Source of the DNA: a virus
Taxonomy: Duplodnaviria; Heunggongvirae; Uroviricota; Caudoviricetes
Virus record (IMG/VR): IMGVR_UViG_2537562020_000004
Direction: 5' to 3' (one strand)
DNA: 26,889 nucleotides
Shown here: piece by piece, positions 1 through 26,889 of the stretch
Layout: the number at the start of each line of letters is the position of its first letter
How positions within the stretch are numbered: the stretch's first letter is position 1
Made by a program: the position numbers and the translations under genes
The notes under the pieces: model-generated
What the model was told of the DNA's origin: nothing
What the model saw: the letters and a program-made list of their open reading frames with translations, nothing else
Databases searched by the model: none

Positions 1-222
1 GCCCATAATGCGGGCAGTTGCCCGGCATCCAACGCCATTCATGGCCATATCAATGATTTTCTGGTGCGTACCGGGTTGAGAAGCGGTGTAAGTGAACTGC
101 AGTTGCCATGTTTTACGGCAGTGAGAGCAGAGATAGCGCTGATGTCCGGCAGTGCTTTTGCCGTTACGCACCACCCCGTCAGTAGCTGAACAGGAGGGAC
201 AGCTGATAGAAACAGAAGCCAC
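1..222 (-). CDS. insA: IS1 InsA (N-terminal 74 codons, truncated by window edge)
   Basis: GTG start (rc of 220-222), translation [12 protein letters not shown]...ARIMG matches InsA zinc-finger/HTH N-terminus. The ORF-track ORF 39..251(-) is in a different frame and is not insA. Confidence 0.8.
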
Positions 223-277
223 TGGAGCACCTCAAAAACACCATCATACACTAAATCAGTAAGTTGGCAGCATCACC
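1..277 (-). mobile_element. IS1: IS1 insertion sequence, left terminal 277 bp (element continues beyond window start)
   Basis: Reverse complement of 255-277 is GGTGATGCTGCCAACTTACTGAT, the IS1 terminal inverted repeat as I recall it; rc of 1-222 encodes the InsA N-terminus. Confidence 0.85.
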
Positions 278-278
278 T

Positions 279-380
279 AATGACGTCAGATTTGCCGTAA
301 ACCTGGATGCCTTATCGCGTAGCGGTGTAAAGGTCAACCCGGATGTCTTAATGCTCGCACGGAAGAAAAATGATGGATAA
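279..380 (+). pseudogene. yfiR: yfiR 3' remnant (last ~33 codons), truncated at its 5' side by the IS1 insertion
   Basis: Open frame [33 protein letters not shown] begins directly at the IS1 end and its TAA (378-380) overlaps the dgcN start, the arrangement expected for the yfiR-yfiN-yfiB operon. Identity is inferred from synteny, not from sequence recall. Confidence 0.5.
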
Positions 381-1596
381 CGATAATTCTCTTAATAAGC
401 GCCCCACGTTTAAAAGAGCATTACGCAACATCAGTATGACCAGCATATTTATCACTATGATGCTGATCTGGTTGCTGCTTTCCGTGACCTCGGTGCTGAC
501 CCTGAAACAGTACGCGCAAAAAAACCTGGCACTGACAGCAGCAACAATGACTTACAGTCTGGAAGCAGCTGTCGTTTTTGCCGATGGCCCTGCAGCAACT
601 GAAACACTGGCAGCGCTGGGCCAGCAAGGGCAATTTTCAACTGCAGAAGTACGTGATAAGCAGCAAAATATTCTGGCATCCTGGCATTACACCCGTAAGG
701 ATCCAGGCGATACTTTCAGTAATTTCATAAGCCACTGGCTCTTCCCTGCCCCCATCATTCAGCCGATTCGTCACAATGGTGAAACCATTGGCGAAGTACG
801 CTTAACCGCTCGCGACAGTTCAATCAGCCATTTTATCTGGTTTTCGCTCGCCGTACTGACCGGTTGTATTCTGCTGGCATCAGGCATCGCAATTACCCTC
901 ACCCGCCATTTGCACAATGGCCTGGTAGAAGCGCTGAAAAATATCACCGATGTCGTACATGATGTGCGTTCCAACCGCAATTTTTCCCGACGAGTTTCGG
1001 AAGAACGTATCGCTGAGTTTCACCGCTTCGCTCTCGACTTCAACAGTCTGCTGGATGAAATGGAAGAGTGGCAGCTTCGTTTACAGGCTAAAAATGCGCA
1101 GCTTCTACGTACCGCGCTACATGACCCATTAACCGGGCTGGCTAACCGCGCAGCGTTTCGTAGCGGCATCAACACGTTGATGAACAATTCCGATGCCCGA
1201 AAAACGTCGGCGTTACTATTTCTTGATGGCGATAATTTCAAATACATCAATGATACCTGGGGTCATGCGACGGGCGATAGAGTCTTGATTGAAATCGCAA
1301 AACGGTTAGCTGAATTTGGCGGGCTGCGACATAAAGCATACCGCCTGGGCGGCGATGAATTCGCTATGGTGCTCTATGATGTACAGTCGGAATCTGAAGT
1401 GCAGCAGATATGTTCAGCACTGACACAAATCTTTAATCTCCCGTTTGATCTTCATAATGGCCATCAGACCACCATGACATTAAGCATTGGTTACGCGATG
1501 ACCATTGAGCACGCCTCTGCGGAAAAATTACAAGAGCTTGCCGATCACAATATGTATCAGGCCAAACACCAGCGTGCCGAAAAGCTGGTGAGATAA
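370..1596 (+). CDS. dgcN: Diguanylate cyclase DgcN (YfiN), 408 aa, membrane-anchored GGDEF protein
   Basis: N-terminal TM segments, HAMP-like region, GGDEF motif (RLGGDEF); 408 aa length and downstream yfiB match the YfiN locus. Confidence 0.9.
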
Positions 1597-1611
1597 CAAG
1601 GATATATCGAT

Positions 1612-2094
1612 ATGATAAAGCACCTGGTAGCACCCCTGGTTTTCACCTCACTAATACTGACTGGCTGCCAGTCCCCTCAGGGAAAGTTTACTCCTGAGCA
1701 AGTCGCCGCTATGCAATCTTATGGATTTACTGAATCCGCCGGCGACTGGTCGCTGGGCTTATCAGATGCCATTCTGTTCGCAAAAAATGACTACAAATTG
1801 CTCCCGGAAAGCCAGCAACAGATCCAAACCATGGCAGCTAAATTGGCCTCGACAGGGCTAACACATGCCCGTATGGATGGACACACCGATAACTATGGTG
1901 AAGACAGTTACAACGAAGGCTTATCATTGAAACGGGCGAATGTCGTGGCCGATGCATGGGCTATGGGTGGACAAATTCCACGCAGCAATCTCACCACACA
2001 GGGTTTAGGAAAAAAATATCCCATAGCCAGTAACAAGACCGCCCAGGGCCGCGCCGAGAACCGCCGCGTCGCAGTGGTGATTACTACCCCTTAA
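1612..2094 (+). CDS. yfiB: OmpA-family outer membrane lipoprotein YfiB, 160 aa
   Basis: Signal peptide with lipobox (LILTGC), OmpA-like C-terminal domain (NRRV near C-terminus); position immediately after dgcN. Confidence 0.9.
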   Translation: MIKHLVAPLVFTSLILTGCQSPQGKFTPEQVAAMQSYGFTESAGDWSLGLSDAILFAKNDYKLLPESQQQIQTMAAKLASTGLTHARMDGHTDNYGEDSYNEGLSLKRANVVADAWAMGGQIPRSNLTTQGLGKKYPIASNKTAQGRAENRRVAVVITTP

Positions 2095-2546
2095 AACACC
2101 AGCAAACAGATAAAAAAGGGCCAGCCAATTGGCCAGCCCTTCTTAACAGGATGTCGCTTAAGCGAAATCTTAGTTAAGACGCTCCCAATAAAACCACATA
2201 AAAAACATATAATTATAATAAAAACAATTAGTTAATTTAATTTTTAATGCAGTGAATTGCAATATTCTGCAACCTCCGCCGCCACTTTGCCGCCACTTAA
2301 AGCTTTATACCACACAGACTTTAGTATACCCGAGTGAAACGCTAACACATGAGGTAGTTGGAAAATTTCCGTATATGTTGTAATATTGATACGCATTATA
2401 TGATTTTTACCTGATATAATGTAATTATTAGCTTCAAAATTATTTTTGCACGAATCAGGTATTACCAAGTAGTTGTCAGTTTTTAAAAACCCAACATCCT
2501 AAAATTAGCATTGTTTTTTAACCACAAAACATCCACGGAGAAGAAC

Positions 2547-3356
2547 GTGTCAAAAAAGGATACAATCCAGATTATCGATATCAGGATGCAGAGACCAATC
2601 ATAGCAAGAATAGAAGAAGAAAATTTAAATTTGACATTGCAAATGTCAGATAAAGCCACATTATCTGGTGCGACAGTTAGTTTTTTCACCCCAAATAACG
2701 TTTCTATATTCTTATCCTCAGCAAAAAAAGAGCTCTCAAAATCCAATTCTATATATAAAAGTCTTTTTGGAAAAATACACAAAACCAAACATAAAAACTT
2801 TAAAATTTCCGACAAAGACCTGCCGAGACTCTATAATTACTTTGAATCAATTCAGACGGCCATTATTTCTATGTATACTGCAATTGAGTCTTTTGCAAAT
2901 ATATGCATACCACATGATTATGTTTATGAAAAAAACAATGCCAAGGGAATCAAAGAATCCTATAGCAAAGAGCTAATTGAGCGATATATACCAACAAGTG
3001 AAAAAATAGATAAAATCCTACCGTCTATTTTAAATTGTGATTCGCCTAAAGGTTCAAAACTATGGCAAGATTTTAAAAGCCTTGAGTCACTTAGAAATGA
3101 CATAATTCACCCCAAGACAACAAAGAAAAACACAGAAACAAAAGAAGACTCATCTTTTTTATGCATTTTACTATCAGATGACTTTATAAAAAAAGTTTCC
3201 TGTGGATTTGATTTGGTATCTTATTTTTGCAAACAAGACACTACTCATAGTCTTTTCCCAATGGGTTTCGGTGAAATTGAACTTAAACCTGTCCCAATTA
3301 AAGCCGGTGACTTTGAAAAAGTTGATGATCATGATGAAATAGAATTACCATCATAA
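2547..3356 (+). CDS. AT-rich hypothetical protein (~270 aa) with a HEPN-like R-x4-H motif; prophage-border cargo gene
   Basis: Long ORF with strongly AT-biased codon usage unlike its neighbours; GTG start 2547 preceded by GGAG (2537-2540); motif SLRNDIIH at nt 3093-3110; followed by a hairpin. No family recognised. Confidence 0.6.
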   Translation: MSKKDTIQIIDIRMQRPIIARIEEENLNLTLQMSDKATLSGATVSFFTPNNVSIFLSSAKKELSKSNSIYKSLFGKIHKTKHKNFKISDKDLPRLYNYFESIQTAIISMYTAIESFANICIPHDYVYEKNNAKGIKESYSKELIERYIPTSEKIDKILPSILNCDSPKGSKLWQDFKSLESLRNDIIHPKTTKKNTETKEDSSFLCILLSDDFIKKVSCGFDLVSYFCKQDTTHSLFPMGFGEIELKPVPIKAGDFEKVDDHDEIELPS

Positions 3357-3369
3357 CAAAAAAACACAA

Positions 3370-3400
3370 ACCATAAAGACGGCCATAGGTGGTCTTTATG
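3370..3400. terminator. Hairpin (10 bp stem ccataaagac/gtctttatgg, 11 nt loop) between convergent genes; likely bidirectional terminator
   Basis: Perfect 10 bp inverted repeat; flanked by a T-run on the minus-strand side (rc of 3352-3369) and TTTAC on the plus side. Confidence 0.5.
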
Positions 3401-3472
3401 GTTTACAATAGACGCAGCCGTTATTAAATTTAAATCCAACAGCGTTAAAATAAACTAACAATATACGCATAA

Positions 3473-4513
3473 TTAATCTTTCCATTTAAAACCATTACAT
3501 AATGTTAAAGGATTAAATGTTACAGCCTCCTCAAGATGATCCGGGGAGAAATGTGCATACTTCATAGTTTCACGAATATTCGCATGACCGAGTATACGTT
3601 GCAGCACAAGAATATTCCCGCCATTCATCATAAAATGAGCGCCGAAGGTATGACGCAGAACGTGTGTCTTTTGCCCTTCCGTCAGTTCGATATCCGTTAG
3701 TTTGAGCATCTTTTTAAACTCCTGATAGCAAGGCTTAAACATCTTTCCCTGCCTTTCAGATAATTCGTCATACAACCATTTTGGGATCGGAACGGTTCGA
3801 TTCTTTTTCCCTTTCGTTTTGGTGAAGGTCAGTTTATGTGGCGAGAGCTGGGGACGTGTCAACCTCTCAGCCTCACCCCATCTAGCACCTGTTGCAAGAC
3901 AAATCTTAACAATCATGGTGAGGTCTTCTTTTCCGTATTGCTCGCATGCCTGAAACAATTTCGGAATTTGAGACAAAGTGAGCCAAGACATTTCTTTCTC
4001 GGCTTCCTTGAAAACACGGACTCCATCAAGTGGATTTGGTAAGCTCCACTCCCCTAGCCTTTTGAGCTCATTAAATACAGCCTCAAGATATTGTTGCTCA
4101 CGATTGACAGTTATCGGTTTAGCAATCCATTTTGCCGGGTCTTTATGATAGCCATTATCTATCTCCCCCCGAAGTCGGCGGTCACGGTAATGAGCCCAAT
4201 CTTTAGCAGTAAGGCGGGATGCAATAGGGTCACCAAGTCCATTACACACGATTTGAAGTTTAGCTAACCGCGACTTACTGGCGACCAGTGCCTGTCCGTG
4301 TAAATTATGCCAAAGCTGGATAATCTCACTTAAGCGTCGGCGGTCTTCTTTCTTGCCGAGCCACGGCTTATCCTCACTCTCACTTTTCGTAAATGCTTCG
4401 AATGCCTCGGCCTCACCTTTGGTATTGAATTGCCGACGTATACGCCGCCCTTCTCGACCATTTGGATAGAGCTCGCATAACCATTTGCCATTTTTTTGCT
4501 TACTTACAGTCAT
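3473..4513 (-). CDS. int: Phage integrase, tyrosine recombinase (346 aa)
   Basis: C-terminal catalytic region HVLRHTFGAHFMMNGGNILVLQRILGHANIRETMKYAHF typical of tyrosine recombinases (R..H..R..Y); located at the prophage end next to the repressor. Confidence 0.9.
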   Translation of the reverse strand: MTVSKQKNGKWLCELYPNGREGRRIRRQFNTKGEAEAFEAFTKSESEDKPWLGKKEDRRRLSEIIQLWHNLHGQALVASKSRLAKLQIVCNGLGDPIASRLTAKDWAHYRDRRLRGEIDNGYHKDPAKWIAKPITVNREQQYLEAVFNELKRLGEWSLPNPLDGVRVFKEAEKEMSWLTLSQIPKLFQACEQYGKEDLTMIVKICLATGARWGEAERLTRPQLSPHKLTFTKTKGKKNRTVPIPKWLYDELSERQGKMFKPCYQEFKKMLKLTDIELTEGQKTHVLRHTFGAHFMMNGGNILVLQRILGHANIRETMKYAHFSPDHLEEAVTFNPLTLCNGFKWKD

Positions 4514-4535
4514 AATGTCACCGAGGCAACTCTAA

Positions 4536-4874
4536 TTATTCCCAAAGTGCTGTTGCAGCATCCATTACAGGATCCAAAGGAATTTTTACGCCTGCATACT
4601 CCGGGCTATCTTTCCAAACAGTATCAATATTGCTCCCCTCAAGCTTTCCAGACTTTACTCCATCAATCGCAAAACCATTTAATGGGTATCGGTCATCTGT
4701 TGCTTTGTCGTACACAAAGGCATATTTACCGTTGACACAAGACACCGTAGCTTTTTCAAAAGTTAACGGCCAATCCTCACCAAACTTAGCGCCATCTAAA
4801 TCCTGTGTTTTTTCAGCGGCTGAGGCTCCAAAAGAAAGGGTAAGAAGCAGAGCTAAAAAGAGTTTACATTTCAT
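4536..4874 (-). CDS. Small secreted protein (112 aa) with N-terminal signal peptide; cargo gene between cI and int
   Basis: Start MKCKLFLALLLTLSFGASA-AEK (signal peptidase I-type site), RBS AAGGGA upstream; tightly packed between cI stop (4883) and int start (4513) on the same strand. Confidence 0.6.
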   Translation of the reverse strand: MKCKLFLALLLTLSFGASAAEKTQDLDGAKFGEDWPLTFEKATVSCVNGKYAFVYDKATDDRYPLNGFAIDGVKSGKLEGSNIDTVWKDSPEYAGVKIPLDPVMDAATALWE

Positions 4875-4882
4875 AATGTCCC

Positions 4883-5743
4883 TTACACGTGTTTTTCCAA
4901 TGTGAAAACTACAGCCCCGGCAGGAGTAATGTCTGTAATGTTGCATTCAAACTCAGCAGACTTATTTGACAACCTGACTTTTCCACCGGGCAAGCGAATT
5001 ACATCAAAAACATCAAGAGCGCCGTCGATATCAATTAACCAGCGACCATTACTTATATTCGAAGCAGAACAGTCGACAAGCCAAGAGGCAGCTACACCGT
5101 CAACAAAAATCAATTCCCCTGAGTTAGAAGGAATCATTGAGGGGTCAGGATGCCACGTTCCTGCATCCTTAAGCTCACCAGATTCAAGACGAGATTTTTT
5201 AATAGAAAAACCAGATGTGACATCTTCCCTGTTAGCTCGCATTTGCCCCTTGCCTGTTGCTAACCATTCCAGTGACGTATCGGTATCAAGAGCGCATGTA
5301 ACAACAACATCACCAGGGAAAAAATCTCGCCTTACCCATGTGCTAATTGTGCCAGAGGAAATGCCGAGCAAATCACCGAGCTCCTTTTGCATGGTAAAGC
5401 CATACGCATCAAGAATCCTACGCAAAACGGTTTTACCACCATTCGTCATAATCTCGTCATAAAGCTCTTTGCCTTTTAACTTGCAACTGGCTCGCTCGTG
5501 ATTTGCATTTGCAAGTTCTCCATTTACAAGCCAATTGATATCAGCTCCCGTGTCAAGACAACACCTAACTATGACATTGCCAGGTATTGCATCACGCTGA
5601 ACCCAGCCGCTAACGCTGTGTTTAGCGATACCTAGCAGGTCAGCCAAATCCTTTTGCATCTTGACCCCATAGGCTGACATTAAGCGTTCCAATACGCCGT
5701 TCGTTGCACTAACACGCCACTGAACATCAAGCTCAGAACTCAT
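4883..5743 (-). CDS. cI: Phage 186-type CI immunity repressor (286 aa) with tandemly duplicated N-terminal DNA-binding domain
   Basis: Two consecutive ~60 aa segments (AYGVKMQKDLADLLGIAKHSVSGWVQRDAIPGNVIVRCCLDTGADINWL and AYGFTMQKELGDLLGISSGTISTWVRRDFFPGDVVVTCALDTDTSLEWL) resembling the 186 CI N-terminal domain, plus a CI-like C-terminal domain; divergent from apl/cII. Confidence 0.85.
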   Translation of the reverse strand: MSSELDVQWRVSATNGVLERLMSAYGVKMQKDLADLLGIAKHSVSGWVQRDAIPGNVIVRCCLDTGADINWLVNGELANANHERASCKLKGKELYDEIMTNGGKTVLRRILDAYGFTMQKELGDLLGISSGTISTWVRRDFFPGDVVVTCALDTDTSLEWLATGKGQMRANREDVTSGFSIKKSRLESGELKDAGTWHPDPSMIPSNSGELIFVDGVAASWLVDCSASNISNGRWLIDIDGALDVFDVIRLPGGKVRLSNKSAEFECNITDITPAGAVVFTLEKHV

Positions 5744-5772
5744 AAAAACCCCTACAGATAATTTTATGGGTG

Positions 5773-5801
5773 TTTACAGAAAACTTTTTACGATCTATAG
5801 T
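5773..5801 (+). promoter_or_regulatory. Sigma70-like promoter (TTTACA-N17-TATAGT), candidate lytic promoter pR in the cI/apl switch region
   Basis: -35 TTTACA (5773-5778), 17 nt spacer, -10 TATAGT (5796-5801), oriented toward apl. Confidence 0.45.
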
Positions 5802-5864
5802 GGCATTCATCGACCAAGATGCACACCACTGCACTACATTTCAAACAACAGGAGATAATGCGAT

Positions 5865-6236
5865 ATGTCAGATGCAAAATCAATCTCGACGCACGACTCG
5901 CAAAACTCACAAAATCAAACTGTGCTGCTAGATCCAACACAGTTTGATGCCATCGTTACCGCCATGCTGCCAGCTCTACAGACAATGATTCGCTCCGCTA
6001 TGTCAGACACGATGACTGTGAAAGACTTCGCCGCTACTCGCGGTGTTAGCGAGCGTCTGGTCTGGCAATGGCTCGATGAGGGAGGCCTTCTCAAAGCTCC
6101 GACCAAAGACTTTTCCAACAAAGAAGAAGCTGCTAAACGAAGCCGAACCCTCGTAAACGTAAAAGCATGGCGCGATAAGCTGACTCAACAAGCGATTGAT
6201 TGTCGCTACATCGACCAGCGCACCGCTCTTAACTGA
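5865..6236 (+). CDS. apl: Apl/Cox-like HTH regulator/excisionase (123 aa as called; true start may be internal)
   Basis: Strong RBS AGGAG upstream of ATG 5865; HTH-like segment TVKDFAATRGVSERLVWQWLDEGGL; first gene of the rightward early operon opposite cI. Confidence 0.6.
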   Translation: MSDAKSISTHDSQNSQNQTVLLDPTQFDAIVTAMLPALQTMIRSAMSDTMTVKDFAATRGVSERLVWQWLDEGGLLKAPTKDFSNKEEAAKRSRTLVNVKAWRDKLTQQAIDCRYIDQRTALN

Positions 6237-6268
6237 ATTTGATTATGCAAGTTAGAGGGAATTTAACC

Positions 6269-6778
6269 ATGTTTGATTTTCAGGTTTCCAAACATCCCCA
6301 CTATGACGAAGCATGCCGCATTTTCGCACAGCGTCACAATATGGCGAAGCTGGCCGAGCGTGCAGGTATGAACGTTCAAACGTTACGTAACAAGCTCAAC
6401 CCGGAACAGCCTCACCAGTTCACGCCGTCTGAATTGTGGCTGCTGACTGACCTGACCGAAGACTCAACCCTCATTGATGGTTTTTTAGCGCAGATTCACT
6501 GCCTACCATGCGTGCCGGTTAATGAGTTGGCTAAAGACAAATTGCAGTCTTATGTCATGCGCGCAATGCGTGAACTCGGCGAACTGGCGAGCGGCGCGGT
6601 ATCTGATGAACGTCTGACCATTGCCCGTAAGCACAACATGATTGAAAGCGTTAACTCCGGCATTCGCATGTTGTCATTGTCGGCTCTGGCTCTGCATGCA
6701 CGTCTGCAGACTAATCCAGCTATGTCGAGCGTGGTCGATACCATGAGCGGTATTGGCGCATCGTTTGGTCTGATTTGA
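6269..6778 (+). CDS. cII: Phage 186 CII-like transcriptional activator (169 aa)
   Basis: Translation MFDFQVSKHPHYDEACRIFAQRHNMAKLAERAGMNVQTLRNKLNPEQPHQF... matches phage 186 CII as I recall it; RBS GAGGG upstream. Confidence 0.8.
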   Translation: MFDFQVSKHPHYDEACRIFAQRHNMAKLAERAGMNVQTLRNKLNPEQPHQFTPSELWLLTDLTEDSTLIDGFLAQIHCLPCVPVNELAKDKLQSYVMRAMRELGELASGAVSDERLTIARKHNMIESVNSGIRMLSLSALALHARLQTNPAMSSVVDTMSGIGASFGLI

Positions 6779-6785
6779 GGTGCGT

Positions 6786-6986
6786 ATGCTGAAAAGTGAA
6801 CCGTCATTCGCATCTCTGCTCGTTAAGCAAAGCCCCGGCATGCACTACGGCCACGGCTGGATCGCAGGTAAGGACGGCAAGCGCTGGCACCCGAGCCACT
6901 CGCAGGCTGATTTACTGGCTGGCCTCTCTACTCAAAAGCGGGGGGGCTCATGGCTATCGAAGCTGTTTCCGCGACTGTTCCGCTAA
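6786..6986 (+). CDS. Small early-operon protein (66 aa), hypothetical (position of 186 fil)
   Basis: ORF translationally coupled to cII stop, RBS GAGG (6777-6780); position only. Confidence 0.4.
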   Translation: MLKSEPSFASLLVKQSPGMHYGHGWIAGKDGKRWHPSHSQADLLAGLSTQKRGGSWLSKLFPRLFR

Positions 6987-7288
6987 AAGCGGGTGAACGT
7001 CTGGCCGGTCTCAATCATGTTGCCGAATTGCGCGCGAGATATTGGGGCGATAGCTGGAAAGAGGTTGAACGTTTTGTCGATGATATGCGCGATAAACGTG
7101 ACCCACAATTTGAAGAAAATAATCGGGCGCTGGCCGCTATTTTCTTTCTGGCAAAAATACCGGCGGCTCGTCATGAACTCGAATTAAGTGAGCTGACTAC
7201 TGACGAGAAAAAGGCGCTTATTACAGCGATGAATCATTTTCGTGCAGTAGTGAGCTTATTTCCCAAACGGCTAACCATGCCGAATTAA
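6950..7288 (+). CDS. Hypothetical early protein (112 aa)
   Basis: ORF with G-rich RBS before ATG 6950; overlaps the previous ORF by 37 nt in another frame. Confidence 0.5.
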   Translation: MAIEAVSATVPLKAGERLAGLNHVAELRARYWGDSWKEVERFVDDMRDKRDPQFEENNRALAAIFFLAKIPAARHELELSELTTDEKKALITAMNHFRAVVSLFPKRLTMPN

Positions 7289-7355
7289 TCCAAACAGAAA
7301 TTTAATGGCGTAAACCCGCCGGGCATCTTATTGCCCGAAATCAGGAGAGTTAATT

Positions 7356-7583
7356 ATGCGTAATACCGAAATCCGTAGTTTTAACACTGATAGCGATGCG
7401 CTGGCCGTATTGCTGACCGATGCAAAAAAAGAAGAGCGTAAAGACCGCGCGCTCGCTGTTTCCATCCGCCTTGAGGCGCTGGCTATCCATATTACCAGAG
7501 AGGGAATGAGCGGCACCGAAGCTGCCGAACTGCTGCGCCGTGAAGCAACCCGCTTTGAGAATGAATCACAGGAGCTGCACTAA
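7356..7583 (+). CDS. Hypothetical early protein (75 aa)
   Basis: Strong RBS AGGAGA 6 nt upstream of ATG; stop overlaps the next start. Confidence 0.55.
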   Translation: MRNTEIRSFNTDSDALAVLLTDAKKEERKDRALAVSIRLEALAIHITREGMSGTEAAELLRREATRFENESQELH

Positions 7584-7804
7584 TGGCCGACGCAATGGAT
7601 TTAGCACAACTGCGCGAGCAGGAAGACCGCGAACGCCACATCAGCAACGCACGCACCCGTATCGCTGCACCTTCCCGTTTTCTTTGCGAGGAATGTGACG
7701 CACCAATCCCGGAAGCTCGCCGCATTGCGATTCCGGGCGTGGCTTTTTGCGTAACCTGCCAGCAAATCGCAGAGCTAAAAAACAAACACTATCGGGGGGT
7801 ATAA
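7583..7804 (+). CDS. TraR/DksA-family C4 zinc-finger protein (73 aa)
   Basis: CEEC...CVTC motif (two CxxC pairs); small ORF immediately upstream of replication gene A, as in P2/186-family phages. Confidence 0.7.
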   Translation: MADAMDLAQLREQEDRERHISNARTRIAAPSRFLCEECDAPIPEARRIAIPGVAFCVTCQQIAELKNKHYRGV

Positions 7805-7805
7805 A

Positions 7806-10028
7806 TTGGCTGTTCAATTCGCTTATCCGTGGAACGTCCCACGGTCGGCAATCTCCAGCCCATACCTTACTTATGAGCAACAGCATCGCCGCGACCGTAT
7901 GTTCGCGGCTTTGCTGCATGCAAAAAAGGGGCTTTCTCTCCAGCCCGACTGCGTGCGGTTAGATGTTTATCGCACTGCTGCGGTGCTGGAACAAAATCAG
8001 GGTAGTCAACGAGCCAATGCATTTTTAATCAGCTTCTGCAAAAAGGCATTGCCGCGTCTTGAACTGGTCGCAAAAAAATCCGAATGCGCTGGTATCAACA
8101 GCAAGGTATCAACCGCTGTTTTTGGAAGTCATTTTGATACTCAGCAAATGCAATATCTGTCGTCACGCATGGTTAATATGGTCGCCCGATATAACCGTCT
8201 CCCGGACATGTCGCGCGCTGATGTTGACCTGTTGGCCGCTGATATTGCTAATTTCATTCGTGGTGAACTTGCCAACATTAATGACCACGGATTCGGCGAG
8301 CTTAAAACGCTGTACACCTGGTATATTCGTGCTGGCTTTATTTCCCTCCAATTCAACGTTATCCCACCACATTGGGAGCGGGTTGAAAAAAAATATGTCG
8401 GTGCGGATGAAATCGCACCGGCTATCGCCAAAATGTTTAACGATGGGGGGTGGCGCGGTCGTTTGCGCCGTGTAGCAGCTACGTGGCGCGAACACCTGCA
8501 AATTGCAGTCGGCAACGTCAGTAAGAAAAAAAACACTTACGCGAGTAAAAACTGCGTGACTGACTGGCGTGAACAAAAGCGCCGCACTCGTGAATTTCTC
8601 AAAGGTCTGGATCTCGAAGACGAAGACGGCAACCGTATCAGCCTAATTGAAAAATATGATGGCTCAGTTGCTAACCCTGCGATTCGCCGCTGTGAGCTCA
8701 TGACCCGCATTCGTGGGTTTGAAAACATCTGTAATGAGCTCGGTTATGTCGGTGAGTTTTACACTCTAACCGCGCCGTCAAAATATCACGCCACGACTAA
8801 AGCCGGTTACCGTAACAGCAAATGGAGCGGTGCCAGCCCGGCTGACACGCAAAACTATCTAACCGGTATCTGGGCGCGTATCCGTGCCAAACTACATCGG
8901 GAAGATGTCCGTATTTTCGGTATTCGTGTCGCCGAGCCCCATCACGACGGCACTCCACACTGGCACATGCTGATGTTCATGCTGCCGGAAGATGTTGAAT
9001 ATGTTCGCTCCATCGTCCGTAAATACGCATGGAAAGAAGACCGCCACGAACTGAAAAGCGATAAATCCCAAAAAGCACGTTTCCACGCGGAGTCCATTGA
9101 CCCGGAGAAAGGCAGCGCAACCGGCTATGTTGCTAAATACATTTCAAAAAATATCGACGGTTATGCTCTCGATGGTGAAACCGATGATGAAAGCGGTGAG
9201 CTGCTGAAAGAGACAGCCCCCGCCGTTTCAGCATGGGCTGCGCGCTGGCACATCCGTCAGTTTCAGTTTATTGGTGGTGCGCCGGTGACGGTTTACCGTG
9301 AGTTGCGTCGCCTCGCTGATACCGAAACCGCGCACGGTCTGAGCGTTGAGTTTGCCGCCGTCCATGATGCCGCCGACGCTGGTGACTGGGCTGGTTATGT
9401 TAATGCTCAGGGTGGGCCGTTTGTCCGTCGCGATGATTTACAGGTGCGCACACTGTATGAACCGCGTACCGAGCTTAATCAGTACGGTGAGGAAACGGTA
9501 TGTATTAAGGGGGTCTACGATTCCTCCATAGGTGCAGGAAGCCCGATTTTAACCCGGCTCACTCAGTGGAAGATTGTTCCGAAGCGTGCTGTTGATTTGG
9601 CCGTTGACCTTCAGGACGGCAAAGCCGTCCCTCGGAGTTCTGTCAATAACTGTACGGGAAGCGAAAGCGATCCACCGATACTGGATTTAACAAAACCACT
9701 GAGTCGGCGTGAAAGACGAGAATTGACCAACCGACTCAGGAAGCAAAAGCCAGCAGCACGGCGAAAATTCATCCACGGAACGGATGAGCAAAACGCAGCT
9801 ATAGCTAAAACTATCGATGAGATACATCTGACAACCGGCATTAATATCAGCCGGGGCGAAGCCCTGCACCTGATGGCCGGTGGTAAAAGTTGTTTTGATG
9901 GTAAATGGCTACGCGGAACGGCCAAAGGAGAAATATTTTCCGCAGCACCATCGCATGAGGCTAAAGCTCGGAAAATCCTTAATCGTGTTGCGGCGATGGC
10001 TGAAGCATCAAAACCAATACATGAGTAA
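7806..10028 (+). CDS. A: Replication initiation protein A (rolling-circle endonuclease), 740 aa; start codon uncertain (TTG at 7806 or ATG at 7899)
   Basis: Conserved block YTLTAPSKYH...RVAEPHHDGTPHWHMLMF...GYVAKYISKNIDGYALDG characteristic of P2 gpA / 186 A. Confidence 0.9.
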   Translation: MAVQFAYPWNVPRSAISSPYLTYEQQHRRDRMFAALLHAKKGLSLQPDCVRLDVYRTAAVLEQNQGSQRANAFLISFCKKALPRLELVAKKSECAGINSKVSTAVFGSHFDTQQMQYLSSRMVNMVARYNRLPDMSRADVDLLAADIANFIRGELANINDHGFGELKTLYTWYIRAGFISLQFNVIPPHWERVEKKYVGADEIAPAIAKMFNDGGWRGRLRRVAATWREHLQIAVGNVSKKKNTYASKNCVTDWREQKRRTREFLKGLDLEDEDGNRISLIEKYDGSVANPAIRRCELMTRIRGFENICNELGYVGEFYTLTAPSKYHATTKAGYRNSKWSGASPADTQNYLTGIWARIRAKLHREDVRIFGIRVAEPHHDGTPHWHMLMFMLPEDVEYVRSIVRKYAWKEDRHELKSDKSQKARFHAESIDPEKGSATGYVAKYISKNIDGYALDGETDDESGELLKETAPAVSAWAARWHIRQFQFIGGAPVTVYRELRRLADTETAHGLSVEFAAVHDAADAGDWAGYVNAQGGPFVRRDDLQVRTLYEPRTELNQYGEETVCIKGVYDSSIGAGSPILTRLTQWKIVPKRAVDLAVDLQDGKAVPRSSVNNCTGSESDPPILDLTKPLSRRERRELTNRLRKQKPAARRKFIHGTDEQNAAIAKTIDEIHLTTGINISRGEALHLMAGGKSCFDGKWLRGTAKGEIFSAAPSHEAKARKILNRVAAMAEASKPIHE

Positions 10029-10102
10029 TTCATATCCATATCATGCACATACAGCAATCGCTCTATTCGTTTTTTTTCTTCCCATCTTTTGCCAATACGT
10101 GC

Positions 10103-10122
10103 TACTGTATAAATATACAGTA
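10103..10122 (+). promoter_or_regulatory. LexA operator (SOS box) TACTGTATAAATATACAGTA overlapping a promoter (186 p95-like)
   Basis: Perfect CTGT-N8-ACAG palindrome with AT-rich centre; overlaps TATAAA -10-like hexamer; 20 nt upstream of the GGGAGGG RBS of the tum-like ORF. Confidence 0.75.
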
Positions 10123-10141
10123 ACCCTGTGGGAGGGATTTC

Positions 10142-10324
10142 ATGGTTGGCGAACATTTCAGCCGAACGCAGCAAAAGTGGGCTTGTGTGCAATTTATTGC
10201 CGAGGTATCTCTGATTGCAAACTGCAAGCCATCAGACTTAAAGCTCGCGCTCACTCTCATTGCAGACCTAGCAAACAGCGAGAATAACGAAACCGAAGAT
10301 GATAATTTTTATAAGGCTGATTAG
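10142..10324 (+). CDS. Tum-like SOS-induced ORF, N-terminal part (60 aa), ends at in-frame TAG
   Basis: RBS GGGAGGG 6 nt upstream; first ORF after the LexA box; in the same frame as the following DinI-like ORF, separated only by TAG (10322-10324) and ATT. Confidence 0.5.
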   Translation: MVGEHFSRTQQKWACVQFIAEVSLIANCKPSDLKLALTLIADLANSENNETEDDNFYKAD

Positions 10325-10327
10325 ATT

Positions 10328-10561
10328 ATGAGAATCAATATCACGTTGGATAAAGAGCAAAAAATTAGTCAGGCAACATTGGATGCACTTGAGGCTGAAC
10401 TGTACCGCAATCTTCAACCTATTTACCCAAAGACTGCTATCCGAATTCGCAAGGGCTCCGCTAATGGCGTTGAACTAAGCGGTTTGAAACTGGACGAAGA
10501 TAAAAAACGAGTAATGGAAATCATGCAGCAGGTATGGGAGGACGATAGCTGGCTGCATTAA
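10328..10561 (+). CDS. DinI-family protein (77 aa)
   Basis: MRINITLDKEQKISQATLDALEAELYRNLQ...MEIMQQVWEDDSWL resembles E. coli DinI (MRIEVTIAK...ILQETWESADDWF). Confidence 0.75.
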   Translation: MRINITLDKEQKISQATLDALEAELYRNLQPIYPKTAIRIRKGSANGVELSGLKLDEDKKRVMEIMQQVWEDDSWLH

Positions 10562-10563
10562 CA

Positions 10564-10632
10564 AACGCCGCCGGTGCTGAAACTTGCTTTCAGTGCTGGC
10601 GGGGTTGAACAACTCGCACCGCGAGGCGCTAG
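10564..10632 (+). repeat. 69 bp hairpin-containing element R1 (direct repeat copy 1)
   Basis: ~88% identical to 10969-11037; contains imperfect inverted repeat GCCGCCGGTGCTGAAA-cttgc-TTTCAGTGCTGGCGG whose mismatches are G-T (G-U wobble in a plus-strand transcript); starts 3 nt after a stop codon. Confidence 0.6.
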
Positions 10633-10756
10633 TTCTTCCTCTCAAAGTTTCTCGATGTTTTATTGGTTACACACCAGTGATGAATGGGACGTTACCTTAG
10701 CGGGTTTTATAGTGGCGCTGTGGCAGCGCTAAATAAAATTCATTGAGGGCGATAAT

Positions 10757-10966
10757 ATGCATCGACTACCGGGCGAAATTCCGCAGCACAAAACTAAAAG
10801 CATCAAACTGATGGCCATCGTTCATCGTCTGCAGCAGATAATGGTCAATGAGAATTTGACACCCGCCGAGCTGGTCGGGTGTGCCGAAATAGTCAGGGAT
10901 AATTACGGCAAGCTGGATAGCATCAGCAAGCCGACACATTACTCACCGCCACCACGTCGACCATAG
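10757..10966 (+). CDS. Hypothetical protein (69 aa) flanked by repeats R1 and R2
   Basis: ORF with RBS GAGGG 7 nt upstream of ATG; no recognisable family. Confidence 0.4.
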   Translation: MHRLPGEIPQHKTKSIKLMAIVHRLQQIMVNENLTPAELVGCAEIVRDNYGKLDSISKPTHYSPPPRRP

Positions 10967-10968
10967 AT

Positions 10969-11037
10969 AACGCCGCCGGAGCTGAAACTCGCTTTCAGGT
11001 CTGGCGGGGTTGAACAACGAGCTACGCGAGGCGTTAG
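10969..11037 (+). repeat. 69 bp hairpin-containing element R2 (direct repeat copy 2)
   Basis: Aligns with R1 with ~8 mismatches; same position relative to the preceding stop codon (TAG 10964-10966). Confidence 0.6.
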
Positions 11038-11099
11038 CCGGTCATAGCGTCGCAAATACTTCAACCGTCTGCTGGTTAAATAATTCGAGGTTTTTGGAC

Positions 11100-11294
11100 A
11101 TGCAAAATCCCCTTTCATCGAAAAATGACCCGTTTGCCGATTGGGCAAAGAATCTGACTTTAATGGCTTTAAATAACGACCTGAGCTCTCGCGAGGTGGA
11201 AAGCTACACCGCAAAAATGGTCGGGCAGGCCGGTAAAGATGAGCTATCAGTCGTTATCAAACACCTGTTAAATCACATCAGAATGCGCAAATAA
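11100..11294 (+). CDS. Hypothetical protein (64 aa)
   Basis: ATG 11100 with GAGG ~10 nt upstream; the longer track ORF (11010) would start inside R2. Confidence 0.4.
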   Translation: MQNPLSSKNDPFADWAKNLTLMALNNDLSSREVESYTAKMVGQAGKDELSVVIKHLLNHIRMRK

Positions 11295-11310
11295 GAGGAA
11301 CTATATAAAT

Positions 11311-11412
11311 ATGTTATCTCTCGTTTATGAAAATCCGTGGACGACGATTTTTCTGATGATTGTTGCCAGCATGTGCCTCAACAGTGTTATTGGCGCATTG
11401 CGCGGCCATTAA
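11311..11412 (+). CDS. Putative small hydrophobic peptide (33 aa, MLSLVYENPWTTIFLMIVASMCLNSVIGALRGH)
   Basis: Short ORF with AAGAGGA 11 nt upstream, one predicted TM-like segment, followed ~20 nt later by an intrinsic terminator; below the ORF-track size cutoff. Confidence 0.25.
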   Translation: MLSLVYENPWTTIFLMIVASMCLNSVIGALRGH

Positions 11413-11433
11413 TCGCGACAAAACCAGACTAAA

Positions 11434-11461
11434 ACCGGCACCCTGAATGCCGGTTTTTTTA
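11434..11461 (+). terminator. Rho-independent terminator ending the rightward early/SOS gene block
   Basis: Stem ACCGGCA/TGCCGGT (7 bp), 7 nt loop, followed by TTTTTTT. Confidence 0.7.
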
Positions 11462-11620
11462 TGCCATTTTTCCGCGAATTTCCCGTTTTTTAGTCGTGCA
11501 TGCATCAGGTGCATGGTTTTGCATGCGTCAGTCTTGCCCGTTCTGTCCGTGCGCCGCCAGAGCTAGCGCGGATCCAGAGTTGTCATGCAACTGCATTAAA
11601 ACCGCCCCATAAAGCGGGCA

Positions 11621-11639
11621 GGCGTGGCGGGGAAAGCAT
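11621..11639. other. cos: cos site (cohesive-end sequence GGCGTGGCGGGGAAAGCAT, phage 186-type)
   Basis: Exact 19-mer recalled as the 186 cohesive end (P2 differs at 2 positions); located between the early-operon terminator and the portal-side genes, as expected in a P2-family prophage. Confidence 0.6.
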
Positions 11640-11858
11640 TGCGCGCCAGCAGTGATGCGTAATAATAAAAATTATCCTCTGAGCGCGTCGTGATGGCGCT
11701 GTCGTGGTCGCTGCTGGTTCGTTGGTGGTCGAGTGTGTTCGTGCGCGTGAGACGCATCTGATGCGTGATGGTGGTGTGCATGGAAAAGCCACCAGGAGCA
11801 GCGGCTTTACAGGAGTGGCAGGATTCAAACTGCTAATTATGTTTCTACTATGATTAAA

Positions 11859-12863
11859 CTAATTTACATGTATGTAGAGTTCACCGTCGCCAGACCAATC
11901 GGGACACTCTAAAACAAGCCCAAACTGCTTGAATATTTCATCAATGATTATTGTTATCTCCCGAAAATCACCAAAACCTGTAATGTGCTGGTCATTAAAC
12001 TTCCCATAAAGATTCTGAAAAGCAATGCCTAATTCTGATAATTGATATCTTATCTTTGAGTTGGATAGTGTAAGGGATAGCTTTGGATCGTATTCTTTAA
12101 TATTGATGTTTAGAGAATGGACATAACCCATCGCATAAGCATAAGAGTTGATGATTAGCCTGATACGTTTTTTTACTTCAAGATACATGTCATTCAGAGA
12201 AATATTACCGTACTTATAACCCCAGATGAGTTTTTCAATCTCGTCAGATACTTCATTTACAACAGTGTCAAGATTCTCTAAAAATAAATCGACAGTTTCT
12301 TGAGGGGCAGACCCCGAAGACATGTAATTAGCGAGATATTCAGACCATGCACGCGTGGCTGAGATAAGAAGCGCGCTACCATACTCGTTGACTGTAAAGT
12401 TTTGGGCTAAGCATGTTAGTAAGTTTTTTTCATGTACGTGCACTAATTCATGGTGAATGCGATGGATGACTGCGAGGTATCCTTCTTCTTTCAGTTTTAA
12501 GAAGCTACCATCATTGAAAAGCTCAACAAAAAAATCAATCGATAGCACAAGGGTATATTCTTCATATAGCCCATCATTGCCAATTTTTGTTACTAACTGC
12601 CCGACGGCTGCGCCCTGTTTGCTATTGGTAAATGAACTAGGGGATTTGTGTTGGTAAGAGGATGTTACCTTTTGAAGAGCTTCACTGAAGTTATAGGAAA
12701 CAATCACGCATTTTAATTTGGAGATATCAAGATTGAGATTCTTTGTTAAAGCTCGGATAGCTTCTAGTGTGAAATTACCGATATTATTTGCTTCTTGCTC
12801 AGTAGCGAAACCTTCGAGGGTTATTTTAAAATCAGTTTCCAAAATATTAATCTCCGCGCCCAT
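11859..12863 (-). CDS. AT-rich hypothetical protein (334 aa) with HExxH motif (HELVH); cargo gene between portal gene and cos
   Basis: Long ORF with AT-biased composition contrasting with adjacent phage genes; HRIHHELVHVHE at aa 135-146 (nt ~12438-12452); co-directional with Q/P. Confidence 0.7.
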   Translation of the reverse strand: MGAEINILETDFKITLEGFATEQEANNIGNFTLEAIRALTKNLNLDISKLKCVIVSYNFSEALQKVTSSYQHKSPSSFTNSKQGAAVGQLVTKIGNDGLYEEYTLVLSIDFFVELFNDGSFLKLKEEGYLAVIHRIHHELVHVHEKNLLTCLAQNFTVNEYGSALLISATRAWSEYLANYMSSGSAPQETVDLFLENLDTVVNEVSDEIEKLIWGYKYGNISLNDMYLEVKKRIRLIINSYAYAMGYVHSLNINIKEYDPKLSLTLSNSKIRYQLSELGIAFQNLYGKFNDQHITGFGDFREITIIIDEIFKQFGLVLECPDWSGDGELYIHVN

Positions 12864-12940
12864 TGTTTTGATATTCGATGCACTATAGCTTTCGCAGATT
12901 GCATCTTCAATAATGAGCGCAGAGATTGTGGCGGCCTAAG

Positions 12941-13987
12941 TTATTCTGGGTTGTCGAGGGTGTACTCTTTGAATCTGATGACCTCCATGCCGAGCCAGTC
13001 ATTTACCTCCCTGAACCTGTCCTGTAGCGGCGACAGCTCGTTGCGCACAAATACCTTTGCCACCTTCTCAACATCACCGAGTGAACCGATATTCTCGGGC
13101 TTGCCGCCCATGAGCTGGAACGGTACGCGGTGCGCGTCCATCAGATCGGCGGCACTGGCCTTCTTGATGTTGAAAAAGTCATCCTTTGTGGCGACCTCGC
13201 TCAGTGGCACGATTTTGATGCCGTCCGGTTTTCCGCCGGGAGCGTAGAAAAACAGGTTCTTAAAGTTGCCGAGCCCTTTTGAGTTGCGCATCGCCTCGCG
13301 CAGCGATTCGACGTCGGTCGCGCTCTGCGCCGGGTCAGTCACATACATGATGTAGCCTGCGTGCGCGCCGTTCTGATAATACTTGCGGCGGAACAGCGTC
13401 GCGGATTCATTCAGCCAAGCGGAATTAAGCGCGCTGAGATATTCCGGCAGACCGTAAATCTCCTGATTAATGTCGGGCTCCAGCAGGTGAAACACGGTAT
13501 CAGGCGCGAACTCGTGCGGCTGGGGGAAGTTTTCCACAAACCAGAAAATCGAATCGTCGACTCCGCGTCGGGTGTATTTGGCTGGCGAGGCCAGCAGTTT
13601 GATTAACTGGCCGGTGACGCTGTGGCGCTGCTCAAGAAAGGCGTTACCGAACACCAGATAATCGAGCGCAAAGCGGCTGAAATCCTGACGGGATAACAAC
13701 GGGTGCGGAATGTAGGTGCTCGCGAGCACGTTACGCTTAACATAAATTGGCGAGCTGTGATGCACGGCAGAGCGCAGGCTCTTTGCCAGCCCTGAGAAGC
13801 TGACCGGCGGCTCGTACCATTTGCCGTTACTGATGCACTCGACGTAATCCAGAATGTCGCGCTTATCGAGTACCGGCACCGGCTCGCCGAAGGTGAACGC
13901 TGTCGTTTTTGGCGGTGCGCTGGCGGTCAGTTGTTGTGGTTTGCTGGCCTTTTGTGCGTTGGCTTTACGGGATTTTTGTTTACCCAT
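12941..13987 (-). CDS. Q: Portal protein (P2 gpQ-like), 348 aa
   Basis: Size, position next to large terminase and cos, basic N-terminus MGKQKSRKANAQ typical of P2-family portal proteins. Confidence 0.9.
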   Translation of the reverse strand: MGKQKSRKANAQKASKPQQLTASAPPKTTAFTFGEPVPVLDKRDILDYVECISNGKWYEPPVSFSGLAKSLRSAVHHSSPIYVKRNVLASTYIPHPLLSRQDFSRFALDYLVFGNAFLEQRHSVTGQLIKLLASPAKYTRRGVDDSIFWFVENFPQPHEFAPDTVFHLLEPDINQEIYGLPEYLSALNSAWLNESATLFRRKYYQNGAHAGYIMYVTDPAQSATDVESLREAMRNSKGLGNFKNLFFYAPGGKPDGIKIVPLSEVATKDDFFNIKKASAADLMDAHRVPFQLMGGKPENIGSLGDVEKVAKVFVRNELSPLQDRFREVNDWLGMEVIRFKEYTLDNPE

Positions 13988-13988
13988 T

Positions 13989-15758
13989 TTAGTTGAACTC
14001 CAGAATAGATTTAGGCTGCATGCCGCTACCGGCAGAAAGCGGTTCGTTTAACAGGGCGTGCATGGTCGCCCATGCGATATCGGCGTGGCTGGCTTCCTCG
14101 GTGCGGCTGGCCTCATAGGTGGCGCAGCGCCCGCTGCTGGTCATGGTTTTGCGGATGGACATAAACGACTGCGTGACGTCGGTTGCTCCGGCGTCGTACT
14201 CCAGACAGCCACGGCGAATGGTGTCTTTCGCCTTGAGTACCATTGCGGTTTTCATTTCAGGTGTGTAACGGATGCCGCGTGCCGCCGGGTAAAATGAGCG
14301 CACCAGCTGGAACACGCCGAGACCGAGGCCGGTTGCGTCAATGCCGATGTATTCGACGTTGTATTTCTCGGTCAGCTTGCGGATGCCCTCTGCCTGTGCT
14401 GCAAAATCCATGCCCTTCCACTGGTGGCGCTCCAGCATGCGGAACTTGCCACCAGAGACCACCGGCGGCGCGAGCACGACGCACCCGGCACTGTCGCCGG
14501 TGTGTGACGGGTCGTAGCCAATCCAGACAGGACGAGAGCCGAACGGATGGTCGGCGAACGGGGCAAAGTCCTCCCATTCCTCCATCACATCGACCATGCA
14601 GCGCTGCAGCTCCTCGAACGGGAATACCGACGCTTTATCGTCGACAAACTCGCACATAAACAGGTTCTTAAAGTCCTCATCACTGTTTTCGCGTTTGAGC
14701 TGGTCGAGGTCGAACAGGGTGCAGCCACCCGCAAGGGCGTCCTCAATGGTGACAATCTGCCGCCACTGGCCATCGTCGCAGAGCTGGCCACCGGCGAGCG
14801 CGCTGTGACTGATGTCGATTTCGATGCGGTCGGCAATCCGGCTGCGCCCCTTGTTGAACAGCTCGCCAGACCAGAAGGGGTAAGCGCCGTGCGCCAGCGT
14901 GGAAGGTGTCGAAAAATAGGTCGAGCGCAGGTGCTTTTGCGAGGCCATGCCCGAGGCGACTTTGCGCAGTTTCTGAAAATTCGGGATCCAGAATATTTCA
15001 TCGACATACAGATCGCCGTTATGGCTCTGCGCGGTGTTGGAATTGGTACCGAGAAAAATCAGTTTTGCGCCGTTGTTACCGATGACAATCGGGTCGCCAG
15101 TCAGGTCAACGTCGACCAGTCGCGCAAACTGGATGATGTATTCGCGGAACACGTAAGCCTGCGTTTTACTGGCTGATAAAAATATCTGGTTATGGCCGGT
15201 TTTGAGTGCGCGCAGCAGTGCCTCGCGGGAGAAATAGAATGTCGCGCCAATCTGGCGGGATTTGAGAATGTCACGAATACGGTGCTCCAGTCCTGCGCGG
15301 TACCACTGCAACTGGTACTCGAAAGACTGGTCGAAAAATAATTCCTCTAGTTTATCGATAGCCTCGTCGCTGAAAAAATTCTTTTTCGGCTTTTTGCGCT
15401 CCCCTTTGTTGCGGTTGGCGACGTTGGGGTTAAGGTCGGCTTCGTTGCCGGTCTGGCTGTAGCGGTTGACTCGCGCCAACCGTTCAATCTGCCGTCCGAG
15501 CAGGTCAATCTCTTTGAAATCACCCCCTGTCTTTTGCGGCTTGGCGATGAGCTGAATCAGCCTGGCCTCAAGGCTGCTTTCAACGCGGGAAATCGGCGCG
15601 ATGCCGTCCCAGCCGTCGCGCTGCTTCCAGCTCTGCACGGTCGGGCGCTTGACCTGCAGCATTTCGGCAATCTGTGGCACGGAAAAACCCTGCCAGTAAA
15701 GCAGCGATGCCTGCCGTCGCGGGTCATGCAACAAGGTTGTATCGGTGGAAATGGTCAT
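13989..15758 (-). CDS. P: Terminase large (ATPase) subunit (P2 gpP-like), 589 aa
   Basis: 589 aa, divergent from the scaffold/capsid operon, nucleotide-binding region (ATFYFSREALLRALKTGHNQIFLSASKTQ), P2 gpP-like organisation. Confidence 0.9.
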   Translation of the reverse strand: MTISTDTTLLHDPRRQASLLYWQGFSVPQIAEMLQVKRPTVQSWKQRDGWDGIAPISRVESSLEARLIQLIAKPQKTGGDFKEIDLLGRQIERLARVNRYSQTGNEADLNPNVANRNKGERKKPKKNFFSDEAIDKLEELFFDQSFEYQLQWYRAGLEHRIRDILKSRQIGATFYFSREALLRALKTGHNQIFLSASKTQAYVFREYIIQFARLVDVDLTGDPIVIGNNGAKLIFLGTNSNTAQSHNGDLYVDEIFWIPNFQKLRKVASGMASQKHLRSTYFSTPSTLAHGAYPFWSGELFNKGRSRIADRIEIDISHSALAGGQLCDDGQWRQIVTIEDALAGGCTLFDLDQLKRENSDEDFKNLFMCEFVDDKASVFPFEELQRCMVDVMEEWEDFAPFADHPFGSRPVWIGYDPSHTGDSAGCVVLAPPVVSGGKFRMLERHQWKGMDFAAQAEGIRKLTEKYNVEYIGIDATGLGLGVFQLVRSFYPAARGIRYTPEMKTAMVLKAKDTIRRGCLEYDAGATDVTQSFMSIRKTMTSSGRCATYEASRTEEASHADIAWATMHALLNEPLSAGSGMQPKSILEFN

Positions 15759-15923
15759 TGATGCCTCGCCGTAGTGGATTCAGGGCAAGGCTACTTAATG
15801 GCCGTCAGTGATTCGCTAAGGTGCTGTTGTGTGGACGGTTGTCCAGTCGTCATTGGTGGTCTGGCGTGTCCTGAGTCTGGAAACTGGCGGTGACCAGTAA
15901 CCTCAACCTCAGGACTCCTGACA

Positions 15924-16778
15924 ATGGCAAAAAAAGTCTCAAAATTCTTTCGCATCGGCGTCGAGGGGGACACCTGCGACGGCCGCATTATCAGCGGCAA
16001 CGATATTCAGGAAATGGCCGAATCGTTTGACCCTCGCGTCTACGGTTGCCGCATTAACCTTGAGCATATTCGCGGTCTCTTTCCTGATGGCGACTTCAAA
16101 CGCTTAGGCGATGTGGTTGAACTGAAAGCTGAAATAATTGACGACGATTCTGCGCTTAACGGCAAATGGGCGTTGTTCGCCAGAATCACCCCAACCGACG
16201 ACCTGATTGCGATGAATAAAAAATTGCAGAAGGTCTACACCTCAATGGAAATTCAGCCGAATTTTGCCAATACCGGCAAATGCTACCTCGTCGGCCTTGC
16301 TGTCACCGATGACCCGGCGAGCCTCGGCACTGAATACCTCGAATTCTGCCGCAACGCGAAGCACAACCCGCTGCAGCGCTTTAAGACCAACCCTGAAAAC
16401 GTCTTTTCCGCTGCCACTCTGGCCGAGCTGGAGTTTGAAGACGTTCCCGACACGGTGCTCAACAGCCTGGCCGATAAGGTGAAAGCCATTTTCAGCCGTA
16501 AGCAGGTCAGCGACGATGCGCGCCTGAATGATGTGCATGAAGCGGTGACCACCGTCAGCGAACATGTGCAAACCAACCTGACAAAACAGGACGAGCGCCT
16601 TTCCGCTATGGAAACCGCGTTTGCCACTTTCAAACAGGAACTGACCGGCAAGGTTGAAGAAACCAGCCAGGCATTTTCCGACCTGAAAACCACCCTCGAT
16701 AAAACCGAAAGTTTCAGCCAGCCGCGACGCACGAAAGCCAGCGGCGGTGGTGGCGATGAGCTGCTGACCGACTGCTGA
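15924..16778 (+). CDS. O: Capsid scaffolding protein (P2 gpO-like), 284 aa
   Basis: Length and position identical to P2 gpO; first gene of the rightward head operon. Confidence 0.9.
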   Translation: MAKKVSKFFRIGVEGDTCDGRIISGNDIQEMAESFDPRVYGCRINLEHIRGLFPDGDFKRLGDVVELKAEIIDDDSALNGKWALFARITPTDDLIAMNKKLQKVYTSMEIQPNFANTGKCYLVGLAVTDDPASLGTEYLEFCRNAKHNPLQRFKTNPENVFSAATLAELEFEDVPDTVLNSLADKVKAIFSRKQVSDDARLNDVHEAVTTVSEHVQTNLTKQDERLSAMETAFATFKQELTGKVEETSQAFSDLKTTLDKTESFSQPRRTKASGGGGDELLTDC

Positions 16779-16854
16779 TAAACCGCAGACCAGAAACCGG
16801 GCGGCATCCCCGCCCGATGCAGTGACTAACCGATAAATTCAAACAGGAAATACT

Positions 16855-17922
16855 ATGCGCCCGGATACCCGTTTTAAGTTCAATGCCTATCTGACCCGCG
16901 TCGCTGAGCTAAACGGCATCAGCACTGATGACGTCAGTAAAAAATTCACCGTCGAGCCGTCCGTCACGCAAACACTGATGAACAAAGTGCAGGAGTCATC
17001 CGCGTTTCTGCAGACGATTAATATTCTGCCGGTCGCAGAAATGAAGGGTGAGAAAATCGGCGTCGGTGTGACCGGTACTATCGCCAGCACGACCGACACC
17101 TCGGGCGATGATGAGCGTAAGACCGCCGACTTCACCGCGCTTGAGTCCAACAAGTACGAGTGCGACCAAATTAATTTTGACTTCCATCTGAAATATAAAA
17201 CCCTCGACCTGTGGGCGCGTTTTCAGGACTTCCAGCGCCGCATCCGCGACGCCATTGTCAAACGTCAGGCACTGGATTTCATCATGGCCGGTTTTAACGG
17301 TACCACCCGCGCCGCCACCTCTGACCGCACCAAAAATCCGATGCTGCAGGATGTGGCCGTCGGCTGGCTGCAGAAATACCGCAATGAAGCCCCGACGCGC
17401 GTGATGAGCAACATCACCGACGCTGACGGTAAGGTCGTTTCAGCAGTGATTCGTGTAGGTCGAAACGGCGACTATGAGAACCTCGACGCGCTGGTGATGG
17501 ACGCCACCAACAACCTGATTGACGAGGTTTATCAGGATGACCCGAAACTCGTTGCCATCGTTGGCCGTAAGCTGCTGGCCGACAAATATTTCCCGCTGGT
17601 GAACAAGCCGCAGGAAAACAGCGAGGCGCTTGCGGCAGATATCATCATCAGCCAGAAGCGAATCGGCAACCTGCCTGCTGTGCGTGTGCCGTACTTCCCG
17701 GCGAATGCCGTGTTAGTGACCACGCTGGAAAACCTATCTATCTATTTCATGGATGAGAGTCACCGCCGCAGCATTGATGAAAACCCGAAAAAAGACCGCG
17801 TTGAAAACTACGAGTCGATGAATATCGACTATGTGGTCGAGGCGTATGCCGCCGGGTGCCTGCTGGAAAACATCACCCTGGGCGATTTCACCGCACCTGC
17901 AGCACCGGAAAGCGGAGCCTAA
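16855..17922 (+). CDS. N: Major capsid protein (P2 gpN-like), 355 aa
   Basis: MRPDTRFKFNAYLTRVAELNGI... closely resembles the P2 gpN N-terminus; follows the scaffold gene. Confidence 0.9.
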   Translation: MRPDTRFKFNAYLTRVAELNGISTDDVSKKFTVEPSVTQTLMNKVQESSAFLQTINILPVAEMKGEKIGVGVTGTIASTTDTSGDDERKTADFTALESNKYECDQINFDFHLKYKTLDLWARFQDFQRRIRDAIVKRQALDFIMAGFNGTTRAATSDRTKNPMLQDVAVGWLQKYRNEAPTRVMSNITDADGKVVSAVIRVGRNGDYENLDALVMDATNNLIDEVYQDDPKLVAIVGRKLLADKYFPLVNKPQENSEALAADIIISQKRIGNLPAVRVPYFPANAVLVTTLENLSIYFMDESHRRSIDENPKKDRVENYESMNIDYVVEAYAAGCLLENITLGDFTAPAAPESGA

Positions 17923-17925
17923 ACC

Positions 17926-18675
17926 ATGACGAGCCCCGCACAGCGTCACATGATGCGGGTCTCGGCCTCTCAAGCCGCGCAGCGGGAGCAAGCCCCGCTG
18001 CGCCATGCAACCGCCTATGAGCAGATGCTGGTTAAGCTGGCCGATGACCGCCGCACGTTAAAAAACATCCGTTCAAACGAACGTAAAGCCGAGAAAAAGC
18101 GCGAGCTGCTGCCGTTCTATGCGCCGTGGGTCGCCGGTGTGCTGGCTGATGGCCGTGGTGCGCAGGATGACATTGTCATGACCGTCATGCTGTGGCGTCT
18201 CGATGCCGGTGATATCGCTGGCGCGCTGGAAATTGCCCCGTACGCGCTGAAATACGGCCTCACCTCTGACCACCGCCGCACAACACCTTACATGCTGGTT
18301 GAGGAAGTGGCGCTTGCTGCGCAGCGCCTGCGCGATGCCGGTGAGTCTGTCGACCTTTCCTGGCTGCAGACCACTATCGACCTGACCGACGGCGCTGACG
18401 TTCCCGATATGGTGCGCGCCCGTCTGCATAAGGTGACAGGCCTGACCCTGCGTGATGCCGGTATGAATGCAGAGGCGCTGGCGCAGTTTCAGCGCGCGAT
18501 GCAGCTCGACCGCAATGCCGGTGTGCGCAAGGAGATTGAGCGACTGGAACGGGCATTGAAGCCAAAGCCAGAGGCCGCGCCCCGTAAAACGACTAAACCG
18601 CGCACGCGCAAACCTGCCAACAAACCGGCGGCAAAGCGCGGGCGTCCACCAAAGGCGGTAAAAACCGCCGGTTAA
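17926..18675 (+). CDS. M: Terminase small/endonuclease subunit (P2 gpM-like), 249 aa
   Basis: Position after N, size ~247 aa, basic C-terminal tail (KPRTRKPANKPAAKRGRPPK). Confidence 0.85.
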   Translation: MTSPAQRHMMRVSASQAAQREQAPLRHATAYEQMLVKLADDRRTLKNIRSNERKAEKKRELLPFYAPWVAGVLADGRGAQDDIVMTVMLWRLDAGDIAGALEIAPYALKYGLTSDHRRTTPYMLVEEVALAAQRLRDAGESVDLSWLQTTIDLTDGADVPDMVRARLHKVTGLTLRDAGMNAEALAQFQRAMQLDRNAGVRKEIERLERALKPKPEAAPRKTTKPRTRKPANKPAAKRGRPPKAVKTAG

Positions 18676-18768
18676 CTGAACGCTCCCCGAGCCGGGCGGC
18701 ACGCCGGTCAAAGCAGGTTTTAACCCTGACGGCGACCGGCGTCCACCGCCCAACCTAATGAGGTTGTC

Positions 18769-19278
18769 ATGACGACAGTAATACTGAATCAGCCCGACGA
18801 ACCGCAGGACGTACCGGGCGTGGTGATTCCCGCACCGGAGACGGGCGACGCAGTGATTAAAAACACGTTCTTTTTCCCTGATGTGGATCCGAAGCGGGTG
18901 CGCGAACTGATGCGCCTTGAGCAGACGGTTTCCGATGCGCGCCTGCGCAACGCCATCAAGACCGGCATGGCGGAAACCAATGCGGAGCTTTACGACTACC
19001 GGCTGCGCCAGATTGCCGCAGGGTTTAAGACACTGGCCGACGTGCCTGACGCCGAGGAAATCGACGGCGAGAATGTGCGCGTTTTCCACTACCTCAGCGC
19101 CGTGACGGCGATGGCGACCGCCACCCTGTATGAGCGTTATCGCGGGGTTGAGGCCACGGGCAAGGGTGACAAAAAAGCCGACAGCGTCGAAACCACCATT
19201 GATGACCTGTGGCGGGATATGCGCTGGTCGGTCTCGCGTCTGCAGGACAAGCCGCGCTGCATCGTGGGTCAGCTCTGA
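18769..19278 (+). CDS. L: Head completion/stabilisation protein (P2 gpL-like), 169 aa
   Basis: Size and position match P2 gpL. Confidence 0.85.
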   Translation: MTTVILNQPDEPQDVPGVVIPAPETGDAVIKNTFFFPDVDPKRVRELMRLEQTVSDARLRNAIKTGMAETNAELYDYRLRQIAAGFKTLADVPDAEEIDGENVRVFHYLSAVTAMATATLYERYRGVEATGKGDKKADSVETTIDDLWRDMRWSVSRLQDKPRCIVGQL

Positions 19279-19481
19279 TGAAAGTCTACGCGATGCAGGG
19301 CGACACCCTCGACGCGCTTTGCGCCCGGTATTACGGGCGCACTGAGGGCGTGGTCGAGACGGTGCTGCAGGCTAATCCCGGTCTGTCTGAGCTGGGCGTC
19401 ATTCTGCCGCATGGCACGGCGATTGACCTGCCCGACGTGGCATCGTCACCCGTAACAGAAACTATCAACCTTTGGGAGTAA
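19278..19481 (+). CDS. X: Tail protein X (P2 gpX-like), 67 aa
   Basis: ATG overlaps the stop of L; 67 aa; MKVYAMQGDTLDALCARYYGRTEGVVETVLQANPGL resembles P2 gpX (LysM-like). Confidence 0.8.
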   Translation: MKVYAMQGDTLDALCARYYGRTEGVVETVLQANPGLSELGVILPHGTAIDLPDVASSPVTETINLWE

Positions 19482-19484
19482 ACC

Positions 19485-19781
19485 ATGACAGAAGGGGAAA
19501 AAGGCGTCCTGTCACTGTTTGTGATTGGCGTGATGATTGTTGTCGGAAAAGTGCTGGCGGGGGGTGAGCCCATTACCCCGCGCCTGTTTATCGGCCGCAT
19601 GCTGCTCGGCGGTTTTGTTTCAATGGTCGCCGGTGTTGTTCTGGTGCAGTTTCCAGATATGTCACTGCCTGCCGTTTGTGGGATTGGATCCATGCTCGGC
19701 ATTGCAGGTTATCAGGTGGTGGAAATCGCCATTCAGCGCCGCTTTAAGTCACAACAGGGGGATAGCGATGCCGATCATTAA
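19485..19781 (+). CDS. Y: Holin (P2 gpY-like), 98 aa
   Basis: Three hydrophobic segments; near-identical to my recollection of the P2 holin (LSLF.IGV.IVVGKVLAGGEPITPRLFIGRMLLGGFVSM). Confidence 0.85.
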   Translation: MTEGEKGVLSLFVIGVMIVVGKVLAGGEPITPRLFIGRMLLGGFVSMVAGVVLVQFPDMSLPAVCGIGSMLGIAGYQVVEIAIQRRFKSQQGDSDADH

Positions 19782-20265
19782 TACTCACCAGAATATCGCC
19801 GCATTTCTGGACATGCTGGCCTATTCCGAAGGGACGGCGACGCATCCGCTGACGAAAAATCGTGGTTACGACGTCATTGTCACTGGCCTTGATGGCAAGC
19901 CGGAAATTTTCACCGACTACACCGACCACCCTTTCGCACATGGCAGACCAGCGAAAGTGTTTAATCGACGCGGCGAAAAATCCACGGCATCAGGGCGTTA
20001 CCAGCAGCTTTATCTCTACTGGCCGCACTATCAGAAACAACTCGCATTGCCTGATTTCAGCCCGTTGTCGCAGGACAAACTTGCGATTCAGTTAATCCGC
20101 GAACGCGGTGCCATTGAGGATATTAAGGCGGGGCGTATTGAGCGGGCAATTTCACGGTGCCGCAATATCTGGGCGTCGTTACCGGGTGCCGGTTACGGCC
20201 AACGTGAGCACAGCCTCGACAAACTGGTCACCGTATGGCGCACCGCTGGCGGGGTAATGGAATGA
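19768..20265 (+). CDS. K: Endolysin/lysozyme (P2 gpK-like), 165 aa
   Basis: Start MPIINTHQNIAAFLDMLAYSEGT typical of P2-family lysozymes; overlaps holin 3' end. Confidence 0.85.
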   Translation: MPIINTHQNIAAFLDMLAYSEGTATHPLTKNRGYDVIVTGLDGKPEIFTDYTDHPFAHGRPAKVFNRRGEKSTASGRYQQLYLYWPHYQKQLALPDFSPLSQDKLAIQLIRERGAIEDIKAGRIERAISRCRNIWASLPGAGYGQREHSLDKLVTVWRTAGGVME

Positions 20266-20675
20266 AAATCCTGATTACACTTCTGGTGCTGACTGTGCTC
20301 GGGATGTTGTGGTTGCGCCATGAGAACGGCAATTTATCCCGCTCCTTTGAGACAGCAAACCGCGTCGCGAGCGAACAAAAGACGACGATTGGCATGCTGA
20401 AAAATCAGCTCAGTGTTGCCGGTCAGCTTGCCAGACGTAATGAATCTGCGCAGGTGGCACTGCGTGAACAGCTCGCAAAGGCCAGCGAGGAAGCCAGCCG
20501 CCGCGAGCAATCAATAACGAGGTTACTTAATGAAAATGAAGCCTTTCGCCGCTGGTATAACGCTGCTTTACCTGATGTTGTGCGTCGGTTGCACACCCGA
20601 CCCGCCTGCGCCAGCGCCGGTGATTGTGGTCAGCGGATGCCCGAGGGTGAGCCTTTGCCCGATGCCGGGCAGTGA
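20262..20675 (+). CDS. lysB: Inner-membrane spanin component (Rz/LysB-like), 137 aa
   Basis: N-terminal TM helix followed by charged coiled-coil-like periplasmic region; contains an embedded +1 frame lipoprotein ORF. Confidence 0.7.
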   Translation: MKILITLLVLTVLGMLWLRHENGNLSRSFETANRVASEQKTTIGMLKNQLSVAGQLARRNESAQVALREQLAKASEEASRREQSITRLLNENEAFRRWYNAALPDVVRRLHTRPACASAGDCGQRMPEGEPLPDAGQ

Positions 20676-20820
20676 CCCGAAAACCAATGGTGACCTGAGC
20701 GCGGATATCCGCCGTCTTGAGGGCGCGCTGACTGCCTGCGCGCTGCAGGTCAAAACCGTCAAACACTGTCAGGATGAACTCGATGCAGAAGCACAAAAGC
20801 CTGCGCAAGGCGCTGATTAA
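20530..20820 (+). CDS. lysC: Outer-membrane spanin lipoprotein (Rz1/LysC-like), 96 aa, partly embedded in lysB
   Basis: Signal peptide with lipobox LCVGC, proline-rich mature region (TPDPPAPAPV); out-of-frame overlap with the i-spanin. Confidence 0.65.
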   Translation: MKMKPFAAGITLLYLMLCVGCTPDPPAPAPVIVVSGCPRVSLCPMPGSDPKTNGDLSADIRRLEGALTACALQVKTVKHCQDELDAEAQKPAQGAD

Positions 20821-21250
20821 CGCTGTACCCCAGCTCAGAAACAACCCCGATATGCTGCGTCTTTTCGCCGACAACGGGCATATCGATTCCCGACTGGCGA
20901 GCTCGCTGTCGTTTGAAAAGGTGTACGTGCTTAACATGGTGGTGACCGACTTTACCGGCGACCTCGATTTGATATTCGTGCCAGTGCAGGCGTGGCTGCG
21001 TGAACATCAGCCGGACATTATGACCACCGACGACGGGCGGGAAAAAGGATTCACCTGGATTATTGATATCAATAACGACGATTCGCTCGATATCAGTATC
21101 AGCCTGAGGCTCACCGAGCGCACGCTCGTCAAAGAGGTCGACGGCGCGCTGCATGTCAGCTATGCCCCAGAGCCGCCGCTGCCTGAGCCGGTGACGCGCC
21201 CGGTCGAGCTGTACGTTAATGGCGAACTGGTGAGTAAGTGGGATGAGTGA
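20774..21250 (+). CDS. R: Tail completion protein R (P2 gpR-like)
   Basis: C-terminal region ...PVTRPVELYVNGELVSKWDE and size match P2 gpR. Confidence 0.85.
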   Translation: MNSMQKHKSLRKALINAVPQLRNNPDMLRLFADNGHIDSRLASSLSFEKVYVLNMVVTDFTGDLDLIFVPVQAWLREHQPDIMTTDDGREKGFTWIIDINNDDSLDISISLRLTERTLVKEVDGALHVSYAPEPPLPEPVTRPVELYVNGELVSKWDE

Positions 21251-21698
21251 GTTAACCGCGCTACAGGAACGTCTTGCCGGTCTGATTGCCAGCCTGTCAC
21301 CGGCGGCGCGTCGGCAAATGGCGGCTGACATTGCAAAAAAACTGCGCGCCAGTCAGCAACAGCGCATTAAGCGCCAGCAGGCACCTGACGGCACCCCGTA
21401 TGCCGCCAGAAAGCGCCAGCCGGTGCGGAGCAAGAGAGGCCGTATCAGGCGCGAAATGTTCGCCAAACTGCGCAGCACTAACCGCTTTATGAAAGCCAAA
21501 GGCAGCGACAGTGCGGCAGTGGGGGAGTTTACCGACAAGGTACAGCGCATGGCGCGGGTGCATCAGTACGGCCTCAAAGACCGGCCAAACCGCAACAGCC
21601 GGGATGTGCAGTACGAGGCACGCCCGTTGTTCGGTTTCACCCGGGACGATGAACTGCTTGTTGAGAAGCTAATAATCGGAGCTATTAGAAATGGTTAA
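21243..21698 (+). CDS. S: Tail completion protein S (P2 gpS-like), 151 aa
   Basis: ATG overlaps R stop; size and position match P2 gpS. Confidence 0.85.
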   Translation: MSELTALQERLAGLIASLSPAARRQMAADIAKKLRASQQQRIKRQQAPDGTPYAARKRQPVRSKRGRIRREMFAKLRSTNRFMKAKGSDSAAVGEFTDKVQRMARVHQYGLKDRPNRNSRDVQYEARPLFGFTRDDELLVEKLIIGAIRNG

Positions 21699-21749
21699 TT
21701 AACAAAAGCATGCTAACTCTTGACAATTTGACAACTAGAGTGCACCCTA

Positions 21750-21777
21750 ACGCCAGTCAATAGAGTGCGACTGGCGT
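21750..21777. repeat. Inverted repeat ACGCCAGTC-N10-GACTGGCGT between S and the convergent cargo gene
   Basis: Perfect 9 bp stem; no clear U-tract, so terminator function is uncertain. Confidence 0.3.
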
Positions 21778-21815
21778 CAAGGAAGATTTTAATCTTTCTT
21801 TAGTGGTTCGATTCC

Positions 21816-22691
21816 CTAGCCTCGTAAATATCGTTTAGTAAATTTCGTGTTTGGTCTGGATGATAGGATTTGTCTTTCTATTTCACTATCACAGTCTATA
21901 TAGTCTAGTGTATTAGCTTCTATAAGTTTGTTCACGTCAATATTTTTTGCATCGATTATGTTGGCATTTCTAAGGTTTGCATTGGTGTATTCCACTTTAT
22001 CCAAATCACACTCTCTGAGTACGCAACTTTTCATTTCCGCATTGGAAAAATCCCCACCATATAAATAGCAGCCTTCAAAAATAACACCGTTTAACTTTGA
22101 ATCCTGAGCTTTAATATTTTTTATTTTACACTTTATAAATTTTACGTTTTTCATTTTGCTCTTGCTAATATTTAATGCCTGGATTGTACATCCAGTGAAA
22201 GAACAGTCTCTTATGTTAGATTTTTCCATATTTAACCCAGATAGTTCTGAGGTTTTAAAGTGTAAGTATTTAATGGTAAAAAGGTCACCCAACTCCATTC
22301 TGGGTATGTCTATATTGAAGACACCTTTATTGTTGAGCTGTCTTATTATTTTTATTTTTTGTATTTTCAAATCAACATTAACGTGCTTAGCTAAGTTTCC
22401 CAAATCCTCAAGAAGTTCATTAATCGTTTCTTTGTTTTGTCTTCTGTATTCAAAGTAATAAAGGATGACACCTAATACAAAAAAATCCAAAATGGATGAA
22501 TTTGCATTTATTAGGAACCCAGACAGGAATGAATCATTGTAATTACCATAGTGTATAGAGGCAAGTGTTACGCCAAATGCATATAAAATAAAAATAATAA
22601 ACACGTGCTTCATTTTGCATAAGGATTGTATTATTGGTTTTATGGCATCAATTTTGTTCATTGCTGCAGCAGCGAAAGATTTAAAAGTCAT
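21816..22691 (-). CDS. AT-rich membrane protein (291 aa) with two N-terminal TM helices and C-terminal pentapeptide repeats; cargo gene between S and V
   Basis: AT-biased ORF antiparallel to the tail genes; hydrophobic segments HVFIIFILYAFGVTLASI and ILDFFVLGVILYYF; ~14 consecutive 5-residue repeats with central hydrophobic residue (SKMKN VKFIK CKIKN ... ANLRN ANIID). Confidence 0.7.
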   Translation of the reverse strand: MTFKSFAAAAMNKIDAIKPIIQSLCKMKHVFIIFILYAFGVTLASIHYGNYNDSFLSGFLINANSSILDFFVLGVILYYFEYRRQNKETINELLEDLGNLAKHVNVDLKIQKIKIIRQLNNKGVFNIDIPRMELGDLFTIKYLHFKTSELSGLNMEKSNIRDCSFTGCTIQALNISKSKMKNVKFIKCKIKNIKAQDSKLNGVIFEGCYLYGGDFSNAEMKSCVLRECDLDKVEYTNANLRNANIIDAKNIDVNKLIEANTLDYIDCDSEIERQILSSRPNTKFTKRYLRG

Positions 22692-22844
22692 TCTATTTTT
22701 AATGCATTCAGATTAAATGGGATTGATGATTTTTACGTGCCCAATGATGCGTGTCAATCAGATCTTTGAAAGTGTCTTGCTGTGTGAGCCCCTTTCCAAT
22801 CCCGAAGTTTTGTCTGCAATGAAAAGAAGCGGCATGCTTACATA

Positions 22845-23480
22845 ATGAATACATCAAATATCATTCAAGAGCTTGCCCGTGCAATACGCAACCTCATTCG
22901 CACAGGGGTGGTGACTGAGGTCGATACCGTGCAGGGGCTGTGCCGTGTACAAAGCGGCGGGATCCAGACTACATGGCTGAACTGGCTGACCACCCGAGCC
23001 GGTCGTTCGCGGACGTGGTGGGCTCCCTCGGTCGGTGAGCAGGTTCTGCTGCTGGCAATCGGTGGCGAGCTTGATACCGCTTTCGTGCTGCCGGGTATTT
23101 TCTCCGACGATAACCCCGCCCCGTCTGCCTCGGCGGATGCGTGGCATGTGGCTTTCCCTGATGGTGCGGTCATTGAGTACGAGCCCGAGGCCGGCGCGCT
23201 GACGGCCAGCGGTATCAAAACTGCCGACGTGACGGCATCGGAGTCCATCACTGCAACCGTACCGCTGGTACTGGTGAAAGCCTCGACCAGTATCACCCTC
23301 GACACCCCGGAGGTGATTTGCACCAATAAGCTGACGACAGCGACGCTTGAGGTACAAAAAGGCGGCAAGATGAGCGGCAATATCGAACATACCGGCGGGT
23401 CACTGTCGTCTAATGGCAAGGTACTCCACACCCATAAACACCCAGGCGACAGCGGCGGGCAAACGGGGGCACCGTTATGA
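22845..23480 (+). CDS. V: Baseplate spike/assembly protein V (P2 gpV-like), 211 aa
   Basis: Size and position match P2 gpV; C-terminal HTHKHPGDSGGQTGAP is the conserved spike apex motif. Confidence 0.9.
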   Translation: MNTSNIIQELARAIRNLIRTGVVTEVDTVQGLCRVQSGGIQTTWLNWLTTRAGRSRTWWAPSVGEQVLLLAIGGELDTAFVLPGIFSDDNPAPSASADAWHVAFPDGAVIEYEPEAGALTASGIKTADVTASESITATVPLVLVKASTSITLDTPEVICTNKLTTATLEVQKGGKMSGNIEHTGGSLSSNGKVLHTHKHPGDSGGQTGAPL

Positions 23481-23824
23481 CGGCGCGCTATCAGGGTATG
23501 AACCGAAATACCGGCCTCGGCATCAGCGACACTGAGCACATCAGCCAGAGCATGCGCGACATACTGCTGACGCCGGTCGGCTCGCGGGTGATGCGCCGTG
23601 AATATGGCTCGCTTCTGTCGGCGCTGATTGATATGCCGCAAAACCCGGCGCTCAGGCTGCAAATTATGGTGGCGTGCTATTCGGCTATCCAGAAGTGGGA
23701 GCCGCGCATCAGGCTTACCTCCATCAACTTTGAGACCGGCGACGCTGGCGAAATGTATGTCGATATTACCGGGATGCGTACCGATACCGGTGCGTCAGTT
23801 TCAACCACTGTTTCACTGAGTTAA
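23477..23824 (+). CDS. W: Baseplate wedge protein W (GPW/gp25 family), 115 aa
   Basis: ATG overlaps V stop; 115 aa; gp25-like sequence. Confidence 0.9.
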   Translation: MTARYQGMNRNTGLGISDTEHISQSMRDILLTPVGSRVMRREYGSLLSALIDMPQNPALRLQIMVACYSAIQKWEPRIRLTSINFETGDAGEMYVDITGMRTDTGASVSTTVSLS

Positions 23825-23830
23825 ATCACT

Positions 23831-24739
23831 ATGGCAACCGTTGACCTGAGTCAGTTACCCGTTCCCGATGTGGTTGAGGAACTGGACTATGAAACTATCC
23901 TTGCGGAACGCATTGCGACGCTGATTTCGCTCTATCCCGAAGACCAGCAGGAGGCCATTGCCCGGACGCTCACACTTGAGTCAGAGCCGATTGTTAAGCT
24001 GCTGCAGGAAAACGCCTACCGTGAAGTTATCTGGCGTCAGCGGGTGAACGAAGCCGCGCAGGCGGTGACGCTGGCCTACTCCGCCGGTAACGACCTCGAC
24101 GTCGTAGCCGGGAACAATAATACCGAACGCCTGACCATCACCCCGGCGGATGATACCACCATCCCGCCGACACCTGCCGTTATGGAATCTGATACCGACC
24201 TGCGACTGCGCACGCAACAGGCGTTTGAGGGATTGAGCGTGGCGGGTCCGGTCGGTGCATATGAGTATCACGGCCGCAGCGCCGACGGGCGGGTCGCTGA
24301 CGTTTCGGTCGCCAGCCCGTCGCCAGCCTGCGTGACGATTACCGTGCTATCGCGTGAGGGGGACGGCACTGCCAGCCCTGAGCTACTGGCGATTGTTGAT
24401 AAAGCGCTGAACGCCGAAGATGTGCGCCCGGTAGCTGACCGGGTGACCGTCCAGTCAGCCGAGATTGTGCCGTACCAGATTGACGCGACGATCTACGTTT
24501 ACCCCGGCCCCGAATCTGAACCCATCAGGCAGGCGTCAGAGCAGAAGTTGCAGAGCTACATCAGCGCGCAGCACCGCCTCGGGCGTGATATCCGTCTGTC
24601 AGCCATTTATGCGGCGCTGCATGTTGAGGGGGTGCAGCGTGTCGAGCTGACATCACCGCAGGCCGACATAGTGCTGAGTAAGTCGCAGGCGTCGAACTGT
24701 ACCGAGTACCAGATAACTATCGGGGGCTCGGATGAATGA
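23831..24739 (+). CDS. J: Baseplate assembly protein J (P2 gpJ-like), 302 aa
   Basis: Size and position match P2 gpJ. Confidence 0.9.
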   Translation: MATVDLSQLPVPDVVEELDYETILAERIATLISLYPEDQQEAIARTLTLESEPIVKLLQENAYREVIWRQRVNEAAQAVTLAYSAGNDLDVVAGNNNTERLTITPADDTTIPPTPAVMESDTDLRLRTQQAFEGLSVAGPVGAYEYHGRSADGRVADVSVASPSPACVTITVLSREGDGTASPELLAIVDKALNAEDVRPVADRVTVQSAEIVPYQIDATIYVYPGPESEPIRQASEQKLQSYISAQHRLGRDIRLSAIYAALHVEGVQRVELTSPQADIVLSKSQASNCTEYQITIGGSDE

Positions 24740-25340
24740 CCGGCTATTACCCGTTGGCTCGTCGCCGCTGGAGGTTGCCGCCGCTGCCGCGCTCTCTGAG
24801 ATTCAGCGTGTGCCGGTACCGCTGCGCACTCTGTGGAACTGGCGCACCTGCCCGGTAAAACTGCTGCCGTATCTGGCGTGGGCGCTGTCGGTCGACAGGT
24901 GGGATGAGAAATGGCCGGAGGCGACAAAGCGTAGCGTCTGCGCGTCCTCGTTTTTCGTCCATCAGCACAAAGGCACCATTAGCGCATTGCGTCGGGTGGT
25001 TGAGCCGCTCGGCTTTCTGATTGAAGTGCGCGAGTGGTGGCAGCTCAACGAGGAGCCAGGCACATTCCGCCTCGTTGTCGGCGTGCTCGATAGCGGCATT
25101 ACTGACGAAATGTATCAGGAGCTTGAGCGCCTGATTGAAGACGCCAAACCGGCAAGTCGCCACCTGACCGGGCTGGCTATCAGTCTGAGCTCGACCGGCG
25201 AACTGTATGTCGGCGCGGGATGCTATCACGGCGACGCGCTGACTGTTTACCCCTACACCCCCGAGGAGATTGTCGTCGGCGGTGAATATTACCCGGCCTC
25301 GGCCATCCATTTGATTGATAACCTGAGAGTGAACGCATGA
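24732..25340 (+). CDS. I: Tail protein I (P2 gpI-like), 202 aa
   Basis: Overlaps J stop; position between J and H. Confidence 0.85.
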   Translation: MNDRLLPVGSSPLEVAAAAALSEIQRVPVPLRTLWNWRTCPVKLLPYLAWALSVDRWDEKWPEATKRSVCASSFFVHQHKGTISALRRVVEPLGFLIEVREWWQLNEEPGTFRLVVGVLDSGITDEMYQELERLIEDAKPASRHLTGLAISLSSTGELYVGAGCYHGDALTVYPYTPEEIVVGGEYYPASAIHLIDNLRVNA

Positions 25341-26158
25341 CCGCAAAATATTTTGCCATTCTGACCAATCAGGGCGCGGCGCGGCTGGCGAACGCGGCGG
25401 CACTCGGTACCAAACTCAACCTGACGCAGATGGCCGTCGGTGATGCGAATGGTACGTTGCCGACCCCTGACCCGGCGCAGACGAAGCTCATTAACCAGAA
25501 ACGCATCGCGCCGCTGAACCTGCTGACCGTTGACCCGGCCAATACCAGTCAGATTATCGCGGAACAGATTATTCCCGAGAATGAAGGTGGTTTCTGGATC
25601 CGCGAGATTGGTCTCTATGACGATGATGGTATTCTGATTGCCGTGGCGAACTGTCCGGAGACCTACAAGCCACAACTGCAGGAGGGAAGCGGTCGCACGC
25701 AGACCATTCGCATGATTCTGATTGTGTCGAGCACATCGGCAATCACCCTGAAAATCGACCCGGCAGTCGTGCTGGCAACGCGCCAGTATGTCGACGACAA
25801 GATTATCGAGGTGAAAGGATATGCTGATGACCTGATGAAAAAACATGTTGAGGCCGCCAATCCACACAAGCAGTACCCGTTAATCGCTAATGCTCTGAAA
25901 GAAATGGTTGACGCGGGACTGGCCGGCGACGTTCTTAAAAACCTTGGTTTGGGAGAAGGTGCTCCAGCTATTGGCGTTCCGTTCTTCTGGCCGTCCGCTG
26001 CAATGCCAAATACTGTAATCGACAGCTGGTCCAGTATGGTGTTTTTGAAGTTCAACGGGGCGAAATTTTCTGCCTCTGATTACCCTGTGCTGGCGAAAGT
26101 GTTTCCTTCACTGGTATTACCTGAAGCCCGCGGTGTGACACACGTACATAGCCAATAA
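25337..26158 (+). pseudogene. H: Tail fibre protein H, N-terminal portion (273 codons) ending at a premature stop after a duplicated segment
   Basis: P2 gpH-like conserved N-terminus (MTAKYFAILTNQGAARLANAAALG...GFWIREIGLYDDDGILIAVAN); frame ends with ...PEARGVTHVHSQ* right after repeat copy 1. Confidence 0.7.
25944..26139 (+). repeat. 196 bp direct repeat, copy 1 (inside tail fibre gene H)
   Basis: Identical to 26229-26424 except 4 substitutions (aligned by eye). Confidence 0.85.
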
Positions 26159-26188
26159 GCATGGTAGATCTCCCTGACAAAAGCAGGA

Positions 26189-26686
26189 ATGATGCCATTT
26201 GCTCGTTATTTCTGCATTTTCATAAATGTTGGTTTGGGAGAAGGTGCTCCAGCTATTGGCGTTCCGTTCTTCTGGCCGTCCGCTGCAATGCCAAATACTG
26301 TAATCGACAGCTGGTCCAGTATGGTGTTTTTGAAGTTCAACGGCGCGAAATTCTCTGCCACTGATTATCCTGTGCTGGCGAAAGTGTTTCCTTCACTGGT
26401 ATTACCTGAAGCCCGCGGTGATTTCATTCGTATCTGGGATGACGGGCGAGGTGCCGATGGTGGTCGCGAATTATTAAGCTGGCAGGAAGCTACAAACTTT
26501 TCTCAGTTTGCCGGGAATATAGGCGGAGGTGCGGGACACGCAATTAACTTTCATGATGGCATCGCCGGAAATCAGCCAGGATTTTCACGATTTAATTTCA
26601 CCAGTAACTCTGTGGGTGATGGTGTGAATTTTGTTGCTGTCAGACCGCGAAATATTGCATTTAACTTTCTGGTGAGGGCTAAATAA
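26189..26686 (+). CDS. H: Tail fibre H C-terminal portion (165 aa ORF starting in the inter-repeat spacer)
   Basis: ORF begins ATGATG in the spacer, re-encodes the duplicated peptide and continues ...GDFIRIWDDGRGADGG... to a stop overlapping the next gene start. Confidence 0.5.
   Translation: MMPFARYFCIFINVGLGEGAPAIGVPFFWPSAAMPNTVIDSWSSMVFLKFNGAKFSATDYPVLAKVFPSLVLPEARGDFIRIWDDGRGADGGRELLSWQEATNFSQFAGNIGGGAGHAINFHDGIAGNQPGFSRFNFTSNSVGDGVNFVAVRPRNIAFNFLVRAK
26229..26424 (+). repeat. 196 bp direct repeat, copy 2
   Basis: Same sequence as copy 1, 285 bp (a multiple of 3) downstream; 89 bp unique spacer between copies. Confidence 0.85.
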
Positions 26687-26889
26687 TGAAACCTGTTTTT
26701 GATGAAAATGGGCTGGCTACAGTGCCGGGCGATATGCGTTGTTTTTATTATGATGCTGAAACATCTGAGTATACGGGCTGGTCTGATGAATATATTAATA
26801 CTGGCGTAAGTATGCCCGCCTGTTCCACTGGTATTGACCCTGGCGAAAACATTCCGGGAAGAGTGGCAGTATTTACAGGTAAGGGATGG
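26686..26889 (+). CDS. G: Tail fibre assembly protein (Tfa/gpG-like), N-terminal part, truncated by window end
   Basis: Immediately follows the tail fibre gene with overlapping stop/start; ...SMPACSTGIDPGENIPGRVAVFTGKGW resembles the conserved N-terminal region of Tfa chaperones. Confidence 0.7.
   Translation, partial: MKPVFDENGLATVPGDMRCFYYDAETSEYTGWSDEYINTGVSMPACSTGIDPGENIPGRVAVFTGKGW

Follow-up and report, generated by a model that had tools for sequence, protein, structure and literature searches.

To our knowledge, YfiR is the sole brake known for the diguanylate cyclase DgcN (YfiN). In E. coli it acts as a direct periplasmic inhibitor of this enzyme (PMC4992967, PMC10127611), and the role ascribed to YfiB is the sequestering of YfiR (PMC4992967, PMC10127611, PMC3375315). 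DgcN itself has no I-site (PMC10127611, PMC11327459), and its over-expression can exhaust GTP, halt growth and increase tolerance to antibiotics (PMC10127611). From its native locus yfiN is expressed at a low level, a chromosomal YfiN-GFP fusion being undetectable (PMC4992967), and in K-12 the deletion of yfiR alone was insufficient for growth arrest (PMC10127611). The second element of importance here is the insertion sequence IS1, whose intramolecular target-primed transposition is described as giving one fixed end, variable other ends and a lost target duplication (PMC9330008, section 5.2.1). Fusion promoters formed by IS1 are documented in a passage of the same source that cites Prentki et al. 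1986 (PMC9330008).

Here, we describe a locus in which IS1 meets the Yfi module. The analysed stretch of DNA (26,889 nucleotides, in the following the window) begins inside an IS1 element and continues with the last part of yfiR, with dgcN and yfiB, and with a P2-family prophage. The explanation which we consider well supported and probable is that IS1 was inserted in yfiR and then caused an adjacent deletion, leaving a yfiR null allele and a DgcN that would be without inhibitor.

Positions 1-277 represent the IRL-proximal 277 bp of a 768-bp IS1B-like element on the minus strand, as judged from the sequence, the comparison of inverted repeats, the RefSeq annotation and an alignment of six copies. 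The left inverted repeat (IRL) lies at ~243-277 with its tip at 277. Window 241-277 reads ...CCATCATACACTAAATCAGTAAGTTGGCAGCATCACC, which corresponds to the left inverted repeat of IS1 (GGTGATGCTGCCAACTTACTGATTTAG...) in reverse complement, and base 277 closes the element, its final letters ...AAGTTGGCAGCATCACC matching the reverse-complemented repeat. The imperfect terminal inverted repeats of the IS1 family (GGTGATGCTGCC... / GGTAATGACTCC...) are found at both ends and pair as expected, IRL being seen in the window and the right repeat (IRR) in the related genomes E54 and E1535. In both of these the element measures 768 bp, and window 1-277 is identical to 768-bp copies of IS1 annotated in complete genomes. 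Reverse-complement translation of 1-222 (minus strand) yields the 5' part of insA, that is the first 74 codons from a GTG start at 222-220, reading away from dgcN. RefSeq labels the element in relatives as 'IS1-like element IS1B family transposase, programmed frameshift', and both the size (768 bp in relatives; 277 bp in the window) and the insA-insB' frameshift are those of the family. A consensus scan additionally located a minus-strand promoter-like site of IS1 itself within the IRL.

The yfiR remnant follows immediately at 278-380 (plus strand) and is base-for-base the same as positions 2001-2103 of the intact yfiR locus of strain L37 (locus L002). Position 278 supplies the third base of codon 139, codons 140-172 (33 residues) occupy 279-377 and the stop codon is at 378-380. 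With exact matches of 277 and 103 bases chance is no concern for the identity of IS1 and of yfiR. In Pfam the 33 residues align to positions 116-143 of 143 of PF13689 only (E = 2e-6), and intact YfiR spans profile positions 5-143. The YfiR/HmsC family (PF13689, DUF4154) is characterized by a full-length periplasmic domain and a signal peptide. The remnant has neither start codon nor signal peptide and has lost 80% of the domain, therefore it is a pseudogene fragment; in relatives RefSeq describes it as 'incomplete; missing N-terminus'. Judged by this residual coding content, yfiR is a null allele. The list of open reading frames also contains a 38-codon fusion frame (264-380, plus strand) with a TTG start in the IRL, five IS1-encoded residues and the 33 C-terminal residues of YfiR, its stop overlapping the start of dgcN. 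A Shine-Dalgarno match upstream of this frame was looked for in TCATACACTAAATCAGTAAG and none was found; having no recognisable ribosome-binding site, the frame is probably untranslated.

The gene dgcN (yfiN; 370-1596, plus strand) is an intact open reading frame for a diguanylate cyclase with a periplasmic CHASE8 sensor domain and a GGDEF domain in Pfam, and its protein is 100% identical to DgcN of the yfiR-positive strain L37. The yfiR stop (378-380) overlaps its start at 370, and a Shine-Dalgarno-like GGAAG is located at 361-365. The GGDEF motif is intact and GLRH stands where the RxxD of an I-site would be. Also intact is yfiB (1612-2094, plus strand), recognised from its reading frame and the Pfam OmpA domain as the gene of an OmpA-family lipoprotein, with the protein accession WP_000589847.1 common to yfiR-positive and yfiR-negative genomes. 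Of the tripartite YfiBNR module the locus thus retains dgcN and yfiB in full and yfiR as 33 codons. As the known role of YfiB is the sequestration of YfiR and yfiR is lost, YfiB would be without its partner here. Compensatory dgcN mutations were sought in the window's lineage and none were found. An initial annotation, made from the window alone, had already set the IS1 end at 277, recognised the last 33 or so yfiR codons behind it, called yfiR interrupted and considered dgcN and yfiB intact, and in all this it was right.

For the DNA upstream of the window we relied on relatives drawn from 5,426 complete E. coli genomes. Four of these (E54, E1316, E1648 and E1654) are 100% identical over window 1-900, E54 even across window 1-2184. 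The genome of E1535, isolated from a human diarrhoeal stool in Argentina, is the only one matching the first 25 kb of the window, prophage included, with one mismatch, at base 16, in 4,742 bases compared directly. No genome in the collection agreed with the window at base 16 and in the prophage alike. In all five genomes the far end of IS1 is joined to codon 119 of yfiL, after ...GCCAGCACAATACG, and 575 bp are missing if compared to the intact L37 locus (L002 1426-2000). The lost segment comprises the 3'-terminal 10 nt of yfiL (its stop and the two sense codons before it, 120-121), all 149 bp between yfiL and yfiR, and yfiR codons 1-138. As a result yfiL reads 22 nt into IS1 and its C-terminus is altered from RLN (stop) to RVMTPTY (stop). 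The 9-mers that flank IS1 in the closest genomes differ from each other (CACAATACG vs TAATGACGT), so there is no target duplication in the deletion-form genomes. The duplication of 8-9 bp that accompanies IS1 is missing from the window's lineage and occurs, with 8 bp (TAATGACG), in TUM9803 and ECCWS199. The deletion accounts for this absence, which is no argument against the identity of IS1.

Junction-spanning queries detected the exact right junction of the window in 31 of the 5,426 genomes, and 28 of these also possess the yfiL-IS1 left junction, both junctions being single uninterrupted matches. Wherever deletion-form genomes carry a serotype label, it is O6:H16. They include TW10598, FMU073332 and CDC O6:H16 isolates, which we take to be enterotoxigenic E. 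coli. With tens of copies per genome IS1 is a classic source of mis-assembly, and the IS1/yfiR junction might be suspected as a mis-join at this repeat; but the junction is identical in 31 independently assembled complete genomes, 28 of them share both junctions, and related architectures have it as well, which reduces an assembly artefact to a negligible probability.

Since the window starts inside IS1, its own left junction is unseen, and the deletion form has to be read from its relatives. The beginning of the window is compatible with either left side. It could belong to a simple IS1 insertion, in which the window's genome keeps yfiR codons 1-139, the promoter and the duplication upstream of IS1, and such an allele with identical right junction does exist in ~12 genomes (TUM9803, AR_0085 and the ECCWS199 group). 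Against this, E54, E1316, E1648, E1654 and E1535 are all of the deletion form. Further, window base 16 is an A which, in the alignment of six IS1 copies, belongs to a variant patch of 42 SNPs of the E54 type and is absent from the three simple-insertion copies aligned. We therefore hold a simple insertion in the window's own genome to be very unlikely, and we are confident that this genome would prove to have the deletion form.

The initial annotation had expected just this kind of allele, a simple insertion that leaves the beginning of yfiR upstream of IS1, and here the closest genomes disagree with it, as in all of them IS1 adjoins yfiL codon 119. It had also predicted a 9-bp target duplication; the deletion lineage has none, and the one found in other lineages is 8 bp long. 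Its statement that dgcN and yfiB are cut off from the native upstream region was correct, the intergenic region being absent from the closest genomes. It had named an intact yfiR elsewhere as the finding that would speak against the loss of the gene, and the search of the collection for one was negative. Of the genomes, 45 lack the deleted segment, a number able to hold all 28 deletion-form genomes, and in 5,381 genomes it was detected, at 5,382 places and never on a plasmid. With this near-absence of double copies, no second yfiR copy was detectable by the deleted-segment search across the collection, which is consistent with the deletion-form genomes having no spare copy of the gene.

The same right junction occurs in further architectures. 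In TUM9803 and AR_0085 it is combined with retained yfiR codons 1-139 and the 8-bp direct repeat TAATGACG. Ten genomes give a 199-bp junction match, and ECCWS199, the one checked at base level, has a simple insertion with 8-bp duplication; the nine others are assumed to carry the ECCWS199 allele. In ECCWS199 the IS1 has a 1-bp deletion inside the IRL, with site and duplication the same as at the window's right junction. The shorter match had suggested a separate insertion 1 bp away, which this 1-bp deletion rules out for ECCWS199. FG92-1, finally, has the right junction together with a left IS1 end located 57 bp deeper in yfiL. In the alignment of six genomes the right junction is thus invariant, there are three different left junctions, and the loss of 575 bp is contiguous with the IRR end. 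One junction is as in the undeleted allele, the other lies at a new site on the same side, the DNA in between is lost and the element is kept. A fixed end, variable other ends, the kept element and the lost duplication together mark the scar of an IS1 adjacent deletion.

Reconstructed from extant genomes, the order of events and the mechanism of deletion would be as follows. An IS1 of the IS1B type would have entered yfiR at the boundary of codons 139 and 140, with the IRL end towards dgcN and with formation of the 8-bp target duplication TAATGACG; the undeleted state is still found in other E. coli lineages. Later, in the window's own diarrhoeal lineage of the O6:H16 type, the IRR end of the same IS1 would have attacked in cis, at a distance of 583 bp, by intramolecular, one-ended transposition, the classical 'adjacent deletion' of IS1. 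This event would have taken out the left copy of the duplication, yfiR codons 1-138, all DNA between the two genes and the 10 nt at the end of yfiL, and it would have left IS1 and the right-hand junction untouched, giving the product yfiL'-IS1-'yfiR(33 codons)-dgcN-yfiB.

The same structure would result if yfiR and the 3' end of yfiL had each received an IS1 in direct orientation and the two copies had undergone homologous recombination. Such a second copy has a counterpart in NT1N31 and NT1N34, where the 3' end of yfiL harbours an independent, equally oriented IS1 no more than 1 bp from the left junction of the deletion lineage. The genomes of the window's lineage have at least 40 IS1 places, and products of both routes are without direct repeats (PMC9330008). 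Nevertheless, the NT1N31 left flank ends with CACAATAC, not with CACAATACG as in the deletion lineage, and is thus off by 1 bp; no genome with both IS1 copies was found. FG92-1 and the O121 strain 201805972 have IS1-anchored deletions with other endpoints, as is expected of repeated one-ended events. Recombination is also less parsimonious than one IS1 and one event, and we judge it unlikely. As to the adjacent deletion, which remains our preferred explanation, the left flank cannot prove that simple insertions and deletion forms share an ancestor, as it is nearly invariant: its 1.4 kb show 0-2 SNPs among all architectures and the intact strain. This flank was considered as a haplotype marker for descent vs recurrence and was dropped, the intact strain being equally close. 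As this stretch of yfiR appears to be a hot spot for IS1 (see below), the same site may have been struck more than once.

Within one lineage there are two versions of IS1 at this locus, differing by the contiguous patch of 42 SNPs and having identical ends and junctions. The patch covers IS1 positions 91-507 (L001 vs L003) and separates E54, E1316, E1648 and E1654 from E1535 and the rest; in the alignment no base differs between the IS1 copies of E1535 and TUM9803. At the last diagnostic position of the patch the window has the base of the E54 type, but its prophage is of the E1535 type. The patch looks like the result of gene conversion from another IS1 isoform. Other strains with an IS1 at this locus show changes in dgcN. 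NT1N31, with yfiR intact and IS1 at the yfiL end, has a second IS1 ~60 bp into dgcN (L006 3344-3799). In AR_0085, which has the yfiR::IS1 allele, a frameshift is annotated in dgcN, one base being absent from a GGGG run (L009 16844-18069); the lesion may be genuine or an error in sequencing the homopolymer. DgcN of ECCWS199 shows one substitution, at residue 375.

The gene yfiR appears to be hit by IS1 recurrently. The junctions were counted with queries consisting of a 100-bp IS1 end and 100 bp of flank over ~600 bp upstream of the junction; five same-orientation yfiR sites were verified at base level and the other positions are derived from BLAST spans. In the orientation of the window we found yfiR junctions in at least 50 genomes at no fewer than ~9 positions, in the opposite orientation in at least 13 genomes, again at ~9 positions or more. 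The interior of dgcN served as control and gave at least two genomes with at least ~1 position in the same orientation and at least three genomes with at least ~2 positions in the opposite one. This means at least ~18 IS1 positions in ~600 bp of yfiR vs at least three in the dgcN control of equal length, the three listed dgcN positions all being in the first ~65 bp of the gene. Five distinct same-orientation sites, from different E. coli lineages and each marked by a duplication of 8-9 bp or a deletion of its own, are crowded within 45 bp of yfiR, equivalent to about window 254-298 (L002 1977-2021; loci L013-L016). They comprise the window's own site with the duplication TAATGACG, those of XJ5.2 (CGCCTTTTG), VG1046-3E9 (GATTTGCCG) and LR-24 (TAAACCTG(G)), and the independent IS1A of the O121 strain 201805972 with its own deletion into yfiL. 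According to these counts the 3' third of yfiR looks like a hot spot for IS1, driven either by target preference or by selection for the loss of yfiR. At independent positions no orientation bias was found in yfiR (at least ~9 each way), which speaks against selection in favour of an IS1 end that reads outwards.

In O121 201805972 (L013 170-1100) the IS1A is located 8 bp downstream of the window's site and its other end is inside yfiL, so that in an unrelated background yfiR is again deleted and dgcN intact, a convergent architecture. TUM1881 has an IS1 of opposite orientation at essentially the window's site.

What follows for the expression of dgcN is less clear-cut. IS1 is classically polar in both orientations, by Rho-dependent polarity, and the plus-strand RNA across the element, untranslated and C-rich over ~360 nt, fits this behaviour. 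Between yfiL and dgcN the standard scan found no plus-strand promoter-like site above threshold, a scan that flags no native yfiR promoter even in the intact locus; it also predicted no plus-strand intrinsic terminator across IS1. A relaxed scan revealed a candidate hybrid promoter at 264-292 (plus strand), with the -35 element TTGGCA (264-269) in the IRL, a spacer of 17 bp and the -10 element CAGATT (287-292) in yfiR DNA. It is the only plus-strand promoter candidate in window 1-420 under relaxed settings, matches in 5/6 and 3/6 positions, respectively, and stays below the threshold of the standard scan. Such a junction-spanning promoter is putative and would be weak. Transcripts of dgcN-yfiB would be obtained only via read-through from the yfiL promoter across 768 bp of antisense IS1 or from this hybrid promoter, and any DgcN made would be without its periplasmic inhibitor.

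The removal of the intergenic region and the presence of 768 bp of polar IS1 could also have silenced the operon, and the lineage would then be Yfi-null and not derepressed in DgcN. This is suggested by the lack of any plus-strand promoter-like site that passes the standard scan from yfiL to dgcN, by the 3/6 match of the -10 element in the single relaxed candidate, by the long, untranslated and C-rich stretch before dgcN, and by the classical polarity of IS1 as a matter of general knowledge. The insertions in yfiR, about equal in both orientations with at least ~9 positions each, carry no sign of selection for an outward end, and native expression is already very low (PMC4992967). On the other side, no plus-strand intrinsic terminator is predicted across IS1, dgcN keeps its own Shine-Dalgarno-like GGAAG, and IS1 ends can form functional fusion promoters (PMC9330008). 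That dgcN and yfiB are undecayed also speaks against silencing, but the lineage is too young for decay to inform. We regard a silent operon as possible rather than probable and favour low-level, unrepressed DgcN. With about even chances, dgcN mRNA would be below the native level, the enzyme would be constitutively unrepressed, and the outcome would be a modest constitutive contribution to c-di-GMP. In the initial annotation the net effect, derepression versus polar silencing, was called unpredictable from sequence, and this assessment stands, the weak hybrid promoter candidate being all that is visible.

Directly downstream of yfiB the window consists of a P2-family prophage of ~33 kb, integrated at the 3' end of rplS. 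It occupies window 2170-26889 and continues beyond; in E1535 it is found at ~430-33100 of locus L007. The last 15 nt of rplS (ttagttaagacgctc) are at window 2170-2184, and E1535 has an intact rplS on the opposite side of the prophage. Of the deletion-form genomes that were inspected, E54 is without the prophage, and related ones are present in E1535 and TW10598. The same prophage is also located beside intact yfiR in other strains, e.g., JKHS016, where the match begins at window 278. Between the prophage end and the integrase (3473-4513, minus strand) there is a gene for an orphan protein of 269 aa (2547-3356, plus strand) with no Pfam match and a weak PADLOC match to a DRT-associated HEPN model (RTasHEPN, E = 1.2e-4); from its position and this match it may be phage-carried defence or accessory cargo. 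Two further cargo genes encode a protein of 333 aa without Pfam or PADLOC match (11859-12863, minus strand) and a pentapeptide-repeat protein of 290 aa (21816-22691, minus strand; PF13599, E = 4e-19). Their positions are those of the two classical P2 variable regions (old/tin and Z/fun). A second integrated element, P2/186-like, lies beside pheL upstream of the window (E1535, L012 1-11116). It has genes for an integrase, Cox, a replication endonuclease, ParM and a pair of S8 peptidase and AAA ATPase, and it is absent in TUM9803, AR_0085, ECCWS199 and FG92-1, which have raiA-pheL there instead.

A natural yfiR null is fixed in 28 complete genomes of human diarrhoeal isolates from several continents. 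The genotype has to be corrected compared with a plain interruption, as the deletion extends into yfiL and takes away the intergenic control region too. It follows that there can be no reversion by excision of IS1 and that complementation designs must allow for this loss; on this reading of the junctions the loss of yfiR is irreversible. The deletion form offers a natural experiment on the role of the Yfi module in a pathogen and on whether an insertion sequence placed before the cyclase offsets the loss of the repressor. Anyone who reads pseudogene calls at this locus will profit from knowing of the apparent IS1 hot spot in the last third of yfiR. One could go further and see in the loss of yfiR, with dgcN-yfiB kept, an adaptive and lineage-defining change in a globally distributed O6:H16 enterotoxigenic clade and a part of a wider pattern of repeated yfiR knockouts by IS1 among IS1-rich E. 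coli, a proposal which we consider improbable. If it were true, DgcN would be permanently unrepressed, the balance of motility and biofilm or the stress tolerance would be shifted, and there would be a parallel to the yfiR mutations of persistent P. aeruginosa small-colony variants.

We found no literature report on the yfiR-IS1 allele, and the pseudogene fragment of yfiR is already annotated in RefSeq. The IS1-flanked deletion of yfiR is a fresh instance of a well-known type of event. With the adjacent deletions of IS1 and Tn9 it shares the intact IS1, one unchanged junction, a new site nearby and the loss of adjoining DNA together with the direct repeats (PMC9330008). It differs from them in being known from extant genomes only, where recombination between two IS1 copies leaves the same scar. 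The candidate promoter resembles the IS1 fusion promoters upstream of blaTEM-1 and acrEF in the -35-like TTGGCA within the IS1 repeat and in the 17-bp spacing (PMC9330008, Table 1). In contrast with those, its -10 element (CAGATT) is poor and putative, and insertions of the opposite orientation are about as frequent. With the pseudogenisation driven by insertion sequences in pathogenic E. coli and Shigella the locus has in common the abundance of IS1 (at least 40 places), the fixation within a lineage and the target, a c-di-GMP gene, like the degenerate DGC genes known from Shigella (PMC11327459, PMC12795559). In Shigella dgcN itself has a nonsense mutation, whereas here the regulator is lost and the enzyme kept. 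The closest described counterparts are the loss-of-function alleles of yfiR in the YfiBNR (TpbB) system, known from P. aeruginosa small-colony variants and from engineered K-12 and UPEC mutants. In these, too, the periplasmic inhibitor is lost and the cyclase and YfiB are intact (PMC3375315, PMC4992967, PMC10127611). However, in those cases the native promoter is still in place or the mutants were designed to be non-polar, whereas in the present allele the upstream region is deleted and IS1 stands before dgcN, so that a fall in transcription may compensate for the derepression of the protein.

Follow-up and report, generated by a model that had tools for sequence, protein, structure and literature searches.

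A solitary att-int cargo gene of a 186/P2-like Escherichia coli prophage encodes a predicted HEPN RNase that may act in abortive infection

HepS (PMC13043305), ApeA and DARNA are solo HEPN tRNases of abortive infection. Sargen et al. (Nature 2026, PMC13043305) described HepS (STM14_3211), from the lambdoid Salmonella prophage Gifsy-1, as a 'HEPN solo' that acts by abortive infection. Its homologues, which are often prophage-borne across families, are shorter than 250 aa; the motif lies at R100-H105 and the protein is a tetramer. ApeA, a single-protein HEPN defence (Gao et al. 2020; mechanism in bioRxiv 10.64898/2026.01.26.701840), is larger, at about 580 aa; its domains are N-terminal, Mid and C-terminal HEPN, and it assembles into decamers or dodecamers. 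DARNA / PD-T7-3 (bioRxiv 10.64898/2026.02.22.705581) has an N-terminal HEPN domain (R117-H122) and a 300-aa helical C-domain; like the classical single-gene proteins AbiD/F, AbiJ, AbiU2 and AbiV (PMC3710099), it joins an HEPN RNase to a non-catalytic region in one abortive-infection polypeptide. The HepT toxins (SO_3166, PDB 5YEP/7BXO; 7AE2) consist of a minimal domain of about 130 aa and are kept in check by an MNT nucleotidyltransferase encoded next to them. The hallmarks of the superfamily are an R-x4-6-H motif with a polar residue, mostly N, D or H, after the arginine (PMC3710099), and, in helix 2, another conserved acidic position, usually as E-x3-[KR] (PMC3710099). Their RNase activity is independent of metal and relies on the R and the H.

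Here we describe a gene of a P2-like phage whose product, like HepS, would be a prophage-encoded single HEPN protein with a canonical R-x4-H motif, lying in an accessory-gene slot with no partner or inhibitor gene. It differs from HepS in its length (269 aa), in the position of its motif (183-188), and in two additions, a beta region at the N-terminus and a large insert between helices 2 and 3. With ApeA it shares a predicted HEPN core with insertions, and the closest structural match of ApeA is also a HepT (5YEP/7AE8), but the N-terminal parts of the two proteins are unrelated and our protein matched neither the PADLOC ApeA model nor Pfam HEPN_Apea. It is twice as long as HepT, with extra regions and no MNT gene, and its architecture is unlike that of DARNA, although it too would join a HEPN RNase and a non-catalytic region without an assigned fold in a single polypeptide. 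The PADLOC models for ApeA, PD-T7-3 (DARNA), PD-T4-2 and Abi proteins were absent among the matches listed for the protein and for 80 members of its family. Neither a sequence search of the PDB (E <= 10) nor the fold searches linked it to HepS, which may not be among the structures searched.

In the window, by which we mean the whole stretch of 26,889 nt that was analysed, E. coli dgcN-yfiB precedes a 186/P2-like prophage that lies integrated in the rplS 3' end (Table 1). The stop codon of yfiB is at 2094 and that of the integrase gene at 3473. The first-pass annotation had described the DNA between them as strongly AT-rich, and its GC content is indeed low, 0.31–0.36 over 2100-3600 as compared with about 0.45–0.53 on the flanks. 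The same annotation had predicted that the left attachment site would lie within 2095-2546 or 3357-3472, with no tRNA at the junction. The attL core was located in the first of these intervals; the whole window is free of tRNA genes, and an att site at a tRNA is ruled out, the site being the 3' end of rplS. K-12 and the window are identical from yfiB up to the sequence ending in TTAGTTAAGACGCTC and diverge after it, and the same 13 bp as in the attL core are found at attR in strain JKHS016, at the end of an intact rplS. The P' arm holds a direct repeat, GCCGCCACTTT, present twice at 2278-2298 and probably an integrase arm-type site; a related repeated motif near attR, ATGGCGGCA, presumably shares this function. 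The phage record vB_EcoM-613R3 was discarded as independent evidence for attP, being cut from a prophage, with the host genes dgcN and yfiB still attached.

Window positions 2001-2295 align with sister prophages at 91–93%. In one of these (L004), the counterparts of window positions 2295 and 3506 are 4298 and 4310, just 11 bp apart. The additional 1.21 kb in the window holds the ORF together with the DNA upstream of it, the terminator and the ~11 codons at the end of int; the integrase is 94% identical to a sister integrase across 341 aa and divergent beyond. An uninterrupted junction, without the insertion, is present at the same att site in 47 sister prophages, and 19 of 5,426 complete E. 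coli genomes carry the insertion. The K-12 yfiB-rplS spacer measures only 75 bp and lacks the 269-codon gene; together with the small number of carrier genomes, this rules out an ordinary host gene. Because the gene is missing from prophage-free strains and from the 47 sister prophages, we conclude that it is prophage cargo at the att-int junction, as the first-pass annotation had supposed: it is part of the prophage, carried by an insertion that is missing from sister phages. A minor defence hotspot has been described in the att-int slot of P2-like phages (PMC13586616), in keeping with the earlier view of this junction as a cargo site, and the order of attL, ORF and int matches that slot.

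Table 1. Features of the prophage left end, in window coordinates; residues are numbered from the GTG start.
Feature	Position	Strand	Remarks
attL core AGTTAAGACGCTC	2174-2186		rplS last codons and part of stop codon, duplicated at prophage left end
P' arm of phage attachment site	2187-2295		common to sister prophages
AT-rich cargo insertion, 1.21 kb	2296-3505		extra relative to sister prophages
Shine-Dalgarno GGAG	2536-2539	+	7 nt 5' of GTG start; kept in Klebsiella and Serratia
CDS, 269 aa, predicted solo HEPN RNase, YopA_C / PHROG 17113 family	2547-3356	+	identical to WP_001394629.1
D11-I12-R13	2577-2585	+	N-terminal beta region; D11 94%, R13 100% among 146 aligned members
E114-N118 (E-x3-N)	2886-2900	+	predicted helix 2; E114 99%, N118 100% conserved
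R183-N-D-I-I-H188	3093-3110	+	R-x4-H signature of HEPN RNases
Hairpin, likely terminator	3368-3404		between convergent ORF and int
Tyrosine integrase	3473-4513	-	extreme C-terminus (3473-3505) encoded by inserted segment

The single ORF reported for this region was recovered intact, from GTG 2547 to TAA 3356 (269 codons plus stop). The program-made ORF list extends the start to TTG 2511, giving 281 aa, and the residue numbers R195 and H200 of the first-pass annotation count from that codon; its RNDIIH motif stands, with the two residues renumbered R183 and H188. The Klebsiella, Serratia and Morganella orthologues share the GTG 2547 start. A start at ATG 2586, where the PHROG profile begins, was rejected because the invariant D11 and R13 lie upstream of it and both the GTG and the Shine-Dalgarno sequence are conserved. 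With a dN/dS of 0.03–0.08, the gene is under strong purifying selection.

The protein is labelled 'hypothetical protein' in RefSeq and had been taken for an orphan with no recognisable family. The latter view is incorrect in detail. The protein's match to PHROG 17113 has an E-value of 1e-180 and aligns residues 14-269 with profile positions 1-256 of 256, and the identical protein P0001 and its orthologues have a precomputed match to Pfam PF27216 'YopA_C'; 1,070 relatives were counted among 50%-identity cluster representatives. Local Pfam and NCBIfam profile searches with the protein gave no match, the Pfam copy being one without PF27216. PF27216 takes its name from the Bacillus subtilis SPbeta prophage protein YopA. 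Like PHROG 17113, it is a sequence family without an assigned function, and nothing relevant was found in the literature on PF27216, PHROG 17113, YopA with SPbeta or HEPN, or WP_001394629. Family members of roughly 390–490 aa carry the same module at the C-terminus, behind an N-terminal extension in which no Pfam or PADLOC domain was recognised; by comparison, the E. coli protein is a short, stand-alone form.

The HEPN proposal of the first-pass annotation rested on the R-x4-H motif, which is strongly conserved among homologues. All 156 aligned family members carry R183, and 153 of 155 carry H188; both are invariant in family alignments A1 and A3. The residue after the arginine (position 184, n = 156) is N in 117 (75%), D in 22 (14%) and H in 14 (9%), 98% together, so that the family has the conserved R-x4-6-H, with N, D or H after the arginine, that is characteristic of HEPN domains. 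On helix 2 the protein has E-x3-N, with an invariant N118, rather than the usual E-x3-[KR]; in the model, E114 would correspond to the second conserved acidic position.

A HEPN-like fold is also predicted. A confident AF2 model (pLDDT 86, pTM 0.84) has helices at 51-74, 89-120, 171-187 and 213-228, with an insert at 121-170; helix 3 has R183 in its final turn, and the loop after it begins with H188. This is a predicted four-helix core whose third helix ends in the motif, as in HEPN folds. The top Foldseek match of this model was the HEPN/MNT toxin 7bxo_F, the sole match of high probability (0.98), with an E-value of just 0.099. The structural evidence for HEPN is thus suggestive and not statistically strong. 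Sub-threshold profile matches among the 80 family members converge on the same superfamily. In PADLOC they were to RTasHEPN (19/80) and CARF_HEPN (8/80), and in Pfam to HEPN_RiboL-PSP (17/80), HEPN_Cthe2314 (14/80), DUF3644 (12/80), HEPN_Apea (4/80) and HEPN_AbiV (1/80); these weak matches span at least eight HEPN families. The best PADLOC match of the E. coli protein itself was RTasHEPN (E = 1.2e-4, 20 bits), and Pfam gave it nothing at E <= 10. The curated or gathering thresholds of the HEPN and defence profiles in Pfam and PADLOC, including Csx1, were reached neither by the protein nor by the 80 members, and a PDB sequence search with the single sequence or the 80-sequence profile found no match at E <= 10. 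One family member is named 'Apea-like HEPN domain-containing' in UniRef.

The gene is found in a wide range of mobile elements. A sister prophage in Klebsiella variicola has the same arrangement, collinear at 75% nucleotide identity, with the gene as solitary cargo. In Serratia a homologue (84% protein identity) occupies the delta/psu-int hotspot of a P4-like satellite, in Providencia another lies between Q and the holin gene of a lambdoid prophage, and in Morganella the homologue is on an island beside a RelA_SpoT-like gene pair. Homologues were also found on a Bacteroides CTnDOT-like ICE, directly behind the tra operon and close to ardA, an anti-restriction gene, on a Flavobacteriaceae ICE and on an 8-kb Acinetobacter plasmid; a tblastn search of 50,697 deposited phage genomes returned none. 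Across these many kinds of mobile element the gene is repeatedly found as solitary cargo, without a conserved partner.

On balance we favour the reading, with a probability of roughly 0.55, that the ORF is single-gene att-int cargo (a 'moron') of a 186/P2-like phage, encoding a solo HEPN abortive-infection RNase. The role in abortive infection is assigned by analogy with HepS, ApeA and DARNA rather than by homology. By the logic of HepS, inactive at rest and then a phage-triggered tRNase, the protein would be produced in the lysogen and would be held as an inactive oligomer with R-x4-H motifs paired across the dimer interface. Infection by a foreign phage would provide the activating cue, possibly read by the family-specific N-terminal beta region (with the invariant D11-x-R13 and P49-N50) or by the C-terminal tail (P238); D11 and R13 are candidates for a contribution to either the sensor or the active site. 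The active enzyme would cleave cellular RNA without a metal, most likely at tRNA anticodon loops, and the ensuing stop in translation would abort the infection and protect the lysogenic population, and hence the prophage.

An antitoxin would change this picture. As an addiction toxin, the HEPN RNase would stabilise the prophage while restrained by an unrecognised small protein, RNA or self-modification, and would not sense phage at all. The closest structural matches, HepT toxins of HEPN/MNT pairs, fit such a role, as do two homologues, one neighbouring a HipA gene and one whose plasmid encodes a YafO toxin as well. A partner was sought in several ways. There is no gene besides the ORF between attL and int, and no MNT nucleotidyltransferase antitoxin is adjacent to it, conserved in 65 homologue loci or present in the called-gene tables. 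All-against-all BLAST of ORFs within 3.5 kb at the 65 loci revealed no recurrent neighbour family, what recurs being the shared ICE or chromosome backbones of closely related genomes only; DNA homology between E. coli and Serratia is confined to the CDS and ribosome-binding site. Upstream of the ORF no tandem-repeat antitoxin RNA (type III TA or AbiF-like) was found, the sole repeat being the 11-bp integrase arm-type repeat, in two copies, that cargo-free sister phages also have, and Rfam gave no match to a known ncRNA. A partner gene or RNA antitoxin was rejected on the neighbour BLAST, repeat and Rfam searches, and we regard addiction as an unlikely function.

The nuclease might instead serve the element directly, in counter-defence or competition between elements, for example by degrading cyclic-oligonucleotide immune signals, or RNAs of the host or of rival elements, at establishment. 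The proximity to ardA in CTnDOT-like ICEs would also fit a role of this kind, as would the presence of the gene on ICEs and plasmids besides phages, and some HEPN domains deplete cyclic oligoadenylate signals (DARNA preprint, bioRxiv 10.64898/2026.02.22.705581). Against this, the phage and satellite slots (P4 psu-int, P2 att-int and lambdoid Q-lysis) are known sites of defence cargo, and no characterised HEPN anti-defence protein resembles the protein; we regard counter-defence as slightly less probable than addiction. The poorest candidate is a housekeeping role for an active or inactive HEPN-like protein, in RNA processing or in regulation of int or lysogeny, or a helical protein outside the HEPN superfamily in which R-x4-H does something else: 47 sister prophages function without the gene, unrelated types of element carry it with no shared regulatory partners, and the convergent HEPN profile matches and exact HEPN motif grammar speak for a HEPN identity.

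If the abortive-infection reading is confirmed, a new and widespread family would join the solo HEPN abortive-infection nucleases, and its compact E. coli member of 269 aa would be a tractable example; PF27216/YopA_C and PHROG 17113 would gain a function, and the P2-like att-int slot would gain support as a real defence hotspot. The trigger and the RNA target would be new, the general principle being already known. A bolder version, to which we give slightly less than even odds, is that this is the first recognisable member of a large family of self-contained HEPN immune nucleases (YopA_C, >1,000 50%-identity clusters), in which the invariant N-terminal D-x-R / P-N beta region would be a new infection sensor and which would be unusually promiscuous across P2-like phages, P4-like satellites, lambdoid phages, ICEs and plasmids. 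A 2026 survey reported that P2 and P4 almost never exchange defences. If its defence role holds, the gene would be a concrete example of one defence in both a P2-like helper lineage and a P4-like satellite, and among the few such genes common to P2 and P4. Of the P4 systems newly named in PMC13586616 (Crouga, Bandua, Aernus, Toga, Reve and Hailong), none fits the protein.

The signals around the ORF were also inspected. A promoter scan gave no match on the + strand upstream of the ORF, and matches within AT-rich coding DNA are uninformative; the AT-rich DNA of the region may be subject to silencing. The hairpin that the first-pass annotation had seen at the end of the ORF is robust, with perfect 13-bp arms (3368-3380 and 3392-3404) and a predicted dG of -22.4 kcal/mol (z = -5.7), a value equalled by 0/200 shuffled sequences.

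The left end of the window corresponds to E. coli dgcN (yfiN) and yfiB, and from ~2.2 kb on the sequence is that of a 186/P2-like prophage carrying int, a DUF2511 lipoprotein gene, cI, cII, fil, the gpA replication endonuclease gene, and portal/terminase/capsid, lysis and tail genes. Strain JKHS016 matches the query region at 100% identity, and its prophage spans yfiB to rplS; in K-12 the spacer between yfiB and the convergent rplS is only 75 bp. The window is identical to K-12 up to ...TTAGTTAAGACGCTC (2172-2186) and diverges beyond it, and the 13-bp AGTTAAGACGCTC occurs again where the intact rplS ends, on the other flank of the JKHS016 prophage. The divergence point and this duplicate indicate that integration occurred in the 3' end of rplS and that the cargo ORF lies inside the prophage. 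The first-pass annotation had confined attL to two intervals flanking the ORF; the site could be narrowed to 2174-2186, and no tRNA genes were found in the window, as had been noted. The essential ribosomal protein gene rplS is rebuilt by the prophage, the sole change being a phage-supplied stop codon at attR (7455-7470 of the compared locus L003), TGA for TAA. The same integration site is also used in Klebsiella variicola.

In sister prophages at the rplS site, int comes straight after attL. Window positions 2001-2295 align with 4002-4298 of one of these (L004) and 3506-4993 with 4310-5800, which places the ORF on an insertion of 1.21 kb. In a set of 5,426 complete E. coli genomes, the insertion was present in 19 and the uninterrupted junction in 47. 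The insertion lies immediately past a twofold GCCGCCACTTT repeat (2278-2298), a putative arm-type site of the integrase. These repeats overlap the 3' end of int in sister phages and lie 1.2 kb from it in the window prophage. Int is 94% identical to the sister integrase over 341 residues and then diverges. A prophage of K. variicola shows collinearity and 75% identity with window 2108-6000, through core, arm repeat, upstream region, ORF and int, so the att-cargo-int arrangement is old and moves with the phage. In IMG/VR viral contigs of ~32 kb, the cargo gene stands at their start.

The sequence statements of the first-pass annotation were all correct: yfiB and int stop at 2094 and 3473, GC content is 0.31-0.36 over 2100-3600 against ~0.45-0.53 on either side, and the ORF, RNDIIH codons and hairpin lie where described. 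GTG 2547 was taken as the start because GGAG lies 7 nt 5' of it, the GTG is kept in Klebsiella, Serratia and Morganella orthologues, and the family-invariant D11 and R13 are encoded upstream of the next ATG. The residues formerly numbered R195 and H200, counted from an upstream TTG at 2511, are R183 and H188 from this GTG.

Features of the window prophage and predicted elements of the cargo protein (residues counted from GTG 2547)
Feature	Position	Strand	Basis or remarks
attL	2174-2186		K-12 comparison; AGTTAAGACGCTC duplicate at rplS end in JKHS016
1.21-kb insertion with cargo ORF	2296-3505		Junction alignment to L004
Cargo CDS	GTG 2547 to TAA 3356	+	269 codons; only credible ORF there; RefSeq WP_001394629.1 'hypothetical protein'
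RNDIIH codons	3093-3110	+	R183...H188
Hairpin	3368-3404		13-bp perfect stem; dG -22.4 kcal/mol, z = -5.7
Int C-terminus from inserted AT-rich segment	3473-3505	-	Last ~11 codons, ends ...LTLCNGFKWKD, unlike sisters
DUF2511/YebY-like protein, 112 aa	4536-4874	-	Signal-peptide-like N-terminus; between int and cI
327-334-aa ORF	11859-12863	-	Directly adjoins portal gene gpQ
Pentapeptide-repeat protein, 291 aa	21816-22691	-	Pfam Pentapeptide_4, E = 3.9e-19
N-terminal beta region, four-stranded	residues 18-47		AlphaFold2
Helix 1	residues 51-74		AlphaFold2
Helix 2	residues 89-120		AlphaFold2; carries E114 (99%) and N118 (100%)
Insert, helix 2-helix 3	residues 121-170		Carries K141, E145, R146, K153
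Helix 3	residues 171-187		Ends in R183; first loop residue is H188
Beta hairpin, then helix 4	residues 213-228 (helix 4)		AlphaFold2

A profile scan of the cargo protein against local Pfam and NCBIfam copies gave no match. It nevertheless cannot be called an orphan of no recognisable family, as had been proposed: it matched PHROG 17113 (function unknown) at E = 1e-180, a match to Pfam PF27216 'YopA_C' is precomputed for it in the protein collection, and an exhaustive profile search returned 1,070 cluster representatives at E <= 1e-3 (665 at <= 1e-10). A word-indexed search gave 15 clusters only. The family, found in Proteobacteria and Bacteroidota, comprises a stand-alone form of ~260-280 aa and one of ~390-490 aa whose N-terminal extension has no annotation. 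Orthologues from four enterobacterial genera gave dN/dS of 0.03-0.08. A literature search on PF27216/YopA_C and PHROG 17113 found no described function. One homologue labelled 'MAG: Vagococcus sp.' (P0010) resembles a Providencia prophage protein (P0012), each being 282 aa long with 58% identity to the query; we suspect that the sequence was misbinned and does not come from a Firmicute.

With HEPN features defined according to Anantharaman et al. 2013 (PMC3710099), R183-x4-H188 with N, D or H after the arginine is the canonical HEPN pattern. The motif, already singled out in the first-pass annotation, proved near-invariant in aligned family members (R183 in 156/156, H188 in 153/155; N, D or H at position 184 in 98%). 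The AlphaFold2 model (75-sequence alignment; pLDDT 86, pTM 0.84) has a HEPN-like topology: as published for HEPN domains (PMC3710099), an insert separates helices 2 and 3, and the motif closes helix 3. The acidic residue of helix 2 lies in E-x3-N (E114/N118), whereas HEPN domains typically have E-x3-[KR]. In a Foldseek search with the good model, the HEPN/MNT toxin 7bxo_F came first and was the sole high-probability match (0.98), but with E = 0.099. Neither the cargo protein nor any of 80 family members reached the curated threshold of a HEPN profile. Below threshold, the 80 members scanned singly matched RTasHEPN (19/80), CARF_HEPN (8/80), Csx1 and Cas13a (one each) in PADLOC, and HEPN_RiboL-PSP (17), HEPN_Cthe2314 (14), DUF3644 (12; a HEPN family, PMC3710099), HEPN_Apea (4), HEPN_Swt1 (3) and HEPN_AbiV (1) in Pfam; UniRef names one member 'Apea-like HEPN domain-containing protein'. 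We conclude that the cargo protein very probably belongs to the HEPN superfamily, and that it forms its own family outside every characterised HEPN family.

The gene was also found in the att-int slot of a K. variicola 186-like prophage, between antiterminator Q and holin in a Providencia lambdoid prophage, in a Morganella island with a RelA_SpoT-like gene pair and part of an integrase as neighbours, directly after traQ and near ardA in a Bacteroides CTnDOT-like ICE, next to a type IV coupling protein in a Flavobacteriaceae ICE, and as an accessory gene on an 8-kb Acinetobacter pittii OXA-72 plasmid; the long form adjoins IS110 and parA. In CTnDOT-like conjugative transposons from gut metagenome contigs (L084-L087, 6001-6828), a 275-aa member has a fixed place after traQ, with ardA, radC and an ORF6N gene nearby, and is very common in metagenomes (135 index blocks). 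A Serratia marcescens P4-like satellite (L006, 8001-8810) encodes an 84% identical protein in the delta/psu-int slot, where P4 has its classical defence hotspot (Rousset et al. 2022); DNA similarity between the E. coli and Serratia copies is limited to the CDS and ribosome-binding site (2537-3356, 78%). A 2026 survey counts the interval from att to int in P2-like phages among the minor defence hotspots, with 3% of P2 systems, and describes P2/P4 defence-gene exchange as almost absent at >85% identity (PMC13586616). The Serratia-P4/E. coli-P2 pair falls just below that cut-off, and may represent sharing of one candidate defence gene.

The gene is thus strongly constrained phage cargo with HEPN catalytic grammar, a single-gene unit across mobile elements. 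The earlier reading, a candidate prophage-borne abortive-infection gene, is supported, with the orphan label corrected and attL now placed at the 3' end of rplS. By analogy with HepS (PMC13043305), ApeA and DARNA, we favour, at a probability of roughly 0.55, a solo HEPN RNase that is activated by infection and aborts it. The protein would be produced in the lysogen and rest as an inactive oligomer, with R-x4-H motifs paired at the dimer interface. A cue from the infecting phage would activate it; candidates for sensing or gating are the invariant residues that are specific to the family and lie outside the core (D11-x-R13, P49-N50, P238). Metal-independent RNA cleavage, most probably in tRNA anticodon loops, would then arrest translation and abort the infection.

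An addiction toxin whose antitoxin is hidden is an unlikely alternative: the gene was solitary at every locus inspected, neighbour families in a set of 65 loci recurred only where the backbones were closely related, and neither tandem-repeat RNA nor an Rfam match was found beside it. A nuclease serving anti-defence or competition between elements seems slightly less probable again. The least probable is a role in phage housekeeping or one unrelated to HEPN.

The presumed way of working is that of solo HEPN abortive-infection proteins, but membership tests placed the cargo protein outside ApeA, DARNA/PD-T7-3, HepT-MntA and RNA-antitoxin systems, and homology to HepS was not detectable; it is therefore a new family within a well-known kind. 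As a candidate it is good but unsurprising; what makes it valuable is how large and mobile the family is, together with the nature of the trigger.

The 327-334-aa ORF beside gpQ lies in the gpA-gpQ interval, the classical site of defence genes in P2-like phages, occupied in P2 itself by old and tin. It had no match in Pfam or PADLOC, so the prophage may carry in it another uncharacterised cargo gene. The pentapeptide-repeat gene is flanked by the virion-morphogenesis (gpS-like) gene and baseplate gpV and lies on the strand opposite to them, in the tail-gene accessory slot; its product had no PADLOC match, and components of the recently described Hailong system include pentapeptide-repeat proteins (PMC13586616). 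The DUF2511/YebY-like gene is conserved in the sister prophages, indicating that it is phage backbone rather than variable cargo.

Follow-up and report, generated by a model that had tools for sequence, protein, structure and literature searches.

Proteins of the DUF2511/YebY family have only two studied members, and no biochemical function has been agreed for them. E. coli YebY, encoded by the third gene of the yobA-yebZ-yebY copper-uptake operon, has been located to the periplasm by experiment (PMC8689200); it reduces the copper uptake that depends on YebZ and has been discussed as a possible 'safety valve' (PMC11923076); its Cys48-Cys113 disulfide has been called strictly conserved, replacement of Cys48 or Cys113 by Ala or Ser abolished expression, and reduction lowered the Tm by ~5 C (PMC8689200). 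The other member, MlbQ from Microbispora (PDB 2MVO/6QFP), is an NAI-107 self-resistance lipoprotein with a long unstructured linker, and it has been proposed to bind its producer's lantibiotic (PMC8689200).

On the phage side, the 2021 paper on E. coli YebY already mentioned that homologues of yebY occur with a recombinase gene on one side and a phage CI repressor gene on the other (PMC8689200). The record annotations of phages 186 and K139 assign cI and the genes behind it to one 'lysogenic operon' driven by pL; in 186 cI and int overlap by 1 nt, leaving no gene between them, and in Vibrio phage K139 (Peduoviridae) the order is cI-orf2-glo-int, glo being annotated in GenBank as 'periplasmic protein; involved in phage exclusion'. 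Glo goes back to the primary paper of Nesper et al. (1999), and a paper citing that work describes it as an unusual soluble periplasmic superinfection-exclusion protein.

The stretch of DNA analyzed here, referred to as the window, comprises 26,889 nucleotides of a virus of the Caudoviricetes (IMG/VR record IMGVR_UViG_2537562020_000004) and carries a DUF2511/YebY-family gene between cI and int. The same slot is filled in phage PsP3 by gp28 (NP_958085.1; cI, 8 nt, gene, 22-24 nt, int), a protein of equal length and with an equal signal peptide, to which the window protein is 92% identical over the full length and 95.7% identical over residues 21-112. The window allele differs from its PsP3-type relatives in having W111 and C3 where they have C111 and R or H at position 3; moreover, the int of the window is a different allele (dS>1) and is followed by a 1.2-kb low-GC cargo insert.

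Gene anatomy and family assignment

The gene comprises 112 codons, from an ATG at 4874 to a TAA at 4538..4536 on the minus strand (Table 1), and its product reads MKCKLFLALLLTLSFGASAAEKTQ...ATALWE. An earlier note on this DNA, made from the letters alone, had described a 112-codon gene on the same strand as cI and int and separated from them by 8 and 22 nt; both distances are exact (4875..4882 and 4514..4535, respectively), and its statement that 186 has no gene at this position agrees with the overlap of cI and int in that phage. From the end of cI to the start of the gene the sequence reads ...GTG TAA GGGACATT ATG. The cI/DUF2511 gap is 8-9 nt in 70 of the 71 tabulated loci (the exception being locus L035), and the spacer before int measures 21-25 nt among the relatives. 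GC3 is 0.32 in the DUF2511 gene, 0.39 in cI and 0.42 in int.

Table 1. Positions of the features discussed in the text, in window coordinates
Feature	Position	Strand	Basis
DUF2511/YebY-family CDS, 112 aa (PsP3 orf28/gp28 orthologue; WP_001394631.1)	4536..4874	-	ORF list, Pfam, PHROG, RefSeq
Predicted signal peptide, codons 1-19 (MKCKLFLALLLTLSFGASA), predicted cleavage before A20	4818..4874	-	sequence features
Codon 46, TGT = Cys46, equivalent to YebY Cys48	4737..4739	-	invariant in 77 family members; aligned with YebY 'LTC'
Codon 111, TGG = Trp, equivalent to YebY Cys113	4542..4544	-	DNA alignment
cI, PsP3-type long repressor, 286 aa	4883..5743	-	Pfam: two Phage_CI_repr HTH + CI_C
cI stop TAA (4885..4883) overlapped by SD-like AAGGG (4884..4880), putatively serving the DUF2511 gene	4879..4885	-	sequence
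22-nt spacer with int ribosome-binding region (..GGTGACATT ATG)	4514..4535	-	sequence
int, P2/186-type tyrosine integrase, 346 aa	3473..4513	-	Pfam Int_N + Phage_integrase
Candidate lysogenic promoter pL, TTGATT-17-CATTAT, ~105 nt upstream of the cI ATG	5855..5883	-	8/12 matches
Candidate lytic promoter pR, TTTACA-17-TATAGT, facing pL	5773..5801	+	promoter scan, 10/12
Repeated 10-mer, site at the DUF2511 start	4866..4884	-	
Repeated 10-mer, site at the int start	4505..4523	-	
First lytic-operon gene in apl/cox position, 123 aa	5865..6236	+	Pfam search without match
ORF of 269 aa, 32% GC (window 50%), in the low-GC stretch 2290..3470	2547..3356	+	Pfam search without match

The ORF is a genuine gene and not a chance ORF, because the domain search suggested in the earlier note assigns its product to Pfam PF10709 (DUF2511/YebY; 59.5 bits against a cut-off of 21, E=4.5e-16, profile positions 5-86 of 87), because it matches PHROG 2950 over its full length (E=1.3e-51), and because its dN/dS is 0.14. 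Two plus-strand ORFs that overlap the region (4496..4735 and 4630..4905) were dismissed, since the Pfam match and the codon-level constraint both lie on the minus strand. No NCBIfam model and no PADLOC defense-system model matches the window DUF2511 protein. By sequence, YebY (7N0J) is its sole relative in the PDB (E=3.4e-6), with 28% identity between the window protein and E. coli YebY. An AF2 model built on a 77-sequence family alignment has a mean pLDDT of 90, with low confidence in the signal peptide only, and predicts the fold of YebY and MlbQ, a four-stranded antiparallel sheet packed by helices; it replaced a poor first model (pLDDT 66) built on 16 close homologues only. A HMMER search of 1.84 billion representative proteins returned 770 DUF2511 family representatives, among which the PsP3-type clade is set apart, one representative standing at 1e-43 and the next at 1e-20.

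Among 50,697 phage records searched by tblastn, the protein was found in PsP3, SEN1, Midge, vB_EcoM-613R3, SW9, SI22 and the Klebsiella phage RCIP0057, all of which carry orthologues; that of Midge is annotated as a 'putative periplasmic protein'. The window protein is moreover identical to the annotated RefSeq protein WP_001394631.1, found in E. coli genomes that are 100% identical. The gene and its neighborhood are thus already known, as PsP3 orf28/gp28, as a RefSeq DUF2511 annotation and, for the recombinase/CI neighborhood, from the YebY paper (PMC8689200), and the novelty implied in the earlier note falls away. The literature on PsP3 gp28, phage DUF2511 and BTP5/PsP3 yielded nothing on function, phenotype or expression, and two proteomics papers listing a 'DUF2511 protein' were set aside as not assignable to a prophage copy.

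Several further features of the region may be recorded. An identical 10-mer, GACATTATGA, occurs twice, once across the start codon of the DUF2511 gene (TAAGGGACATTATGAAATG) and once across that of int (GGTGACATTATGACTG), and may be the footprint of a cassette insertion that duplicated the translation-initiation region of int. The window CI, 97.9% identical to PsP3 CI, has two tandem Phage_CI_repr HTH domains (residues ~13-70 and ~106-169) before the CI C-terminal domain, whereas 186 CI has one; an earlier comparative paper attributes 'a longer C-terminal domain' to PsP3 CI. The 123-aa protein encoded in the apl/cox position belongs to PHROG 3554 (unknown function) and gives a weak match to a Cox-like excisionase PHROG (E=1.5e-4), which fits the earlier remark that the Apl/Cox analogue of PsP3 is a singleton. 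Scans of the whole window gave no Rfam match and no tRNA gene.

Predicted export and probable lysogenic expression

Judged from the n-, h- and c-regions and the AxA site in the sequence, the window DUF2511 protein carries a predicted classical Sec/SPase-I signal peptide, as had been claimed from the letters alone: an n-region MKCK (+2) is followed by a hydrophobic core of 11 residues (L5-F15, mean Kyte-Doolittle 2.6) and by a c-region G-A-S-A, with the AxA site A17-S18-A19 ahead of A20. The 'A-AEK' cleavage junction is kept in nearly all alleles, and in the AF2 model residues 1-20 stand apart from the folded domain, with low pLDDT. Neither a lipobox nor a twin-arginine motif was found in the N-terminus. 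The predicted mature protein has ~93 aa, a mass of 10.2 kDa and a pI of 4.4, and we infer that it is periplasmic; the predicted signal peptide thus corresponds to the extracytoplasmic location of the PF10709 family.

The pL candidate upstream of cI was read from the sequence, its 8/12 matches falling below the threshold of the promoter scan; its position is analogous to that of pL in 186 and K139, and its hexamers are conserved in seven divergent loci, in a stretch that also holds the start of the apl-like gene. On the minus strand from 3473 to 5743 the promoter scan found no promoter-like site; terminator-like sites on this strand are absent from cI and from the DUF2511 gene, whereas int contains two weak ones. 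Co-transcription of cI and the DUF2511 gene in lysogens is thus strongly indicated, because no internal promoter-like site was found, the gaps are too short, and a plausible pL/pR pair lies upstream. A classical moron has its own promoter and terminator; here there is no space for either in gaps of 8 and 22 nt, and the scan found neither of the two on the minus strand at this place. By its sequence context, the DUF2511 gene therefore looks like operon-embedded cargo and not like an autonomous moron.

Linkage to the immunity repressor and evolution of the module

The order cI-DUF2511-int was found in 65 of 65 IMG/VR loci encoding a relative, each with a divergent apl-like gene, cI, DUF2511 and int separated by gaps of 8-9 and 21-25 nt, and in all isolated phages examined (6-8, of which PsP3, SEN1, Midge, 613R3, SW9, SI22 and RCIP0057 are named). 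A PsP3-type long CI (at least 73% identity) occurs in 10 records of the phage database, and DUF2511 occurs in exactly these 10. More distant representatives (~25-51% identity) were sampled as well, and all nine were found in P2-like or prophage-type surroundings; for six of them the upstream gene can be seen, and each time it encodes an HTH repressor, whether a short CI, a long CI or an XRE type. Thus the gene follows a short 186-type CI and precedes int in P0020, follows a long CI and precedes int in P0022, follows a short CI in P0024, a long CI in the prophage remnant P0021, an XRE-type HTH protein on the P2-like contig P0023 and an HTH_3 protein in the phage-switch-like region of P0028; P0025 and P0030 are P2-like contigs in which it lies beside D/U/ogr genes, and P0019 is of the type of IMG/VR loci L052-L053, with the order cI-DUF2511-int. 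These contexts point to a sizeable phage-borne DUF2511 subfamily tied to the repressor, in which the constant feature appears to be the position as next gene after the repressor on the same strand, with any repressor type. In loci L077/L078 (1..4400) a degraded prophage with a long cI, DUF2511 and a bPH_3/SHOCT gene lies immediately beside chromosomal copD(yebZ)-yebY, such that an integrase fragment adjoins yebY and two DUF2511 paralogues stand within 4 kb; this adjacency could be a coincidence, or a hint as to how a phage first acquired yebY.

In bacterial chromosomes, window positions 3400-5800 are 100% identical to at least 11 complete E. coli chromosomes among the matches listed. Among 5,426 complete E. 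coli genomes, 18 match at 99% or more and 73 carry the module at some identity (~1.3%). The module of E. coli S3 lies beside yfiB, where a 186/PsP3-like (Eganvirus) prophage has its left end, and its genes bear the annotations 'phage repressor protein CI | DUF2511 domain-containing protein | site-specific integrase'. The cI-DUF2511-int module also occurs in Salmonella, Klebsiella and Enterobacter.

The DUF2511 gene is under purifying selection, yet its protein changes faster than those of its neighbors: the median pairwise dN/dS, computed for DUF2511 among 42 distinct alleles, is 0.14 (median dN 0.38), compared with 0.11 for cI (median dN 0.21) and 0.03 for int (median dN 0.04). The two genes upstream of int do not diverge in step; locus L064 is 87% identical to the window in cI and only 48% in DUF2511, and in locus L027 cI is 79% and DUF2511 92% identical. 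The DUF2511 alleles have thus been reassorted relative to the cI alleles. When per-site variability was tabulated, synonymous sites being saturated between allele groups, 28 of 92 mature positions proved invariant in the PsP3-type clade, including WPL, SC.N, strand 51-55 (Y.FV), TD.RYP..G, VK.GK.EG and V86/P91; the most variable positions (29-30, 49-50, 57-58, 68, 70, 81, 85, 92-94 and 99-101) lie in turns and on helix surfaces. This is the pattern that a functional, fairly fast-evolving surface-interaction protein would be expected to give; alternatively, the faster evolution could reflect weaker constraint or hitch-hiking with recombination of the immunity region.

The window int shares 90-95% protein identity with other PsP3-type integrases with synonymous sites saturated (dS>1), whereas the window cI is nearly identical to the cI of the same loci (dS 0.04-0.1); a recombination breakpoint near the DUF2511/int junction is therefore indicated. 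This int allele travels with the insert that contains the 269-aa ORF, placed between the attL arm-site region and int. E. coli 222, 613R3 and PsP3 do not have this insert, and the distance from their int to yfiB or attP is ~170 bp. The 269-aa product matches PHROG 17113 (unknown function; E=1e-180), gives a weak match to a PADLOC RT-associated HEPN model (E=1.2e-4) and contains an Rx4H motif (RNDIIH); a HEPN-type defense or abortive-infection cargo gene is possible.

Other genes occupy the interval between cI and int in related phages. Locus L035 has an extra ORF of 134 aa (3570..3974) between cI and DUF2511, with a signal peptide and no family match; loci L048-L051 and P0021 have a gene for a bPH_3 (bacterial-PH) plus SHOCT protein after DUF2511 (in L048 at 4355..4861, 168 aa); and Klebsiella phage 4LV2017 has an unrelated 349-aa ORF between cI and int. 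Considered with the K139 arrangement, the cI-int interval thus has the appearance of a cargo slot.

Proposed role and comparison with known systems

The best reading of the locus as a whole, to which a probability of roughly 0.45 is assigned, is that of a PsP3-type accessory gene whose product would be a lysogen-expressed periplasmic binding protein of the YebY fold, probably protective. The core of this reading, namely a lysogen-expressed, exported accessory protein of the YebY family, is very probable. The proposal of the earlier note that the gene is a lysogen-expressed accessory, and not a regulatory or integration gene, is well supported by the comparison of loci, since the gene is in every case the next one behind the repressor and shares its strand, the gaps could not accommodate a promoter, cI and int are not separated by any terminator-like site, and the product is predicted to be exported. 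The gene would be transcribed with cI and int from the lysogenic promoter, so that the protein would be made continuously in lysogens; it would be exported by Sec, and in normal alleles it would be oxidized to form a Cys46-Cys111 disulfide. It would take no part in repression or integration and, like the two studied family members, would probably be a small binding protein working outside the cytoplasm, where inner membrane and periplasm meet. The preferred function is protection of the lysogen and its prophage, by superinfection exclusion or by sequestering an incoming envelope-active protein or peptide. This protective or exclusion role, proposed by analogy with Glo, YebY and MlbQ, is tentative, and the odds stand somewhat against it. 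It is favored because the phage proteins form an old subfamily apart from the chromosomal cluster, because they vary by up to ~50% between otherwise near-identical phages, because the slot is shared with other accessory genes, and because the lysogen already has its own yebY. Against the reading as a whole stand the low overall dN/dS, the fact that functional data, available for a single E. coli family member, speak for copper and not for phage exclusion, the weak consensus match of pL and, in this copy, the loss of the disulfide.

The last of these points, which the earlier note does not mention, is the basis of a rival explanation. Codon 111 is TGC or TGT (Cys) in E. coli 222, PsP3, 613R3 and Midge; Trp111 occurs only in the window and two identical IMG/VR loci (3 of 71 tabulated), the other 68 complete alleles having Cys. 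In the family alignment (n=77) Cys46 is invariant and the Cys111 column is at least 90% Cys, and a Cys lies within the last four residues in 144 of 166 fetched family proteins. The cysteine pair of PF10709 is thus incomplete in the window protein, with Cys46 present and Trp at position 111, and the mature protein would therefore have a single unpaired cysteine and may be unstable; the window allele may be destabilized or weakened through loss of the disulfide partner. In its strong form this argument says that the window gene is a crippled allele giving little or no stable protein, kept only because int has to be read through it, and we regard this, independently of the other readings, as a serious contender, only a little short of even odds. 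The abolished expression of the YebY Cys48 and Cys113 mutants (PMC8689200) argues for it, as does a second change, R3C, which alters the signal peptide of the window allele. On the other hand, the ORF is intact, and the W allele has persisted or spread, since 18 of 5,426 complete E. coli genomes and 2 metagenome contigs carry it, a near-identical Cys allele being found in 22 further complete E. coli genomes; comparison with the nearest Cys alleles still gives a dN/dS of 0.15-0.23, the C-terminal Cys is absent from a few other family members too, and the Trp could pack against the sheet.

An explanation through copper would have the phage protein act like YebY on the host YebZ (CopD)/YobA (CopC) importer, so that less or more copper would enter the lysogen and, as a consequence, its mar-dependent antibiotic tolerance or NDH-2 activity would change. 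The shared fold and family point in this direction, as do the facts that co-expressed YebY lowers YebZ-dependent copper accumulation, that the AZY operon is needed for mar induction, and that AZY-type operons occur in Salmonella, Klebsiella, Enterobacter and Shigella, covering the hosts of the PsP3-type clade (PMC11923076); in one prophage remnant, too, the module lies directly beside chromosomal copD-yebY. Nevertheless this explanation is unlikely, given that identity to YebY is low (28%), that the phage-borne subfamily is deeply diverged from the chromosomal cluster (1e-43, then 1e-20), that the lysogen already carries its own yebY, and that the copper affinity of YebY is low and was judged not physiological (PMC8689200); alleles of otherwise near-identical phages, moreover, differ by up to ~50%, which does not sit easily with a host target that is itself conserved. 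It is barely credible that the protein serves the phage itself in regulation, integration or the establishment of lysogeny, for although the gene lies between cI and int and always accompanies the PsP3-type immunity region in sequenced phages, its product starts with a predicted cleavable signal peptide and is a member of an extracytoplasmic family, the gene is missing from 186 and from many CI-type Peduoviridae, its alleles recombine independently of those of cI, and unrelated cargo is found in the same slot.

The reading as a lysogen-expressed, probably protective periplasmic protein can be extended to the subfamily as a whole. Peduoviridae keep a diverged copy, at ~25-100% identity and behind three repressor types, where expression in the lysogen should be guaranteed, and this retention argues that the fold is useful at the envelope independently of the copC/copD operon. 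A broader proposition, which we consider rather doubtful, is that phage-borne YebY is a distinct old subfamily kept behind the repressor for an envelope-level lysogen phenotype, being either a new exclusion or anti-bacteriocin factor built on the MlbQ/YebY ligand-binding fold or a YebY mimic that rewires YebZ copper import and mar-dependent tolerance. The function of the phage gene could, by extension, inform that of YebY. What is added here is modest: the breadth and constancy of the linkage to the repressor across Peduoviridae, the cI-int cargo slot with its parallel in Glo, and C111W.

Compared with the described systems, the window gene differs from E. coli yebY in lying in a prophage lysogeny operon and not in a copper-uptake operon; it is not beside copC/yobA and copD/yebZ, as an AZY orthologue would be, and its neighbors are cI and int in all loci examined. 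It differs likewise from MlbQ, a lipoprotein encoded with ABC transporters in a lantibiotic cluster, in that the window protein has no lipobox, with no Cys at +1 of the cleavage site, and no such neighbors, its context being a phage lysogeny operon. The likeness to Glo is one of position and probable location. Both phages are of the P2 family and CI-type, and in each the gene forms part of the lysogenic operon, with cI before it and int after it; Glo is a soluble periplasmic protein, as the window product is predicted to be; that the latter would be an envelope-located product of a lysogenic operon follows from its cI-int position and predicted signal peptide. Glo has 137 aa and is separated from cI by orf2, whereas the window protein has 112 aa and is encoded directly after cI. 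Glo was considered and rejected as a DUF2511 homologue (hhalign probability 1.8%, and the window protein has no PADLOC match to a known exclusion system), and an exclusion role is proposed on positional analogy only, because Glo is not homologous. As a positional and functional analogue, Glo may nonetheless be the closest known example of how the window gene works.

Follow-up and report, generated by a model that had tools for sequence, protein, structure and literature searches.

The cI switch region of the prophage

The window, a stretch of 26,889 nucleotides from a tailed-phage record (IMGVR_UViG_2537562020_000004), carries at positions 4883-5743 an open reading frame whose product is the immunity repressor, the working CI of a PSP3-like (Eganvirus) E. 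coli prophage. To the right of cI stand a pR candidate, an Apl/Cox analogue, cII, fil and a DUF5347 gene, and the arrangement of genes around cI matches the map of phage 186. The layout of the 186 switch is shared as well, with convergent pR and pL, an Apl analogue, cII, an FL site inside cI and an FR site before cII. The genes, domains and elements described first are the following.

3473..4513, minus strand: P2-type integrase, last gene of the lysogenic operon
4536-4874, minus strand: DUF2511/YebY-like protein between cI and int, with the N-terminal signal-like sequence MKCKLFLALLLTLSFGASA
4883..5743, minus strand: cI immunity repressor gene, 286 aa, in a tandem NTD1-NTD2-CTD arrangement
4886..5206, minus strand: C-terminal domain (CTD), residues 180-286, with a 186-CI-type oligomerisation fold
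5240..5443, minus strand: NTD2, nearly invariant helix-turn-helix (HTH) domain, residues 101-168, recognition helix SSGTISTWVRR
5504..5704, minus strand: NTD1, hypervariable and apparently added HTH domain, residues 14-80, recognition helix AKHSVSGWVQR
5773..5801, plus strand: pR candidate from a promoter scan, sigma-70, TTTACA-17-TATAGT, with spacer GAAAACTTTTTACGATC
5802..5855, no strand: conserved block after the pR -10, CATCGACCAAGATGCACACCACTGCAC, with a TGCAC repeat at 11-bp spacing
5856..5883, minus strand: putative pL, -35 TTGATT, 16 nt spacer, -10 CATTAT, weak and chosen by eye
5865..6236, plus strand: Apl/Cox analogue, 123 aa, phrog_3554
6266..6778, plus strand: cII (Phage_CP76)
10142-10324: 60-aa ORF, phrog_1993
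10328-10561: DinI-like ORF directly after the 60-aa ORF, matching only the C-terminal half (71-148) of phrog_189

Promoter scanning returned pR but not pL, and the pL listed here is proposed by analogy, from a geometry relative to the apl ATG that is the same as that of 186 pL. The Apl analogue matched no Pfam family; a weak Cox-like match (phrog_575, E 1.5e-4) covers residues 48-110, behind a low-complexity N-terminal extension of ~45 residues. The block at 5802-5855 travels with the Apl-analogue gene and not with the type of NTD1, and occupies the place that the seven Apl sites have in 186; by this analogy it is probably the binding region of the Apl analogue. A second module (CACACCACATGTAACACCATAGAAC) goes with a different Apl-type gene in other loci. 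The position of the DUF2511/YebY-like gene between cI and int leads to the expectation that it is expressed from the lysogenic operon, and it may be a lysogenic-conversion gene. PSP3 (gp28) and Pantoea relatives have kept the same gene. Further to the right, a perfect LexA box, CTGTATAAATATACAG within TACTGTATAAATATACAGTA (10105-10120), lies 22 nt before the 60-aa ORF, and together with that ORF and the DinI-like ORF it looks, by analogy with 186, like a Tum-type SOS antirepressor module split in two.

Architecture and conservation of the repressor

The cI frame opens with an ATG preceded, 6-9 nt upstream, by a Shine-Dalgarno-like AGGGG. Pfam comparison of the product gave two stretches of PF07022 (Phage_CI_repr, E 1.3e-52 overall), placed by a local HMM at residues 16-80 and 104-167, and one copy of PF16452 (Phage_CI_C) at residues 180-277 (E 1e-20). 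A sequence-only reading of this locus had proposed that the N-terminal DNA-binding domain is duplicated in tandem, at residues of about 20-85 and 100-165, ahead of the usual C-terminal oligomerisation domain, and had set the 286 residues against about 190 for 186 CI. This is borne out in full. The two segments align by BLASTP with 37 of 74 positions identical (50%, E 4e-25), the gene holds a 47-nt direct repeat of 70% identity at a spacing of 267 nt (89 codons), and 186 CI has 192 residues and a single NTD. An AlphaFold2 model built from a 73-sequence alignment (mean pLDDT 77) consists of two bundles of five helices each and a beta domain, with low-confidence linkers between them (residues 78-86 and 168-177), and holds no information on contacts between domains. 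The modelled CTD superposes on that of 186 CI (2fkd) with a TM score of 0.86 and an rmsd of 1.9 Å.

Both Pfam families of the window CI are those of 186 CI, at an identity of only about 30%; the match to the 186 CI structure 2fjr has an E value of 6e-22, and the 192 residues of 186 CI align to residues 105-280 only, that is, to NTD2 and the CTD. The additional length is thus a second homologous CI-type HTH placed in front of an otherwise complete 186-type CI. No Peptidase_S24 domain (PF00717) was matched in the Pfam comparison, so the protein is not a repressor of the lambda/LexA type, and LexA structures match it weakly through the common beta fold only. Its domain content also differs from that of the P2 C-type repressor, which has ~100 residues, is unrelated to CI and uses direct-repeat operators. 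The window CI departs from the one DNA-binding domain per monomer (~190 aa) of 186-type CIs in having two, and is a variant architecture within that family.

The protein itself is not new, given that it shares 97.9% identity with the 286-residue CI of Salmonella phage PSP3 (AAN08403, orf29, deposited in 2002) and 99.7% with that of E. coli phage vB_EcoM-613R3, and that the switch region is found in 70 of 5426 complete E. coli genomes. The CIs of PSP3, SEN1 and vB_EcoM-613R3 (97.2-99.7% identical, in the same gene order and annotated as immunity repressors) are practically the same protein, with no substantive difference. In the 120 closest database clusters, at 58-97% identity, the proteins are 277-290 aa long; the exceptions are three shorter entries, of which one is labelled partial. 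With one genome taken per species, ~50 tandem loci were collected across Enterobacterales together with ~19 loci of single-domain relatives; this set of about 70 related prophages served for comparison, and operator scans covered 48 tandem loci. The tandem form as such occurs in hundreds of Enterobacterales prophages. The duplication is therefore old and family-wide and no peculiarity of this prophage, which refines the sequence-only reading. Two tandem cI genes in the set look damaged: in Enterobacter sp. EA-1 (L041) the NTD2 helix region is scrambled, consistent with a local frameshift, and in Lonsdalea iberica (L074) the gene is cut within NTD2, leaving 215 aa.

In a survey of regulatory regions of P2-like phages, the greater length of PsP3 CI was ascribed to a longer C-terminal domain, and the C and CI repressor types were described as unalignable (Nilsson and Haggard-Ljungquist 2011, PMC3448106). 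Contrary to that account, the extra ~90 residues are a second N-terminal domain. No description of a tandem CI arrangement was found in the literature searched, nor any of the function or architecture of PSP3 CI. The bare observation of a tandem is nevertheless an ordinary one, since databases already contain the protein and many relatives share its architecture.

The first domain would be an artefact if the start codon were wrong or if two genes had been fused, and the sequence-only reading had named reassignment of the start as what would remove that domain. The chance of this is negligible: the frame is single and uninterrupted behind its Shine-Dalgarno-like sequence, the architecture is identical in more than 100 clusters and ~50 species-level genomes, the first copy is conserved in all 120 closest clusters, and it is under purifying selection. 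A short isoform from an internal start at Met99 was also considered and rejected; some homologues have L or V in place of this Met, and its ribosome-binding site is poor.

NTD1 and NTD2 are not equivalent copies. Both experience strong purifying selection within an immunity type, with a dN/dS of 0.02-0.05 for NTD1 and a similar one for NTD2. Across the tandem family the mean pairwise identity is 0.82 for NTD2, 0.57 for NTD1 and 0.50 for the CTD, so that the inner copy is nearly frozen and the outer one hypervariable, most of all in its recognition helix. At least 12 types of NTD1 helix occur among the loci compared, and NTD2, FL and FR stay fixed meanwhile. Neither domain is decaying, as both retain the family-invariant HTH positions, which in NTD1 are Y25, Q30, L33, L37, W47, R50, C61, T65 and W71.

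Single-NTD relatives (S-type CIs of 192-196 aa from Rahnella, Ewingella, Franconibacter and Citrobacter prophages; L053-L073) were compared with the tandem proteins. Their CTD is homologous, and their only recognition helix, SSGTISTWVRRDYFPGDVVV, is that of NTD2 save for conservative V/I changes. The linker before NTD2 in tandem proteins, LYDEIMxNGGKxVL, resembles the S-type N-terminus MxLDELEGGKAVL. In a rough neighbour-joining tree of the 65-residue domain, which is weak evidence, NTD2s group with S-type NTDs and all NTD1s form one clade, outside which all 62 single-NTD representatives fall. Searching the database with NTD1 alone gave a single fragment. From these sequence comparisons the tandem CI resembles an entire S-type CI preceded by one additional domain.

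Predicted operators at pR and at the distal sites

The DNA from upstream of the pR -35 to the -10 varies between NTD1 types and is conserved within each. The window spacer, GAAAACTTTTTACGATC, is specific to the AKHSVSGWVQR type and has no other occurrence in the window; Pantoea relatives with the same helix, at ~65% overall identity, keep TTTACAGrwAAyTTTTwACGATCTATAGTG. Other types have motifs of their own: GCGAT/ATCGC arrays with PANNISSWIQR, TCGAT with PSNSVSTWVQR, a direct repeat at 22-bp spacing with PAANVSNWVQRD and single 19-bp palindromes with APRSTVSNWVSR. Symmetric palindromes peculiar to a type, such as AATCGCA-TT-TGCGATT and ATGCCGCATAATGCGGCAT, stand at pR in several cases and would be the expected target of paired identical domains. 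Spacers are 85% identical between loci that share an NTD1 helix even where their CTDs are <75% identical, against 42% between loci with different helices.

Across the set, the pR spacer follows the NTD1 helix with rho 0.80 (Mantel p<0.0005) against 0.41 for the NTD2 helix, and FR follows the NTD2 helix with rho 0.50 (Mantel p<0.0005), mainly through one variant lineage, against a non-significant 0.08 for the NTD1 helix; these covariations may partly reflect linkage and ancestry, as the NTD1 DNA lies ~70 bp from pR and FL abuts the NTD2 DNA. A reading of NTD1 as a degenerate or regulatory appendage without DNA binding, with immunity differences residing elsewhere, is very improbable. Its one attraction is that 186 manages with a single domain, and it is opposed by the retention of every family-invariant HTH position in NTD1, by the low dN/dS of this domain within an immunity type and by a recognition helix that tracks the pR spacer.

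At the window pR no clear repeated NTD1 operator could be defined, the only repeats being weak copies of yTAyAGAw 22 bp apart. These (5752, 5774 and, inverted, 5793-5800) were rejected, as the same-helix Pantoea relatives do not conserve them. CGAT motifs near pR (ACGATC, CATCGAC and GCGATATG) were weighed as NTD1 sites and dropped as candidates for type-specific ones, since they are present across many NTD1 types. Enumeration of repeats and k-mers within the window was too noisy, and apparent repeats such as TTTGCATCT are merely the conserved MQK codons of both NTDs. A GATC (Dam) site at 5792-5795 abuts the pR -10 (CGATCTAnAGT) in most immunity types, whatever the NTD1 type.

The pR spacer of S-type phages contains a palindrome of 18 bp, of AACTTG-N6-CAAGTT type (AACTTGCAAAAGCAAGTT, ACCTCGACTTTTTGAGGT or AGCTTAAATAAATAAGGT). 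The looser form AnCTY-N8-RAGnT, for which 0.13 occurrences per 2.1 kb are expected, turns up repeatedly at fixed positions in tandem loci, and sites of the same palindrome family were identified in the window.

5500-5517, no strand: 18-bp FL-like site within cI, GATTTGCATTTGCAAGTT, in the ELANANH codons that lie between NTD1 and NTD2, PWM score 17.6
5904-5921, no strand: possible third site of NTD2 type, AACTCACAAAATCAAACT, lying upstream of the putative pL, score 13.7-15.0, its conservation being uninformative
6236-6253, no strand: 18-bp FR-like site, AATTTGATTATGCAAGTT, lying after the stop of the Apl analogue and before the cII ATG, score 19.4-19.7

A PWM built from six S-type pR palindromes only, used with a cut-off of 12 bits, gave 68 matches in the 324 kb of the 48 tandem loci. 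These fall into the FR zone between the Apl-analogue stop and the cII start (31), the FL zone at the junction of NTD1 and linker in cI (25), the pL/apl region (7), pR (2) and elsewhere (3). Within the window the matches are FL (17.6), 5904-5921 (13.7), FR (19.4) and two marginal ones elsewhere; one half-site is degenerate in FL and likewise in FR, and the other half-site of FL is perfect. The pattern suggests that the NTD2-type palindrome has gone from pR in tandem phages and now stands at the positions of 186 FL and FR.

The positional agreement is close. FL lies about 290 bp to the left of pR and FR about 445 bp to its right. The GenBank record of 186 places FL within cI, at nt 269-285 of that gene, and FR between apl and cII; the S-type FL, at cI nt 269-286, and the FR-like site, 13-30 nt before the cII ATG, match these positions. 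In tandem genes FL is shifted to cI nt 209-244, into the new linker, and the distance of ~290 bp from pR is kept. Distal sites of the kind that accompany 186-type CIs, about 300 bp from pR, are thus predicted, by position, in the 48 loci. Taking the best site in a 130-nt window, the FL codons rank by PWM score in the top ~1.6% of synonymous recodings (median of 31 loci), and the window FL is among the top 0.5%. In lineages whose NTD2 helix carries STAT instead of SSGT, FR is AATTCGATTATTCAAACT and FL AGTTTGCAAATGCGAATT; the two share the outer half-sites AATTCG / AGTTTG, and FL is encoded there by NSHLQT rather than ELANAN, its half-site change running parallel to that of FR.

The surroundings of the window FL show a further symmetry: AACTTGCAACTG (5478-5489) and CATTTGCAAGTT (5506-5517) are the arms of a 12-nt inverted repeat and are separated by 16 nt, and two good NTD2-type half-sites stand at a centre-to-centre distance of 32 bp. 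Pantoea relatives do not conserve the left arm. At 186 pB, the two A-type sequences are reported to have a 32 bp spacing too (PMC3675496).

Two other accounts of these sites were weighed. The window spacer holds AACTT, an NTD2-like half-site, directly before ACGATC, as it does in L006 and L008, and pR operators could be composite, with an NTD1 half-site beside an NTD2 half-site read by one chain as a covalent pseudo-dimer and FL and FR as NTD2-only extras. The flexible linkers of the model would allow such an arrangement, yet it is unlikely: most NTD1 types lack an NTD2-type half-site at pR (2 of 68 PWM matches), several have symmetric palindromes made of a single type of half-site there, and the same-helix Pantoea relatives carry AATTT in place of AACTT.

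The second account, in which NTD2 has no further need to bind DNA and owes its conservation to a role as structural spacer or as dock of a conserved SOS-induced antirepressor, and FL and FR are read by another protein or serve pE, is quite improbable. The LexA box with the two ORFs that follow it resembles the 186 Tum module, a shared antirepressor could account for a frozen domain, and FR overlaps the region equivalent to 186 pE. Against this, the NTD2 helix is the only HTH of the single-domain relatives, which carry the same palindrome in their pR spacer, the canonical place for a repressor to bind; FL and FR change along with the helix; and FL is maintained in coding DNA against synonymous drift.

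A proposed division of labour between the two domains

The reading preferred here, to which a probability of roughly 60% is given from sequence comparison, is that NTD1 reads pR and sets immunity and that NTD2 reads FL and FR for looping. It starts from what is directly established, namely the architecture, the pattern of conservation, the sites and their covariation. NTD2 with the CTD would in effect be a complete ancestral single-domain CI, keeping the ancestral specificity for AACTTG-N6-CAAGTT, which would survive in the window only at FL and FR. NTD1 would be an added, fast-diversifying HTH that reads the pR operators and in this way determines immunity specificity. Oligomers formed through the CTD, held at pR by NTD1, would loop to FL or FR through NTD2, by analogy with 186. 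We infer the pairing of each domain with its DNA, as well as the oligomers and the looping. The claim of the sequence-only reading that two DNA-binding domains change operator architecture and immunity specificity finds support in this comparative evidence.

The 186 repressor forms a 14-mer wheel, a heptamer of dimers, that loops from its promoter to FL and FR (PMC3675496). Formation of a wheel by the window CI is inferred by analogy, from the 28-30% identity and the similarity in fold to the 186 CTD. Two classes of recognition sequence are seen in 186 too, FL and FR there having ATTCAC-N5-GTGAAT and the pR spacer ATCTC..GAGAT. The single HTH of 186 CI is said to have been found by Shearwin, Dodd and Egan in 2002 to bind two distinct recognition sequences; one HTH would thus serve both classes in 186, whereas in the window CI the two classes appear to coincide with two separate domains. 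The S-type phages differ again, as the palindrome in their pR spacer implies that one domain serves both pR and the distal sites. Eukaryotic POU-domain proteins also recognise different DNA sequences through two helix-turn-helix modules joined by a flexible linker. They are unrelated to the window CI and bind as monomers to adjacent half-sites, with neither wheel nor looping, and serve as an analogy only.

Other CI proteins carry more than one HTH per chain. Klebsiella phage 4LV2017 CI (313 aa) and the clusters P0197, P0200, P0235, P0229 and P0238 have at least two of CI type; P0229 joins two Phage_CI_repr domains to a Peptidase_S24 (LexA/lambda-type) C-terminus, P0238 has three CI_repr stretches, and P0215 (525 aa) has seven HTH_3 repeats. 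In a search run without a word index and clustered at 50% identity, 12 of 74 complete matches were tandem, distant lineages included. The 4LV2017 gene has its own duplication of 108 codons, still 71% identical in DNA, and in a domain tree the other tandem copies pair mutually or with other single-NTD clades. 4LV2017 and the other tandem CI lineages are independent duplications; with its own duplication and the distant tandem lineages taken together, tandem CI domains arose several times. Multi-HTH repressors appear to be a recurrent theme, and the same two-domain solution appears to have evolved repeatedly in the CI family. No FL/FR-type palindromes were found in 4LV2017, so the division-of-labour model is proposed here for the PSP3-type lineage.

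The division of labour between NTD1 and NTD2 is apparently undescribed in the literature searched. Whether function is separated to the point that NTD1 and pR make up a swappable immunity cassette, and the frozen NTD2 is dedicated to looping at FL and FR, is judged an even chance. If so, the task that 186 lays on one HTH with two sequences would be split between two domains, and new immunities could evolve without disturbing the long-range architecture, which would explain the many immunity types among these prophages. For the study of repressor oligomerisation, DNA wrapping and distal sites, the 186 switch is the chief alternative to lambda, and it is hard to dissect because pR, pL, FL and FR compete for the same 14 DNA-binding domains; knockouts of single domains in the tandem repressor would then separate repression from looping in a natural system. 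Annotation pipelines give all such proteins the one name 'phage repressor protein CI'. On the reading preferred here, NTD1, and not identity over the whole protein, would be the predictor of superinfection immunity among P2/186-like prophages of Klebsiella, Enterobacter, Salmonella and E. coli.

What the first reader, a model, noticed from the sequence alone, without database searches (positions are those of the whole stretch)
10089..10561. LexA-controlled tum-like module split by an in-frame amber codon from its DinI-like domain
A perfect SOS box (10103-10122) overlaps the promoter of a 60-codon ORF that is followed, in the same reading frame and separated only by TAG-ATT, by a 77-codon DinI-family ORF. 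The combined length (139 codons) is close to what I recall for the SOS-induced antirepressor Tum of phage 186 (about 146 aa). This looks like either a nonsense-interrupted tum or a naturally bipartite antirepressor/DinI module; either way it determines whether the prophage can be SOS-induced.
Basis: partly seen in the sequence, partly recalled or inferred. Interest (0 to 1): 0.55.

Follow-up and report, generated by a model that had tools for sequence, protein, structure and literature searches.

The report
Known split tumA-tumB prophage SOS operon
This is the LexA-controlled induction switch of a PSP3/186-type prophage, naturally built as two small genes (antirepressor TumA, then DinI-like TumB); the stop codon between them is the normal gene boundary, not damage, and the arrangement is already described for phage PSP3.

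Summary
There is a LexA box at 10103-10122 (19/20 to consensus, the only one in the window). A 60-codon ORF (10142-10324) ends in TAG. After ATT, a 77-codon DinI-family ORF (10328-10561) follows in the same frame.

The reading "nonsense-interrupted tum" is wrong. The reading "naturally bipartite module" is right, but it is already known. The window is an E. coli prophage about 89-95% identical to Salmonella phage PSP3, where GenBank annotates these two ORFs as tumA and tumB. Lemire et al. 2011 state that PSP3 and Fels-2 have tum split by a stop codon, with the upstream gene encoding the antirepressor.

My survey adds the following:
- All 120 listed TumA protein clusters and 25 species-level loci stop at the same place, using TAG, TAA or TGA.
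- 18 of the 25 loci have no DinI-like gene nearby.
- Where one is present, the gap is 2-17 nt and the frame varies.
- Both genes are under strong purifying selection.
- The fused 186 Tum is the minority form.

Likely mechanism: LexA cleavage derepresses the promoter, TumA inactivates the PSP3-type CI, and TumB modulates RecA.

Noticed in passing: a 76-nt covarying hairpin element follows tumB and the next ORF.

The parts
10079..10108 (+). p95-like SOS promoter: -35 TTCCCA (10079-10084), 18-nt spacer, -10 TACTGT (10103-10108)
   Evidence: Aligns with the annotated p95 -35/-10 of phage 186 (TTCACA / TACTGT) with near-identical spacer. The generic sigma-70 scan does not call it. Assignment is by homology only.
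10103..10122 (.). LexA operator (SOS box) TACTGTATAAATATACAGTA
   Evidence: 19/20 to consensus. Unique in the window, with none in 100 shuffles. Same position as the LexA site annotated in phage 186. A CTG-N10-CAG box lies 19-25 nt upstream of tumA in all 25 related loci.
10130..10136 (+). Shine-Dalgarno GGGAGGG for tumA
   Evidence: Read from the sequence; ends 5 nt before ATG 10142.
10142..10324 (+). tumA: 60-aa small antirepressor (stop TAG 10322-10324)
   Evidence: 98% identical to PSP3 TumA. PHROG 1993, E = 1e-31. The family is 60-61 aa in 102 of 120 clusters. dN/dS 0.07-0.10. Profile-profile match to the N-terminal domain of 186 Tum: 87% probability, E = 3.7e-6. AF2 model shows two helices, residues 3-25 and 30-48, pLDDT 66.
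10322..10330 (+). Junction TAG-ATT-ATG (stop, 3-nt spacer, start); likely translational coupling
   Evidence: Identical in PSP3. The same junction joins this tumA to a different, 186-type DinI gene in E. coli EC12. In other lineages the gap is 2-17 nt in frames 0 or 2.
10328..10561 (+). tumB: 77-aa DinI-family protein
   Evidence: Pfam DinI, E = 7e-24. PHROG 189 'RecA filament binding protein DinI'. Full-length alignment to E. coli DinI 1GHH, E = 2.6e-9, including the acidic C-terminal helix. 99% identical to PSP3 TumB. dN/dS 0.01-0.28.
10561..10636 (+). 76-nt hairpin element, copy 1, starting at the last base of the tumB stop codon
   Evidence: Covariance model hit of 80 bits. 15-bp stem, folding z = -4.8. 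All 14 stem pairs show compensatory changes across 34 diverse copies. Followed by the invariant tail GGTTGAACAAC..GC...GCGAGGCG. Function unknown.
10757..10966 (+). 69-aa ORF (PSP3 gp37 homolog), probably a distal gene of the same SOS transcript
   Evidence: PHROG 11386, unknown function. Annotated as orf37 in PSP3. No promoter or terminator is called between it and tumB. Operon membership is inferred.
10966..11041 (+). 76-nt hairpin element, copy 2, starting at the last base of the stop codon of the 69-aa ORF
   Evidence: Covariance model hit of 86 bits. Folding z = -3.8.
11431..11462 (+). First canonical intrinsic terminator downstream (CCGGCA-loop-TGCCGG followed by T7); likely end of the SOS transcript
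   Evidence: Hairpin reported by the scan at 11431-11457. The T-run on the + strand was read from the sequence. Analogous to t95b of phage 186. Inferred.
4883..5743 (-). cI: 286-aa immunity repressor, presumed target of TumA
   Evidence: 98% identical to PSP3 CI. Two Phage_CI_repr HTH domains plus Phage_CI_C. The TumA-CI interaction itself is inferred from 186 and PSP3 literature.

Best explanation
This is the SOS-induction operon of a PSP3-type (Eganvirus, 186-like) prophage in an E. coli chromosome, in its normal two-gene form.

1. In uninduced cells LexA binds the operator at 10103-10122. The operator covers the -10 hexamer of a p95-like promoter, so the operon is silent.
2. DNA damage activates RecA and LexA cleaves itself. 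The operon is then transcribed, probably through to the terminator near 11431-11462.
3. TumA (60 aa, a two-helix protein with an acidic tail) binds the PSP3-type CI repressor encoded at 4883-5743 and stops it from holding its operators. The lytic promoters fire and the prophage is induced.
4. TumB starts 4 nt after the tumA stop and is probably translated by coupling. It is a DinI homolog that binds RecA filaments and tunes the SOS signal. It is an accessory, exchangeable partner and not part of the antirepressor.
5. The TAG at 10322-10324 is the ordinary end of tumA. That tumB happens to be in the same frame has no demonstrated meaning.

Shown here: the anatomy, the homologies, conservation of the stop, purifying selection, and the modularity. 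Inferred from phage 186, PSP3 and related work: LexA control, the TumA-CI interaction, and the role of TumB.
For: Identity with the PSP3 module
- The region is 95% identical to PSP3, where the same ORFs are annotated tumA ('UV induction of prophage') and tumB ('similar to dinI and 3' end of 186 tum').
- CI is 98% identical to PSP3 CI.

Literature
- Lemire 2011 (PMC3121763) states that PSP3 and Fels-2 have tum split by a stop codon. [quoted passage not shown]
- Lavigne 2009 (PMC2771037) states that 186, PSP3, Fels-2 and SopEphi are UV-inducible because of tum.
- Deleting tum, or using lexA(Ind-), abolishes mitomycin induction of a P2-like E. coli prophage (PMC12055606).

Promoter and operator
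- They align with the annotated p95/LexA site of 186.
- The box is unique in the window.
- A box is present in all 25 related loci.

The stop is the natural gene end
- 120 TumA clusters end at the same residue. None carries a DinI domain. The longer entries are upstream start mis-calls.
- The 25 loci use TAG 15, TAA 7 and TGA 3.
- 18 of the 25 loci lack any DinI-like gene within the held flank of up to 1.5 kb.
- PGAP annotates two genes, not a pseudogene.

Selection and modularity
- dN/dS is 0.07-0.10 for tumA and 0.01-0.28 for tumB.
- The same tumA (99%) is joined to a different DinI gene in other E. coli strains.
- The 186-type N-domain also occurs alone (ENT90, YenM324, many 63-67-aa 'Tum protein' entries) or split from DinI.
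- A third family of 62-aa genes sits between a LexA box and a separate DinI gene.

Homology of the two proteins
- The TumA profile matches the 186 Tum N-domain profile in register: 87% probability, E = 3.7e-6.
- TumB aligns over its full length with E. coli DinI 1GHH.
Against: - No experiment on this prophage or on PSP3 TumA is available in the held literature. The PSP3 antirepressor assignment reaches print only as a personal communication cited second-hand, and Bunny et al. 2002 could not be read.
- TumA shows no BLASTP similarity to 186 Tum. The homology rests on a 32-column profile match plus synteny.
- The promoter does not meet a generic sigma-70 consensus scan.
- The role of TumB is unknown. 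[quoted passage not shown]
- The AF2 model of TumA has only moderate confidence (pLDDT 66).
Confidence: 0.85

Rival explanations
1. Nonsense-interrupted tum: an ancestral 186-like fused tum gene acquired an amber mutation here, so the prophage has a damaged induction gene.
For: The two ORFs are in the same frame and separated by only TAG-ATT. Phage 186 has a single 146-aa Tum whose C-terminal half is homologous to ORF2.
Against: - The stop lies at the same residue in all 120 listed TumA clusters and all 25 loci, down to 68% identity, and all three stop codons are used.
- TumA was never found fused to DinI in the loci and listed clusters examined.
- 18 of 25 loci have tumA alone.
- Both ORFs show strong purifying selection while synonymous sites are saturated.
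- ORF2 has its own ATG.
- PSP3, a viable phage reported as UV-inducible, has the identical junction.
- PGAP does not flag a pseudogene.
Confidence: 0.02
2. Functional read-through: the in-frame UAG is leaky, or is suppressed in supE/supF hosts. A small amount of a 139-aa TumA-TumB fusion is made alongside the two separate proteins. This would mimic 186, which makes both full-length Tum and a free DinI-like Tum95.5.
For: - The stop-NNN-ATG junction stays in frame within the PSP3 clade even though the spacer varies (ATT, TTT, GTT).
- It recurs with TAA-GCG-ATG in an Atlantibacter locus.
- Phage 186 is annotated as producing both the fusion and the internal-start DinI-like product.
Against: - Independent tumA-dinI junctions show no preference for frame 0: gap 2, 8 and 17 nt in frame 2, and gap 3 and 9 nt in frame 0.
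- TAA and TGA also occur.
- The third family uses frames 0, 1 and 2.
- Most tumA genes have no DinI partner.
- The frame-0 cases in the PSP3 clade are nearly identical sequences, so they amount to one evolutionary event.
- Basal UAG read-through in wild-type E. coli is low (general knowledge, not tested here).
Confidence: 0.05
3. TumB, not TumA, is the effector of induction (for example by boosting RecA* activity against CI), and the 60-aa ORF is a leader or regulatory peptide.
For: TumB is the only part with a recognised domain. DinI proteins act directly on RecA filaments (references listed in PMC3121763).
Against: - tumA occurs without any DinI gene in 18 of 25 loci, still behind a LexA box.
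- TumA is highly conserved as a protein, with dN/dS about 0.08.
- TumA is related to the N-terminal part of 186 Tum.
- PSP3 antirepressor activity is assigned to the upstream gene.
- dinI deletions in Gifsy-1 and Gifsy-3 did not affect induction.
Confidence: 0.03

Closest known systems
tumA/tumB of Salmonella phage PSP3 (GenBank AY135486; Eganvirus PsP3)
   Same: Same two ORFs, same lengths (60 and 77 aa), with 1 aa difference in each. Same TAG-ATT-ATG junction, same LexA box and promoter, same position after the replication gene A, and the same CI type at 98% identity.
   Different: Only host and minor sequence differences. This copy is a prophage next to yfiB in an E. coli chromosome, 100% identical over this region to strain JKHS016.
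Tum of coliphage 186 (146 aa, LexA-controlled p95 operon)
   Same: Same genomic position, a homologous promoter and LexA site, and a DinI-like C-terminal part 47% identical to TumB. The N-terminal part is distantly related to TumA. Function is an antirepressor of CI (Shearwin 1998, as cited in PMC3121763).
   Different: - 186 has one fused ORF, with internal starts that also yield a free DinI-like product.
- Its N-domain shows no BLASTP similarity to TumA.
- 186 CI has a different architecture, whereas the CI here has two tandem HTH domains.
- The 186 operon continues with orf97, which is absent here.
dinI-gfoA / dinI-gftA operons of Salmonella Gifsy prophages
   Same: A LexA-repressed operon that pairs a small antirepressor, made as a separate protein, with a DinI homolog. 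The repressor is inactivated by binding, not by cleavage (PMC3121763).
   Different: The gene order is reversed (dinI first). The antirepressors and repressors are unrelated lambdoid types, and irsA follows.
E. coli DinI (PDB 1GHH)
   Same: TumB aligns end to end with it, including the acidic C-terminal helix, and matches Pfam PF06183.
   Different: TumB is phage-encoded, about 35% identical by inspection of the alignment, and is co-transcribed with an antirepressor. Its RecA binding is untested.

Membership tests
PSP3-type tumA/tumB SOS operon | A 60-aa TumA ORF immediately followed by a separate DinI-like TumB ORF, downstream of replication gene A | tested here: met
   98-99% protein identity to PSP3 TumA and TumB, the same junction, and the same synteny.
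PSP3-type tumA/tumB SOS operon | A LexA operator overlapping the promoter upstream of tumA | tested here: met
   The box at 10103-10122 is 19/20 to consensus and unique in the window. It aligns with the PSP3 and 186 p95 regions. LexA binding itself was not tested.
PSP3-type tumA/tumB SOS operon | A cognate PSP3-type CI repressor in the same prophage | tested here: met
   The 286-aa CI is 98% identical to PSP3 CI.
PSP3-type tumA/tumB SOS operon | TumA inactivates CI and is required for UV or mitomycin induction | not testable with these tools
   Supported only by literature: a personal communication cited in PMC3121763, a general statement in PMC2771037, and a delta-tum phenotype in another P2-like prophage.
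Phage 186 Tum (single-polypeptide antirepressor-DinI fusion) | One continuous ORF of about 146 aa containing both domains | tested here: not met
   A stop codon at 10322-10324 separates the two parts, and this stop is conserved throughout the TumA family.
Phage 186 Tum (single-polypeptide antirepressor-DinI fusion) | N-terminal antirepressor domain homologous to 186 Tum residues 1-70 | tested here: inconclusive
   No BLASTP alignment. The profile-profile match is 87% probability, E = 3.7e-6, over 32 columns in register. A shared motif C-x2-3-D-x2-[IL]AL-x-LIA[DE][IL]A is visible by eye.
DinI family (Pfam PF06183) | Sequence match above the curated threshold over the whole domain | tested here: met
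   84.3 bits against a cut-off of 24.2, covering profile positions 2-63 of 63. Aligns with E. coli DinI 1GHH at E = 2.6e-9.
DinI family (Pfam PF06183) | Binding to RecA filaments through the acidic C-terminal helix | not testable with these tools
   The acidic, tryptophan-containing C-terminus (VWEDDSW) is conserved. Binding was not tested.

The most novel reading that the evidence does not exclude
In the PSP3 clade the in-frame UAG three nucleotides before the tumB start may allow a small fraction of ribosomes (or many, in amber-suppressor hosts) to make a 139-aa TumA-TumB fusion equivalent to 186 Tum. The phage would then produce three species (TumA, TumB and the fusion) whose ratio tunes induction. 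The arrangement would also be the one-mutation intermediate between split and fused tum genes.
Probability: 0.05. Interest if true: 0.4.

Novelty: already known. Interest (0 to 1): 0.15.

Why it matters
For this genome, the result means the prophage carries an intact, not a crippled, SOS-induction module. It should be inducible by DNA damage through an antirepressor and not through repressor cleavage.

More generally, the survey shows that the textbook fused 186 Tum is the exception. The common design in P2/186-like prophages of enterobacteria has three parts:
- a LexA box;
- a small antirepressor of about 60 aa, drawn from at least three related types that probably match different CI repressors;
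- an optional, exchangeable DinI-like gene.

That is useful for annotation, because TumA is mostly labelled 'hypothetical protein' and PHROG 1993 is 'unknown function'. It does not change current understanding.

Tried and rejected
- Generic promoter and terminator scans of 9900-11100 found nothing. The promoter was assigned by alignment to 186 p95 instead.
- BLASTP of TumA against 186 Tum gave no alignment. A single-sequence hhalign was weak at 55%. Only profile against profile reached 87%.
- Bunny et al. 2002 (PMC151935) and Nilsson et al. 2004 (PMID 12949155) are not held. The primary description of the split tum, and any earlier description of the hairpin element, could therefore not be read.
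- A paper search for 'tumA/tumB' returned only irrelevant hits.
- The search with the 186 N-domain listed no full-length 146-aa Tum among its best 120, many of which are fragments. I therefore did not use it to estimate the fused-to-split ratio. I relied on phage records and on DNA loci.
- The TumA profile found no solved structure. The AF2 model is a simple two-helix hairpin of moderate confidence, so I ran no fold search, because matches to such a model would be meaningless.
- Rfam gave no credible match for the region or the hairpin element at gathering or E-value thresholds.
- I considered integron attC-like sites for the hairpin element, since GTTGAAC fits GTTRRRY. I rejected this because no complementary RYYYAAC arm is present and the 30-nt invariant tail has no counterpart in attC.
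- I considered a fossil cos site, because GCGAGGCG resembles the cos core. The real cos at 11621-11639 has different flanks.
- A literal text search for the element's sequence in the paper library found nothing relevant.
Full report
**1. Observation**

- A LexA box, TACTGTATAAATATACAGTA, lies at 10103-10122. It is 19/20 to the consensus TACTG(TA)5CAGTA. It is the only site in the window within 3 mismatches, and none appeared in 100 shuffles.
- GGGAGGG at 10130-10136 precedes ATG 10142.
- The first ORF runs 60 codons to TAG 10322-10324. ATT follows, and ATG 10328 opens a 77-codon ORF ending at 10561.
- The two ORFs share a frame, since 186 nt separate the two start codons.
- The second ORF is a clear DinI-family protein (Pfam PF06183, E = 7e-24). 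It aligns end to end with E. coli DinI 1GHH at E = 2.6e-9.

**2. Context**

The window is a P2/186-like prophage.
- It is 97% identical over 86% of its length to Escherichia phage vB_EcoM-613R3, and 89-90% identical over 74% to Salmonella phages SEN1 and PSP3.
- The region of the finding is 100% identical to E. coli JKHS016. There the prophage sits beside yfiB, with this gene order: int, DUF2511 gene, cI, apl-like gene, cII, fil, further small genes, replication gene A, the two ORFs, then small ORFs, cos, portal and terminase.
- cos (GGCGTGGCGGGGAAAGCAT) is at 11621-11639.

**3. Identity of the module**

- The 651-bp region is 95% identical to PSP3. GenBank AY135486 annotates exactly these ORFs as tumA ('similar to 5' end 186 tum; UV induction of prophage') and tumB ('similar to dinI and 3' end of 186 tum').
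- PSP3 has the same TAG-ATT-ATG junction, and each protein differs from the window's by one residue.
- The CI repressor of the window (4883-5743, minus strand) is 98% identical to PSP3 CI.
- Lemire et al. 2011 (PMC3121763) write that 186 Tum looks like an antirepressor fused to DinI. [quoted passage not shown] They cite Bunny et al. 2002 and a personal communication from G. E. Christie.

The bipartite arrangement is therefore already on record.

**4. Comparison with phage 186**

- 186 Tum is one 146-aa ORF. Its residues 71-145 are 47% identical to TumB (E = 5e-28).
- The 186 record also annotates an internal GTG start, Tum95.5, exactly at the start of the DinI-like part. That start follows a good ribosome-binding site (AAGGAGGG). 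So 186 is annotated as making a free DinI-like protein as well.
- TumA has no BLASTP similarity to the 186 N-terminal part.
- A profile of 22 TumA proteins does match a profile of 15 186-type N-domains in register over 32 columns (87% probability, E = 3.7e-6).
- The promoter regions align closely. The annotated 186 p95 -35 (TTCACA) and -10 (TACTGT, the first 6 nt of the LexA site) correspond to TTCCCA at 10079-10084 and TACTGT at 10103-10108.

**5. Is the stop a lesion?**

No. The evidence is as follows.
- A search of the protein collection with TumA returned 208 clusters. Of the 120 listed, 102 are 60-61 aa.
- Every longer entry is an upstream start mis-call that translates through the SOS box (...LLYKYTV...).
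- All full-length entries end at the same ...FY[KE][AV][DEK] residue, and none contains a DinI domain.
- I examined 25 loci, one per bacterial species, from Escherichia, Citrobacter, Enterobacter, Klebsiella relatives, Yokenella, Kluyvera, Pluralibacter, Atlantibacter, Kosakonia, Buttiauxella, Phytobacter, Dryocola and Winslowiella. In all of them tumA follows a CTG-N10-CAG box by 19-25 nt. It stops at the same place, using TAG 15 times, TAA 7 times and TGA 3 times.
- Only 7 of the 25 loci have a DinI-like gene next to tumA (one of these copies is truncated). The other 18 have none in the held downstream flank of up to 1.5 kb.
- Both genes are under strong purifying selection although synonymous sites approach saturation. 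dN/dS is 0.07-0.10 for tumA and 0.01-0.28 for tumB.
- RefSeq annotates two genes and no pseudogene.

**6. Is the shared frame meaningful?**

Probably not.
- Among the species-level loci, the gap between tumA and the DinI gene is 3 nt in frame 0 (PSP3 clade, and an Atlantibacter locus with TAA-GCG-ATG). It is 2 nt in frame 2 in Phytobacter and 17 nt in frame 2 in Winslowiella.
- In 120 viral contigs, TumA-type junctions were: 14 with TAG and gap 3 in frame 0; 4 with TAG and gap 8 in frame 2; 1 with TAA and gap 2 in frame 2; 1 with TGA and gap 8 in frame 2; and 1 with TGA and gap 9 in frame 0. A further 6 had tumA alone.
- The frame-0 gap-3 cases are nearly identical sequences, so they amount to one event.
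- Short gaps fit translational coupling in an operon.

**7. Modularity**

- In E. coli complete genomes, 80 of 5426 carry a match, and 36 of them have the full tumA-tumB region. In others the match runs only from the promoter to about 40 nt into tumB at 99% identity.
- In strain EC12 the same TumA protein (WP_000232651.1) is followed, through the same TAG-ATT-ATG, by a different, 186-like DinI gene. The conserved MRINITLDKEQK-coding start of the DinI gene looks like the crossover point.
- Further E. coli strains have tumA alone.
- The 186-type N-domain also exists as a stand-alone SOS-box gene in Erwinia phage ENT90 and Yersinia phage vB_YenM_324. It also appears in many 63-67-aa database proteins named 'Tum protein'.
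- In the viral contigs the 186-type N-domain was fused to DinI 5 times and split from it 6 times, in frames 0, 1 and 2.
- 58 further contigs have a DinI-like gene with no TumA or 186-type hit. For those in which a box and an ORF could be located, a LexA box lies 236-296 nt upstream of the DinI gene. A third type of 62-aa gene (MQDYLLESLKLQRIDFFIKLVAASECSDEEKRLAIQWVSELTDEL...) lies between them. It shows the same helix-Cys-acidic-[IL]A[IL]xW/L pattern and is always a separate ORF, with gaps of 9-14 nt, all three frames and all three stop codons.

The general design is therefore a LexA box, a small antirepressor of variable type, and an optional separate DinI gene. The 186 fusion is the unusual form.

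**8. Mechanism**

Steps inferred from the 186, PSP3, Gifsy and DuoHS literature:
- LexA represses the promoter.
- DNA damage removes LexA.
- TumA binds CI and prevents operator binding without cleaving it.
- Lytic promoters are released.

What is shown here is the anatomy and the match between components.
- TumA and CI are both of PSP3 type.
- The CI has two tandem Phage_CI_repr HTH domains plus a Phage_CI_C domain. This architecture differs from 186 CI and is consistent with a different antirepressor type.
- An AlphaFold model of TumA gives two helices (3-25, 30-48) and a disordered acidic tail, at moderate confidence (pLDDT 66).
- TumB keeps the acidic C-terminal helix of DinI. It is expected to bind RecA filaments, but its effect on induction is unknown.
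- In Gifsy-1 and Gifsy-3, dinI deletions had no measurable effect. The 186 record notes that truncated Tum forms 'modulate SOS induction'.
- Deleting tum, or using lexA(Ind-), blocks induction of a P2-like prophage of E. coli HS (PMC12055606).

**9. What follows tumB**

- Starting at the last base of the tumB stop codon there is a 76-nt element at 10561-10636. It is repeated at 10966-11041, directly after the next ORF (69 aa, PSP3 gp37 homolog).
- It consists of a stem of about 15 bp plus an outer AAC/GTT closure, followed by an invariant tail, GGTTGAACAAC(GAGC or TCGC)NNNGCGAGGCGTTAG.
- The stem sequence differs widely between copies while pairing is kept. In 34 diverse copies all 14 stem pairs show compensatory double changes.
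- Folding z-scores are -4.8 and -3.8.
- The element has no T-run and no Rfam match.
In the tumA-oriented loci scanned with the model, every strong match is on the strand of the upstream gene. It usually sits directly after a DinI-like gene, or after tumA where there is no DinI gene.
- It follows orf97 in phage 186. In P2-type phages without tum it lies at the left edge of the variable cargo region: Wphi before the mth methylase, and P2-EC58 before a reverse transcriptase.
- That region is the hotspot of anti-phage systems described by Rousset et al. 2022. Their text, searched for hairpin, stem-loop, intergenic, repeat and terminator, mentions no such element.
- I could not read Nilsson et al. 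2004, which may describe it.
- Its function is open. Candidates are an mRNA 3'-end or processing or stabilising structure, an insulator between cassettes, shared homology for cassette exchange, or a single-strand DNA signal.
- The first canonical terminator after tumB is at about 11431-11462. The SOS transcript may therefore cover both elements and three small ORFs.

**10. Verdict**

- Novelty: already known, as PSP3 tumA/tumB. The interest of the finding itself is low.
- The survey of split, fused and stand-alone forms and the hairpin element are the only additions.

Noticed in passing
window 10561-10636 and 10966-11041 (+); also L002 3842-3917 (phage 186), L001 3512-3586 and 3916-3991 (PSP3), L155 2501-2572 (Wphi), L154 401-471 (P2-EC58): A 76-nt intergenic element, each copy starting at the stop codon of the upstream ORF. 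It has a roughly 15-bp hairpin whose sequence varies with full covariation (14 of 14 pairs compensatory in 34 copies), then an invariant tail GGTTGAACAAC..GC...GCGAGGCGTTAG. It has no T-run, no Rfam match and no annotation in phage records. It is widespread in P2/186-like phages (at least 120 viral contigs) and marks the end of the tum/dinI genes and the left edge of the variable cargo (defence) hotspot between gene A and cos. Function unknown.
   Followed up: partly
L034-L153, e.g. L037, L062, L105 (viral contigs): A third type of small gene (62 aa, MQDYLLESLKLQRIDFFIKLVAASECSDEEKRLAIQWVSELTDEL...) sits between a LexA box and a separate DinI-like gene. By pattern it resembles TumA and the 186 Tum N-domain, so it is probably another antirepressor specificity class. 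It was always split from DinI (gap 9-14 nt, frames 0, 1 and 2).
   Followed up: partly
window 4883-5743 (-): The CI repressor (286 aa) carries two tandem Phage_CI_repr helix-turn-helix domains before the Phage_CI_C domain. This is an internal duplication of the DNA-binding domain, shared with PSP3 CI.
   Followed up: partly
L029 1283-1699 (E. coli EC12) versus window 10142-10561: An identical TumA protein is joined through the same TAG-ATT-ATG junction to a different, 186-like DinI gene. Similarity to the window ends about 40 nt into tumB, which suggests recombination within the conserved 5' end of the DinI genes.
   Followed up: partly
window 11859-12863 (-): A 334-aa ORF lies between cos and the portal gene, in the P2-type cargo hotspot. 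It has no Pfam or PADLOC match and RefSeq calls it hypothetical.
   Followed up: partly
window 4536-4946 (-): A DUF2511 gene with a signal-peptide-like N-terminus is inserted between int and cI. It looks like a lysogenic-conversion (moron) gene and is also present in PSP3 as gp28.
   Followed up: no
protein database entries P0001, P0002, P0010, P0018, P0027 and others: Many database 'TumA' and 'Tum' proteins are 75-93 aa only because gene callers started upstream and translated through the SOS box (...LLYKYTV...). These N-terminal extensions are artefacts.
   Followed up: yes
L016 1687-1850 (Atlantibacter MAG): The DinI-like gene after tumA is cut short at 54 aa, by frameshift or truncation, while tumA is intact. 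This is an example of decay of the accessory DinI partner.
   Followed up: no

Follow-up and report, generated by a model that had tools for sequence, protein, structure and literature searches.

A structured, strand-specific element conserved in P2/186-type phages at the left edge of the cos-proximal cargo hotspot

The window, that is the whole stretch of 26,889 nucleotides analysed here from a virus of the Caudoviricetes (IMG/VR record IMGVR_UViG_2537562020_000004), contains an SOS operon in which two copies of a 69-nt element, named R1 and R2, surround a small gene. The features of the region are as follows.

10103-10122, + strand: consensus LexA box TACTGTATAAATATACAGTA, read directly from the sequence
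10142-10324, + strand: Tum-like small ORF of 60 aa, gene 1 of the SOS module (phrog_1993, E 1e-31)
10328-10561, + strand: DinI-family gene (Pfam DinI, E 7e-24), with its TAA stop 2 nt before R1
10564-10632, + strand: R1, the upstream copy (repeat search, fold, covariance model)
10564-10606, + strand: hairpin HP1 of R1, with the loop at 10583-10587
10607-10612, + strand: linker of R1, GAACAA
10613-10625, + strand: HP2 of R1, CTCGC-ACC-GCGAG, fully Watson-Crick, the minority type
10626-10632, + strand: tail of R1, GCGCTAG, with T to C at the sole variable tail position
10633-10756, + strand: spacer of 124 nt between R1 and the 69-aa gene
10757-10966, + strand: 69-aa gene, product ending in ...PPPRRP (phrog_11386, E 2e-47), with its TAG stop 2 nt before R2
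10969-11037, + strand: R2, the downstream copy (repeat search, fold, covariance model)
10969-11011, + strand: HP1 of R2
11012-11017, + strand: linker of R2
11018-11030, + strand: HP2 of R2, CGAGC-TAC-GCGAG, the tandem G·A type
11031-11037, + strand: tail of R2, GCGTTAG
11100-11294, + strand: ORF of 64 aa between R2 and the operon terminator (phrog_2454)
11431-11460, + strand: intrinsic terminator AAAACCGGCACCCTGAATGCCGGTTTTTTT (terminator scan; compared with the annotation and sequence of phage 186)
11621-11639, + strand: cos cohesive-end sequence GGCGTGGCGGGGAAAGCAT, 186 type

The LexA box lies at the promoter of the operon that contains both copies, and the record of phage 186 marks p95 and a LexA site in the corresponding region. 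The counterpart of the Tum-like ORF in PSP3 is annotated as tumA. By comparison with 186, the terminator is the equivalent of t95b and likely the end of the SOS operon.

A repeat search of the window returned one family of 69-nt direct repeats, at 10564-10632 and 10969-11037 with a spacing of 405 nt. An earlier note on this sequence had described the pair as about 88% identical; the repeats are real, and the identity needs only the small correction to 60 of 69 positions (87%). The stop codons that it placed just 5′ of each repeat are TAA at 10559-10561 and TAG at 10964-10966, with a gap of 2 nt in both cases. Each repeat contains a 43-nt hairpin, and in R1 the stem mismatches at unit positions 10/34, 12/32 and 13/31 are G-T, as first described. 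Folded as RNA, the + strand reaches −35.5 kcal/mol for R1 (z −4.0) and −30.7 kcal/mol for R2 (z −2.9), whereas the complementary strand folds more weakly (−25.3 kcal/mol, z −1.5, and −22.4 kcal/mol, z −1.7, respectively). A covariance model built from relatives scored R1 with 92.2 bits and R2 with 92.4 bits (E about 4e-22) and found no further + strand copies in the window.

R1 and R2 belong to a structured, strand-specific element that is conserved among P2/186-type phages. It was found in 66 phage records, those of phage 186, Wphi and PSP3 among them, and, with one to three copies each (median 1, maximum 3), in 555 complete E. coli genomes out of 5426; a single phage carries at most two. All inspected contexts are P2-like prophages, one of them on an IncC plasmid, and all copies have the orientation of gpA and of the upstream gene. 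An exception in the flanks is the locus L100, where minus-strand genes lie on both sides of the element. Reference P2, searched with filters off, does not contain the element, and it is missing from about 59 of 79 gpA loci (~75%); it is therefore accessory and can be dispensed with. No analogous hairpin was found in gpA loci without it. The element is not a dispersed repeat of the REP or ERIC kind, as its copy number of one to three per genome and the lack of an Rfam match show, and the statement of the earlier note that no element of this form had been described holds for the records, none of which annotates it, and for Rfam. With Rfam 15 the whole window gave no matches at gathering thresholds, and at E<=10 the best hit in 10300-11300 was a minus-strand match to a miRNA, due to chance, with 19.5 bits where the threshold is 52. 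The literature searched contained neither the element sequence nor a hairpin at this border; some P2-border literature beyond that search may comment on it.

The unit consists of two parts, the hairpin HP1 with 18 pairs plus one mismatch and a nearly invariant 3′ module, GTTGAACAAC-CGAGCnnnGCGAG-GCGTTAG. About 30 nt 3′ of the stem (GTTGAACAACGAGCnnnGCGAGGCGTTAG) are near-invariant, whereas the sequence of the stem itself turns over completely. Perfect conservation is confined to blocks of 20 and 12 nt. The tail reads GGCG[T/G/C]TAG, in which position 5, usually T, is the only variable one. This 3′ module, the presence of the element in phage 186 and its exact place on the border of the P2 cargo hotspot had escaped the earlier note.

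That note had proposed to look for conservation of the hairpin in related prophages, and conservation was found there together with compensatory changes. In HP1, 14 of the 18 pairs vary on both sides, so that the sequence is free and the pairing is kept. Paired cells amount to 95.5% against about 40% in slid controls, none of 500 shuffles reached the observed values, and an alignment made with MAFFT only gave covariation in the same direction. The wobble asymmetry, suspected from R1 alone, extends over the whole family with 167 G·U against 18 A·C cells, so that it is the sense strand of the SOS/early operon that folds. Covariation backs pairing of positions 1-3 with 41-43 and not with 65-67. 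A closing helix 1-6/62-67 (AACGCC/GGCGTT) is seen in the consensus and was rejected, as divergent copies instead covary their 5′ end with positions 38-43. For a candidate pseudoknot between loop and tail (CUYGY with GCGAG), 92.7% of the cells are paired with variation on one side only; copies whose loops consist of A and U only have lost it, as has the locus L035, and it remains a candidate that is not required. A protein-coding origin of the conservation was rejected as well: the ORFs over R1 and R2 are in different frames, the stem variation is compensatory and the variable triplet of HP2 straddles codons.

From these data we tentatively infer that the element acts at the RNA level, with the reservation that a folded single strand of DNA would give the same covariation and the same tolerance of G·T. 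Indeed, the folding asymmetry between the + and − strands of R1 and R2 is also obtained under DNA parameters, as would suit a single-stranded DNA signal on the strand displaced during gpA rolling-circle replication, for example for lagging-strand priming or primosome assembly. About 0.9 kb past the ori nick, which the P2 record annotates on the + strand, its + strand hairpin would become exposed; in P2, lagging-strand synthesis requires gpB according to the annotation. An invariant block at the gpA ori, marked by conservation at synonymous sites, lies in the window at 9630-9656, 0.9 kb upstream on the same strand; the element has no similarity to it. However, replication cannot require an element that is absent from P2 and from most gpA loci, nor does a replication signal have any reason for a stop codon at a fixed distance, and we regard such a role as very improbable. 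Its absence from reference P2 and about 59 of 79 gpA loci, together with its variable distance to cos, likewise led us to reject an essential cis site (ori, cos or lagging-strand origin). The element shares two 8-mers with cos, GCGAGGCG and TGGCGGGG; since TGGCGGGG lies in the variable stem, both are treated as GC-rich coincidence.

The resemblance to a duplicated cassette boundary, pointed out earlier for this window, recurs elsewhere: in 13 of 13 two-copy loci the copies bracket the same 69-aa gene. Homologues of this gene stand 5′ of the element in Wphi and P2-like phages, and 5′ of 40 of 109 copies. The 124-nt spacer, with a weak hairpin GCGCTG-TGG-CAGCGC followed by A/T-rich sequence, is restricted to two-copy loci, and in Wphi and a P2-like phage the 69-aa gene is not preceded by it; its class (TTCT.CCT.TCAAAG...) occurs 3′ of the upstream copy in those other two-copy loci in which the motif scan retained that copy. 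In all 13 loci the upstream copy scores lower, with 43-88 bits against 90-96 bits for the downstream copy in related loci and 92.2 against 92.4 bits in this window. The upstream copy thus decays in two-copy phages, which fits a function tied to the end of the operon and not to one particular gene. The arrangement may have arisen by tandem joining of modules composed of a gene and an element, namely dinI-element and 69-aa-gene-element.

Of 84 distinct copies, 56 have a stop codon exactly 2 nt 5′ of the hairpin (TAG 25, TGA 16, TAA 15), and three unrelated gene families provide it. Such a fixed distance, kept with all three stop codons, would be expected of translational control, in which the element couples or gates translation of a downstream gene or damps the upstream gene by ribosome stalling. 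A ribosome that terminates 2 nt before HP1 would melt the base of the hairpin, and the Shine-Dalgarno sequence GAGG in the tail would serve a gene starting 2-4 nt past ...GTTAG. Stalling of ribosomes at stop-proximal hairpins has been reported for REP elements, and stop-proximal REP effects on translation were reportedly described by Liang et al. in 2015. In at least eight divergent lineages an ORF does start 2-3 nt past the tail with GAGG 8-9 nt before its ATG, either of the 85-aa family phrog_2100 or an ORF of 107 aa with an N-terminus that looks UmuD-like by eye, and HP2 or the loop of HP1 can pair with GCGAG, which would occlude the Shine-Dalgarno sequence. However, neither this window nor 186, Wphi or most copies from E. 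coli and Salmonella have an ORF starting right behind the tail, and their tail is equally invariant. Moreover, the dinI-adjacent copy decays if a second copy is present downstream, and a Shine-Dalgarno sequence alone would have no need for 30 invariant bases. Control of translation is thus quite unlikely to be the main role.

On the 3′ side, 42 unrelated classes of sequence all start right after ...GCGTTAG, and the element is therefore a marker for the left edge of the cos-proximal hotspot of cargo and defence genes. The order is last core phage gene, element and swappable cargo, or the operon terminator in place of the cargo. cos may lie as near to the element as about 210 nt (186) or as far from it as about 3.4 kb (Wphi), and cargo genes 3′ of the element are often on the opposite strand. 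For the gpA-gpQ hotspot 1,650 gene arrangements were reported (PMC9122126), and the gpA-portal locus of P2-like prophages is among the best-known reservoirs of anti-phage defence. Published speculation invokes recombination at cos for one side of the locus and exchange by homology for the other, and leaves the mechanism of its rapid turnover open (PMC9122126, PMC13586616).

At such a site the element could act on the DNA itself, as an anchor for recombination or a boundary of cassettes: cargo would be exchanged at the invariant 3′ block, possibly with participation of the folded strand, by short-homology recombination or an unidentified site-specific activity, and the element would be maintained since its carriers retain the ability to swap cargo. 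The abrupt start of the downstream classes fits, as do several unrelated upstream contexts that end 0-5 nt from the hairpin, the shuffled combinations in which hairpin subtype, HP2-loop subtype and both flanks occur, the cassette-like bracketing of one small gene in 13 loci and the position at the left edge of the gpA-gpQ hotspot (PMC9122126). However, duplex homologous recombination needs no hairpin and gives no strand-asymmetric G·T covariation, a sharp edge arises also where functional constraint simply stops, and tin and old are cargo at this locus in reference P2, which lacks the element. No associated recombinase emerged from the comparison of loci with and without the element; among protein clusters, presence and absence over 79 loci singled out only lineage markers of 186-type early regions. 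RecA-dependent exchange usually needs homology of a length that the perfect blocks of 20 and 12 nt reach at best or fall below. Taken together, we consider an anchor of this kind unlikely.

A more specific form would be a recombination site that is active as a folded single strand, analogous to attC or to the attP hairpin of CTX phage and unrelated to them in sequence. As in attC, the structure is conserved and not the stem sequence, one stem position is conserved as non-paired and a single folded strand would be the active form; the element also has the ends AAC...GTT, a sharp border with variable DNA and a layout of gene plus site. In contrast, the termini of attC pair with each other, whereas the 5′ end of the element pairs with an internal GTT and not with the 3′ end. 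attC systems possess attI and long arrays, both missing from the element loci, and the integrase IntI, while no recombinase could be tied to the element by comparing presence and absence of ORFs. An integron attC proper was rejected, as the 5′ flanks (GACAAAC, AGATAAC) and the 3′ GTTAG followed by variable sequence do not fit RYYYAAC and GTTRRRY. By this analogy a folded-strand site is conceivable and decidedly unlikely.

In phage 186 the element is located between the orf97 stop and the annotated p95 terminator t95b, and therefore in the 3′ UTR; t95b lies 24 nt past it. The terminator that had been suggested for the hairpins is not supported, in view of this arrangement with t95b downstream, of the sequence GAACAAC that follows HP1 in place of a U-tract and of the absence of the element from the terminator scan of both strands; an intrinsic terminator was rejected. 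An antiterminator, the other suggestion, is disfavoured as well, because p95 transcripts stop at t95b, past the element, according to the 186 record. The put sites of HK022 have a similar shape with two hairpins in roughly 70 nt; the end of the p95 transcripts right after the element argues against read-through of the put type. No sigma-70 promoter was found in or at the element, and readings as sigma-54, sigma-E or LexA box were rejected by eye, the spacing of CTG-N11-CAG being wrong for LexA.

Cargo-free contexts (186 type; a class of 81 loci) have a strong intrinsic terminator 22-104 nt downstream of the element. Cleavage near the stop codon could there release a trans-acting sRNA from the 3′ UTR, composed of HP1, the single-stranded module and the terminator, with the invariant GAACAACGAGC / GCGAGGCGUUAG as putative seed for host or phage mRNA. 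Conservation that starts at the stop codon, with the most conserved part largely unpaired in the predicted fold, is what such an sRNA should display. However, most cargo-bearing contexts lack a terminator within 150 nt 3′ of the element, and no complementary target stands out in the window, where complementarity or identity to the invariant module gave chance 8-mers only. An sRNA is accordingly very doubtful.

The tail GGCGTTAG resembles GGCGGTAG, the core of the ops element, and might load an antiterminator on polymerase that enters the cargo, as in RfaH-dependent pausing. The ops element of RfaH is GGCGGTAGCGTG on the non-template strand, with recognition of G5/T6 and a 3′ TG pause. The tail matches the core at seven of eight bases, two lineages (L157, L142) contain GGCGGTAG exactly, and the entrance to horizontally acquired genes is a sensible position. 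Against this, the mismatch falls on position 5, a recognised base in ops and here the sole variable tail position (T, G or C), the 3′ part (..TG) falls in variable DNA, cargo genes often have the opposite strand, and by a rough estimate a random match of 7/8 within 30 nt has a chance of ~1%. With position 5 usually T and variable bases after TAG, an RfaH ops element was rejected, and a related function is hardly credible.

Our preferred, still tentative reading, which we hold to be plausible and somewhat short of probable, is that of a cis-acting mRNA hairpin that serves as a barrier to 3′-exonucleases or as a processing site. The analysis establishes that the element exists, its family, fold, strand and position, its dispensability and the decay of the upstream copy; that RNA is the folded molecule, and the stabilising or processing mechanism, are inferred. 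In favour of this reading are the fold kept by selection, the strand bias, the stop codon at a distance of 2 nt, the place ahead of t95b in the 186 transcript and the retention of the downstream copy. The element would be transcribed within the SOS/early operon, where it adjoins the stop codon that ends the last backbone gene. There, a hairpin of 18-19 bp would keep 3′→5′ exonucleases from passing and may also be a processing point for an endonuclease (RNase III or RNase E). The upstream coding segment would stay intact and stable, and the RNA 3′ of ...GUUAG would be uncoupled from it. Only the promoter-distal copy would be needed, and this could be why the upstream copy decays in two-copy phages. 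Absence from many gpA loci fits a modulatory and not an essential role. However, an exonuclease barrier needs a stable stem only, and this does not explain the near-invariant stretch of about 30 nt. In 186-type phages a second protective hairpin looks redundant with a canonical terminator 24 nt further on, and in the locus L100, flanked by minus-strand genes, the element is not obviously in a sense 3′ UTR.

Several known systems resemble such an mRNA hairpin in part. REP/BIME sequences, such as the malE-malF REP, are intercistronic or 3′ stem-loops that stabilise upstream mRNA in enterobacterial operons. Like the element, they are imperfect GC-rich palindromes right after a stop codon, in or at the end of an operon and without a U-tract, and tandem copies can be found around small genes. 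However, REPs have about 35-40 nt and are dispersed in hundreds of copies, compared to 69 nt and one to three copies in P2-like prophages only, and they lack the long invariant 3′ module. The RNase III processing hairpins of phages, known from the early-mRNA sites of T7 and the sib retroregulator of lambda, are similar in having roughly two turns, a conserved internal mismatch, sense-strand orientation and a place between or after phage genes. Several can occur per transcript, and they set mRNA ends and stability, which for the element is only proposed; its stem of 18 pairs plus one mismatch has a length compatible with an RNase III site. RNase III sites differ by the lack of a 30-nt invariant flank, and there is neither sequence similarity nor an Rfam match between them and the element.

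Two further comparisons concern the borders of genes. The PeSL (promoter-early stem-loop) cassettes of T4-type phages, in the hyperplastic region, were reportedly proposed by Arbiol et al. in 2010 to mediate modular shuffling. They share with the element a short conserved stem-loop plus conserved sequence at the borders of small genes, but their conserved part is a promoter, whereas the element has no sigma-70-like promoter, and PeSLs exist in dozens of copies and the element in one or two at a single locus. Lambdoid phages contain conserved boundary sequences or linkers at gene junctions. These, too, are short conserved intergenic blocks where mosaic joints cluster; they are plain patches of homology, while the element has a covarying, strand-specific fold.

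Across a large sub-lineage (including 186, Wphi and PSP3), which is represented in ~10% of complete E. coli genomes, the left edge of the gpA-gpQ hotspot thus coincides to the nucleotide with an element that no record annotates. The covariation signal is among the clearest that can be expected in 69 nt, and it is joined to an unexplained invariant module. The element can be used as a landmark for delimiting cargo and is a candidate for a new RNA (or ssDNA) motif family in Rfam. As a short, mutable target in the tractable phage 186, it would allow mRNA processing, translation and recombination to be distinguished. If the folded-strand site were true, P2-type phages would gain, lose and swap cassettes of a gene and a hairpin, including defence cargo, at one nucleotide, and exchange after ...GTTAG would account for the turnover of the gpA-gpQ hotspot. 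If the element is a stabiliser of mRNA only, the finding would be modest, yet it fills a gap in the annotation of a model phage.

The window is a prophage of the 186/PSP3-type within the P2-like group and shows 93% identity to the Salmonella phages SW9/SI22 and PSP3 over 10100-11320. Two copies of a 69-nt element, R1 (upstream) and R2 (downstream), lie among the following features.

Features of the window around the two copies
7806-10028, gpA
10103-10122, perfect LexA box
10142-10324, tum-like ORF
10328-10561, DinI-family gene (Pfam, E 7e-24)
10564-10632, + strand, R1
between R1 and the 69-aa gene, spacer of 124 nt
10757-10966, 69-aa gene (phrog_11386)
10969-11037, + strand, R2
11100-11294, 64-aa ORF
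11311-11412, + strand, 33-aa hydrophobic ORF, between the 64-aa ORF and the terminator
11431-11460, strong terminator
11621-11639, cos
11859-12863, - strand, 334-aa cargo gene (phrog_11743, E 1e-156)
after the 334-aa gene, portal gene Q, reading rightwards

The gene order from LexA box to terminator therefore places R1 and R2 inside a single SOS-controlled operon, the end of which is the equivalent of t95b, the terminator of the 186 p95 transcript. The pair of hairpin repeats just behind stop codons, described in an earlier note from the sequence alone, was confirmed: the copies, 87% identical, form a 69-nt direct repeat, begin 2 nt after a stop codon in both cases, and each contain a 43-nt hairpin and a small second hairpin. 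RNA folding energies are -35.5 (R1) and -30.7 kcal/mol (R2) for the + strand (z -4.0 and -2.9) versus -25.3 and -22.4 kcal/mol for the complement (z about -1.6), and DNA folding parameters give the same asymmetry.

About 100 copies were gathered from IMG/VR by a 15-mer, by a pattern anchored on the tail, and from loci found through gpA. The gpA route is unbiased towards the element, as 79 species-level genomic loci were collected and then searched with a covariance model.

Anatomy of the element (positions in the 69-mer)
1-3/41-43 and 5-19/25-39, main hairpin HP1
20-24, HP1 loop, mostly CUYGY
44-49, linker GAACAA
50-54/58-62, small hairpin HP2
63-69, tail GCGTTAG

The covariation analysis across homologous prophages, proposed in the earlier note, supports HP1: among 81 distinct sequences both sides vary in 14 of the 18 pairs and 95.5% of the cells are paired, compared with 32-44% when the partner is slid, and none of 500 shuffles equalled the observed values. 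These statistics come from a model-fitted alignment; an alignment by MAFFT only gives the same picture. At five gpA-anchored loci (L185, L196, L163, L167, L142) the stem is wholly replaced and yet still pairs. G.U cells outnumber A.C cells by 167 to 18, so the folded strand is the + strand. A mismatch is conserved at position 4/40, where 58 of 84 copies have G.G and 18 have C-G. HP2 is of Watson-Crick type in a minority of copies, R1 among them, and the majority carries a tandem G.A arrangement (C-G, G.A, A.G, G-C, C-G); pairing is supported here by compensatory changes in L064 (G-C to A-U), L079 (CCCGC/GCGGG) and the R1 type. In 92.7% of cells the HP1 loop and GCGAG are complementary too; variation is one-sided, and some lineages lack this pairing. 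Unlike the stem, GTTGAACAAC...GCGAGGCGTTAG hardly varies (21-24 of 24 in the unbiased set).

All copies share the orientation of gpA and lie 0.3-2.6 kb downstream of it. The upstream neighbours belong to three unrelated gene families (DinI-like, 186 orf97-like and the 69-aa gene). A stop codon is found exactly 2 nt 5' of the hairpin in 56 of 84 distinct copies, with roughly equal use of all three codons; copies of the orf97 type have their true stop another 6 nt upstream, with a second in-frame TGA at the canonical spot. The 69-aa protein and its homologues always end in polyproline-arginine (PPPRRP, PPPRRR or PPPRQR), 3-4 codons ahead of the stop codon abutting the hairpin. PPP is an EF-P-dependent ribosome-stalling motif.

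Directly 3' of ...GCGTTAG, 42 unrelated sequence classes begin, including cargo genes on either strand, and thus the element is the last conserved feature ahead of the point of insertion at the gpA-gpQ ('TO') hotspot, which Rousset et al. (PMC9122126) described; the element goes unmentioned both there and in later papers on hotspots. At L100 (1566-1997, - strand), L027, L041, L123 and L126 a convergent cargo gene of 143-162 aa stops at a TAA which is the reverse complement of the tail's TTAG, so that its stop codon is borrowed from the conserved tail. In several divergent lineages an ORF, either of the phrog_2100 family or a 107-aa ORF whose product looks UmuD-like, starts 2-3 nt after the tail and uses the tail GAGG as its Shine-Dalgarno sequence. 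In prophages of Enterobacter, Pantoea and Erwinia type, members of phrog_2100 (85-89 aa, MAGHDLDFQVVYRG...PNYSLF; L128 10822-11095, L157, L094, L165, L167, L244) begin 2-16 nt past the element, and the order dinI-element-phrog_2100 may be the ancestral context. Cargo-free loci have an intrinsic terminator beside cos, 22-104 nt downstream of the element. The 334-aa gene, in which no Pfam domain was found, lies between cos and Q; cargo is therefore present on both sides of cos, towards Q and towards gpA.

Different small hydrophobic ORFs directly follow the element at L036, L076, L105 and L115. In the window, the strongly hydrophobic 33-aa ORF (MLSLVYENPWTTIFLMIVASMCLNSVIGALRGH) is the final ORF of the LexA-controlled operon, directly before the terminator; it has no match in Pfam or PHROG, and its predicted product resembles a small SOS-induced membrane peptide, TisB-/type-I-toxin-like or an exclusion peptide. 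A 26-nt direct repeat of 77% identity (10091-10116 and 11287-11312) overlaps the LexA box with its first copy and the RBS and start of this ORF with its second; it is probably due to chance, because the second copy (CTAT...ATGT) does not form a LexA box. The spacer behind R1 contains a small hairpin (10714-10740, + strand, GCGCTG-TGG-CAGCGC, then TAAATAAAATT), a candidate weak partial terminator whose position resembles that of 186 t95a. Within gpA, the block CCTCGGAGTTCTGTCAATAACTGTACG (9630-9656, + strand) is invariant even at synonymous sites among 62 gpA genes of 50-97% identity and is the counterpart of the region annotated in P2 for the ori nick (GCGCCTCGGAGTCCTGTCAATAAC).

Two copies occur at 13 loci, the window included. 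Their spacing is always about 405 nt and the 69-aa gene is bracketed in all 13, in line with the likeness to a cassette boundary noted earlier; the spacer 3' of the upstream copy belongs to this arrangement only. The upstream copy has the lower score in every case (for example 43 vs 95, 54 vs 96 and 75 vs 94 bits; 92.2 for R1 vs 92.4 for R2), losses of HP2 or of tail bases are seen in several upstream copies, and R1 already carries a T-to-C change in its tail. Hence strong constraint maintains one of the copies, that distal to the promoter, and its retention argues for a role at the end of the operon or the border of the cargo. The hairpin and HP2-loop subtypes and the two flanks are found in shuffled combinations, which suggests crossovers in or beside the element. 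A recombination anchor or cassette boundary seems unlikely to be its role, one that would be compatible with action on the mRNA.

A BLAST search with R1 found the element in 66 phage records, among them 186, Wphi, PSP3, SEN1, Erwinia EtG and Yersinia and Klebsiella phages, none with a matching annotated feature, and it is present in 555 of 5426 complete E. coli genomes (median one place per genome, maximum three), with no annotation at the element among the matches listed. A REP/ERIC repeat, which the earlier note had named as a refuting match, is not what was found: low copy number (1-3 places per E. coli genome), phage context and the lack of a matching Rfam family mark a single-locus phage element. 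It also occurs on 19 plasmids; the one examined (L292, NZ_CP021835.1, IncC plasmid, Klebsiella pneumoniae) contains at 2799-18068 a complete-looking P2-like prophage with a reverse-transcriptase cargo gene directly 3' of the element. Such a prophage sits in conjugative IncC plasmids of about 200 kb in Klebsiella, E. coli, Enterobacter and Citrobacter.

The element is accessory. Reference P2 has none, even with search filters off, and tin follows there 38 nt after Orf91. It is missing from about 59 of the 79 gpA loci, including some whose gpA identity is 86-89%; no analogous hairpin was found at these loci, and no protein is specifically tied to element-bearing ones. This dispensability weakens the idea of a single-stranded DNA signal on the strand displaced from the gpA nick, which we regard as highly improbable even though the P2 nick is annotated on the + strand and an ori block is present at 9630-9656.

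Four observations argue for action on the mRNA: folding is specific to the sense strand, G.U pairs are abundant, the translational stop lies at a fixed distance, whichever stop codon or gene is concerned, and the 186 copy is located within the 3' UTR of the p95 transcript. In 186 the copy (30344-30412) lies between the orf97 stop and the annotated t95b; a terminator, one option of the earlier note, is excluded by this order and by a negative terminator scan, and protein-coding sequence was excluded as well. The position behind stop codons could also serve translational coupling or attenuation, which we consider improbable, and the 3'-UTR location a 3'-UTR-derived sRNA, which is more doubtful still; an ops-like RfaH site is hardly to be expected. 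As judged from sequence, the most economical mechanism would be a 3'-exonuclease barrier and/or an endonucleolytic processing site, by which the upstream coding RNA would be preserved and the RNA downstream uncoupled from it. We propose this tentatively, since it does not account for the invariant 30-nt module. None of the papers searched contains the sequence; judged by the accessible literature, the family, the invariant module and the nucleotide-exact place at a famous hotspot seem not to have been described, and earlier work on the border or on the 186 SOS system may bear on them. In kind the element is known, namely as a phage intercistronic or 3' hairpin, possibly doubling as a mosaic joint.

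What the first reader, a model, noticed from the sequence alone, without database searches (positions are those of the whole stretch)
11859..12863. AT-rich HExxH-motif orphan gene in the cos-proximal variable locus (between portal gene Q and cos)
In P2 and 186 the portal gene sits next to cos; here a 334-codon gene of clearly foreign, AT-rich composition is inserted between them, co-directional with Q/P. The cos-proximal region of P2-family phages (where P2 carries tin and old) is a known hotspot for anti-phage cargo. The protein carries a zinc-metallopeptidase-like HExxH motif (HELVH, aa 138-142) but matches no family I recognise, so it may be an undescribed single-gene defence or lysogenic-conversion factor.
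Basis: partly seen in the sequence, partly recalled or inferred. Interest (0 to 1): 0.8.

Follow-up and report, generated by a model that had tools for sequence, protein, structure and literature searches.

The report
Uncharacterised zinc-peptidase cargo gene in prophage
A 186/P2-like prophage carries, between its portal gene and cos, a foreign AT-rich gene for a previously undescribed family of soluble zinc metallopeptidases that travels alone in mobile-element defence and anti-defence loci, and is most plausibly an untested single-gene phage-exclusion factor.

The parts
11859..12863 (-). Cargo ORF: 334 codons from ATG 12863, or 327 from the probable true start TTG 12842. Encodes a 37.9-kDa, pI 5.0 soluble gluzincin-like metallopeptidase.
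12438..12452 (-). Codons for H138-E139-L-V-H142, the HExxH zinc-binding and catalytic motif on predicted helix 126-148.
   Evidence: Invariant in 70/70 superfamily members. Codon positions read.
12339..12341 (-). Codon for E175, the putative third zinc ligand, within W173-S-E-Y-x-A178 on predicted helix 160-185.
   Evidence: E175 70/70, W173 64/70, Y176 65/70, A178 68/70. Helix assignment.
12882..12910 (-). Sigma-70 promoter-like site TTGAAG-17-TATAGT in the 77-nt Q-to-cargo spacer.
   Evidence: Consensus scan only. Hexamers are invariant in 6 relatives, including the 90%-identity PKF8 variant. Function not shown.
12852..12855 (-). GGAG Shine-Dalgarno-like sequence 9 nt upstream of TTG 12842.
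11785..11808 (-). Hairpin AAAGCCGC-loop-GUGGCUUU followed by UCC. It is the counterpart of the 186 tW terminator, now downstream of the cargo gene.
11795..12940 (.). The 1,146-bp insertion relative to phage 186 (between the portal stop codon and the tW/cos region).
   Evidence: The same slot is occupied in Citrobacter and Escherichia sp. relatives.
11621..11639 (.). cos cohesive-end sequence (equivalent to 186 nt 1-19).
12941..13987 (-). Portal gene (186 W / P2 Q homologue), directly upstream and co-directional. Included for context.

Best explanation
The ORF is a functional, horizontally acquired cargo ('moron') gene of a 186/P2-like prophage. It encodes a soluble cytoplasmic zinc metallopeptidase of the gluzincin type. 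The proposed active site has H138 and H142 (HExxH) plus E175 as zinc ligands, E139 as the general base, and possibly Y243/Y247 on the invariant-G246 helix stabilising the transition state. It is the first recognised member of an uncharacterised family, about 320-340 aa long, that moves as a solitary gene among mobile-element conflict loci.

The most likely role is phage exclusion by proteolysis. In this view the protease is made in the lysogen from its own promoter and stays latent. A superinfecting phage then either activates it to cleave an essential host factor, aborting the infection as Lit does with EF-Tu, or supplies a protein that it cleaves directly.

Shown: gene integrity, insertion structure, motif invariance, fold class, purifying selection, solitary mobile distribution.
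Inferred: zinc binding, peptidase activity, expression in the lysogen, the defence role, and the trigger and target.
For: Enzyme class:
- Only H138, E139, H142, E175 and G246 are invariant in 70 sequences at about 20% identity.
- HExxH and E175 lie on consecutive predicted helices after a 4-stranded sheet, in a model with pLDDT 90.3 and pTM 0.89.

Functional gene:
- dN/dS is 0.19 at dS 0.30.
- The gene is intact and occupies the same slot in E. coli, another Escherichia species and Citrobacter.
- The 5' region is conserved.

Cytoplasmic: maximum KD(19) is 1.19, and there is no signal or TM segment.

Defence role (contextual):
- It lies inside the gpA-gpQ hotspot, where 3 of 8 newly cloned systems and old-tin protected against phage.
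- Other insertions at the same Q-cos junction include a DGQHR-motif protein cassette.
- Distant homologues are solitary genes beside type II CBASS (45 bp after the SAVED effector gene), an RT/PRTase/HEPN island, NB-ARC STAND plus HEPN, Gabija, Shedu plus a TIR-like gene, AbiO/Nhi, and a type I R-M/VspR/helicase island.
- No partner gene is conserved across these loci.
Against: - There is no experimental phenotype.
- It has no PADLOC match and was not among the P2-hotspot systems tested.
- Only about 8 of about 22 non-P2 contexts have a recognised defence system within about 8 kb, and no background rate was computed. Some contexts are housekeeping (PutA, ABC transporter) or uninformative.
- Two homologues sit beside the anti-restriction gene ArdC.
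- No terminator was found between Q and the gene, so it should also be transcribed with the late P-Q operon. That would fit a lytic-phase role equally well.
- The gene is pseudogenised in some lineages.
Confidence: 0.5

Rival explanations
1. Counter-defence (anti-defence) protease. The enzyme would degrade or inactivate a host immune protein to help the phage or plasmid that carries it establish itself or replicate.
For: - Two independent conjugative-element homologues lie directly beside ArdC (ArdcN + MPTase-PolyVal) and KlcB.
- Another lies next to MobC/NikA-like relaxosome genes.
- In the window the gene sits after Q with no intervening terminator, so it should be co-transcribed with the late genes.
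- Defence and anti-defence genes share islands, so the defence-island neighbours do not discriminate.
Against: - In both ArdC loci the gene is transcribed divergently from ArdC-KlcB, not as part of that operon.
- Late-operon expression is poorly timed for neutralising host immunity at entry.
- Many homologues are chromosomal, in islands with no obvious phage or plasmid backbone.
- The P2 gpA-gpQ hotspot is so far documented mainly for defence and maintenance cargo.
Confidence: 0.2
2. Another accessory role not aimed at phages. Examples are an ImmA-like regulatory protease that cleaves a repressor or antitoxin, a toxin-like growth modulator, or a lysogenic-conversion factor altering host physiology.
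For: - HTH or Xre-type genes lie near some homologues, and TA genes near others.
- About a quarter of P2 hotspots carry non-defence cargo such as partitioning systems or CDT.
- Recurrent pseudogenisation could reflect a dispensable or costly function.
Against: - No HTH partner is conserved, and there is none in the window.
- There is no M78 similarity.
- The lack of a signal peptide argues against a secreted virulence factor.
- The distribution from marine Gammaproteobacteria to Bacillus and Bradyrhizobium argues against a host-specific virulence role.
Confidence: 0.15
3. A core morphogenetic or regulatory gene of this phage lineage, for example a head-maturation protease co-expressed with terminase and portal.
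For: It is co-directional with and immediately downstream of P-Q, inside the late transcription unit.
Against: - It is absent from 186, PSP3 and almost all related phages. Only 1 of 50,697 phage records carries it.
- The junction is empty in 34 of 42 relatives.
- Its composition is foreign.
- Homologues occur outside phages.
- Some prophage copies are frameshifted.
Confidence: 0.02
4. A decaying or catalytically dead remnant with no current function.
For: There are frameshifted copies (L011; TW10598; 113-aa and 106-aa cluster members; the fragment families phrog_28537 and phrog_30021).
Against: - The window copy is intact.
- dN/dS is 0.19-0.3.
- All catalytic residues are invariant over very large distances.
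- Intact copies are seen on hundreds to thousands of contigs in E. coli and Salmonella.
Confidence: 0.05

Closest known systems
Lit (e14 prophage 'cell death peptidase', MEROPS U49 / Pfam PF10463)
   Same: Prophage-encoded, solitary, about 300-aa cytoplasmic HExxH peptidase. The local motif is even similar (Lit LHHEISHV, here IHHELVHV). From established knowledge, Lit is the precedent for single-gene proteolytic phage exclusion: cleavage of EF-Tu triggered by the T4 Gol peptide.
   Different: There is no homology beyond 15 columns around the active-site helix (hhalign probability 16%), and no Pfam hit even at E<=10. The trigger and target here are unknown. It works-like at best and is not a member.
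Gluzincin catalytic domains of clan MA(E): M1 aminopeptidases, M30 lugdulysin/hyicolysin, M9 collagenases, M4 thermolysin
   Different: Sequence identity is 8-13%. There is no sequence or profile hit to any Pfam or PDB family, and Foldseek is not significant. The His-to-Glu spacing is 32-41 residues (33 here), whereas the M1 and thermolysin motifs are HExxH-x18-E and HExxH-x19-E (spacing here; M1/M4 values from my own knowledge). There is no GxMEN exopeptidase motif. The protein is a compact single-domain cytoplasmic protein with its own C-terminal helical bundle.
ImmA/IrrE (M78) peptidases of phages and mobile elements, including the 'Peptidase + TM' P2-hotspot candidate pFR104 of Rousset et al. 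2022
   Same: HExxH peptidases that are frequent in prophages. One was cloned from the same P2 hotspot.
   Different: M78 proteins are about 160 aa and pair with an HTH repressor or TM partner. Here there is no profile similarity (probability 4%) and no partner gene.
Cargo of the P2-like gpA-gpQ hotspot (old, tin, retrons, DUF4238 and others; Rousset et al. 2022, PMC9122126; PMC13586616)
   Same: The same inter-core-gene hotspot adjacent to cos, AT-rich cargo, and rapid turnover. The arrangement that probably contains this protein (WP_001622301, by inference) is listed as 'hypothetical' in their Table S5A.
   Different: In the cloned P2 loci the cargo sits on the gpA side of cos. This gene sits between the Q stop and the terminator/cos, a sub-site occupied in only 8 of 42 surveyed relatives. 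It has never been tested.

Membership tests
Gluzincin (clan MA(E)) zinc metallopeptidases | HExxH motif (two His zinc ligands plus a catalytic Glu) on an alpha-helix | tested here: met
   H138, E139 and H142 are 70/70 invariant and lie in predicted helix 126-148.
Gluzincin (clan MA(E)) zinc metallopeptidases | Third zinc ligand is a Glu on a following helix, 18 or more residues downstream | tested here: met
   E175 is 70/70 invariant, lies in predicted helix 160-185, and is 32-41 residues after the second His across the family. Ligand geometry itself was not measured.
Gluzincin (clan MA(E)) zinc metallopeptidases | Thermolysin-like catalytic fold (N-terminal sheet plus active-site helices) | tested here: inconclusive
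Gluzincin (clan MA(E)) zinc metallopeptidases | Zinc binding and peptide-bond hydrolysis | not testable with these tools
   Requires purified protein (metal analysis and a protease assay with H138A, E139A and E175A mutants).
M1 aminopeptidase family | Pfam Peptidase_M1 match, GxMEN exopeptidase motif, HExxH-x18-E spacing | tested here: not met
   No Pfam hit at E<=10. There is no MEN motif in the sequence. The spacing is 33 residues here and 32-41 in the family.
Lit / Peptidase U49 (PF10463) | Sequence or profile homology to Lit | tested here: not met
   No Pfam hit. hhalign of the family profile against E. coli K-12 Lit gives probability 16% over 15 columns only.
Lit / Peptidase U49 (PF10463) | Phage-peptide-activated cleavage of a host translation factor causing abortive infection | not testable with these tools
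   Needs infection assays and substrate identification.
ImmA/IrrE M78 peptidases (PF06114) | M78 domain and an adjacent HTH/Xre partner | tested here: not met
   No Pfam hit. hhalign against the pFR104 M78 peptidase gives probability 4%. The neighbours in the window are the portal gene and cos.
Known or candidate anti-phage systems (PADLOC-DB v2.0.0) | Match to any of the 5,027 defence protein models | tested here: not met
   0 families at E<=10.
P2-like gpA-gpQ hotspot cargo (Rousset et al. 2022) | Located between replication gene A and portal gene Q, adjacent to cos, and variable between related phages | tested here: met
   Gene A is at 7806-10028, cos at 11621 and Q at 12941-13987. The gene is present in 26 of 5,426 E. 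coli genomes and 1 of 50,697 phage records.
P2-like gpA-gpQ hotspot cargo (Rousset et al. 2022) | Demonstrated anti-phage activity | not tested
   It was not among the cloned systems, and no paper mentions its accessions.
Phage 'moron' (autonomous cargo transcription unit) | Deviant base composition, own promoter, downstream terminator | tested here: inconclusive
   Composition is met: 37.6% against about 56% GC. A promoter-like site and a tW-like hairpin are present, but only as consensus matches.

The most novel reading that the evidence does not exclude
This is the founding member of a new single-gene anti-phage immunity family. A 37-kDa stand-alone gluzincin would combine sensing (the C-terminal helical bundle) and proteolytic effector activity in one polypeptide. 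It would be mechanistically analogous to Lit but evolutionarily unrelated, and spread by phages, conjugative elements and defence islands from Enterobacterales to Firmicutes.
Probability: 0.4. Interest if true: 0.7.

Novelty: new variant of a known kind. Interest (0 to 1): 0.55.

Why it matters
Protease-based phage exclusion by a single protein is known mainly from Lit, a decades-old example. A second, unrelated and much more widespread family would broaden that class. It would also offer a compact system (one gene of about 1 kb, with clear catalytic-dead controls) for asking how a protease senses infection and what it cuts.

Whatever its role, the work defines a family of at least 129 clusters that has no Pfam, NCBIfam or PADLOC model, with a clear signature: HHE[LF]xH[VI]H[DE] ... 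WSEYxA ... YxxG[YH]. That could be turned into an annotation model.

It also shows that 186-like phages have a second cargo sub-site, between the portal stop codon and the terminator/cos, distinct from the classical P2 position on the gpA side of cos.

Tried and rejected
- **Sequence libraries.** Pfam, NCBIfam, PADLOC and PDB (single sequence and 70-sequence profile) gave no family. PHROGs gave only 'unknown function' families, two of which are fragments of pseudogenised copies.
- **Fold searches.** Foldseek against BFVD and PDB gave nothing significant. The afdb50 library was not installed, so AlphaFold DB neighbours could not be examined.
- **Lit and M78 membership.** Both rejected by hhalign.
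- **Rousset's 'Peptidase + TM' candidate.** This is a 161-aa M78 protein and is unrelated.
- **Conserved partner gene.** None found across about 22 contexts. The apparent operon partner in L096 is PutA, a housekeeping gene. The L105 downstream genes (207 and 1,503 aa) have no Pfam match.
- **Rfam.** Nothing credible in 10900-13300.
- **Literature.** No paper mentions the protein's accessions or PHROG, and searches on HExxH or zincin defence found nothing relevant. The supplements of PMC13586616 are not held.
- **Core phage gene hypothesis.** Rejected on distribution.
- **Failed call.** One Pfam call failed because of wrong coordinates for side loci.
- **Model geometry.** The model coordinates are not exposed, so zinc-site geometry was not measured.

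Full report
**1. The observation**

The ORF at 11859-12863 on the minus strand is present as described: 334 codons, ATG start, and co-directional with the portal gene Q (12941-13987) and the terminase gene P (13989-15758). HELVH occupies residues 138-142 and is preceded by another His. GC content is 37.6%, against 55.6% for Q, 57.1% for P and 50.4% for the window.

The window is a 186-like (Peduoviridae) prophage next to yfiB and is 100% identical over this gene to E. coli JKHS016. BLAST against phage 186 places cos at window 11621. 186 nt 1-175 align to 11621-11794, and the 186 portal gene W resumes at 12941. So 11795-12940 (1,146 bp) is an insertion exactly between the portal stop codon and the counterpart of the 186 tW terminator (hairpin 11785-11808).

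The probable true start is TTG 12842, giving 327 aa. The evidence is a GGAG 9 nt upstream, RefSeq's use of this start (WP_247209034.1), homologues that mostly begin ME.D at this point, and low model confidence for residues 1-7.

**2. How unusual the position is**

Among 50,697 phage records only vB_EcoM-613R3 carries the gene. 186, PSP3, SEN1, EtG and the Yersinia and Salmonella relatives match both flanks and skip it. It is present in 26 of 5,426 complete E. coli genomes, always once and always chromosomal.

I surveyed 80 IMG/VR loci encoding a related portal. In 42 the cos core 11-mer could be located. Of these, 34 have it 170-182 bp after the Q stop (empty state) and 8 carry insertions:
- this gene, frameshifted into three pieces (L011);
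- a small 74-103-aa gene in 5 loci (labelled DUF2188 in Rousset's Table S5A);
- an AT-rich two-gene cassette (L007);
- a DGQHR-motif protein plus a partner (L081).

Close relatives in Citrobacter amalonaticus and another Escherichia species have the gene in the same slot (Q, gene, cos, gpA).

In the P2 loci cloned by Rousset et al., the order is Q stop, terminator, cos, cargo. So this is a distinct and rarer sub-site of the published gpA-gpQ hotspot.

**3. What the protein is**

No Pfam, NCBIfam, PADLOC or PDB sequence match exists. PHROGs gives phrog_11743, of unknown function, plus two fragment families.

It is not an orphan. There are 78 close homologues (42-99% identity, 323-347 aa) in Enterobacterales, Shewanella, Psychromonas and others. 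An exhaustive phmmer search found 129 clusters at 50% identity with E<=1e-3, mostly 310-340 aa. These extend to Bradyrhizobium, Paracoccus, Hyphomicrobium, Pseudomonas, Bacillus, Paenibacillus and Brevibacillus. All are annotated 'hypothetical', and none of 70 members matches a Pfam family convincingly.

In the close family, H137, H138, E139, H142, E145, N147 and W173-S-E-Y-x-A-N179 are invariant. In 70 members at about 20% identity, the only invariant columns are H138, E139, H142, E175 and G246. W173 (64/70), Y176 (65/70), A178 (68/70), an acidic residue at 145 (67/70) and Y243 (55/70) are nearly so. The second-His-to-Glu spacing is 32-41 residues. This is the gluzincin signature.

The AlphaFold2 model is confident (pLDDT 90.3, pTM 0.89). 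It shows a four-stranded sheet with two helices, then helix 126-148 carrying HExxH, helix 160-185 carrying E175, and a C-terminal helical bundle (188-313) closed by a small hairpin.

The protein is acidic (pI 5.0), 37.9 kDa, and has no hydrophobic segment (maximum KD 1.19), so it is cytoplasmic. dN/dS is 0.19 at dS of about 0.30 and 0.3-0.5 at very low divergence, which indicates purifying selection.

**4. Membership in named families**

- **Lit** (fetched from e14) aligns to the family profile over only 15 columns of the active-site helix, with probability 16%. It is not a member, although it is the closest functional analogy.
- **M78/ImmA.** The pFR104 peptidase from the same hotspot gives probability 4%, and there is no HTH partner here.
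- **M1.** No Pfam hit, no GxMEN motif, and the wrong ligand spacing.

**5. Genomic company**

Outside the P2-like phages the gene is always solitary, and its neighbours change every time.

Clear defence neighbours:
- type I R-M HsdR, an Xre antitoxin and VspR plus helicase in Psychromonas marina;
- a complete type II CBASS (HTH + M78 regulators, SMODS, ThiF, JAB, SAVED), with the homologue 45 bp downstream on the same strand;
- an RT, PRTase-CE, MC2/CTD6, AAA_21 and HEPN-MNT island;
- NB-ARC/TPR STAND plus HEPN_Swt1 plus a resolvase;
- Gabija GajA/GajB;
- Shedu SduA plus an adjacent divergent TIR-like gene in Colwellia;
- AbiO/Nhi in Bacillus;
- DpdF-like helicases.

Mobile-element or TA neighbours:
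- a Kosakonia prophage edge with YafO;
- MobC/NikA plus an SMC-like ATPase plus an IS in Paracoccus;
- a resolvase;
- a HigBA-like TA, a SprT-like protein and a T4SS coupling protein;
- a STAND-like AAA ATPase plus a group II intron RT in Vibrio.

Two conjugative-element loci share ArdC plus KlcB transcribed divergently from the homologue. Some contexts are uninformative or housekeeping.

This is suggestive guilt by association, with roughly 8 of about 22 contexts holding a recognised system. It is not a statistical test, because no background was computed.

**6. Regulation (inferred)**

A sigma-70-like site (TTGAAG-17-TATAGT, 12910-12882) lies in the 77-nt spacer after Q and is invariant in six relatives. 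This is a consensus match only. No terminator-like site separates Q from the gene, and a tW-like hairpin follows it. The gene could therefore be expressed both autonomously in the lysogen and by read-through of the late P-Q transcript. No Rfam family is present.

**7. Interpretation**

- The enzyme assignment (soluble gluzincin-type zinc peptidase, new family) is well supported, at about 0.9.
- The biological role is inferred. Phage exclusion by proteolysis, analogous to Lit, is the best fit to the hotspot, the solitary and mobile distribution and the defence-island company (about 0.45-0.5).
- A counter-defence protease is the main rival (about 0.2), supported by the ArdC neighbours and late-operon placement. 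It is weakened by the divergent orientation to ArdC and by the many chromosomal island contexts.
- Other accessory roles come to about 0.15.
- A core phage function or a dead remnant is essentially excluded by distribution, selection and motif conservation.
- Frameshifted copies in some lineages fit dispensable or costly cargo.

**8. Prior knowledge**

Rousset et al. list hotspot arrangements that include WP_001622301, labelled 'hypothetical'. This is probably the older accession of this protein, which is my inference from its position next to neighbours of known accession. It was not among the eight cloned P2 systems. No paper in the library mentions any of its accessions or its PHROG.

**9. 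Verdict**

This is a real, intact, selected cargo gene for a novel gluzincin family, sitting in an unusual sub-site of a known defence hotspot. The zincin assignment and hotspot location are right. The claims that it is an 'orphan' and M78-like are wrong, its comparison with where P2 keeps cargo needs the sub-site correction above, and the defence function remains untested.

Novelty: a new variant of a known kind. Interest: 0.55.

Noticed in passing
window 21816-22691 (-): A second AT-rich cargo gene (GC about 31% at 22001-22500). It is a 291-aa pentapeptide-repeat protein (Pfam Pentapeptide_4, 3.9e-19) inserted between the tail/virion-morphogenesis genes and baseplate gene V.
   Followed up: partly
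window 2511/2547-3356 (+): An AT-rich (31-32% GC) ORF of 269-281 aa with no Pfam match, lying between yfiB and the prophage integrase (3473-4513). It may be cargo at the attachment-site end of the prophage.
   Followed up: partly
window 11596-11781 (-): RefSeq annotates a 61-aa 'hypothetical protein' (WP_000557532.1) here. The ORF spans the cos cohesive end (11621-11639) and DNA homologous to non-coding 186 sequence, so it is probably a spurious gene call.
   Followed up: no
L011 7125-8126; E. coli TW10598 (H32); cluster members P0211, P0213: Pseudogenised copies of the peptidase gene: three ORF fragments in L011, a 1,004-bp match annotated as two CDS in TW10598, and 113-aa and 106-aa proteins seen on 40 and 18 contigs. 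phrog_28537 and phrog_30021 are families made of these fragments.
   Followed up: partly
L007, L008, L014, L015, L035, L036, L081 (downstream of the portal stop): Other cargo at the same Q-stop/cos junction: a small 74-103-aa gene (DUF2188 in Rousset's table), an AT-rich two-gene cassette (272 aa plus a 241-aa protein with a hydrophobic N-terminus), and a protein carrying the DGQHR motif plus a 322-aa partner.
   Followed up: partly
L104 1012-8041: A distant homologue lies 45 bp downstream, on the same strand, of the SAVED effector gene of a complete type II CBASS operon with CapH/CapP-like HTH + M78 regulators. It could be an accessory gene of that operon.
   Followed up: no
L106 5448-8128 and L108 3039-5748: Two independent conjugative-element loci share the same arrangement, with the homologue transcribed divergently from ArdC (ArdcN + MPTase-PolyVal) and KlcB. 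This is the only recurrent neighbour seen.
   Followed up: no
L002 2947-3888 (-) and L109 1084-2025 (-): Phage vB_EcoM-613R3 and E. coli strain 222 carry an extra 942-bp hypothetical gene (WP_001622299) on the gpA side of cos that is absent from this window. The two sides of cos therefore vary independently.
   Followed up: no
L105 8028-13441: A distant homologue is followed on the same strand by a 207-aa gene and a 1,503-aa gene. Neither has a Pfam match, and they may form an operon of unknown function.
   Followed up: partly

Follow-up and report, generated by a model that had tools for sequence, protein, structure and literature searches.

The Hailong anti-phage system was reportedly described by Tan and colleagues in Nature in 2025. 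In two secondary accounts, HalA is described as a pentapeptide protein with a K-channel domain that forms a tetrameric channel, this channel is kept closed by an oligodeoxyadenylate made by HalB, and removal of the DNA by a phage nuclease leads to depolarization (PMC13434031; PMC13586616). P2-like prophages are a major mobile store of defence genes in E. coli, and their cargo hotspots (old, tin, and fun/Z), one within the tail genes, are rich in such genes (Rousset 2022; Moura de Sousa 2026). We analysed a stretch of viral DNA of 26,889 nt (IMG/VR record IMGVR_UViG_2537562020_000004, hereafter the window), which is a complete 186-type prophage (P2-like, Peduoviridae) whose integration site adjoins yfiN and yfiB of E. 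coli. An identical copy of this prophage was found in four complete E. coli genomes. Between its tail genes S and V, the prophage carries a gene for a membrane protein with pentapeptide repeats and, next to it, a small tRNA-like RNA gene.

Among characterized proteins, HalA is the nearest analogue of the window protein. The window protein is not a HalA, and from its predicted layout it would belong to the same design class, in which a pentapeptide domain is joined to a small predicted pore. Its top NCBIfam match was the HalA family model NF051894, at 42 bits against a cutoff of 250. This cutoff was reached by no member of the wider family, the best E-value among 45 members being 1.7e-16. HalA (PDB 9nyi) was not the closest pentapeptide structure to the window protein. 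The pentapeptide match of HalA lies near the N-terminus, whereas the repeats of the window protein are C-terminal to its transmembrane (TM) helices, so that the domain order appears reversed. HalA has a K+ channel pore domain of the IRK type, while the window protein has no recognizable K-channel P-loop, and no channel domain was detected in it by the domain search. No HalB nucleotidyltransferase was found in the insert, in the prophage annotation, or in the loci inspected, and the candidate ligand here is an encoded tRNA-like RNA instead of the enzyme-made oligo-dA of Hailong.

The insert at the S/V junction

The features of the locus are collected in Table 1. In the alignment with phage 186, identity was 91% on either side of the insert: the match broke off at position 21652, shortly before the S/O gene ends, and resumed at position 22863, six codons into V. 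Between these points, 1,210 bp in the window stand for 130 bp of the S(O)/V spacer of phage 186. The short S/V junction, without the pentapeptide gene, is found in phage 186 and about 30 related phages. The GC content of the coding sequence was 0.30-0.33 (31%), compared with 0.57-0.61 (58%) in the flanking tail genes. Because it is missing from 186 and these relatives, lies on the opposite strand, and has a foreign GC content, the gene does not count among the tail components. It is foreign cargo.

Table 1. Positions of the features in and around the insert (window coordinates).
Feature	Position	Strand	Remarks
S/O homologue (tail)	21243-21698	+	186-like prophage gene left of the insert
Segment replaced relative to phage 186	21653..22862	.	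S end, RNA gene, CDS, pV promoter region, first V codons
RNA promoter: -35 TTGACA (21720-21725), 17-nt spacer, weak -10 CACCCT (21743-21748)	21720..21748	+	Sigma-70 pattern
tRNA-like small RNA gene, roughly 60 nt	21763..21823	+	Convergent with the CDS; stop codon and the two codons before it overlapped by the 3' strand
CDS, 291 aa, protein with 2 TM helices and pentapeptide repeats	21816..22691	-	ATG start; RefSeq WP_001394648.1; PHROG 12514
Pentapeptide beta-helix, residues 133-252, about 24 units, net basic	21936..22295	-	Pfam, period-5 signal, model
Basic helical linker, residues 81-132 (helices 90-100, 106-121)	22296..22451	-	Common to all relatives
Helix 2, residues 55-80, N62-A-N-S-S-I-L-D69-F...G74...YYFE81	22452..22529	-	Kyte-Doolittle; model helix 53-87
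Hydrophobic helix 1, residues 28-48	22548..22610	-	Kyte-Doolittle; model helix 28-47
CDS promoter, sigma-70-like, TTGACA-17-AAAAAT, 10/12 matches	22729..22757	-	Consensus match only
V homologue (tail)	22845-23480	+	186-like prophage gene right of the insert

In the GenBank record of phage P2, S is the last gene of the O operon and V is the first gene of the pV operon, and the space that separates the O-operon terminator from the pV activator site holds Orf30 on the minus strand. The position of Orf30 between these two elements marks the S/V site as an inter-operon gap that takes swapped cargo. The first-pass annotation of the window had described the gene as interrupting a co-linear tail operon, whereas it sits in the gap between two operons. 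Its description of an AT-rich foreign gene on the opposite strand at a variable site was borne out by the GC contents, the absence from 186, and the presence of Orf30 in P2, which is the nonessential ORF that it had mentioned at this junction. The comparison of S/V junctions that it had suggested showed the gene to be no conserved tail component, as it is missing from 186 and 30 or more relatives and an unrelated gene takes its place in P2. Orf30 is like the window gene in slot, opposite strand, AT-richness, and nonessentiality, but no sequence similarity was found between Orf30 and the window protein, so that Orf30 was ruled out as a homologue, and no RNA element was found at the P2 junction.

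The pentapeptide membrane protein and its family

The RefSeq entry of the window protein is annotated as “pentapeptide repeat-containing protein,” and its PHROG is listed with unknown function. Met27 (22613), which is invariant in relatives, may be the real start of the coding sequence. The pentapeptide repeats, tandem units of the form A(D/N)LXX, passed the Pfam gathering score (PF13599/PF00805), and this profile search backed the repeat periodicity. A clean hydrophobic period-5 signal ran through residues 133-252 and gave 24 units. The architecture proposed earlier, a TM hairpin with a pentapeptide beta-helix, therefore stood, while the count of about 14 repeats was too low. The AlphaFold2 monomer contained a confident beta-helix (mean pLDDT 79.7, and >90 across the repeat region), which established the fold expected from the first-pass annotation; the TM hairpin was modelled at low confidence (pLDDT 46-65). 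The loop between the two helices has about 6 residues. Because basic residues flank the TM segments, both ends of the helix hairpin are predicted to be cytoplasmic and the repeat domain to face the cytoplasm. A Foldseek search of the PDB with the model returned mostly generic pentapeptide proteins at low TM-scores, the low scores being due to the floppy N-terminus.

DNA mimics of the Qnr/MfpA type are acidic, and DNA mimicry requires an acidic surface. Qnr, MfpA, and AlbG share the right-handed quadrilateral beta-helix with the window protein, but they are soluble, dimeric, acidic, and topoisomerase-targeting, whereas the window protein is membrane-anchored and basic. Its cytosolic part has a net charge of +7 and a pI of 9.0, with +4 in the beta-helix. 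The cytosolic part was basic in all 16 relatives checked, and the pI of relatives was 8.3-9.7. The Qnr/MfpA family models scored 28-38 bits against the window protein, compared with cutoffs of 240-500.

The close family comprises 27 clusters at 90% identity, all of them from Enterobacterales, and matches PHROG 12514. Its invariant residues concentrate in helix 2 (N62, A63, N64, S65, S66, I67, D69, F70, G74, and YYFE81). This polar motif is the best-conserved stretch of the family and is in keeping with a helix that may line the polar pore of an oligomer. Through an exhaustive profile search, the family grew by about 40 full-length relatives (250-340 aa) that share its layout. A first scan of a genome collection (alignment A3) gave 39 pattern matches, none of which was confirmed as a relative.

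One relative, P0092, is fused to a channel. At the N-terminus it has a true K+ channel pore, complete with a TLGYGD filter (Ion_trans_2, E 3.9e-12; matches to the LmK, NaK, and KirBac structures), and its C-terminal 230 residues are the same module of linker and pentapeptide repeats, with 31% identity to the window protein over 256 aa (E 2e-32). In the profile comparison, the homology began halfway along the inner helix and continued to the C-terminus, and the C-terminal half of helix 2 aligned with the inner, pore-lining helix of P0092. Helix 2 of the window protein thus occupies the place of the gate-forming inner helix of the channel and is joined to the cytosolic module in the same way; the homology to a channel-attached module is secure. 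Part of the weak HalA match also falls within the linker. In the search across the family, Ion_trans_2 matched P0092 only. BLASTP had placed HYGNY of the window protein on GYGDF of the channel, and helix 1 with the loop was considered as a degenerate K-channel P-loop. This idea was dropped as unproven, because the profile homology starts only from the middle of helix 2 and Ion_trans_2 is absent outside P0092.

P2-like phages of Escherichia, Enterobacter, Edwardsiella, and Yersinia carry homologues with 35-66% identity at this S/V slot, likewise on the opposite strand, and one homologue (L017) adjoins ogr/D instead. Two homologues outside P2 phages have umuDC-like genes, a SRAP gene, and an Abi_C gene as neighbours. 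The distant relatives are single genes in Shewanella, Marinomonas, Pseudomonas, Aliivibrio, Gilvimarinus, and Bacteroidota, and they are surrounded by integrases, SRA-HNH (type IV) and HNH restriction genes, DUF4238, transposases, toxin-antitoxin pairs, and one CRISPR array. The GC content of the distant Gammaproteobacterial relatives was 0.32-0.42, compared with 0.40-0.56 for the locus, while that of the Bacteroidota relative was not lowered (0.47 and 0.49, respectively). Members of the family also occur on chromosomal islands in Gammaproteobacteria of marine and soil origin. No second protein gene was consistently linked in the loci inspected. The module is scarce in E. coli, where two variants, one of them from 14 genomes, were found in 18 of 5,426 complete genomes, yet the protein family is widespread across Gammaproteobacteria. 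The role in defence or exclusion that had been suggested for the gene remains plausible, as homologues sit in known P2 cargo spots and, outside phages, have integrases, type IV restriction genes, an Abi_C gene, and a CRISPR array as neighbours.

The tRNA-like RNA beside the protein gene

A conserved tRNA-like RNA gene, overlooked in the earlier reading of the window, abuts the stop codon of the protein gene. Across loci, the RNA is 55-70 nt long, begins about 10 nt beyond its promoter, and lies on the strand opposite the protein gene. The window copy is ordered as P1 (acceptor-like), a mini D-like stem-loop (GAC-UGGC-GUC), the variable hairpin P2, a T-arm (GG-UUCGAUU-CC), and P1'. Stem P1 has 4-5 bp. 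The D-like part can form a 3-bp stem with a GG-containing tetraloop and reads GAU-GYGG-GUC, or GAC-UGGY-GUC in the phage-P2 group. Hairpin P2 is free in sequence and always pairs, with loops of 3-5 nt, and is followed by a short joiner, a T-arm of the canonical tRNA type (GGGG-UUCRAUU-CCCC), and the 3' strand of P1. One RNA sequence alters the D-like GGG and the T-loop C together. The promoter pattern TTGA[CT]N, 17 nt, NANNNT was present at a nearly fixed distance in 24 of the 27 unique elements, and the other three have TATAAT boxes. The start of the T-arm core varies in position, from 27 nt within the gene to 40 nt past the stop codon (-27 to +40), and some relatives encode the RNA element in their last codons, giving C-termini such as ...GIEPP and ...ESNPTQ. 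P0092 ends in ...WGIEPPT, so its gene too runs into the T-arm.

The RNA resembles tRNAs and tRNA-like domains (the TLD of tmRNA and Y-RNA-like YrlA) in its canonical T-arm GGUUCRAUUCC, its acceptor-like stem, and its GG-containing D-like loop. Unlike a tRNA, it is about 60 nt long with an acceptor of 4-5 bp. A tRNA was ruled out, as there is no 7-nt anticodon loop, no 7-bp acceptor, and no call by a program. Neither the window nor 6 further loci yielded a match with ARAGORN or with Rfam 15 (E up to 1 or 5), the RefSeq annotation does not list the element, and no description of a tRNA-like RNA paired with such a protein turned up in the literature searched.

The covariation test was carried out on a trimmed alignment of 12 distant sequences with the structure set by hand. 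In this alignment, 90.4% of the cells paired, compared with 72.9 ± 2.1% in shuffles and 35-51% in slid controls. Fourteen of the 19 pairs changed on both sides, which was reached in 0 of 500 shuffles. P1 differs widely between loci (GGCCG, AUCAG, GCCAU, GUCAG, GAGGU), with the partner strand matching each, and the T-stems vary from GGGG/CCCC to AAGG/CCUU, GAGG/CCUC, and AGAG/CUCU. This covariation supports four helices in the RNA. Pairing was 90.4% on the RNA strand versus 81.7% on its complement, with 22 G.U cells, which favours the RNA strand. When 17 RNA sequences were aligned with MAFFT and folded with RNAalifold, no more than the T-arm and the D-like stem emerged, because the variable lengths of P2 and J3 misaligned P1 and P2.

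The covariance model R1, built from the 12 distant sequences, found nine members outside its seed (E 1e-7 to 1e-16), with one strong match per locus, each abutting the protein gene. At the phage P2 and 186 junctions, R1 found no RNA element. On the window copy, R1 matched the T-arm only, and a second model was therefore needed. Model R2 was built from eight sequences of the phage-P2 group, leaving out the window and its nearest relative. It matched the window at 21763-21823 (+) with 36.3 bits (E 2e-8), which was the sole significant match in the window. In the protein-first searches, the RNA was found 3' of the gene in about 33 of the 36 loci with downstream DNA; the three most divergent proteins (L031, L033, and L049) are without it. 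When 2.9 million viral contigs were instead scanned for the RNA pattern first, 12 matches came up, and the protein was adjacent in eight of the ten that could be tested. In phages as well as in chromosomal loci, the RNA stays with the protein even where protein identity has fallen to about 30%. The linkage thus holds family-wide, as does the promoter, and the RNA is probably an expressed and functional partner of the protein.

The window copy is a weak representative. Folded alone, only its hairpin P2 was stable (z -0.75), P1 and the T-stem need one bulged base each for five pairs, and CACCCT makes a poor -10 box. These weak traits recur in L003, the nearest relative, whose protein is 66% identical. 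The P2 hairpins of the two copies differ by compensated changes, so that this lineage seems to be still under selection, and the window copy may be less active than others. An origin from an att site or an integron attC was ruled out because no border repeat was found: the window contains no second copy of the 3' part of the RNA with up to 3 mismatches and no flanking direct repeat.

A possible defence module and its rivals

The reading that we favour, if tentatively, is a two-gene cargo module in which a pore-forming membrane effector would be guarded or regulated by the tRNA-like RNA and would act in phage defence. We propose that it may serve the prophage as a phage-defence/abortive-infection or addiction (toxin-antitoxin) device. 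The two N-terminal helices would probably oligomerize into an ion-conducting pore in the inner membrane, and the basic cytoplasmic pentapeptide beta-helix would bind a ligand or have a regulatory role. The partner of this protein would be the tRNA-like small RNA, transcribed constitutively. In a lysogen, the RNA would hold the pore in its inactive state through binding to the basic cytosolic domain or through an effect on the convergent mRNA; a role as inhibitory ligand is preferred, and an antisense antitoxin appears less likely. This brake would be lost when another phage infects the cell, be it by decay of the RNA, by transcription shut-off, or by an RNA-processing enzyme of the phage. The pore would then open and the membrane depolarize, and the infected cell would stop supporting phage growth. 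Oligomerization, ion conduction, the contact between RNA and protein, the trigger, and the phenotype are what we infer by analogy with Hailong and with RNA-antitoxin systems.

Toxin-antitoxin or addiction activity without defence is unlikely in our judgement. Here the protein would be a membrane toxin, and a convergent, type I-style antisense RNA acting on the 3' end of its mRNA would stabilize the prophage or island. Convergent RNA antitoxins that overlap the 3' ends of prophage membrane toxin genes are known in Bacillus (txpA/RatA type). The layout in the window is likewise convergent and the RNA overlaps the stop codon, but this overlap is not conserved, which weakens a pure cis-antisense model. 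Regulation of the 5' region of the mRNA by trans-antisense pairing was unsupported by the pairing scores, as no complementarity to that region was found (z -2.7 to +0.9). The module lies on mobile elements and, like type I/III RNA-antitoxin systems, has a small constitutive RNA gene with a conserved promoter tightly linked to a potentially toxic protein; it differs from them in its large protein, its single structured tRNA-like RNA, the absence of a repeat array, and the unconserved overlap with the coding sequence. Simple antisense pairing would require neither the T-loop nor the J1 motif nor a conserved fold of the tRNA-like kind, and 291 aa is far above the size of type I toxins. The arrangement is also not ToxIN-like, since the RNA is a single unit located downstream on the opposite strand, with no tandem repeats upstream.

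Superinfection exclusion at the inner membrane, the alternative raised in the first-pass annotation, in which a Sie/Imm-like protein would block the entry of incoming phage DNA and the RNA would be an unrelated or merely regulatory neighbour, is distinctly unlikely. It would suit a prophage-encoded membrane protein on the lysogen-side strand with its own promoter. The family, however, also occurs outside prophages in chromosomal islands of marine bacteria, the K+ channel pore of P0092 points to ion conduction, and the tight linkage of the RNA would be left unexplained.

It is very unlikely that the tRNA-like element is no RNA gene but a tRNA-derived attachment-site remnant or a terminator carried along. 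Many islands integrate into the 3' ends of tRNA genes, one distant copy of the element lies in an island near tRNA genes and an integrase, and the window copy folds weakly alone. A remnant of this kind does not account for the presence of both acceptor-like strands with compensatory changes, for a promoter at a fixed distance, or for G.U pairs that favour one strand; the 3' part has no second copy at the other border, and the element is kept at an S/V junction that has no integrase. A DNA mimic tethered to the membrane and acting against gyrase or the DNA enzymes of phages, the Qnr/MfpA-like role raised in the first-pass annotation, is the most improbable reading, given the family models far under their cutoffs, the basic domain in all relatives checked, the conservation that peaks in TM helix 2 and not on the faces of the beta-helix, and the K+ channel fusion of P0092.

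Under the favoured reading of an RNA-guarded pore, the module could go as far as an undescribed two-component immune or toxin class, in which a tRNA-shaped RNA directly gates a pentapeptide membrane channel and phage attack on, or depletion of, this RNA leads to depolarization; we regard this stronger version as rather unlikely. The slot and the family are annotated only as “pentapeptide repeat-containing protein,” and the models of defence finders miss both; PADLOC 2.0 gave no match for the window protein. Taken alone, the protein would be a further member of an uncharacterized cargo family with a Hailong-like design. Its conserved RNA partner would make the module a new variety within the nucleic-acid-guarded or the RNA-antitoxin systems, and the module might even form a class of its own. 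Neither Rfam nor ARAGORN nor the RefSeq annotation has this RNA family, whose covariation is strong, and it therefore deserves to be described for itself. If the favoured reading is true, the Hailong principle, a channel shut by a self-made nucleic acid that phages destroy, would extend from enzyme-made DNA to an encoded tRNA-like RNA, and pentapeptide domains would gain a second role besides DNA mimicry. This compact two-part switch of about 1.1 kb would then be the RNA-guarded counterpart of DNA-guarded Hailong in the P2-like phages of Enterobacterales and on chromosomal islands of Gammaproteobacteria, marine as well as soil-dwelling.

Sequence variation of the tRNA-like RNA among relatives

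The 3' end of the tRNA-like RNA varied among the loci of the relatives. In the Aliivibrio and Shewanella group (L022, L023, and L036/L037), the acceptor-like 3' strand of the RNA was followed by N-CCA, in the forms GCC-A-CCA and GCC-T-CCA, which resembles the 3' end of a real tRNA. Among the RNA copies compared, this N-CCA was absent in the other groups. A different variant was found at L007 (6020-6062) and L016 (4919-4965), where the 14-nt unit GGGAATCGAGGTTA was repeated in tandem at the 3' end. Two additional copies of the unit precede the true T-arm and adjoin the stop codon of the protein gene, and these tandem copies look like the product of slippage at the convergent junction.

The loops of the RNA copy at L025 (8832-8893) were also changed, with CAG in place of the D-like GGG and A in place of C in the T-loop (UUAAAUU). 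This double change, seen in one case only, may represent a co-change of a tertiary contact between the D-loop and the T-loop.

The 5' part of the RNA in the window is covered by a 14-nt inverted repeat, CCCTAACGCCAGTC / GACTGGCGTCAAGG (see table), and a similar pairing of the upstream sequence with the conserved J1 segment was found at L003, L010, and L029. The repeat in the window may form an alternative structure or act as a terminator for the mRNA of the protein. The RNA sequence pattern was also matched in two high-GC viral contigs, L055 (13541-13591) and L060 (1232-1282), with no family protein adjoining either match, and these matches are probably due to chance or derived from tRNA.

Other cargo candidates and neighboring genes

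As shown in the table, further ORFs were located in the window prophage and beside the module of one relative. The 281-aa ORF occupies the slot between att and int in which P2-like phages carry cargo; its product had no match in Pfam and a weak match to the DRT-associated HEPN model in PADLOC (E 1.3e-4). The 334-aa ORF is located at the main defense hotspot of P2, and no match to its product was found in Pfam or PADLOC. It may be one more uncharacterized cargo gene. The sole match of the 286-aa ORF was DUF6548, which was below the threshold, and its product had no match in PADLOC. At L033, CRISPR-like repeats GTTCATCCCCACGGGCGTGGGGAAC (~8840-8950) were found directly 3' of the gene for a distant homologue of the protein, a locus in which the RNA is absent.

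Additional features in the window and at the L020 locus
Feature	Locus	Coordinates	Strand	Position
Hypothetical ORF, 281 aa	window	2511-3356	+	between host yfiB and prophage integrase
DUF2511 protein gene	window	4536-4946	-	between integrase and CI repressor
ORF, 334 aa	window	11859-12863	-	between replication gene A region and portal Q
14-nt inverted repeat	window	21745-21782		over the -10 region of the RNA promoter and the RNA 5' part
Additional ORF, 286 aa	L020 (one P2-like phage)	7007-7867	-	between module and gene S

A relative fused to a K+ channel pore

The relative P0092 (371-aa representative) contains a true K+ channel pore with the filter TLGYGD, which is joined to the linker and pentapeptide module of the window family. 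Its C-terminus reads ...WGIEPPT, which implies that the tRNA-like RNA is also present 3' of the P0092 gene.

Follow-up and report, generated by a model that had tools for sequence, protein, structure and literature searches.

Why does tail-fibre gene H of a P2-like prophage from Escherichia coli run into a stop codon just past a stretch of sequence that is then repeated, almost letter for letter, at the head of a second reading frame? The window analysed is the entire draft contig AQCZ01000071.1 (26,889 bp) of assembly GCA_000354315.2, from the CS3-positive ETEC strain BCE019_MS-13, and it contains the P2-like prophage together with the left chromosomal flank of the prophage. The assembly is dated 2013 and was made from short reads; for the laboratory's ETEC collection as a whole, sequencing is described as Illumina HiSeq with 300-bp paired-end libraries at more than 200x, assembled with Celera Assembler and with contigs of at least 500 bp retained (PMC4462620).

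The contig is collinear with the complete genome of E. coli E1535, with 11 substitutions in 26,604 nt and no indel, and a 285-nt block within H is the sole structural difference between the two. Seven of the 11 substitutions have G in the window and T in E1535 (positions of substitutions include 6085, 7930, 8448, 13525, 15968, 19562 and 21523), a one-sided spectrum that points away from evolution and towards an artefact of sequencing or damage in one of the two assemblies. Two further features of the contig were recorded in passing. A gene for a 291-aa pentapeptide-repeat protein (21816-22691, minus strand), with a GC content of about 0.30 against about 0.58 around it, lies between P2 genes S and V; the prophages of E1535, TW10598, 222 and VG888-46E9 keep it at that position too, so that it looks like a stable moron. 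A 69-nt direct repeat (10564-10632 and 10969-11037, 87% identity), each copy containing a hairpin-like palindrome CCGCCGGTGCTGAAA...TTTCAGTGCTGGCGG, flanks a small ORF (10757-10966) that follows the replication gene and a DinI-family gene, and has no Rfam match.

The reading frames and repeat copies at the right end of the contig are as follows.

25337..26158, plus strand: ORF1, truncated gene H, 273 aa, with Phage_tail_fib (PF12571, E=6.5e-63), ending in ...PEARGVTHVHSQ and a stop codon.
25944..26135, plus strand: repeat copy 1, covering 192 nt from the start of the variable cassette, in its prophage (P) allele, identical to the P2-like prophage of E1535.
26229..26420, plus strand: repeat copy 2, with the relic-locus (E) allele at four clustered SNPs (26344, 26353, 26360 and 26368).
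26189..26686, plus strand: ORF2, 165 aa, starting in the pin upstream region and continuing into the silent cassette (C-terminal 152 residues of H).
26686..26889, plus strand: tail-fibre assembly gene (G/Tfa), first 68 codons, with Caudo_TAP_N (PF28596), cut by the contig end.

By exact comparison the direct repeat extends over 192 nt (25944-26135 against 26229-26420), with 98% identity and a period of 285 nt; it is far beyond chance expectation and is one of only two direct repeats of at least 30 nt detected in the contig. The two copies differ at four positions (26059 G/C, 26068 T/C, 26075 T/A and 26083 C/T), three of which are synonymous while the remaining one changes S to T. So synonymous-rich a set of mismatches is, judged from the sequence, the pattern of two diverged functional alleles. 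A preliminary description of this DNA, made from the letters alone, had reported a 196-bp duplication with four differences and an 89-bp spacer. The repeat and its four mismatches stand, but the copies had been drawn 4 nt too far to the right: 26136-26139 (tgac) and 26421-26424 (attt) do not match, and the spacer is therefore 93 nt long (26136-26228). The two ORFs had been described correctly, as had the 285-bp unit whose deletion restores H. With 26136-26420 removed, H encodes an intact protein of 354 aa, the same in sequence as WP_134881174.1 of E. coli E1535. The divisibility of 285 by three is uninformative, because frame restoration holds for any direct duplication.

Residues 1-266 of ORF1 are identical to the intact H of E1535, as is the underlying DNA (25300-26135, 100% identity), whereas the last seven residues (VTHVHSQ) and the stop codon come from antisense pin sequence. 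The terminus ...GVTHVHSQ, which had been raised as a possible alternative allele end, is thus rather antisense pin codons 9-3 read in frame. The 273-aa product is deposited as EMV40224.1, annotated “phage tail-collar fiber family protein”, and is recorded on one contig only, against more than 100 contigs for the intact 354-aa form.

Each repeat copy starts at the centre of a 26-bp crossover site of the Pin/Gin type (hix/gix-like), consisting of two 12-bp half-sites around a 2-bp core.

25932..25957, strand not applicable: crossover site 1, TTCTTAAAAACC-TT-GGTTTGGGAGAA, inside H codons ...VLKNLGLGE, where the constant part Hc gives way to the exchangeable cassette.
26217..26242, strand not applicable: crossover site 2, pin-proximal, TTTTCATAAATG-TT-GGTTTGGGAGAA, in the same orientation as site 1.

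No other 26-mer of the window scores as highly as these two (30.2 for site 1 and 28.7 for site 2, against a window background of -21.4 +/- 7.7). The 16-mer TTGGTTTGGGAGAAGG, which heads both repeat copies, is found twice in the window where none would be expected by chance, and is the published inversion repeat of the e14 P segment, inverted by PinE/PinQ (PMC12529663). In relatives of the prophage the layout is Hc, site, two opposed cassettes (each a variable part plus chaperone, on opposite strands), site and pin. Hc is 100% identical in strains 222, VG888-46E9, TW10598 and E1535, and the cassettes that follow it differ from 25953-25958 onward, which confirms exchange at the crossover site.

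The underlying system is already known and is textbook material: in the P segment of e14 (PinE), the G segment of Mu (Gin) and the C segment of P1 (Cin), as here, the N-terminal constant part lies outside the segment, the C-terminal parts and their chaperones lie inside it, and the 26-bp site falls within coding sequence, with two opposed cassettes and an invertase present in the relatives. The window departs from these systems in that its two sites are directly repeated at a spacing of no more than 285 nt, that it has 27 nt (nine codons) of an invertase in place of an adjacent intact serine invertase gene, and that the second site comes from another locus. No inverted repeat is found in the window; the inverted partner site, which exists in relatives (E1535 6231-6270 / 8027-8066), falls past the contig end. 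The sequence of the window as written is not a working switch. A reading in which the structure is real and constitutes a reversible OFF state, with the 285-nt unit excised by RecA or, less plausibly, by Pin acting in trans, is in our view very unlikely.

The origin of the second site is revealed by the spacer that precedes it.

26136..26162, minus strand: start of a pinE-type serine DNA invertase gene, MLIGYVRVS in translation, 27 nt, cut after codon 9.
26163..26216, minus strand: pinE upstream (5' UTR/promoter) region, from the identity of 26136-26260 to relic loci.

Read on the minus strand, the spacer gives ATG CTT ATT GGC TAT GTA CGT GTG TCA (MLIGYVRVS), and one phage match beneath it is annotated “DNA invertase”. 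The segment 26136-26260 matches the pinE relic loci of ETEC strains 2014EL-1346-6 and TW10598 (O6:H16 ETEC) at 100% identity, and the sequence is also present in E1535; against the pin-proximal region of the closest P2-like prophages (E1535, 222 and VG888-46E9) its identity reaches only 74-76%. The gene order at the relic locus is paoD, a LEM-3-like gene, pinE, two opposed cassettes, pinE and avs2 (loci L005 5509-8462, L017 3509-6454 and L020 16118-19071), and the full invertase gene in L005 carries Resolvase and HTH_7 domains. Intact pinE genes occur in the relic loci, while the pin gene of the closest prophage is frameshifted. In the complete genome of TW10598, relic and P2-like prophage are about 2.3 Mb apart. 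The relic segment has opposite orientations in E1535 and 2014EL-1346-6, which indicates that inversion is active in the lineage.

Some observations on these loci stand apart from the duplication. The relic is a cassette pair without a constant-part gene, with two divergent pinE genes flanking it, placed between the LEM-3-like GIY-YIG gene and avs2, and recalls the anti-phage inversion of PinQ and e14 StfE2 (PMC12529663). It shares with the PinQ/PinE inversion of the e14 P segment a cassette with pinE, a position beside a defence gene, avs2, and the occurrence of both orientations; unlike that system, the relic lies outside the window and the likeness is one of sequence only (PMC12529663). The P2-like prophage of TW10598 (L016 5001-8047), of the same prophage family, has an intact invertase and a flipped segment, in which Hc is annotated as truncated and the alternative gp53-like cassette stands by itself as a short ORF. 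The alternative cassette of E1535 is of 101 aa only and its site is degenerate (40 nt, 73% complementary). Given these findings in TW10598 and E1535, one orientation of the prophage segment may be a natural OFF state.

Since the repeat starts at a crossover site and the spacer is antisense pinE, copy 2 is not a continuation of H, as had been proposed, but the ordinary promoter-less silent cassette of an invertible segment. The start of ORF2 is accidental, lying in the pin upstream region. Its 164-aa form is recorded in 65 collection blocks, is adjoined by a divergent Resolvase/HTH_7 gene in nine of the ten loci listed, in Mu-like as well as P2-like prophages, and carries the RefSeq label “phage tail protein, missing N-terminus”.

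These identities bear on the idea that the arrangement is a conserved functional design, whether a two-ORF split fibre, a template/variable pair of a diversity-generating retroelement (DGR) or a mobile-element insertion of the Campbell type. What would attract such a reading is that the near-perfect repeat lies where a tail fibre has its receptor-binding end, but we find it hardly credible: no relative has the two-copy, two-ORF arrangement, which the preliminary description had named as evidence for such a design, and H is intact on the more than 100 contigs mentioned above; the spacer is a pin gene fragment without element content; and ORF2 is the usual silent cassette by the invertase. A DGR template/variable repeat was rejected, as the mismatches (G/C, T/C, T/A and C/T) are not adenine-specific and three are synonymous; no reverse-transcriptase Pfam family was found among the genes called on 15337-26889, the right-hand 11.5 kb. 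The earlier suggestion of a Campbell-type insertion, and with it any transposable-element insertion, was likewise abandoned, because the insert consists of 93 nt of the pin 5' end and its upstream region, with no mobile-element content, and the left junction is blunt and non-homologous.

The positions of the repeat copies at crossover sites and the antisense pinE spacer together mean that a single junction joins prophage gene H to the invertase-proximal silent cassette end of the pinE relic, which lies elsewhere in the chromosome. Downstream of this junction the window follows first one parent and then the other.

26135..26136, strand not applicable: novel blunt junction GCGGTG/TGACAC, H joined to antisense pin codon 9.
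26136..26394, plus strand: stretch identical to the pinE relic (E parent), with no mismatch to L005 or L020 until 26395.
26369..26889, plus strand: stretch identical to H-G of the P2-like prophage (P parent), with no mismatch to E1535 after 26368.

Throughout 25300-26889 the window agrees base for base with one or other of the two loci, both of which are present in E1535. The relic allele differs from the window at 26395, 26455, 26458, 26487 and 26526, and the sequence is therefore a mosaic of P (up to 26135), E (26136 to x) and P (x to 26889), where x lies between 26369 and 26394, such that there is a single switch from E to P inside a stretch of 26 identical nucleotides. We considered whether the 754-nt block from 26136 to the contig end could instead be a natural contiguous haplotype, and rejected this because its combination of alleles is absent from the nine loci, of ten retrieved, that could be aligned and from 5,426 complete genomes, where the best DNA match is 99.3%, although its exact 164-aa protein is common. 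As none of these has the combination contiguously, the E/P mosaic stands.

At the junction itself, the parental sequences are ...CCCGCGGTG/ATTTCA in H and ...CATTTGT/TGACAC in antisense pin, which share no microhomology to the left or right of the join. Searches of 5,426 complete E. coli genomes, of a set with one genome per species and of JGI metagenomes did not recover the junction; a 48-aa antisense ORF across it is not on record, and junction-spanning ORFs are limited to this contig. A role for the invertase is invited by the crossover sites at which both repeat copies begin and by the pin fragment at the junction, and could take the form of Pin acting at a quasi site in the repeat end and the pin gene, or of an inversion between H and pin within the prophage. 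Such a rearrangement is highly improbable, since the junction lies off the crossover sites. In the half-site model the parental sequences score -16 to -22, at background level, where genuine sites score +29 to +33, and they have no common 2-bp core (TG in H, GT in pin), from which it follows that the invertase did not make the join at a secondary site. Inversion between H and the prophage's own pin was rejected on the spacer, with its 74-76% identity to the pin flank of the closest P2-like prophages against 100% to the distant relic.

Two explanations then carry most of the weight. One, possible but unlikely in our judgement, is a real one-off ectopic insertion, in which about 233-259 bp of the pinE relic locus, extending from pin codon 9 past the crossover site and into the cassette, would have been copied into prophage H. 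Its right end would have arisen by homologous recombination at 26369-26394 and its left end by an illegitimate join at 26135, a pattern of homology-facilitated illegitimate recombination or templated break-repair. This agrees with the finding of exactly one homologous and one non-homologous junction, with both parents in the genome, and with the nature of tail-fibre cassettes as recombination hot spots, seen in relatives where an identical Hc is joined to different cassettes. Homology-facilitated illegitimate recombination is known from Acinetobacter and Streptococcus pneumoniae, and normally involves 3-10 nt of microhomology and replacement of recipient DNA. A real insertion here would resemble it in pairing one homologous with one illegitimate junction, but would differ in lacking microhomology and in duplicating the recipient sequence. 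Because microhomology at the join is zero, a replicative template switch could not have been primed there; and because the insert has prophage sequence (26084/26109-26135) on either flank, the event would require two template switches or two sister molecules rather than a simple double crossover. It also counts against a real insertion that the junction is unique among all genomes searched, and that only 754 nt separate it from the end of a draft contig, an end that is itself a branch point of a repeat. Were the insertion real, H would be truncated, leaving an inactive fibre, and two directly repeated crossover sites would have been created; RecA could then delete the 285-nt unit and restore H.

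The other explanation, which we hold to be the probable one, is that the 285-nt duplication is an assembly artefact on top of ordinary biology. The duplication is absent from the near-identical genome of E1535, and its junction lies in a multi-copy repeat that the assembly left unresolved. The left end of the contig (1-277) is within an IS1B copy, contributing 277 nt of IS1, and alignments of other genomes begin only at position 278; the right end (26889) is one base before the next difference between prophage (A) and relic (C), after 363 identical nucleotides. Thus both contig ends sit in repeats, and the position of the right one shows that the assembly contained the two loci without resolving them. 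Breaks inside this cassette recur in other draft assemblies, where a 301-aa partial H ends within a few nucleotides of the SNP at 26526.

The strain carries an exchangeable cassette of the Pin/Gin type, made up of the variable part of H and chaperone G, in two near-identical versions: an expressed P copy, fused at the 26-bp site to Hc in the P2-like prophage, and a promoter-less E copy next to pinE in the relic invertible locus beside avs2. The two are alike to the right of the crossover site and differ in their left flanks, Hc in one case and antisense pinE in the other. From the segment identities, the two parental loci, the blunt junction and its uniqueness, and the position of the contig end, all of which are observed, we infer how the assembler proceeded. 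One assembled piece would run from unique prophage sequence 192 nt into the cassette and end at 26135, while a second, of 754 nt (26136-26889), would begin in the pinE flank, follow the E allele across the four-SNP cluster, collapse onto P and end at the next divergence of the two loci. These pieces would truly overlap by 192 nt yet be laid end to end, because the foreign 93-nt overhang of the second would block a proper dovetail overlap, and the tandem unit of 285 nt, the stop codon and the second ORF would all be spurious products of that placement. The run of 277 nt into IS1 at the left end of the contig is similar to the run of 192 nt into the cassette, so that 26135 looks like a natural piece end. 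A separate argument, that 26136 marks a repeat boundary between pin copies, was rejected; it is weak and was given no weight, because the position is 3 nt past a difference cluster and the pin copies are only about 94% identical beyond it. A random chimeric read would be a poor explanation, as the two loci are related only through the repeat, and concatenation of overlapping pieces is what would link them. A culture containing both orientations of the segment may have tangled the assembly further.

The consensus step of Celera Assembler may abut unitigs that fail to align; a literature search for support of such abutting of non-overlapping unitigs found nothing usable. The closest described class of error is that of “duplicated overlapping contigs” (PMC2864568), in which near-identical sequences with a small SNP cluster are likewise kept apart and then laid adjacent to one another; those cases differ in that they involve two diploid haplotypes, placed in separate contigs with a gap, whereas here haploid paralogous loci meet in a gapless join inside one contig.

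Several points count against an artefact. Kelley and Salzberg (2010) note that overlap-graph assemblers seldom misassemble duplications within one contig, since some path of reads has to pass through both copies (PMC2864568); by the same token, a clean join within a single contig from an overlap assembler usually means that reads span it, as a real insertion would have it (PMC2864568). The join is perfectly clean, without the garbled bases that a forced or failed overlap might produce. Past the switch, each of the five SNPs has the P allele, an outcome with a chance of about 6% in a 50:50 collapsed consensus, unless P reads predominate.

With an assembly artefact, a possibility that the preliminary description had itself raised, as the favoured explanation, the split fibre of that description survives only in part: the two ORFs exist in the sequence, but a natural split gene is probably not real, and a misjoin probably produced both EMV40224.1 and the 164-aa ORF beside it. 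Its proposal of two tail-fibre alleles was right in that different alleles of the variable part, P and E, are involved, although a recombination footprint between them is less likely than a misassembly. If the junction were nonetheless real, it would represent the pseudogenisation of a prophage fibre in a single isolate by ectopic recombination between cassette copies, and would be of modest interest for the spread of cassettes between prophages and relic loci in defence islands. The main value of the case is one of caution: invertible fibre cassettes that are multi-copy, and sometimes of mixed orientation, are sites where short-read assemblies break and misjoin.
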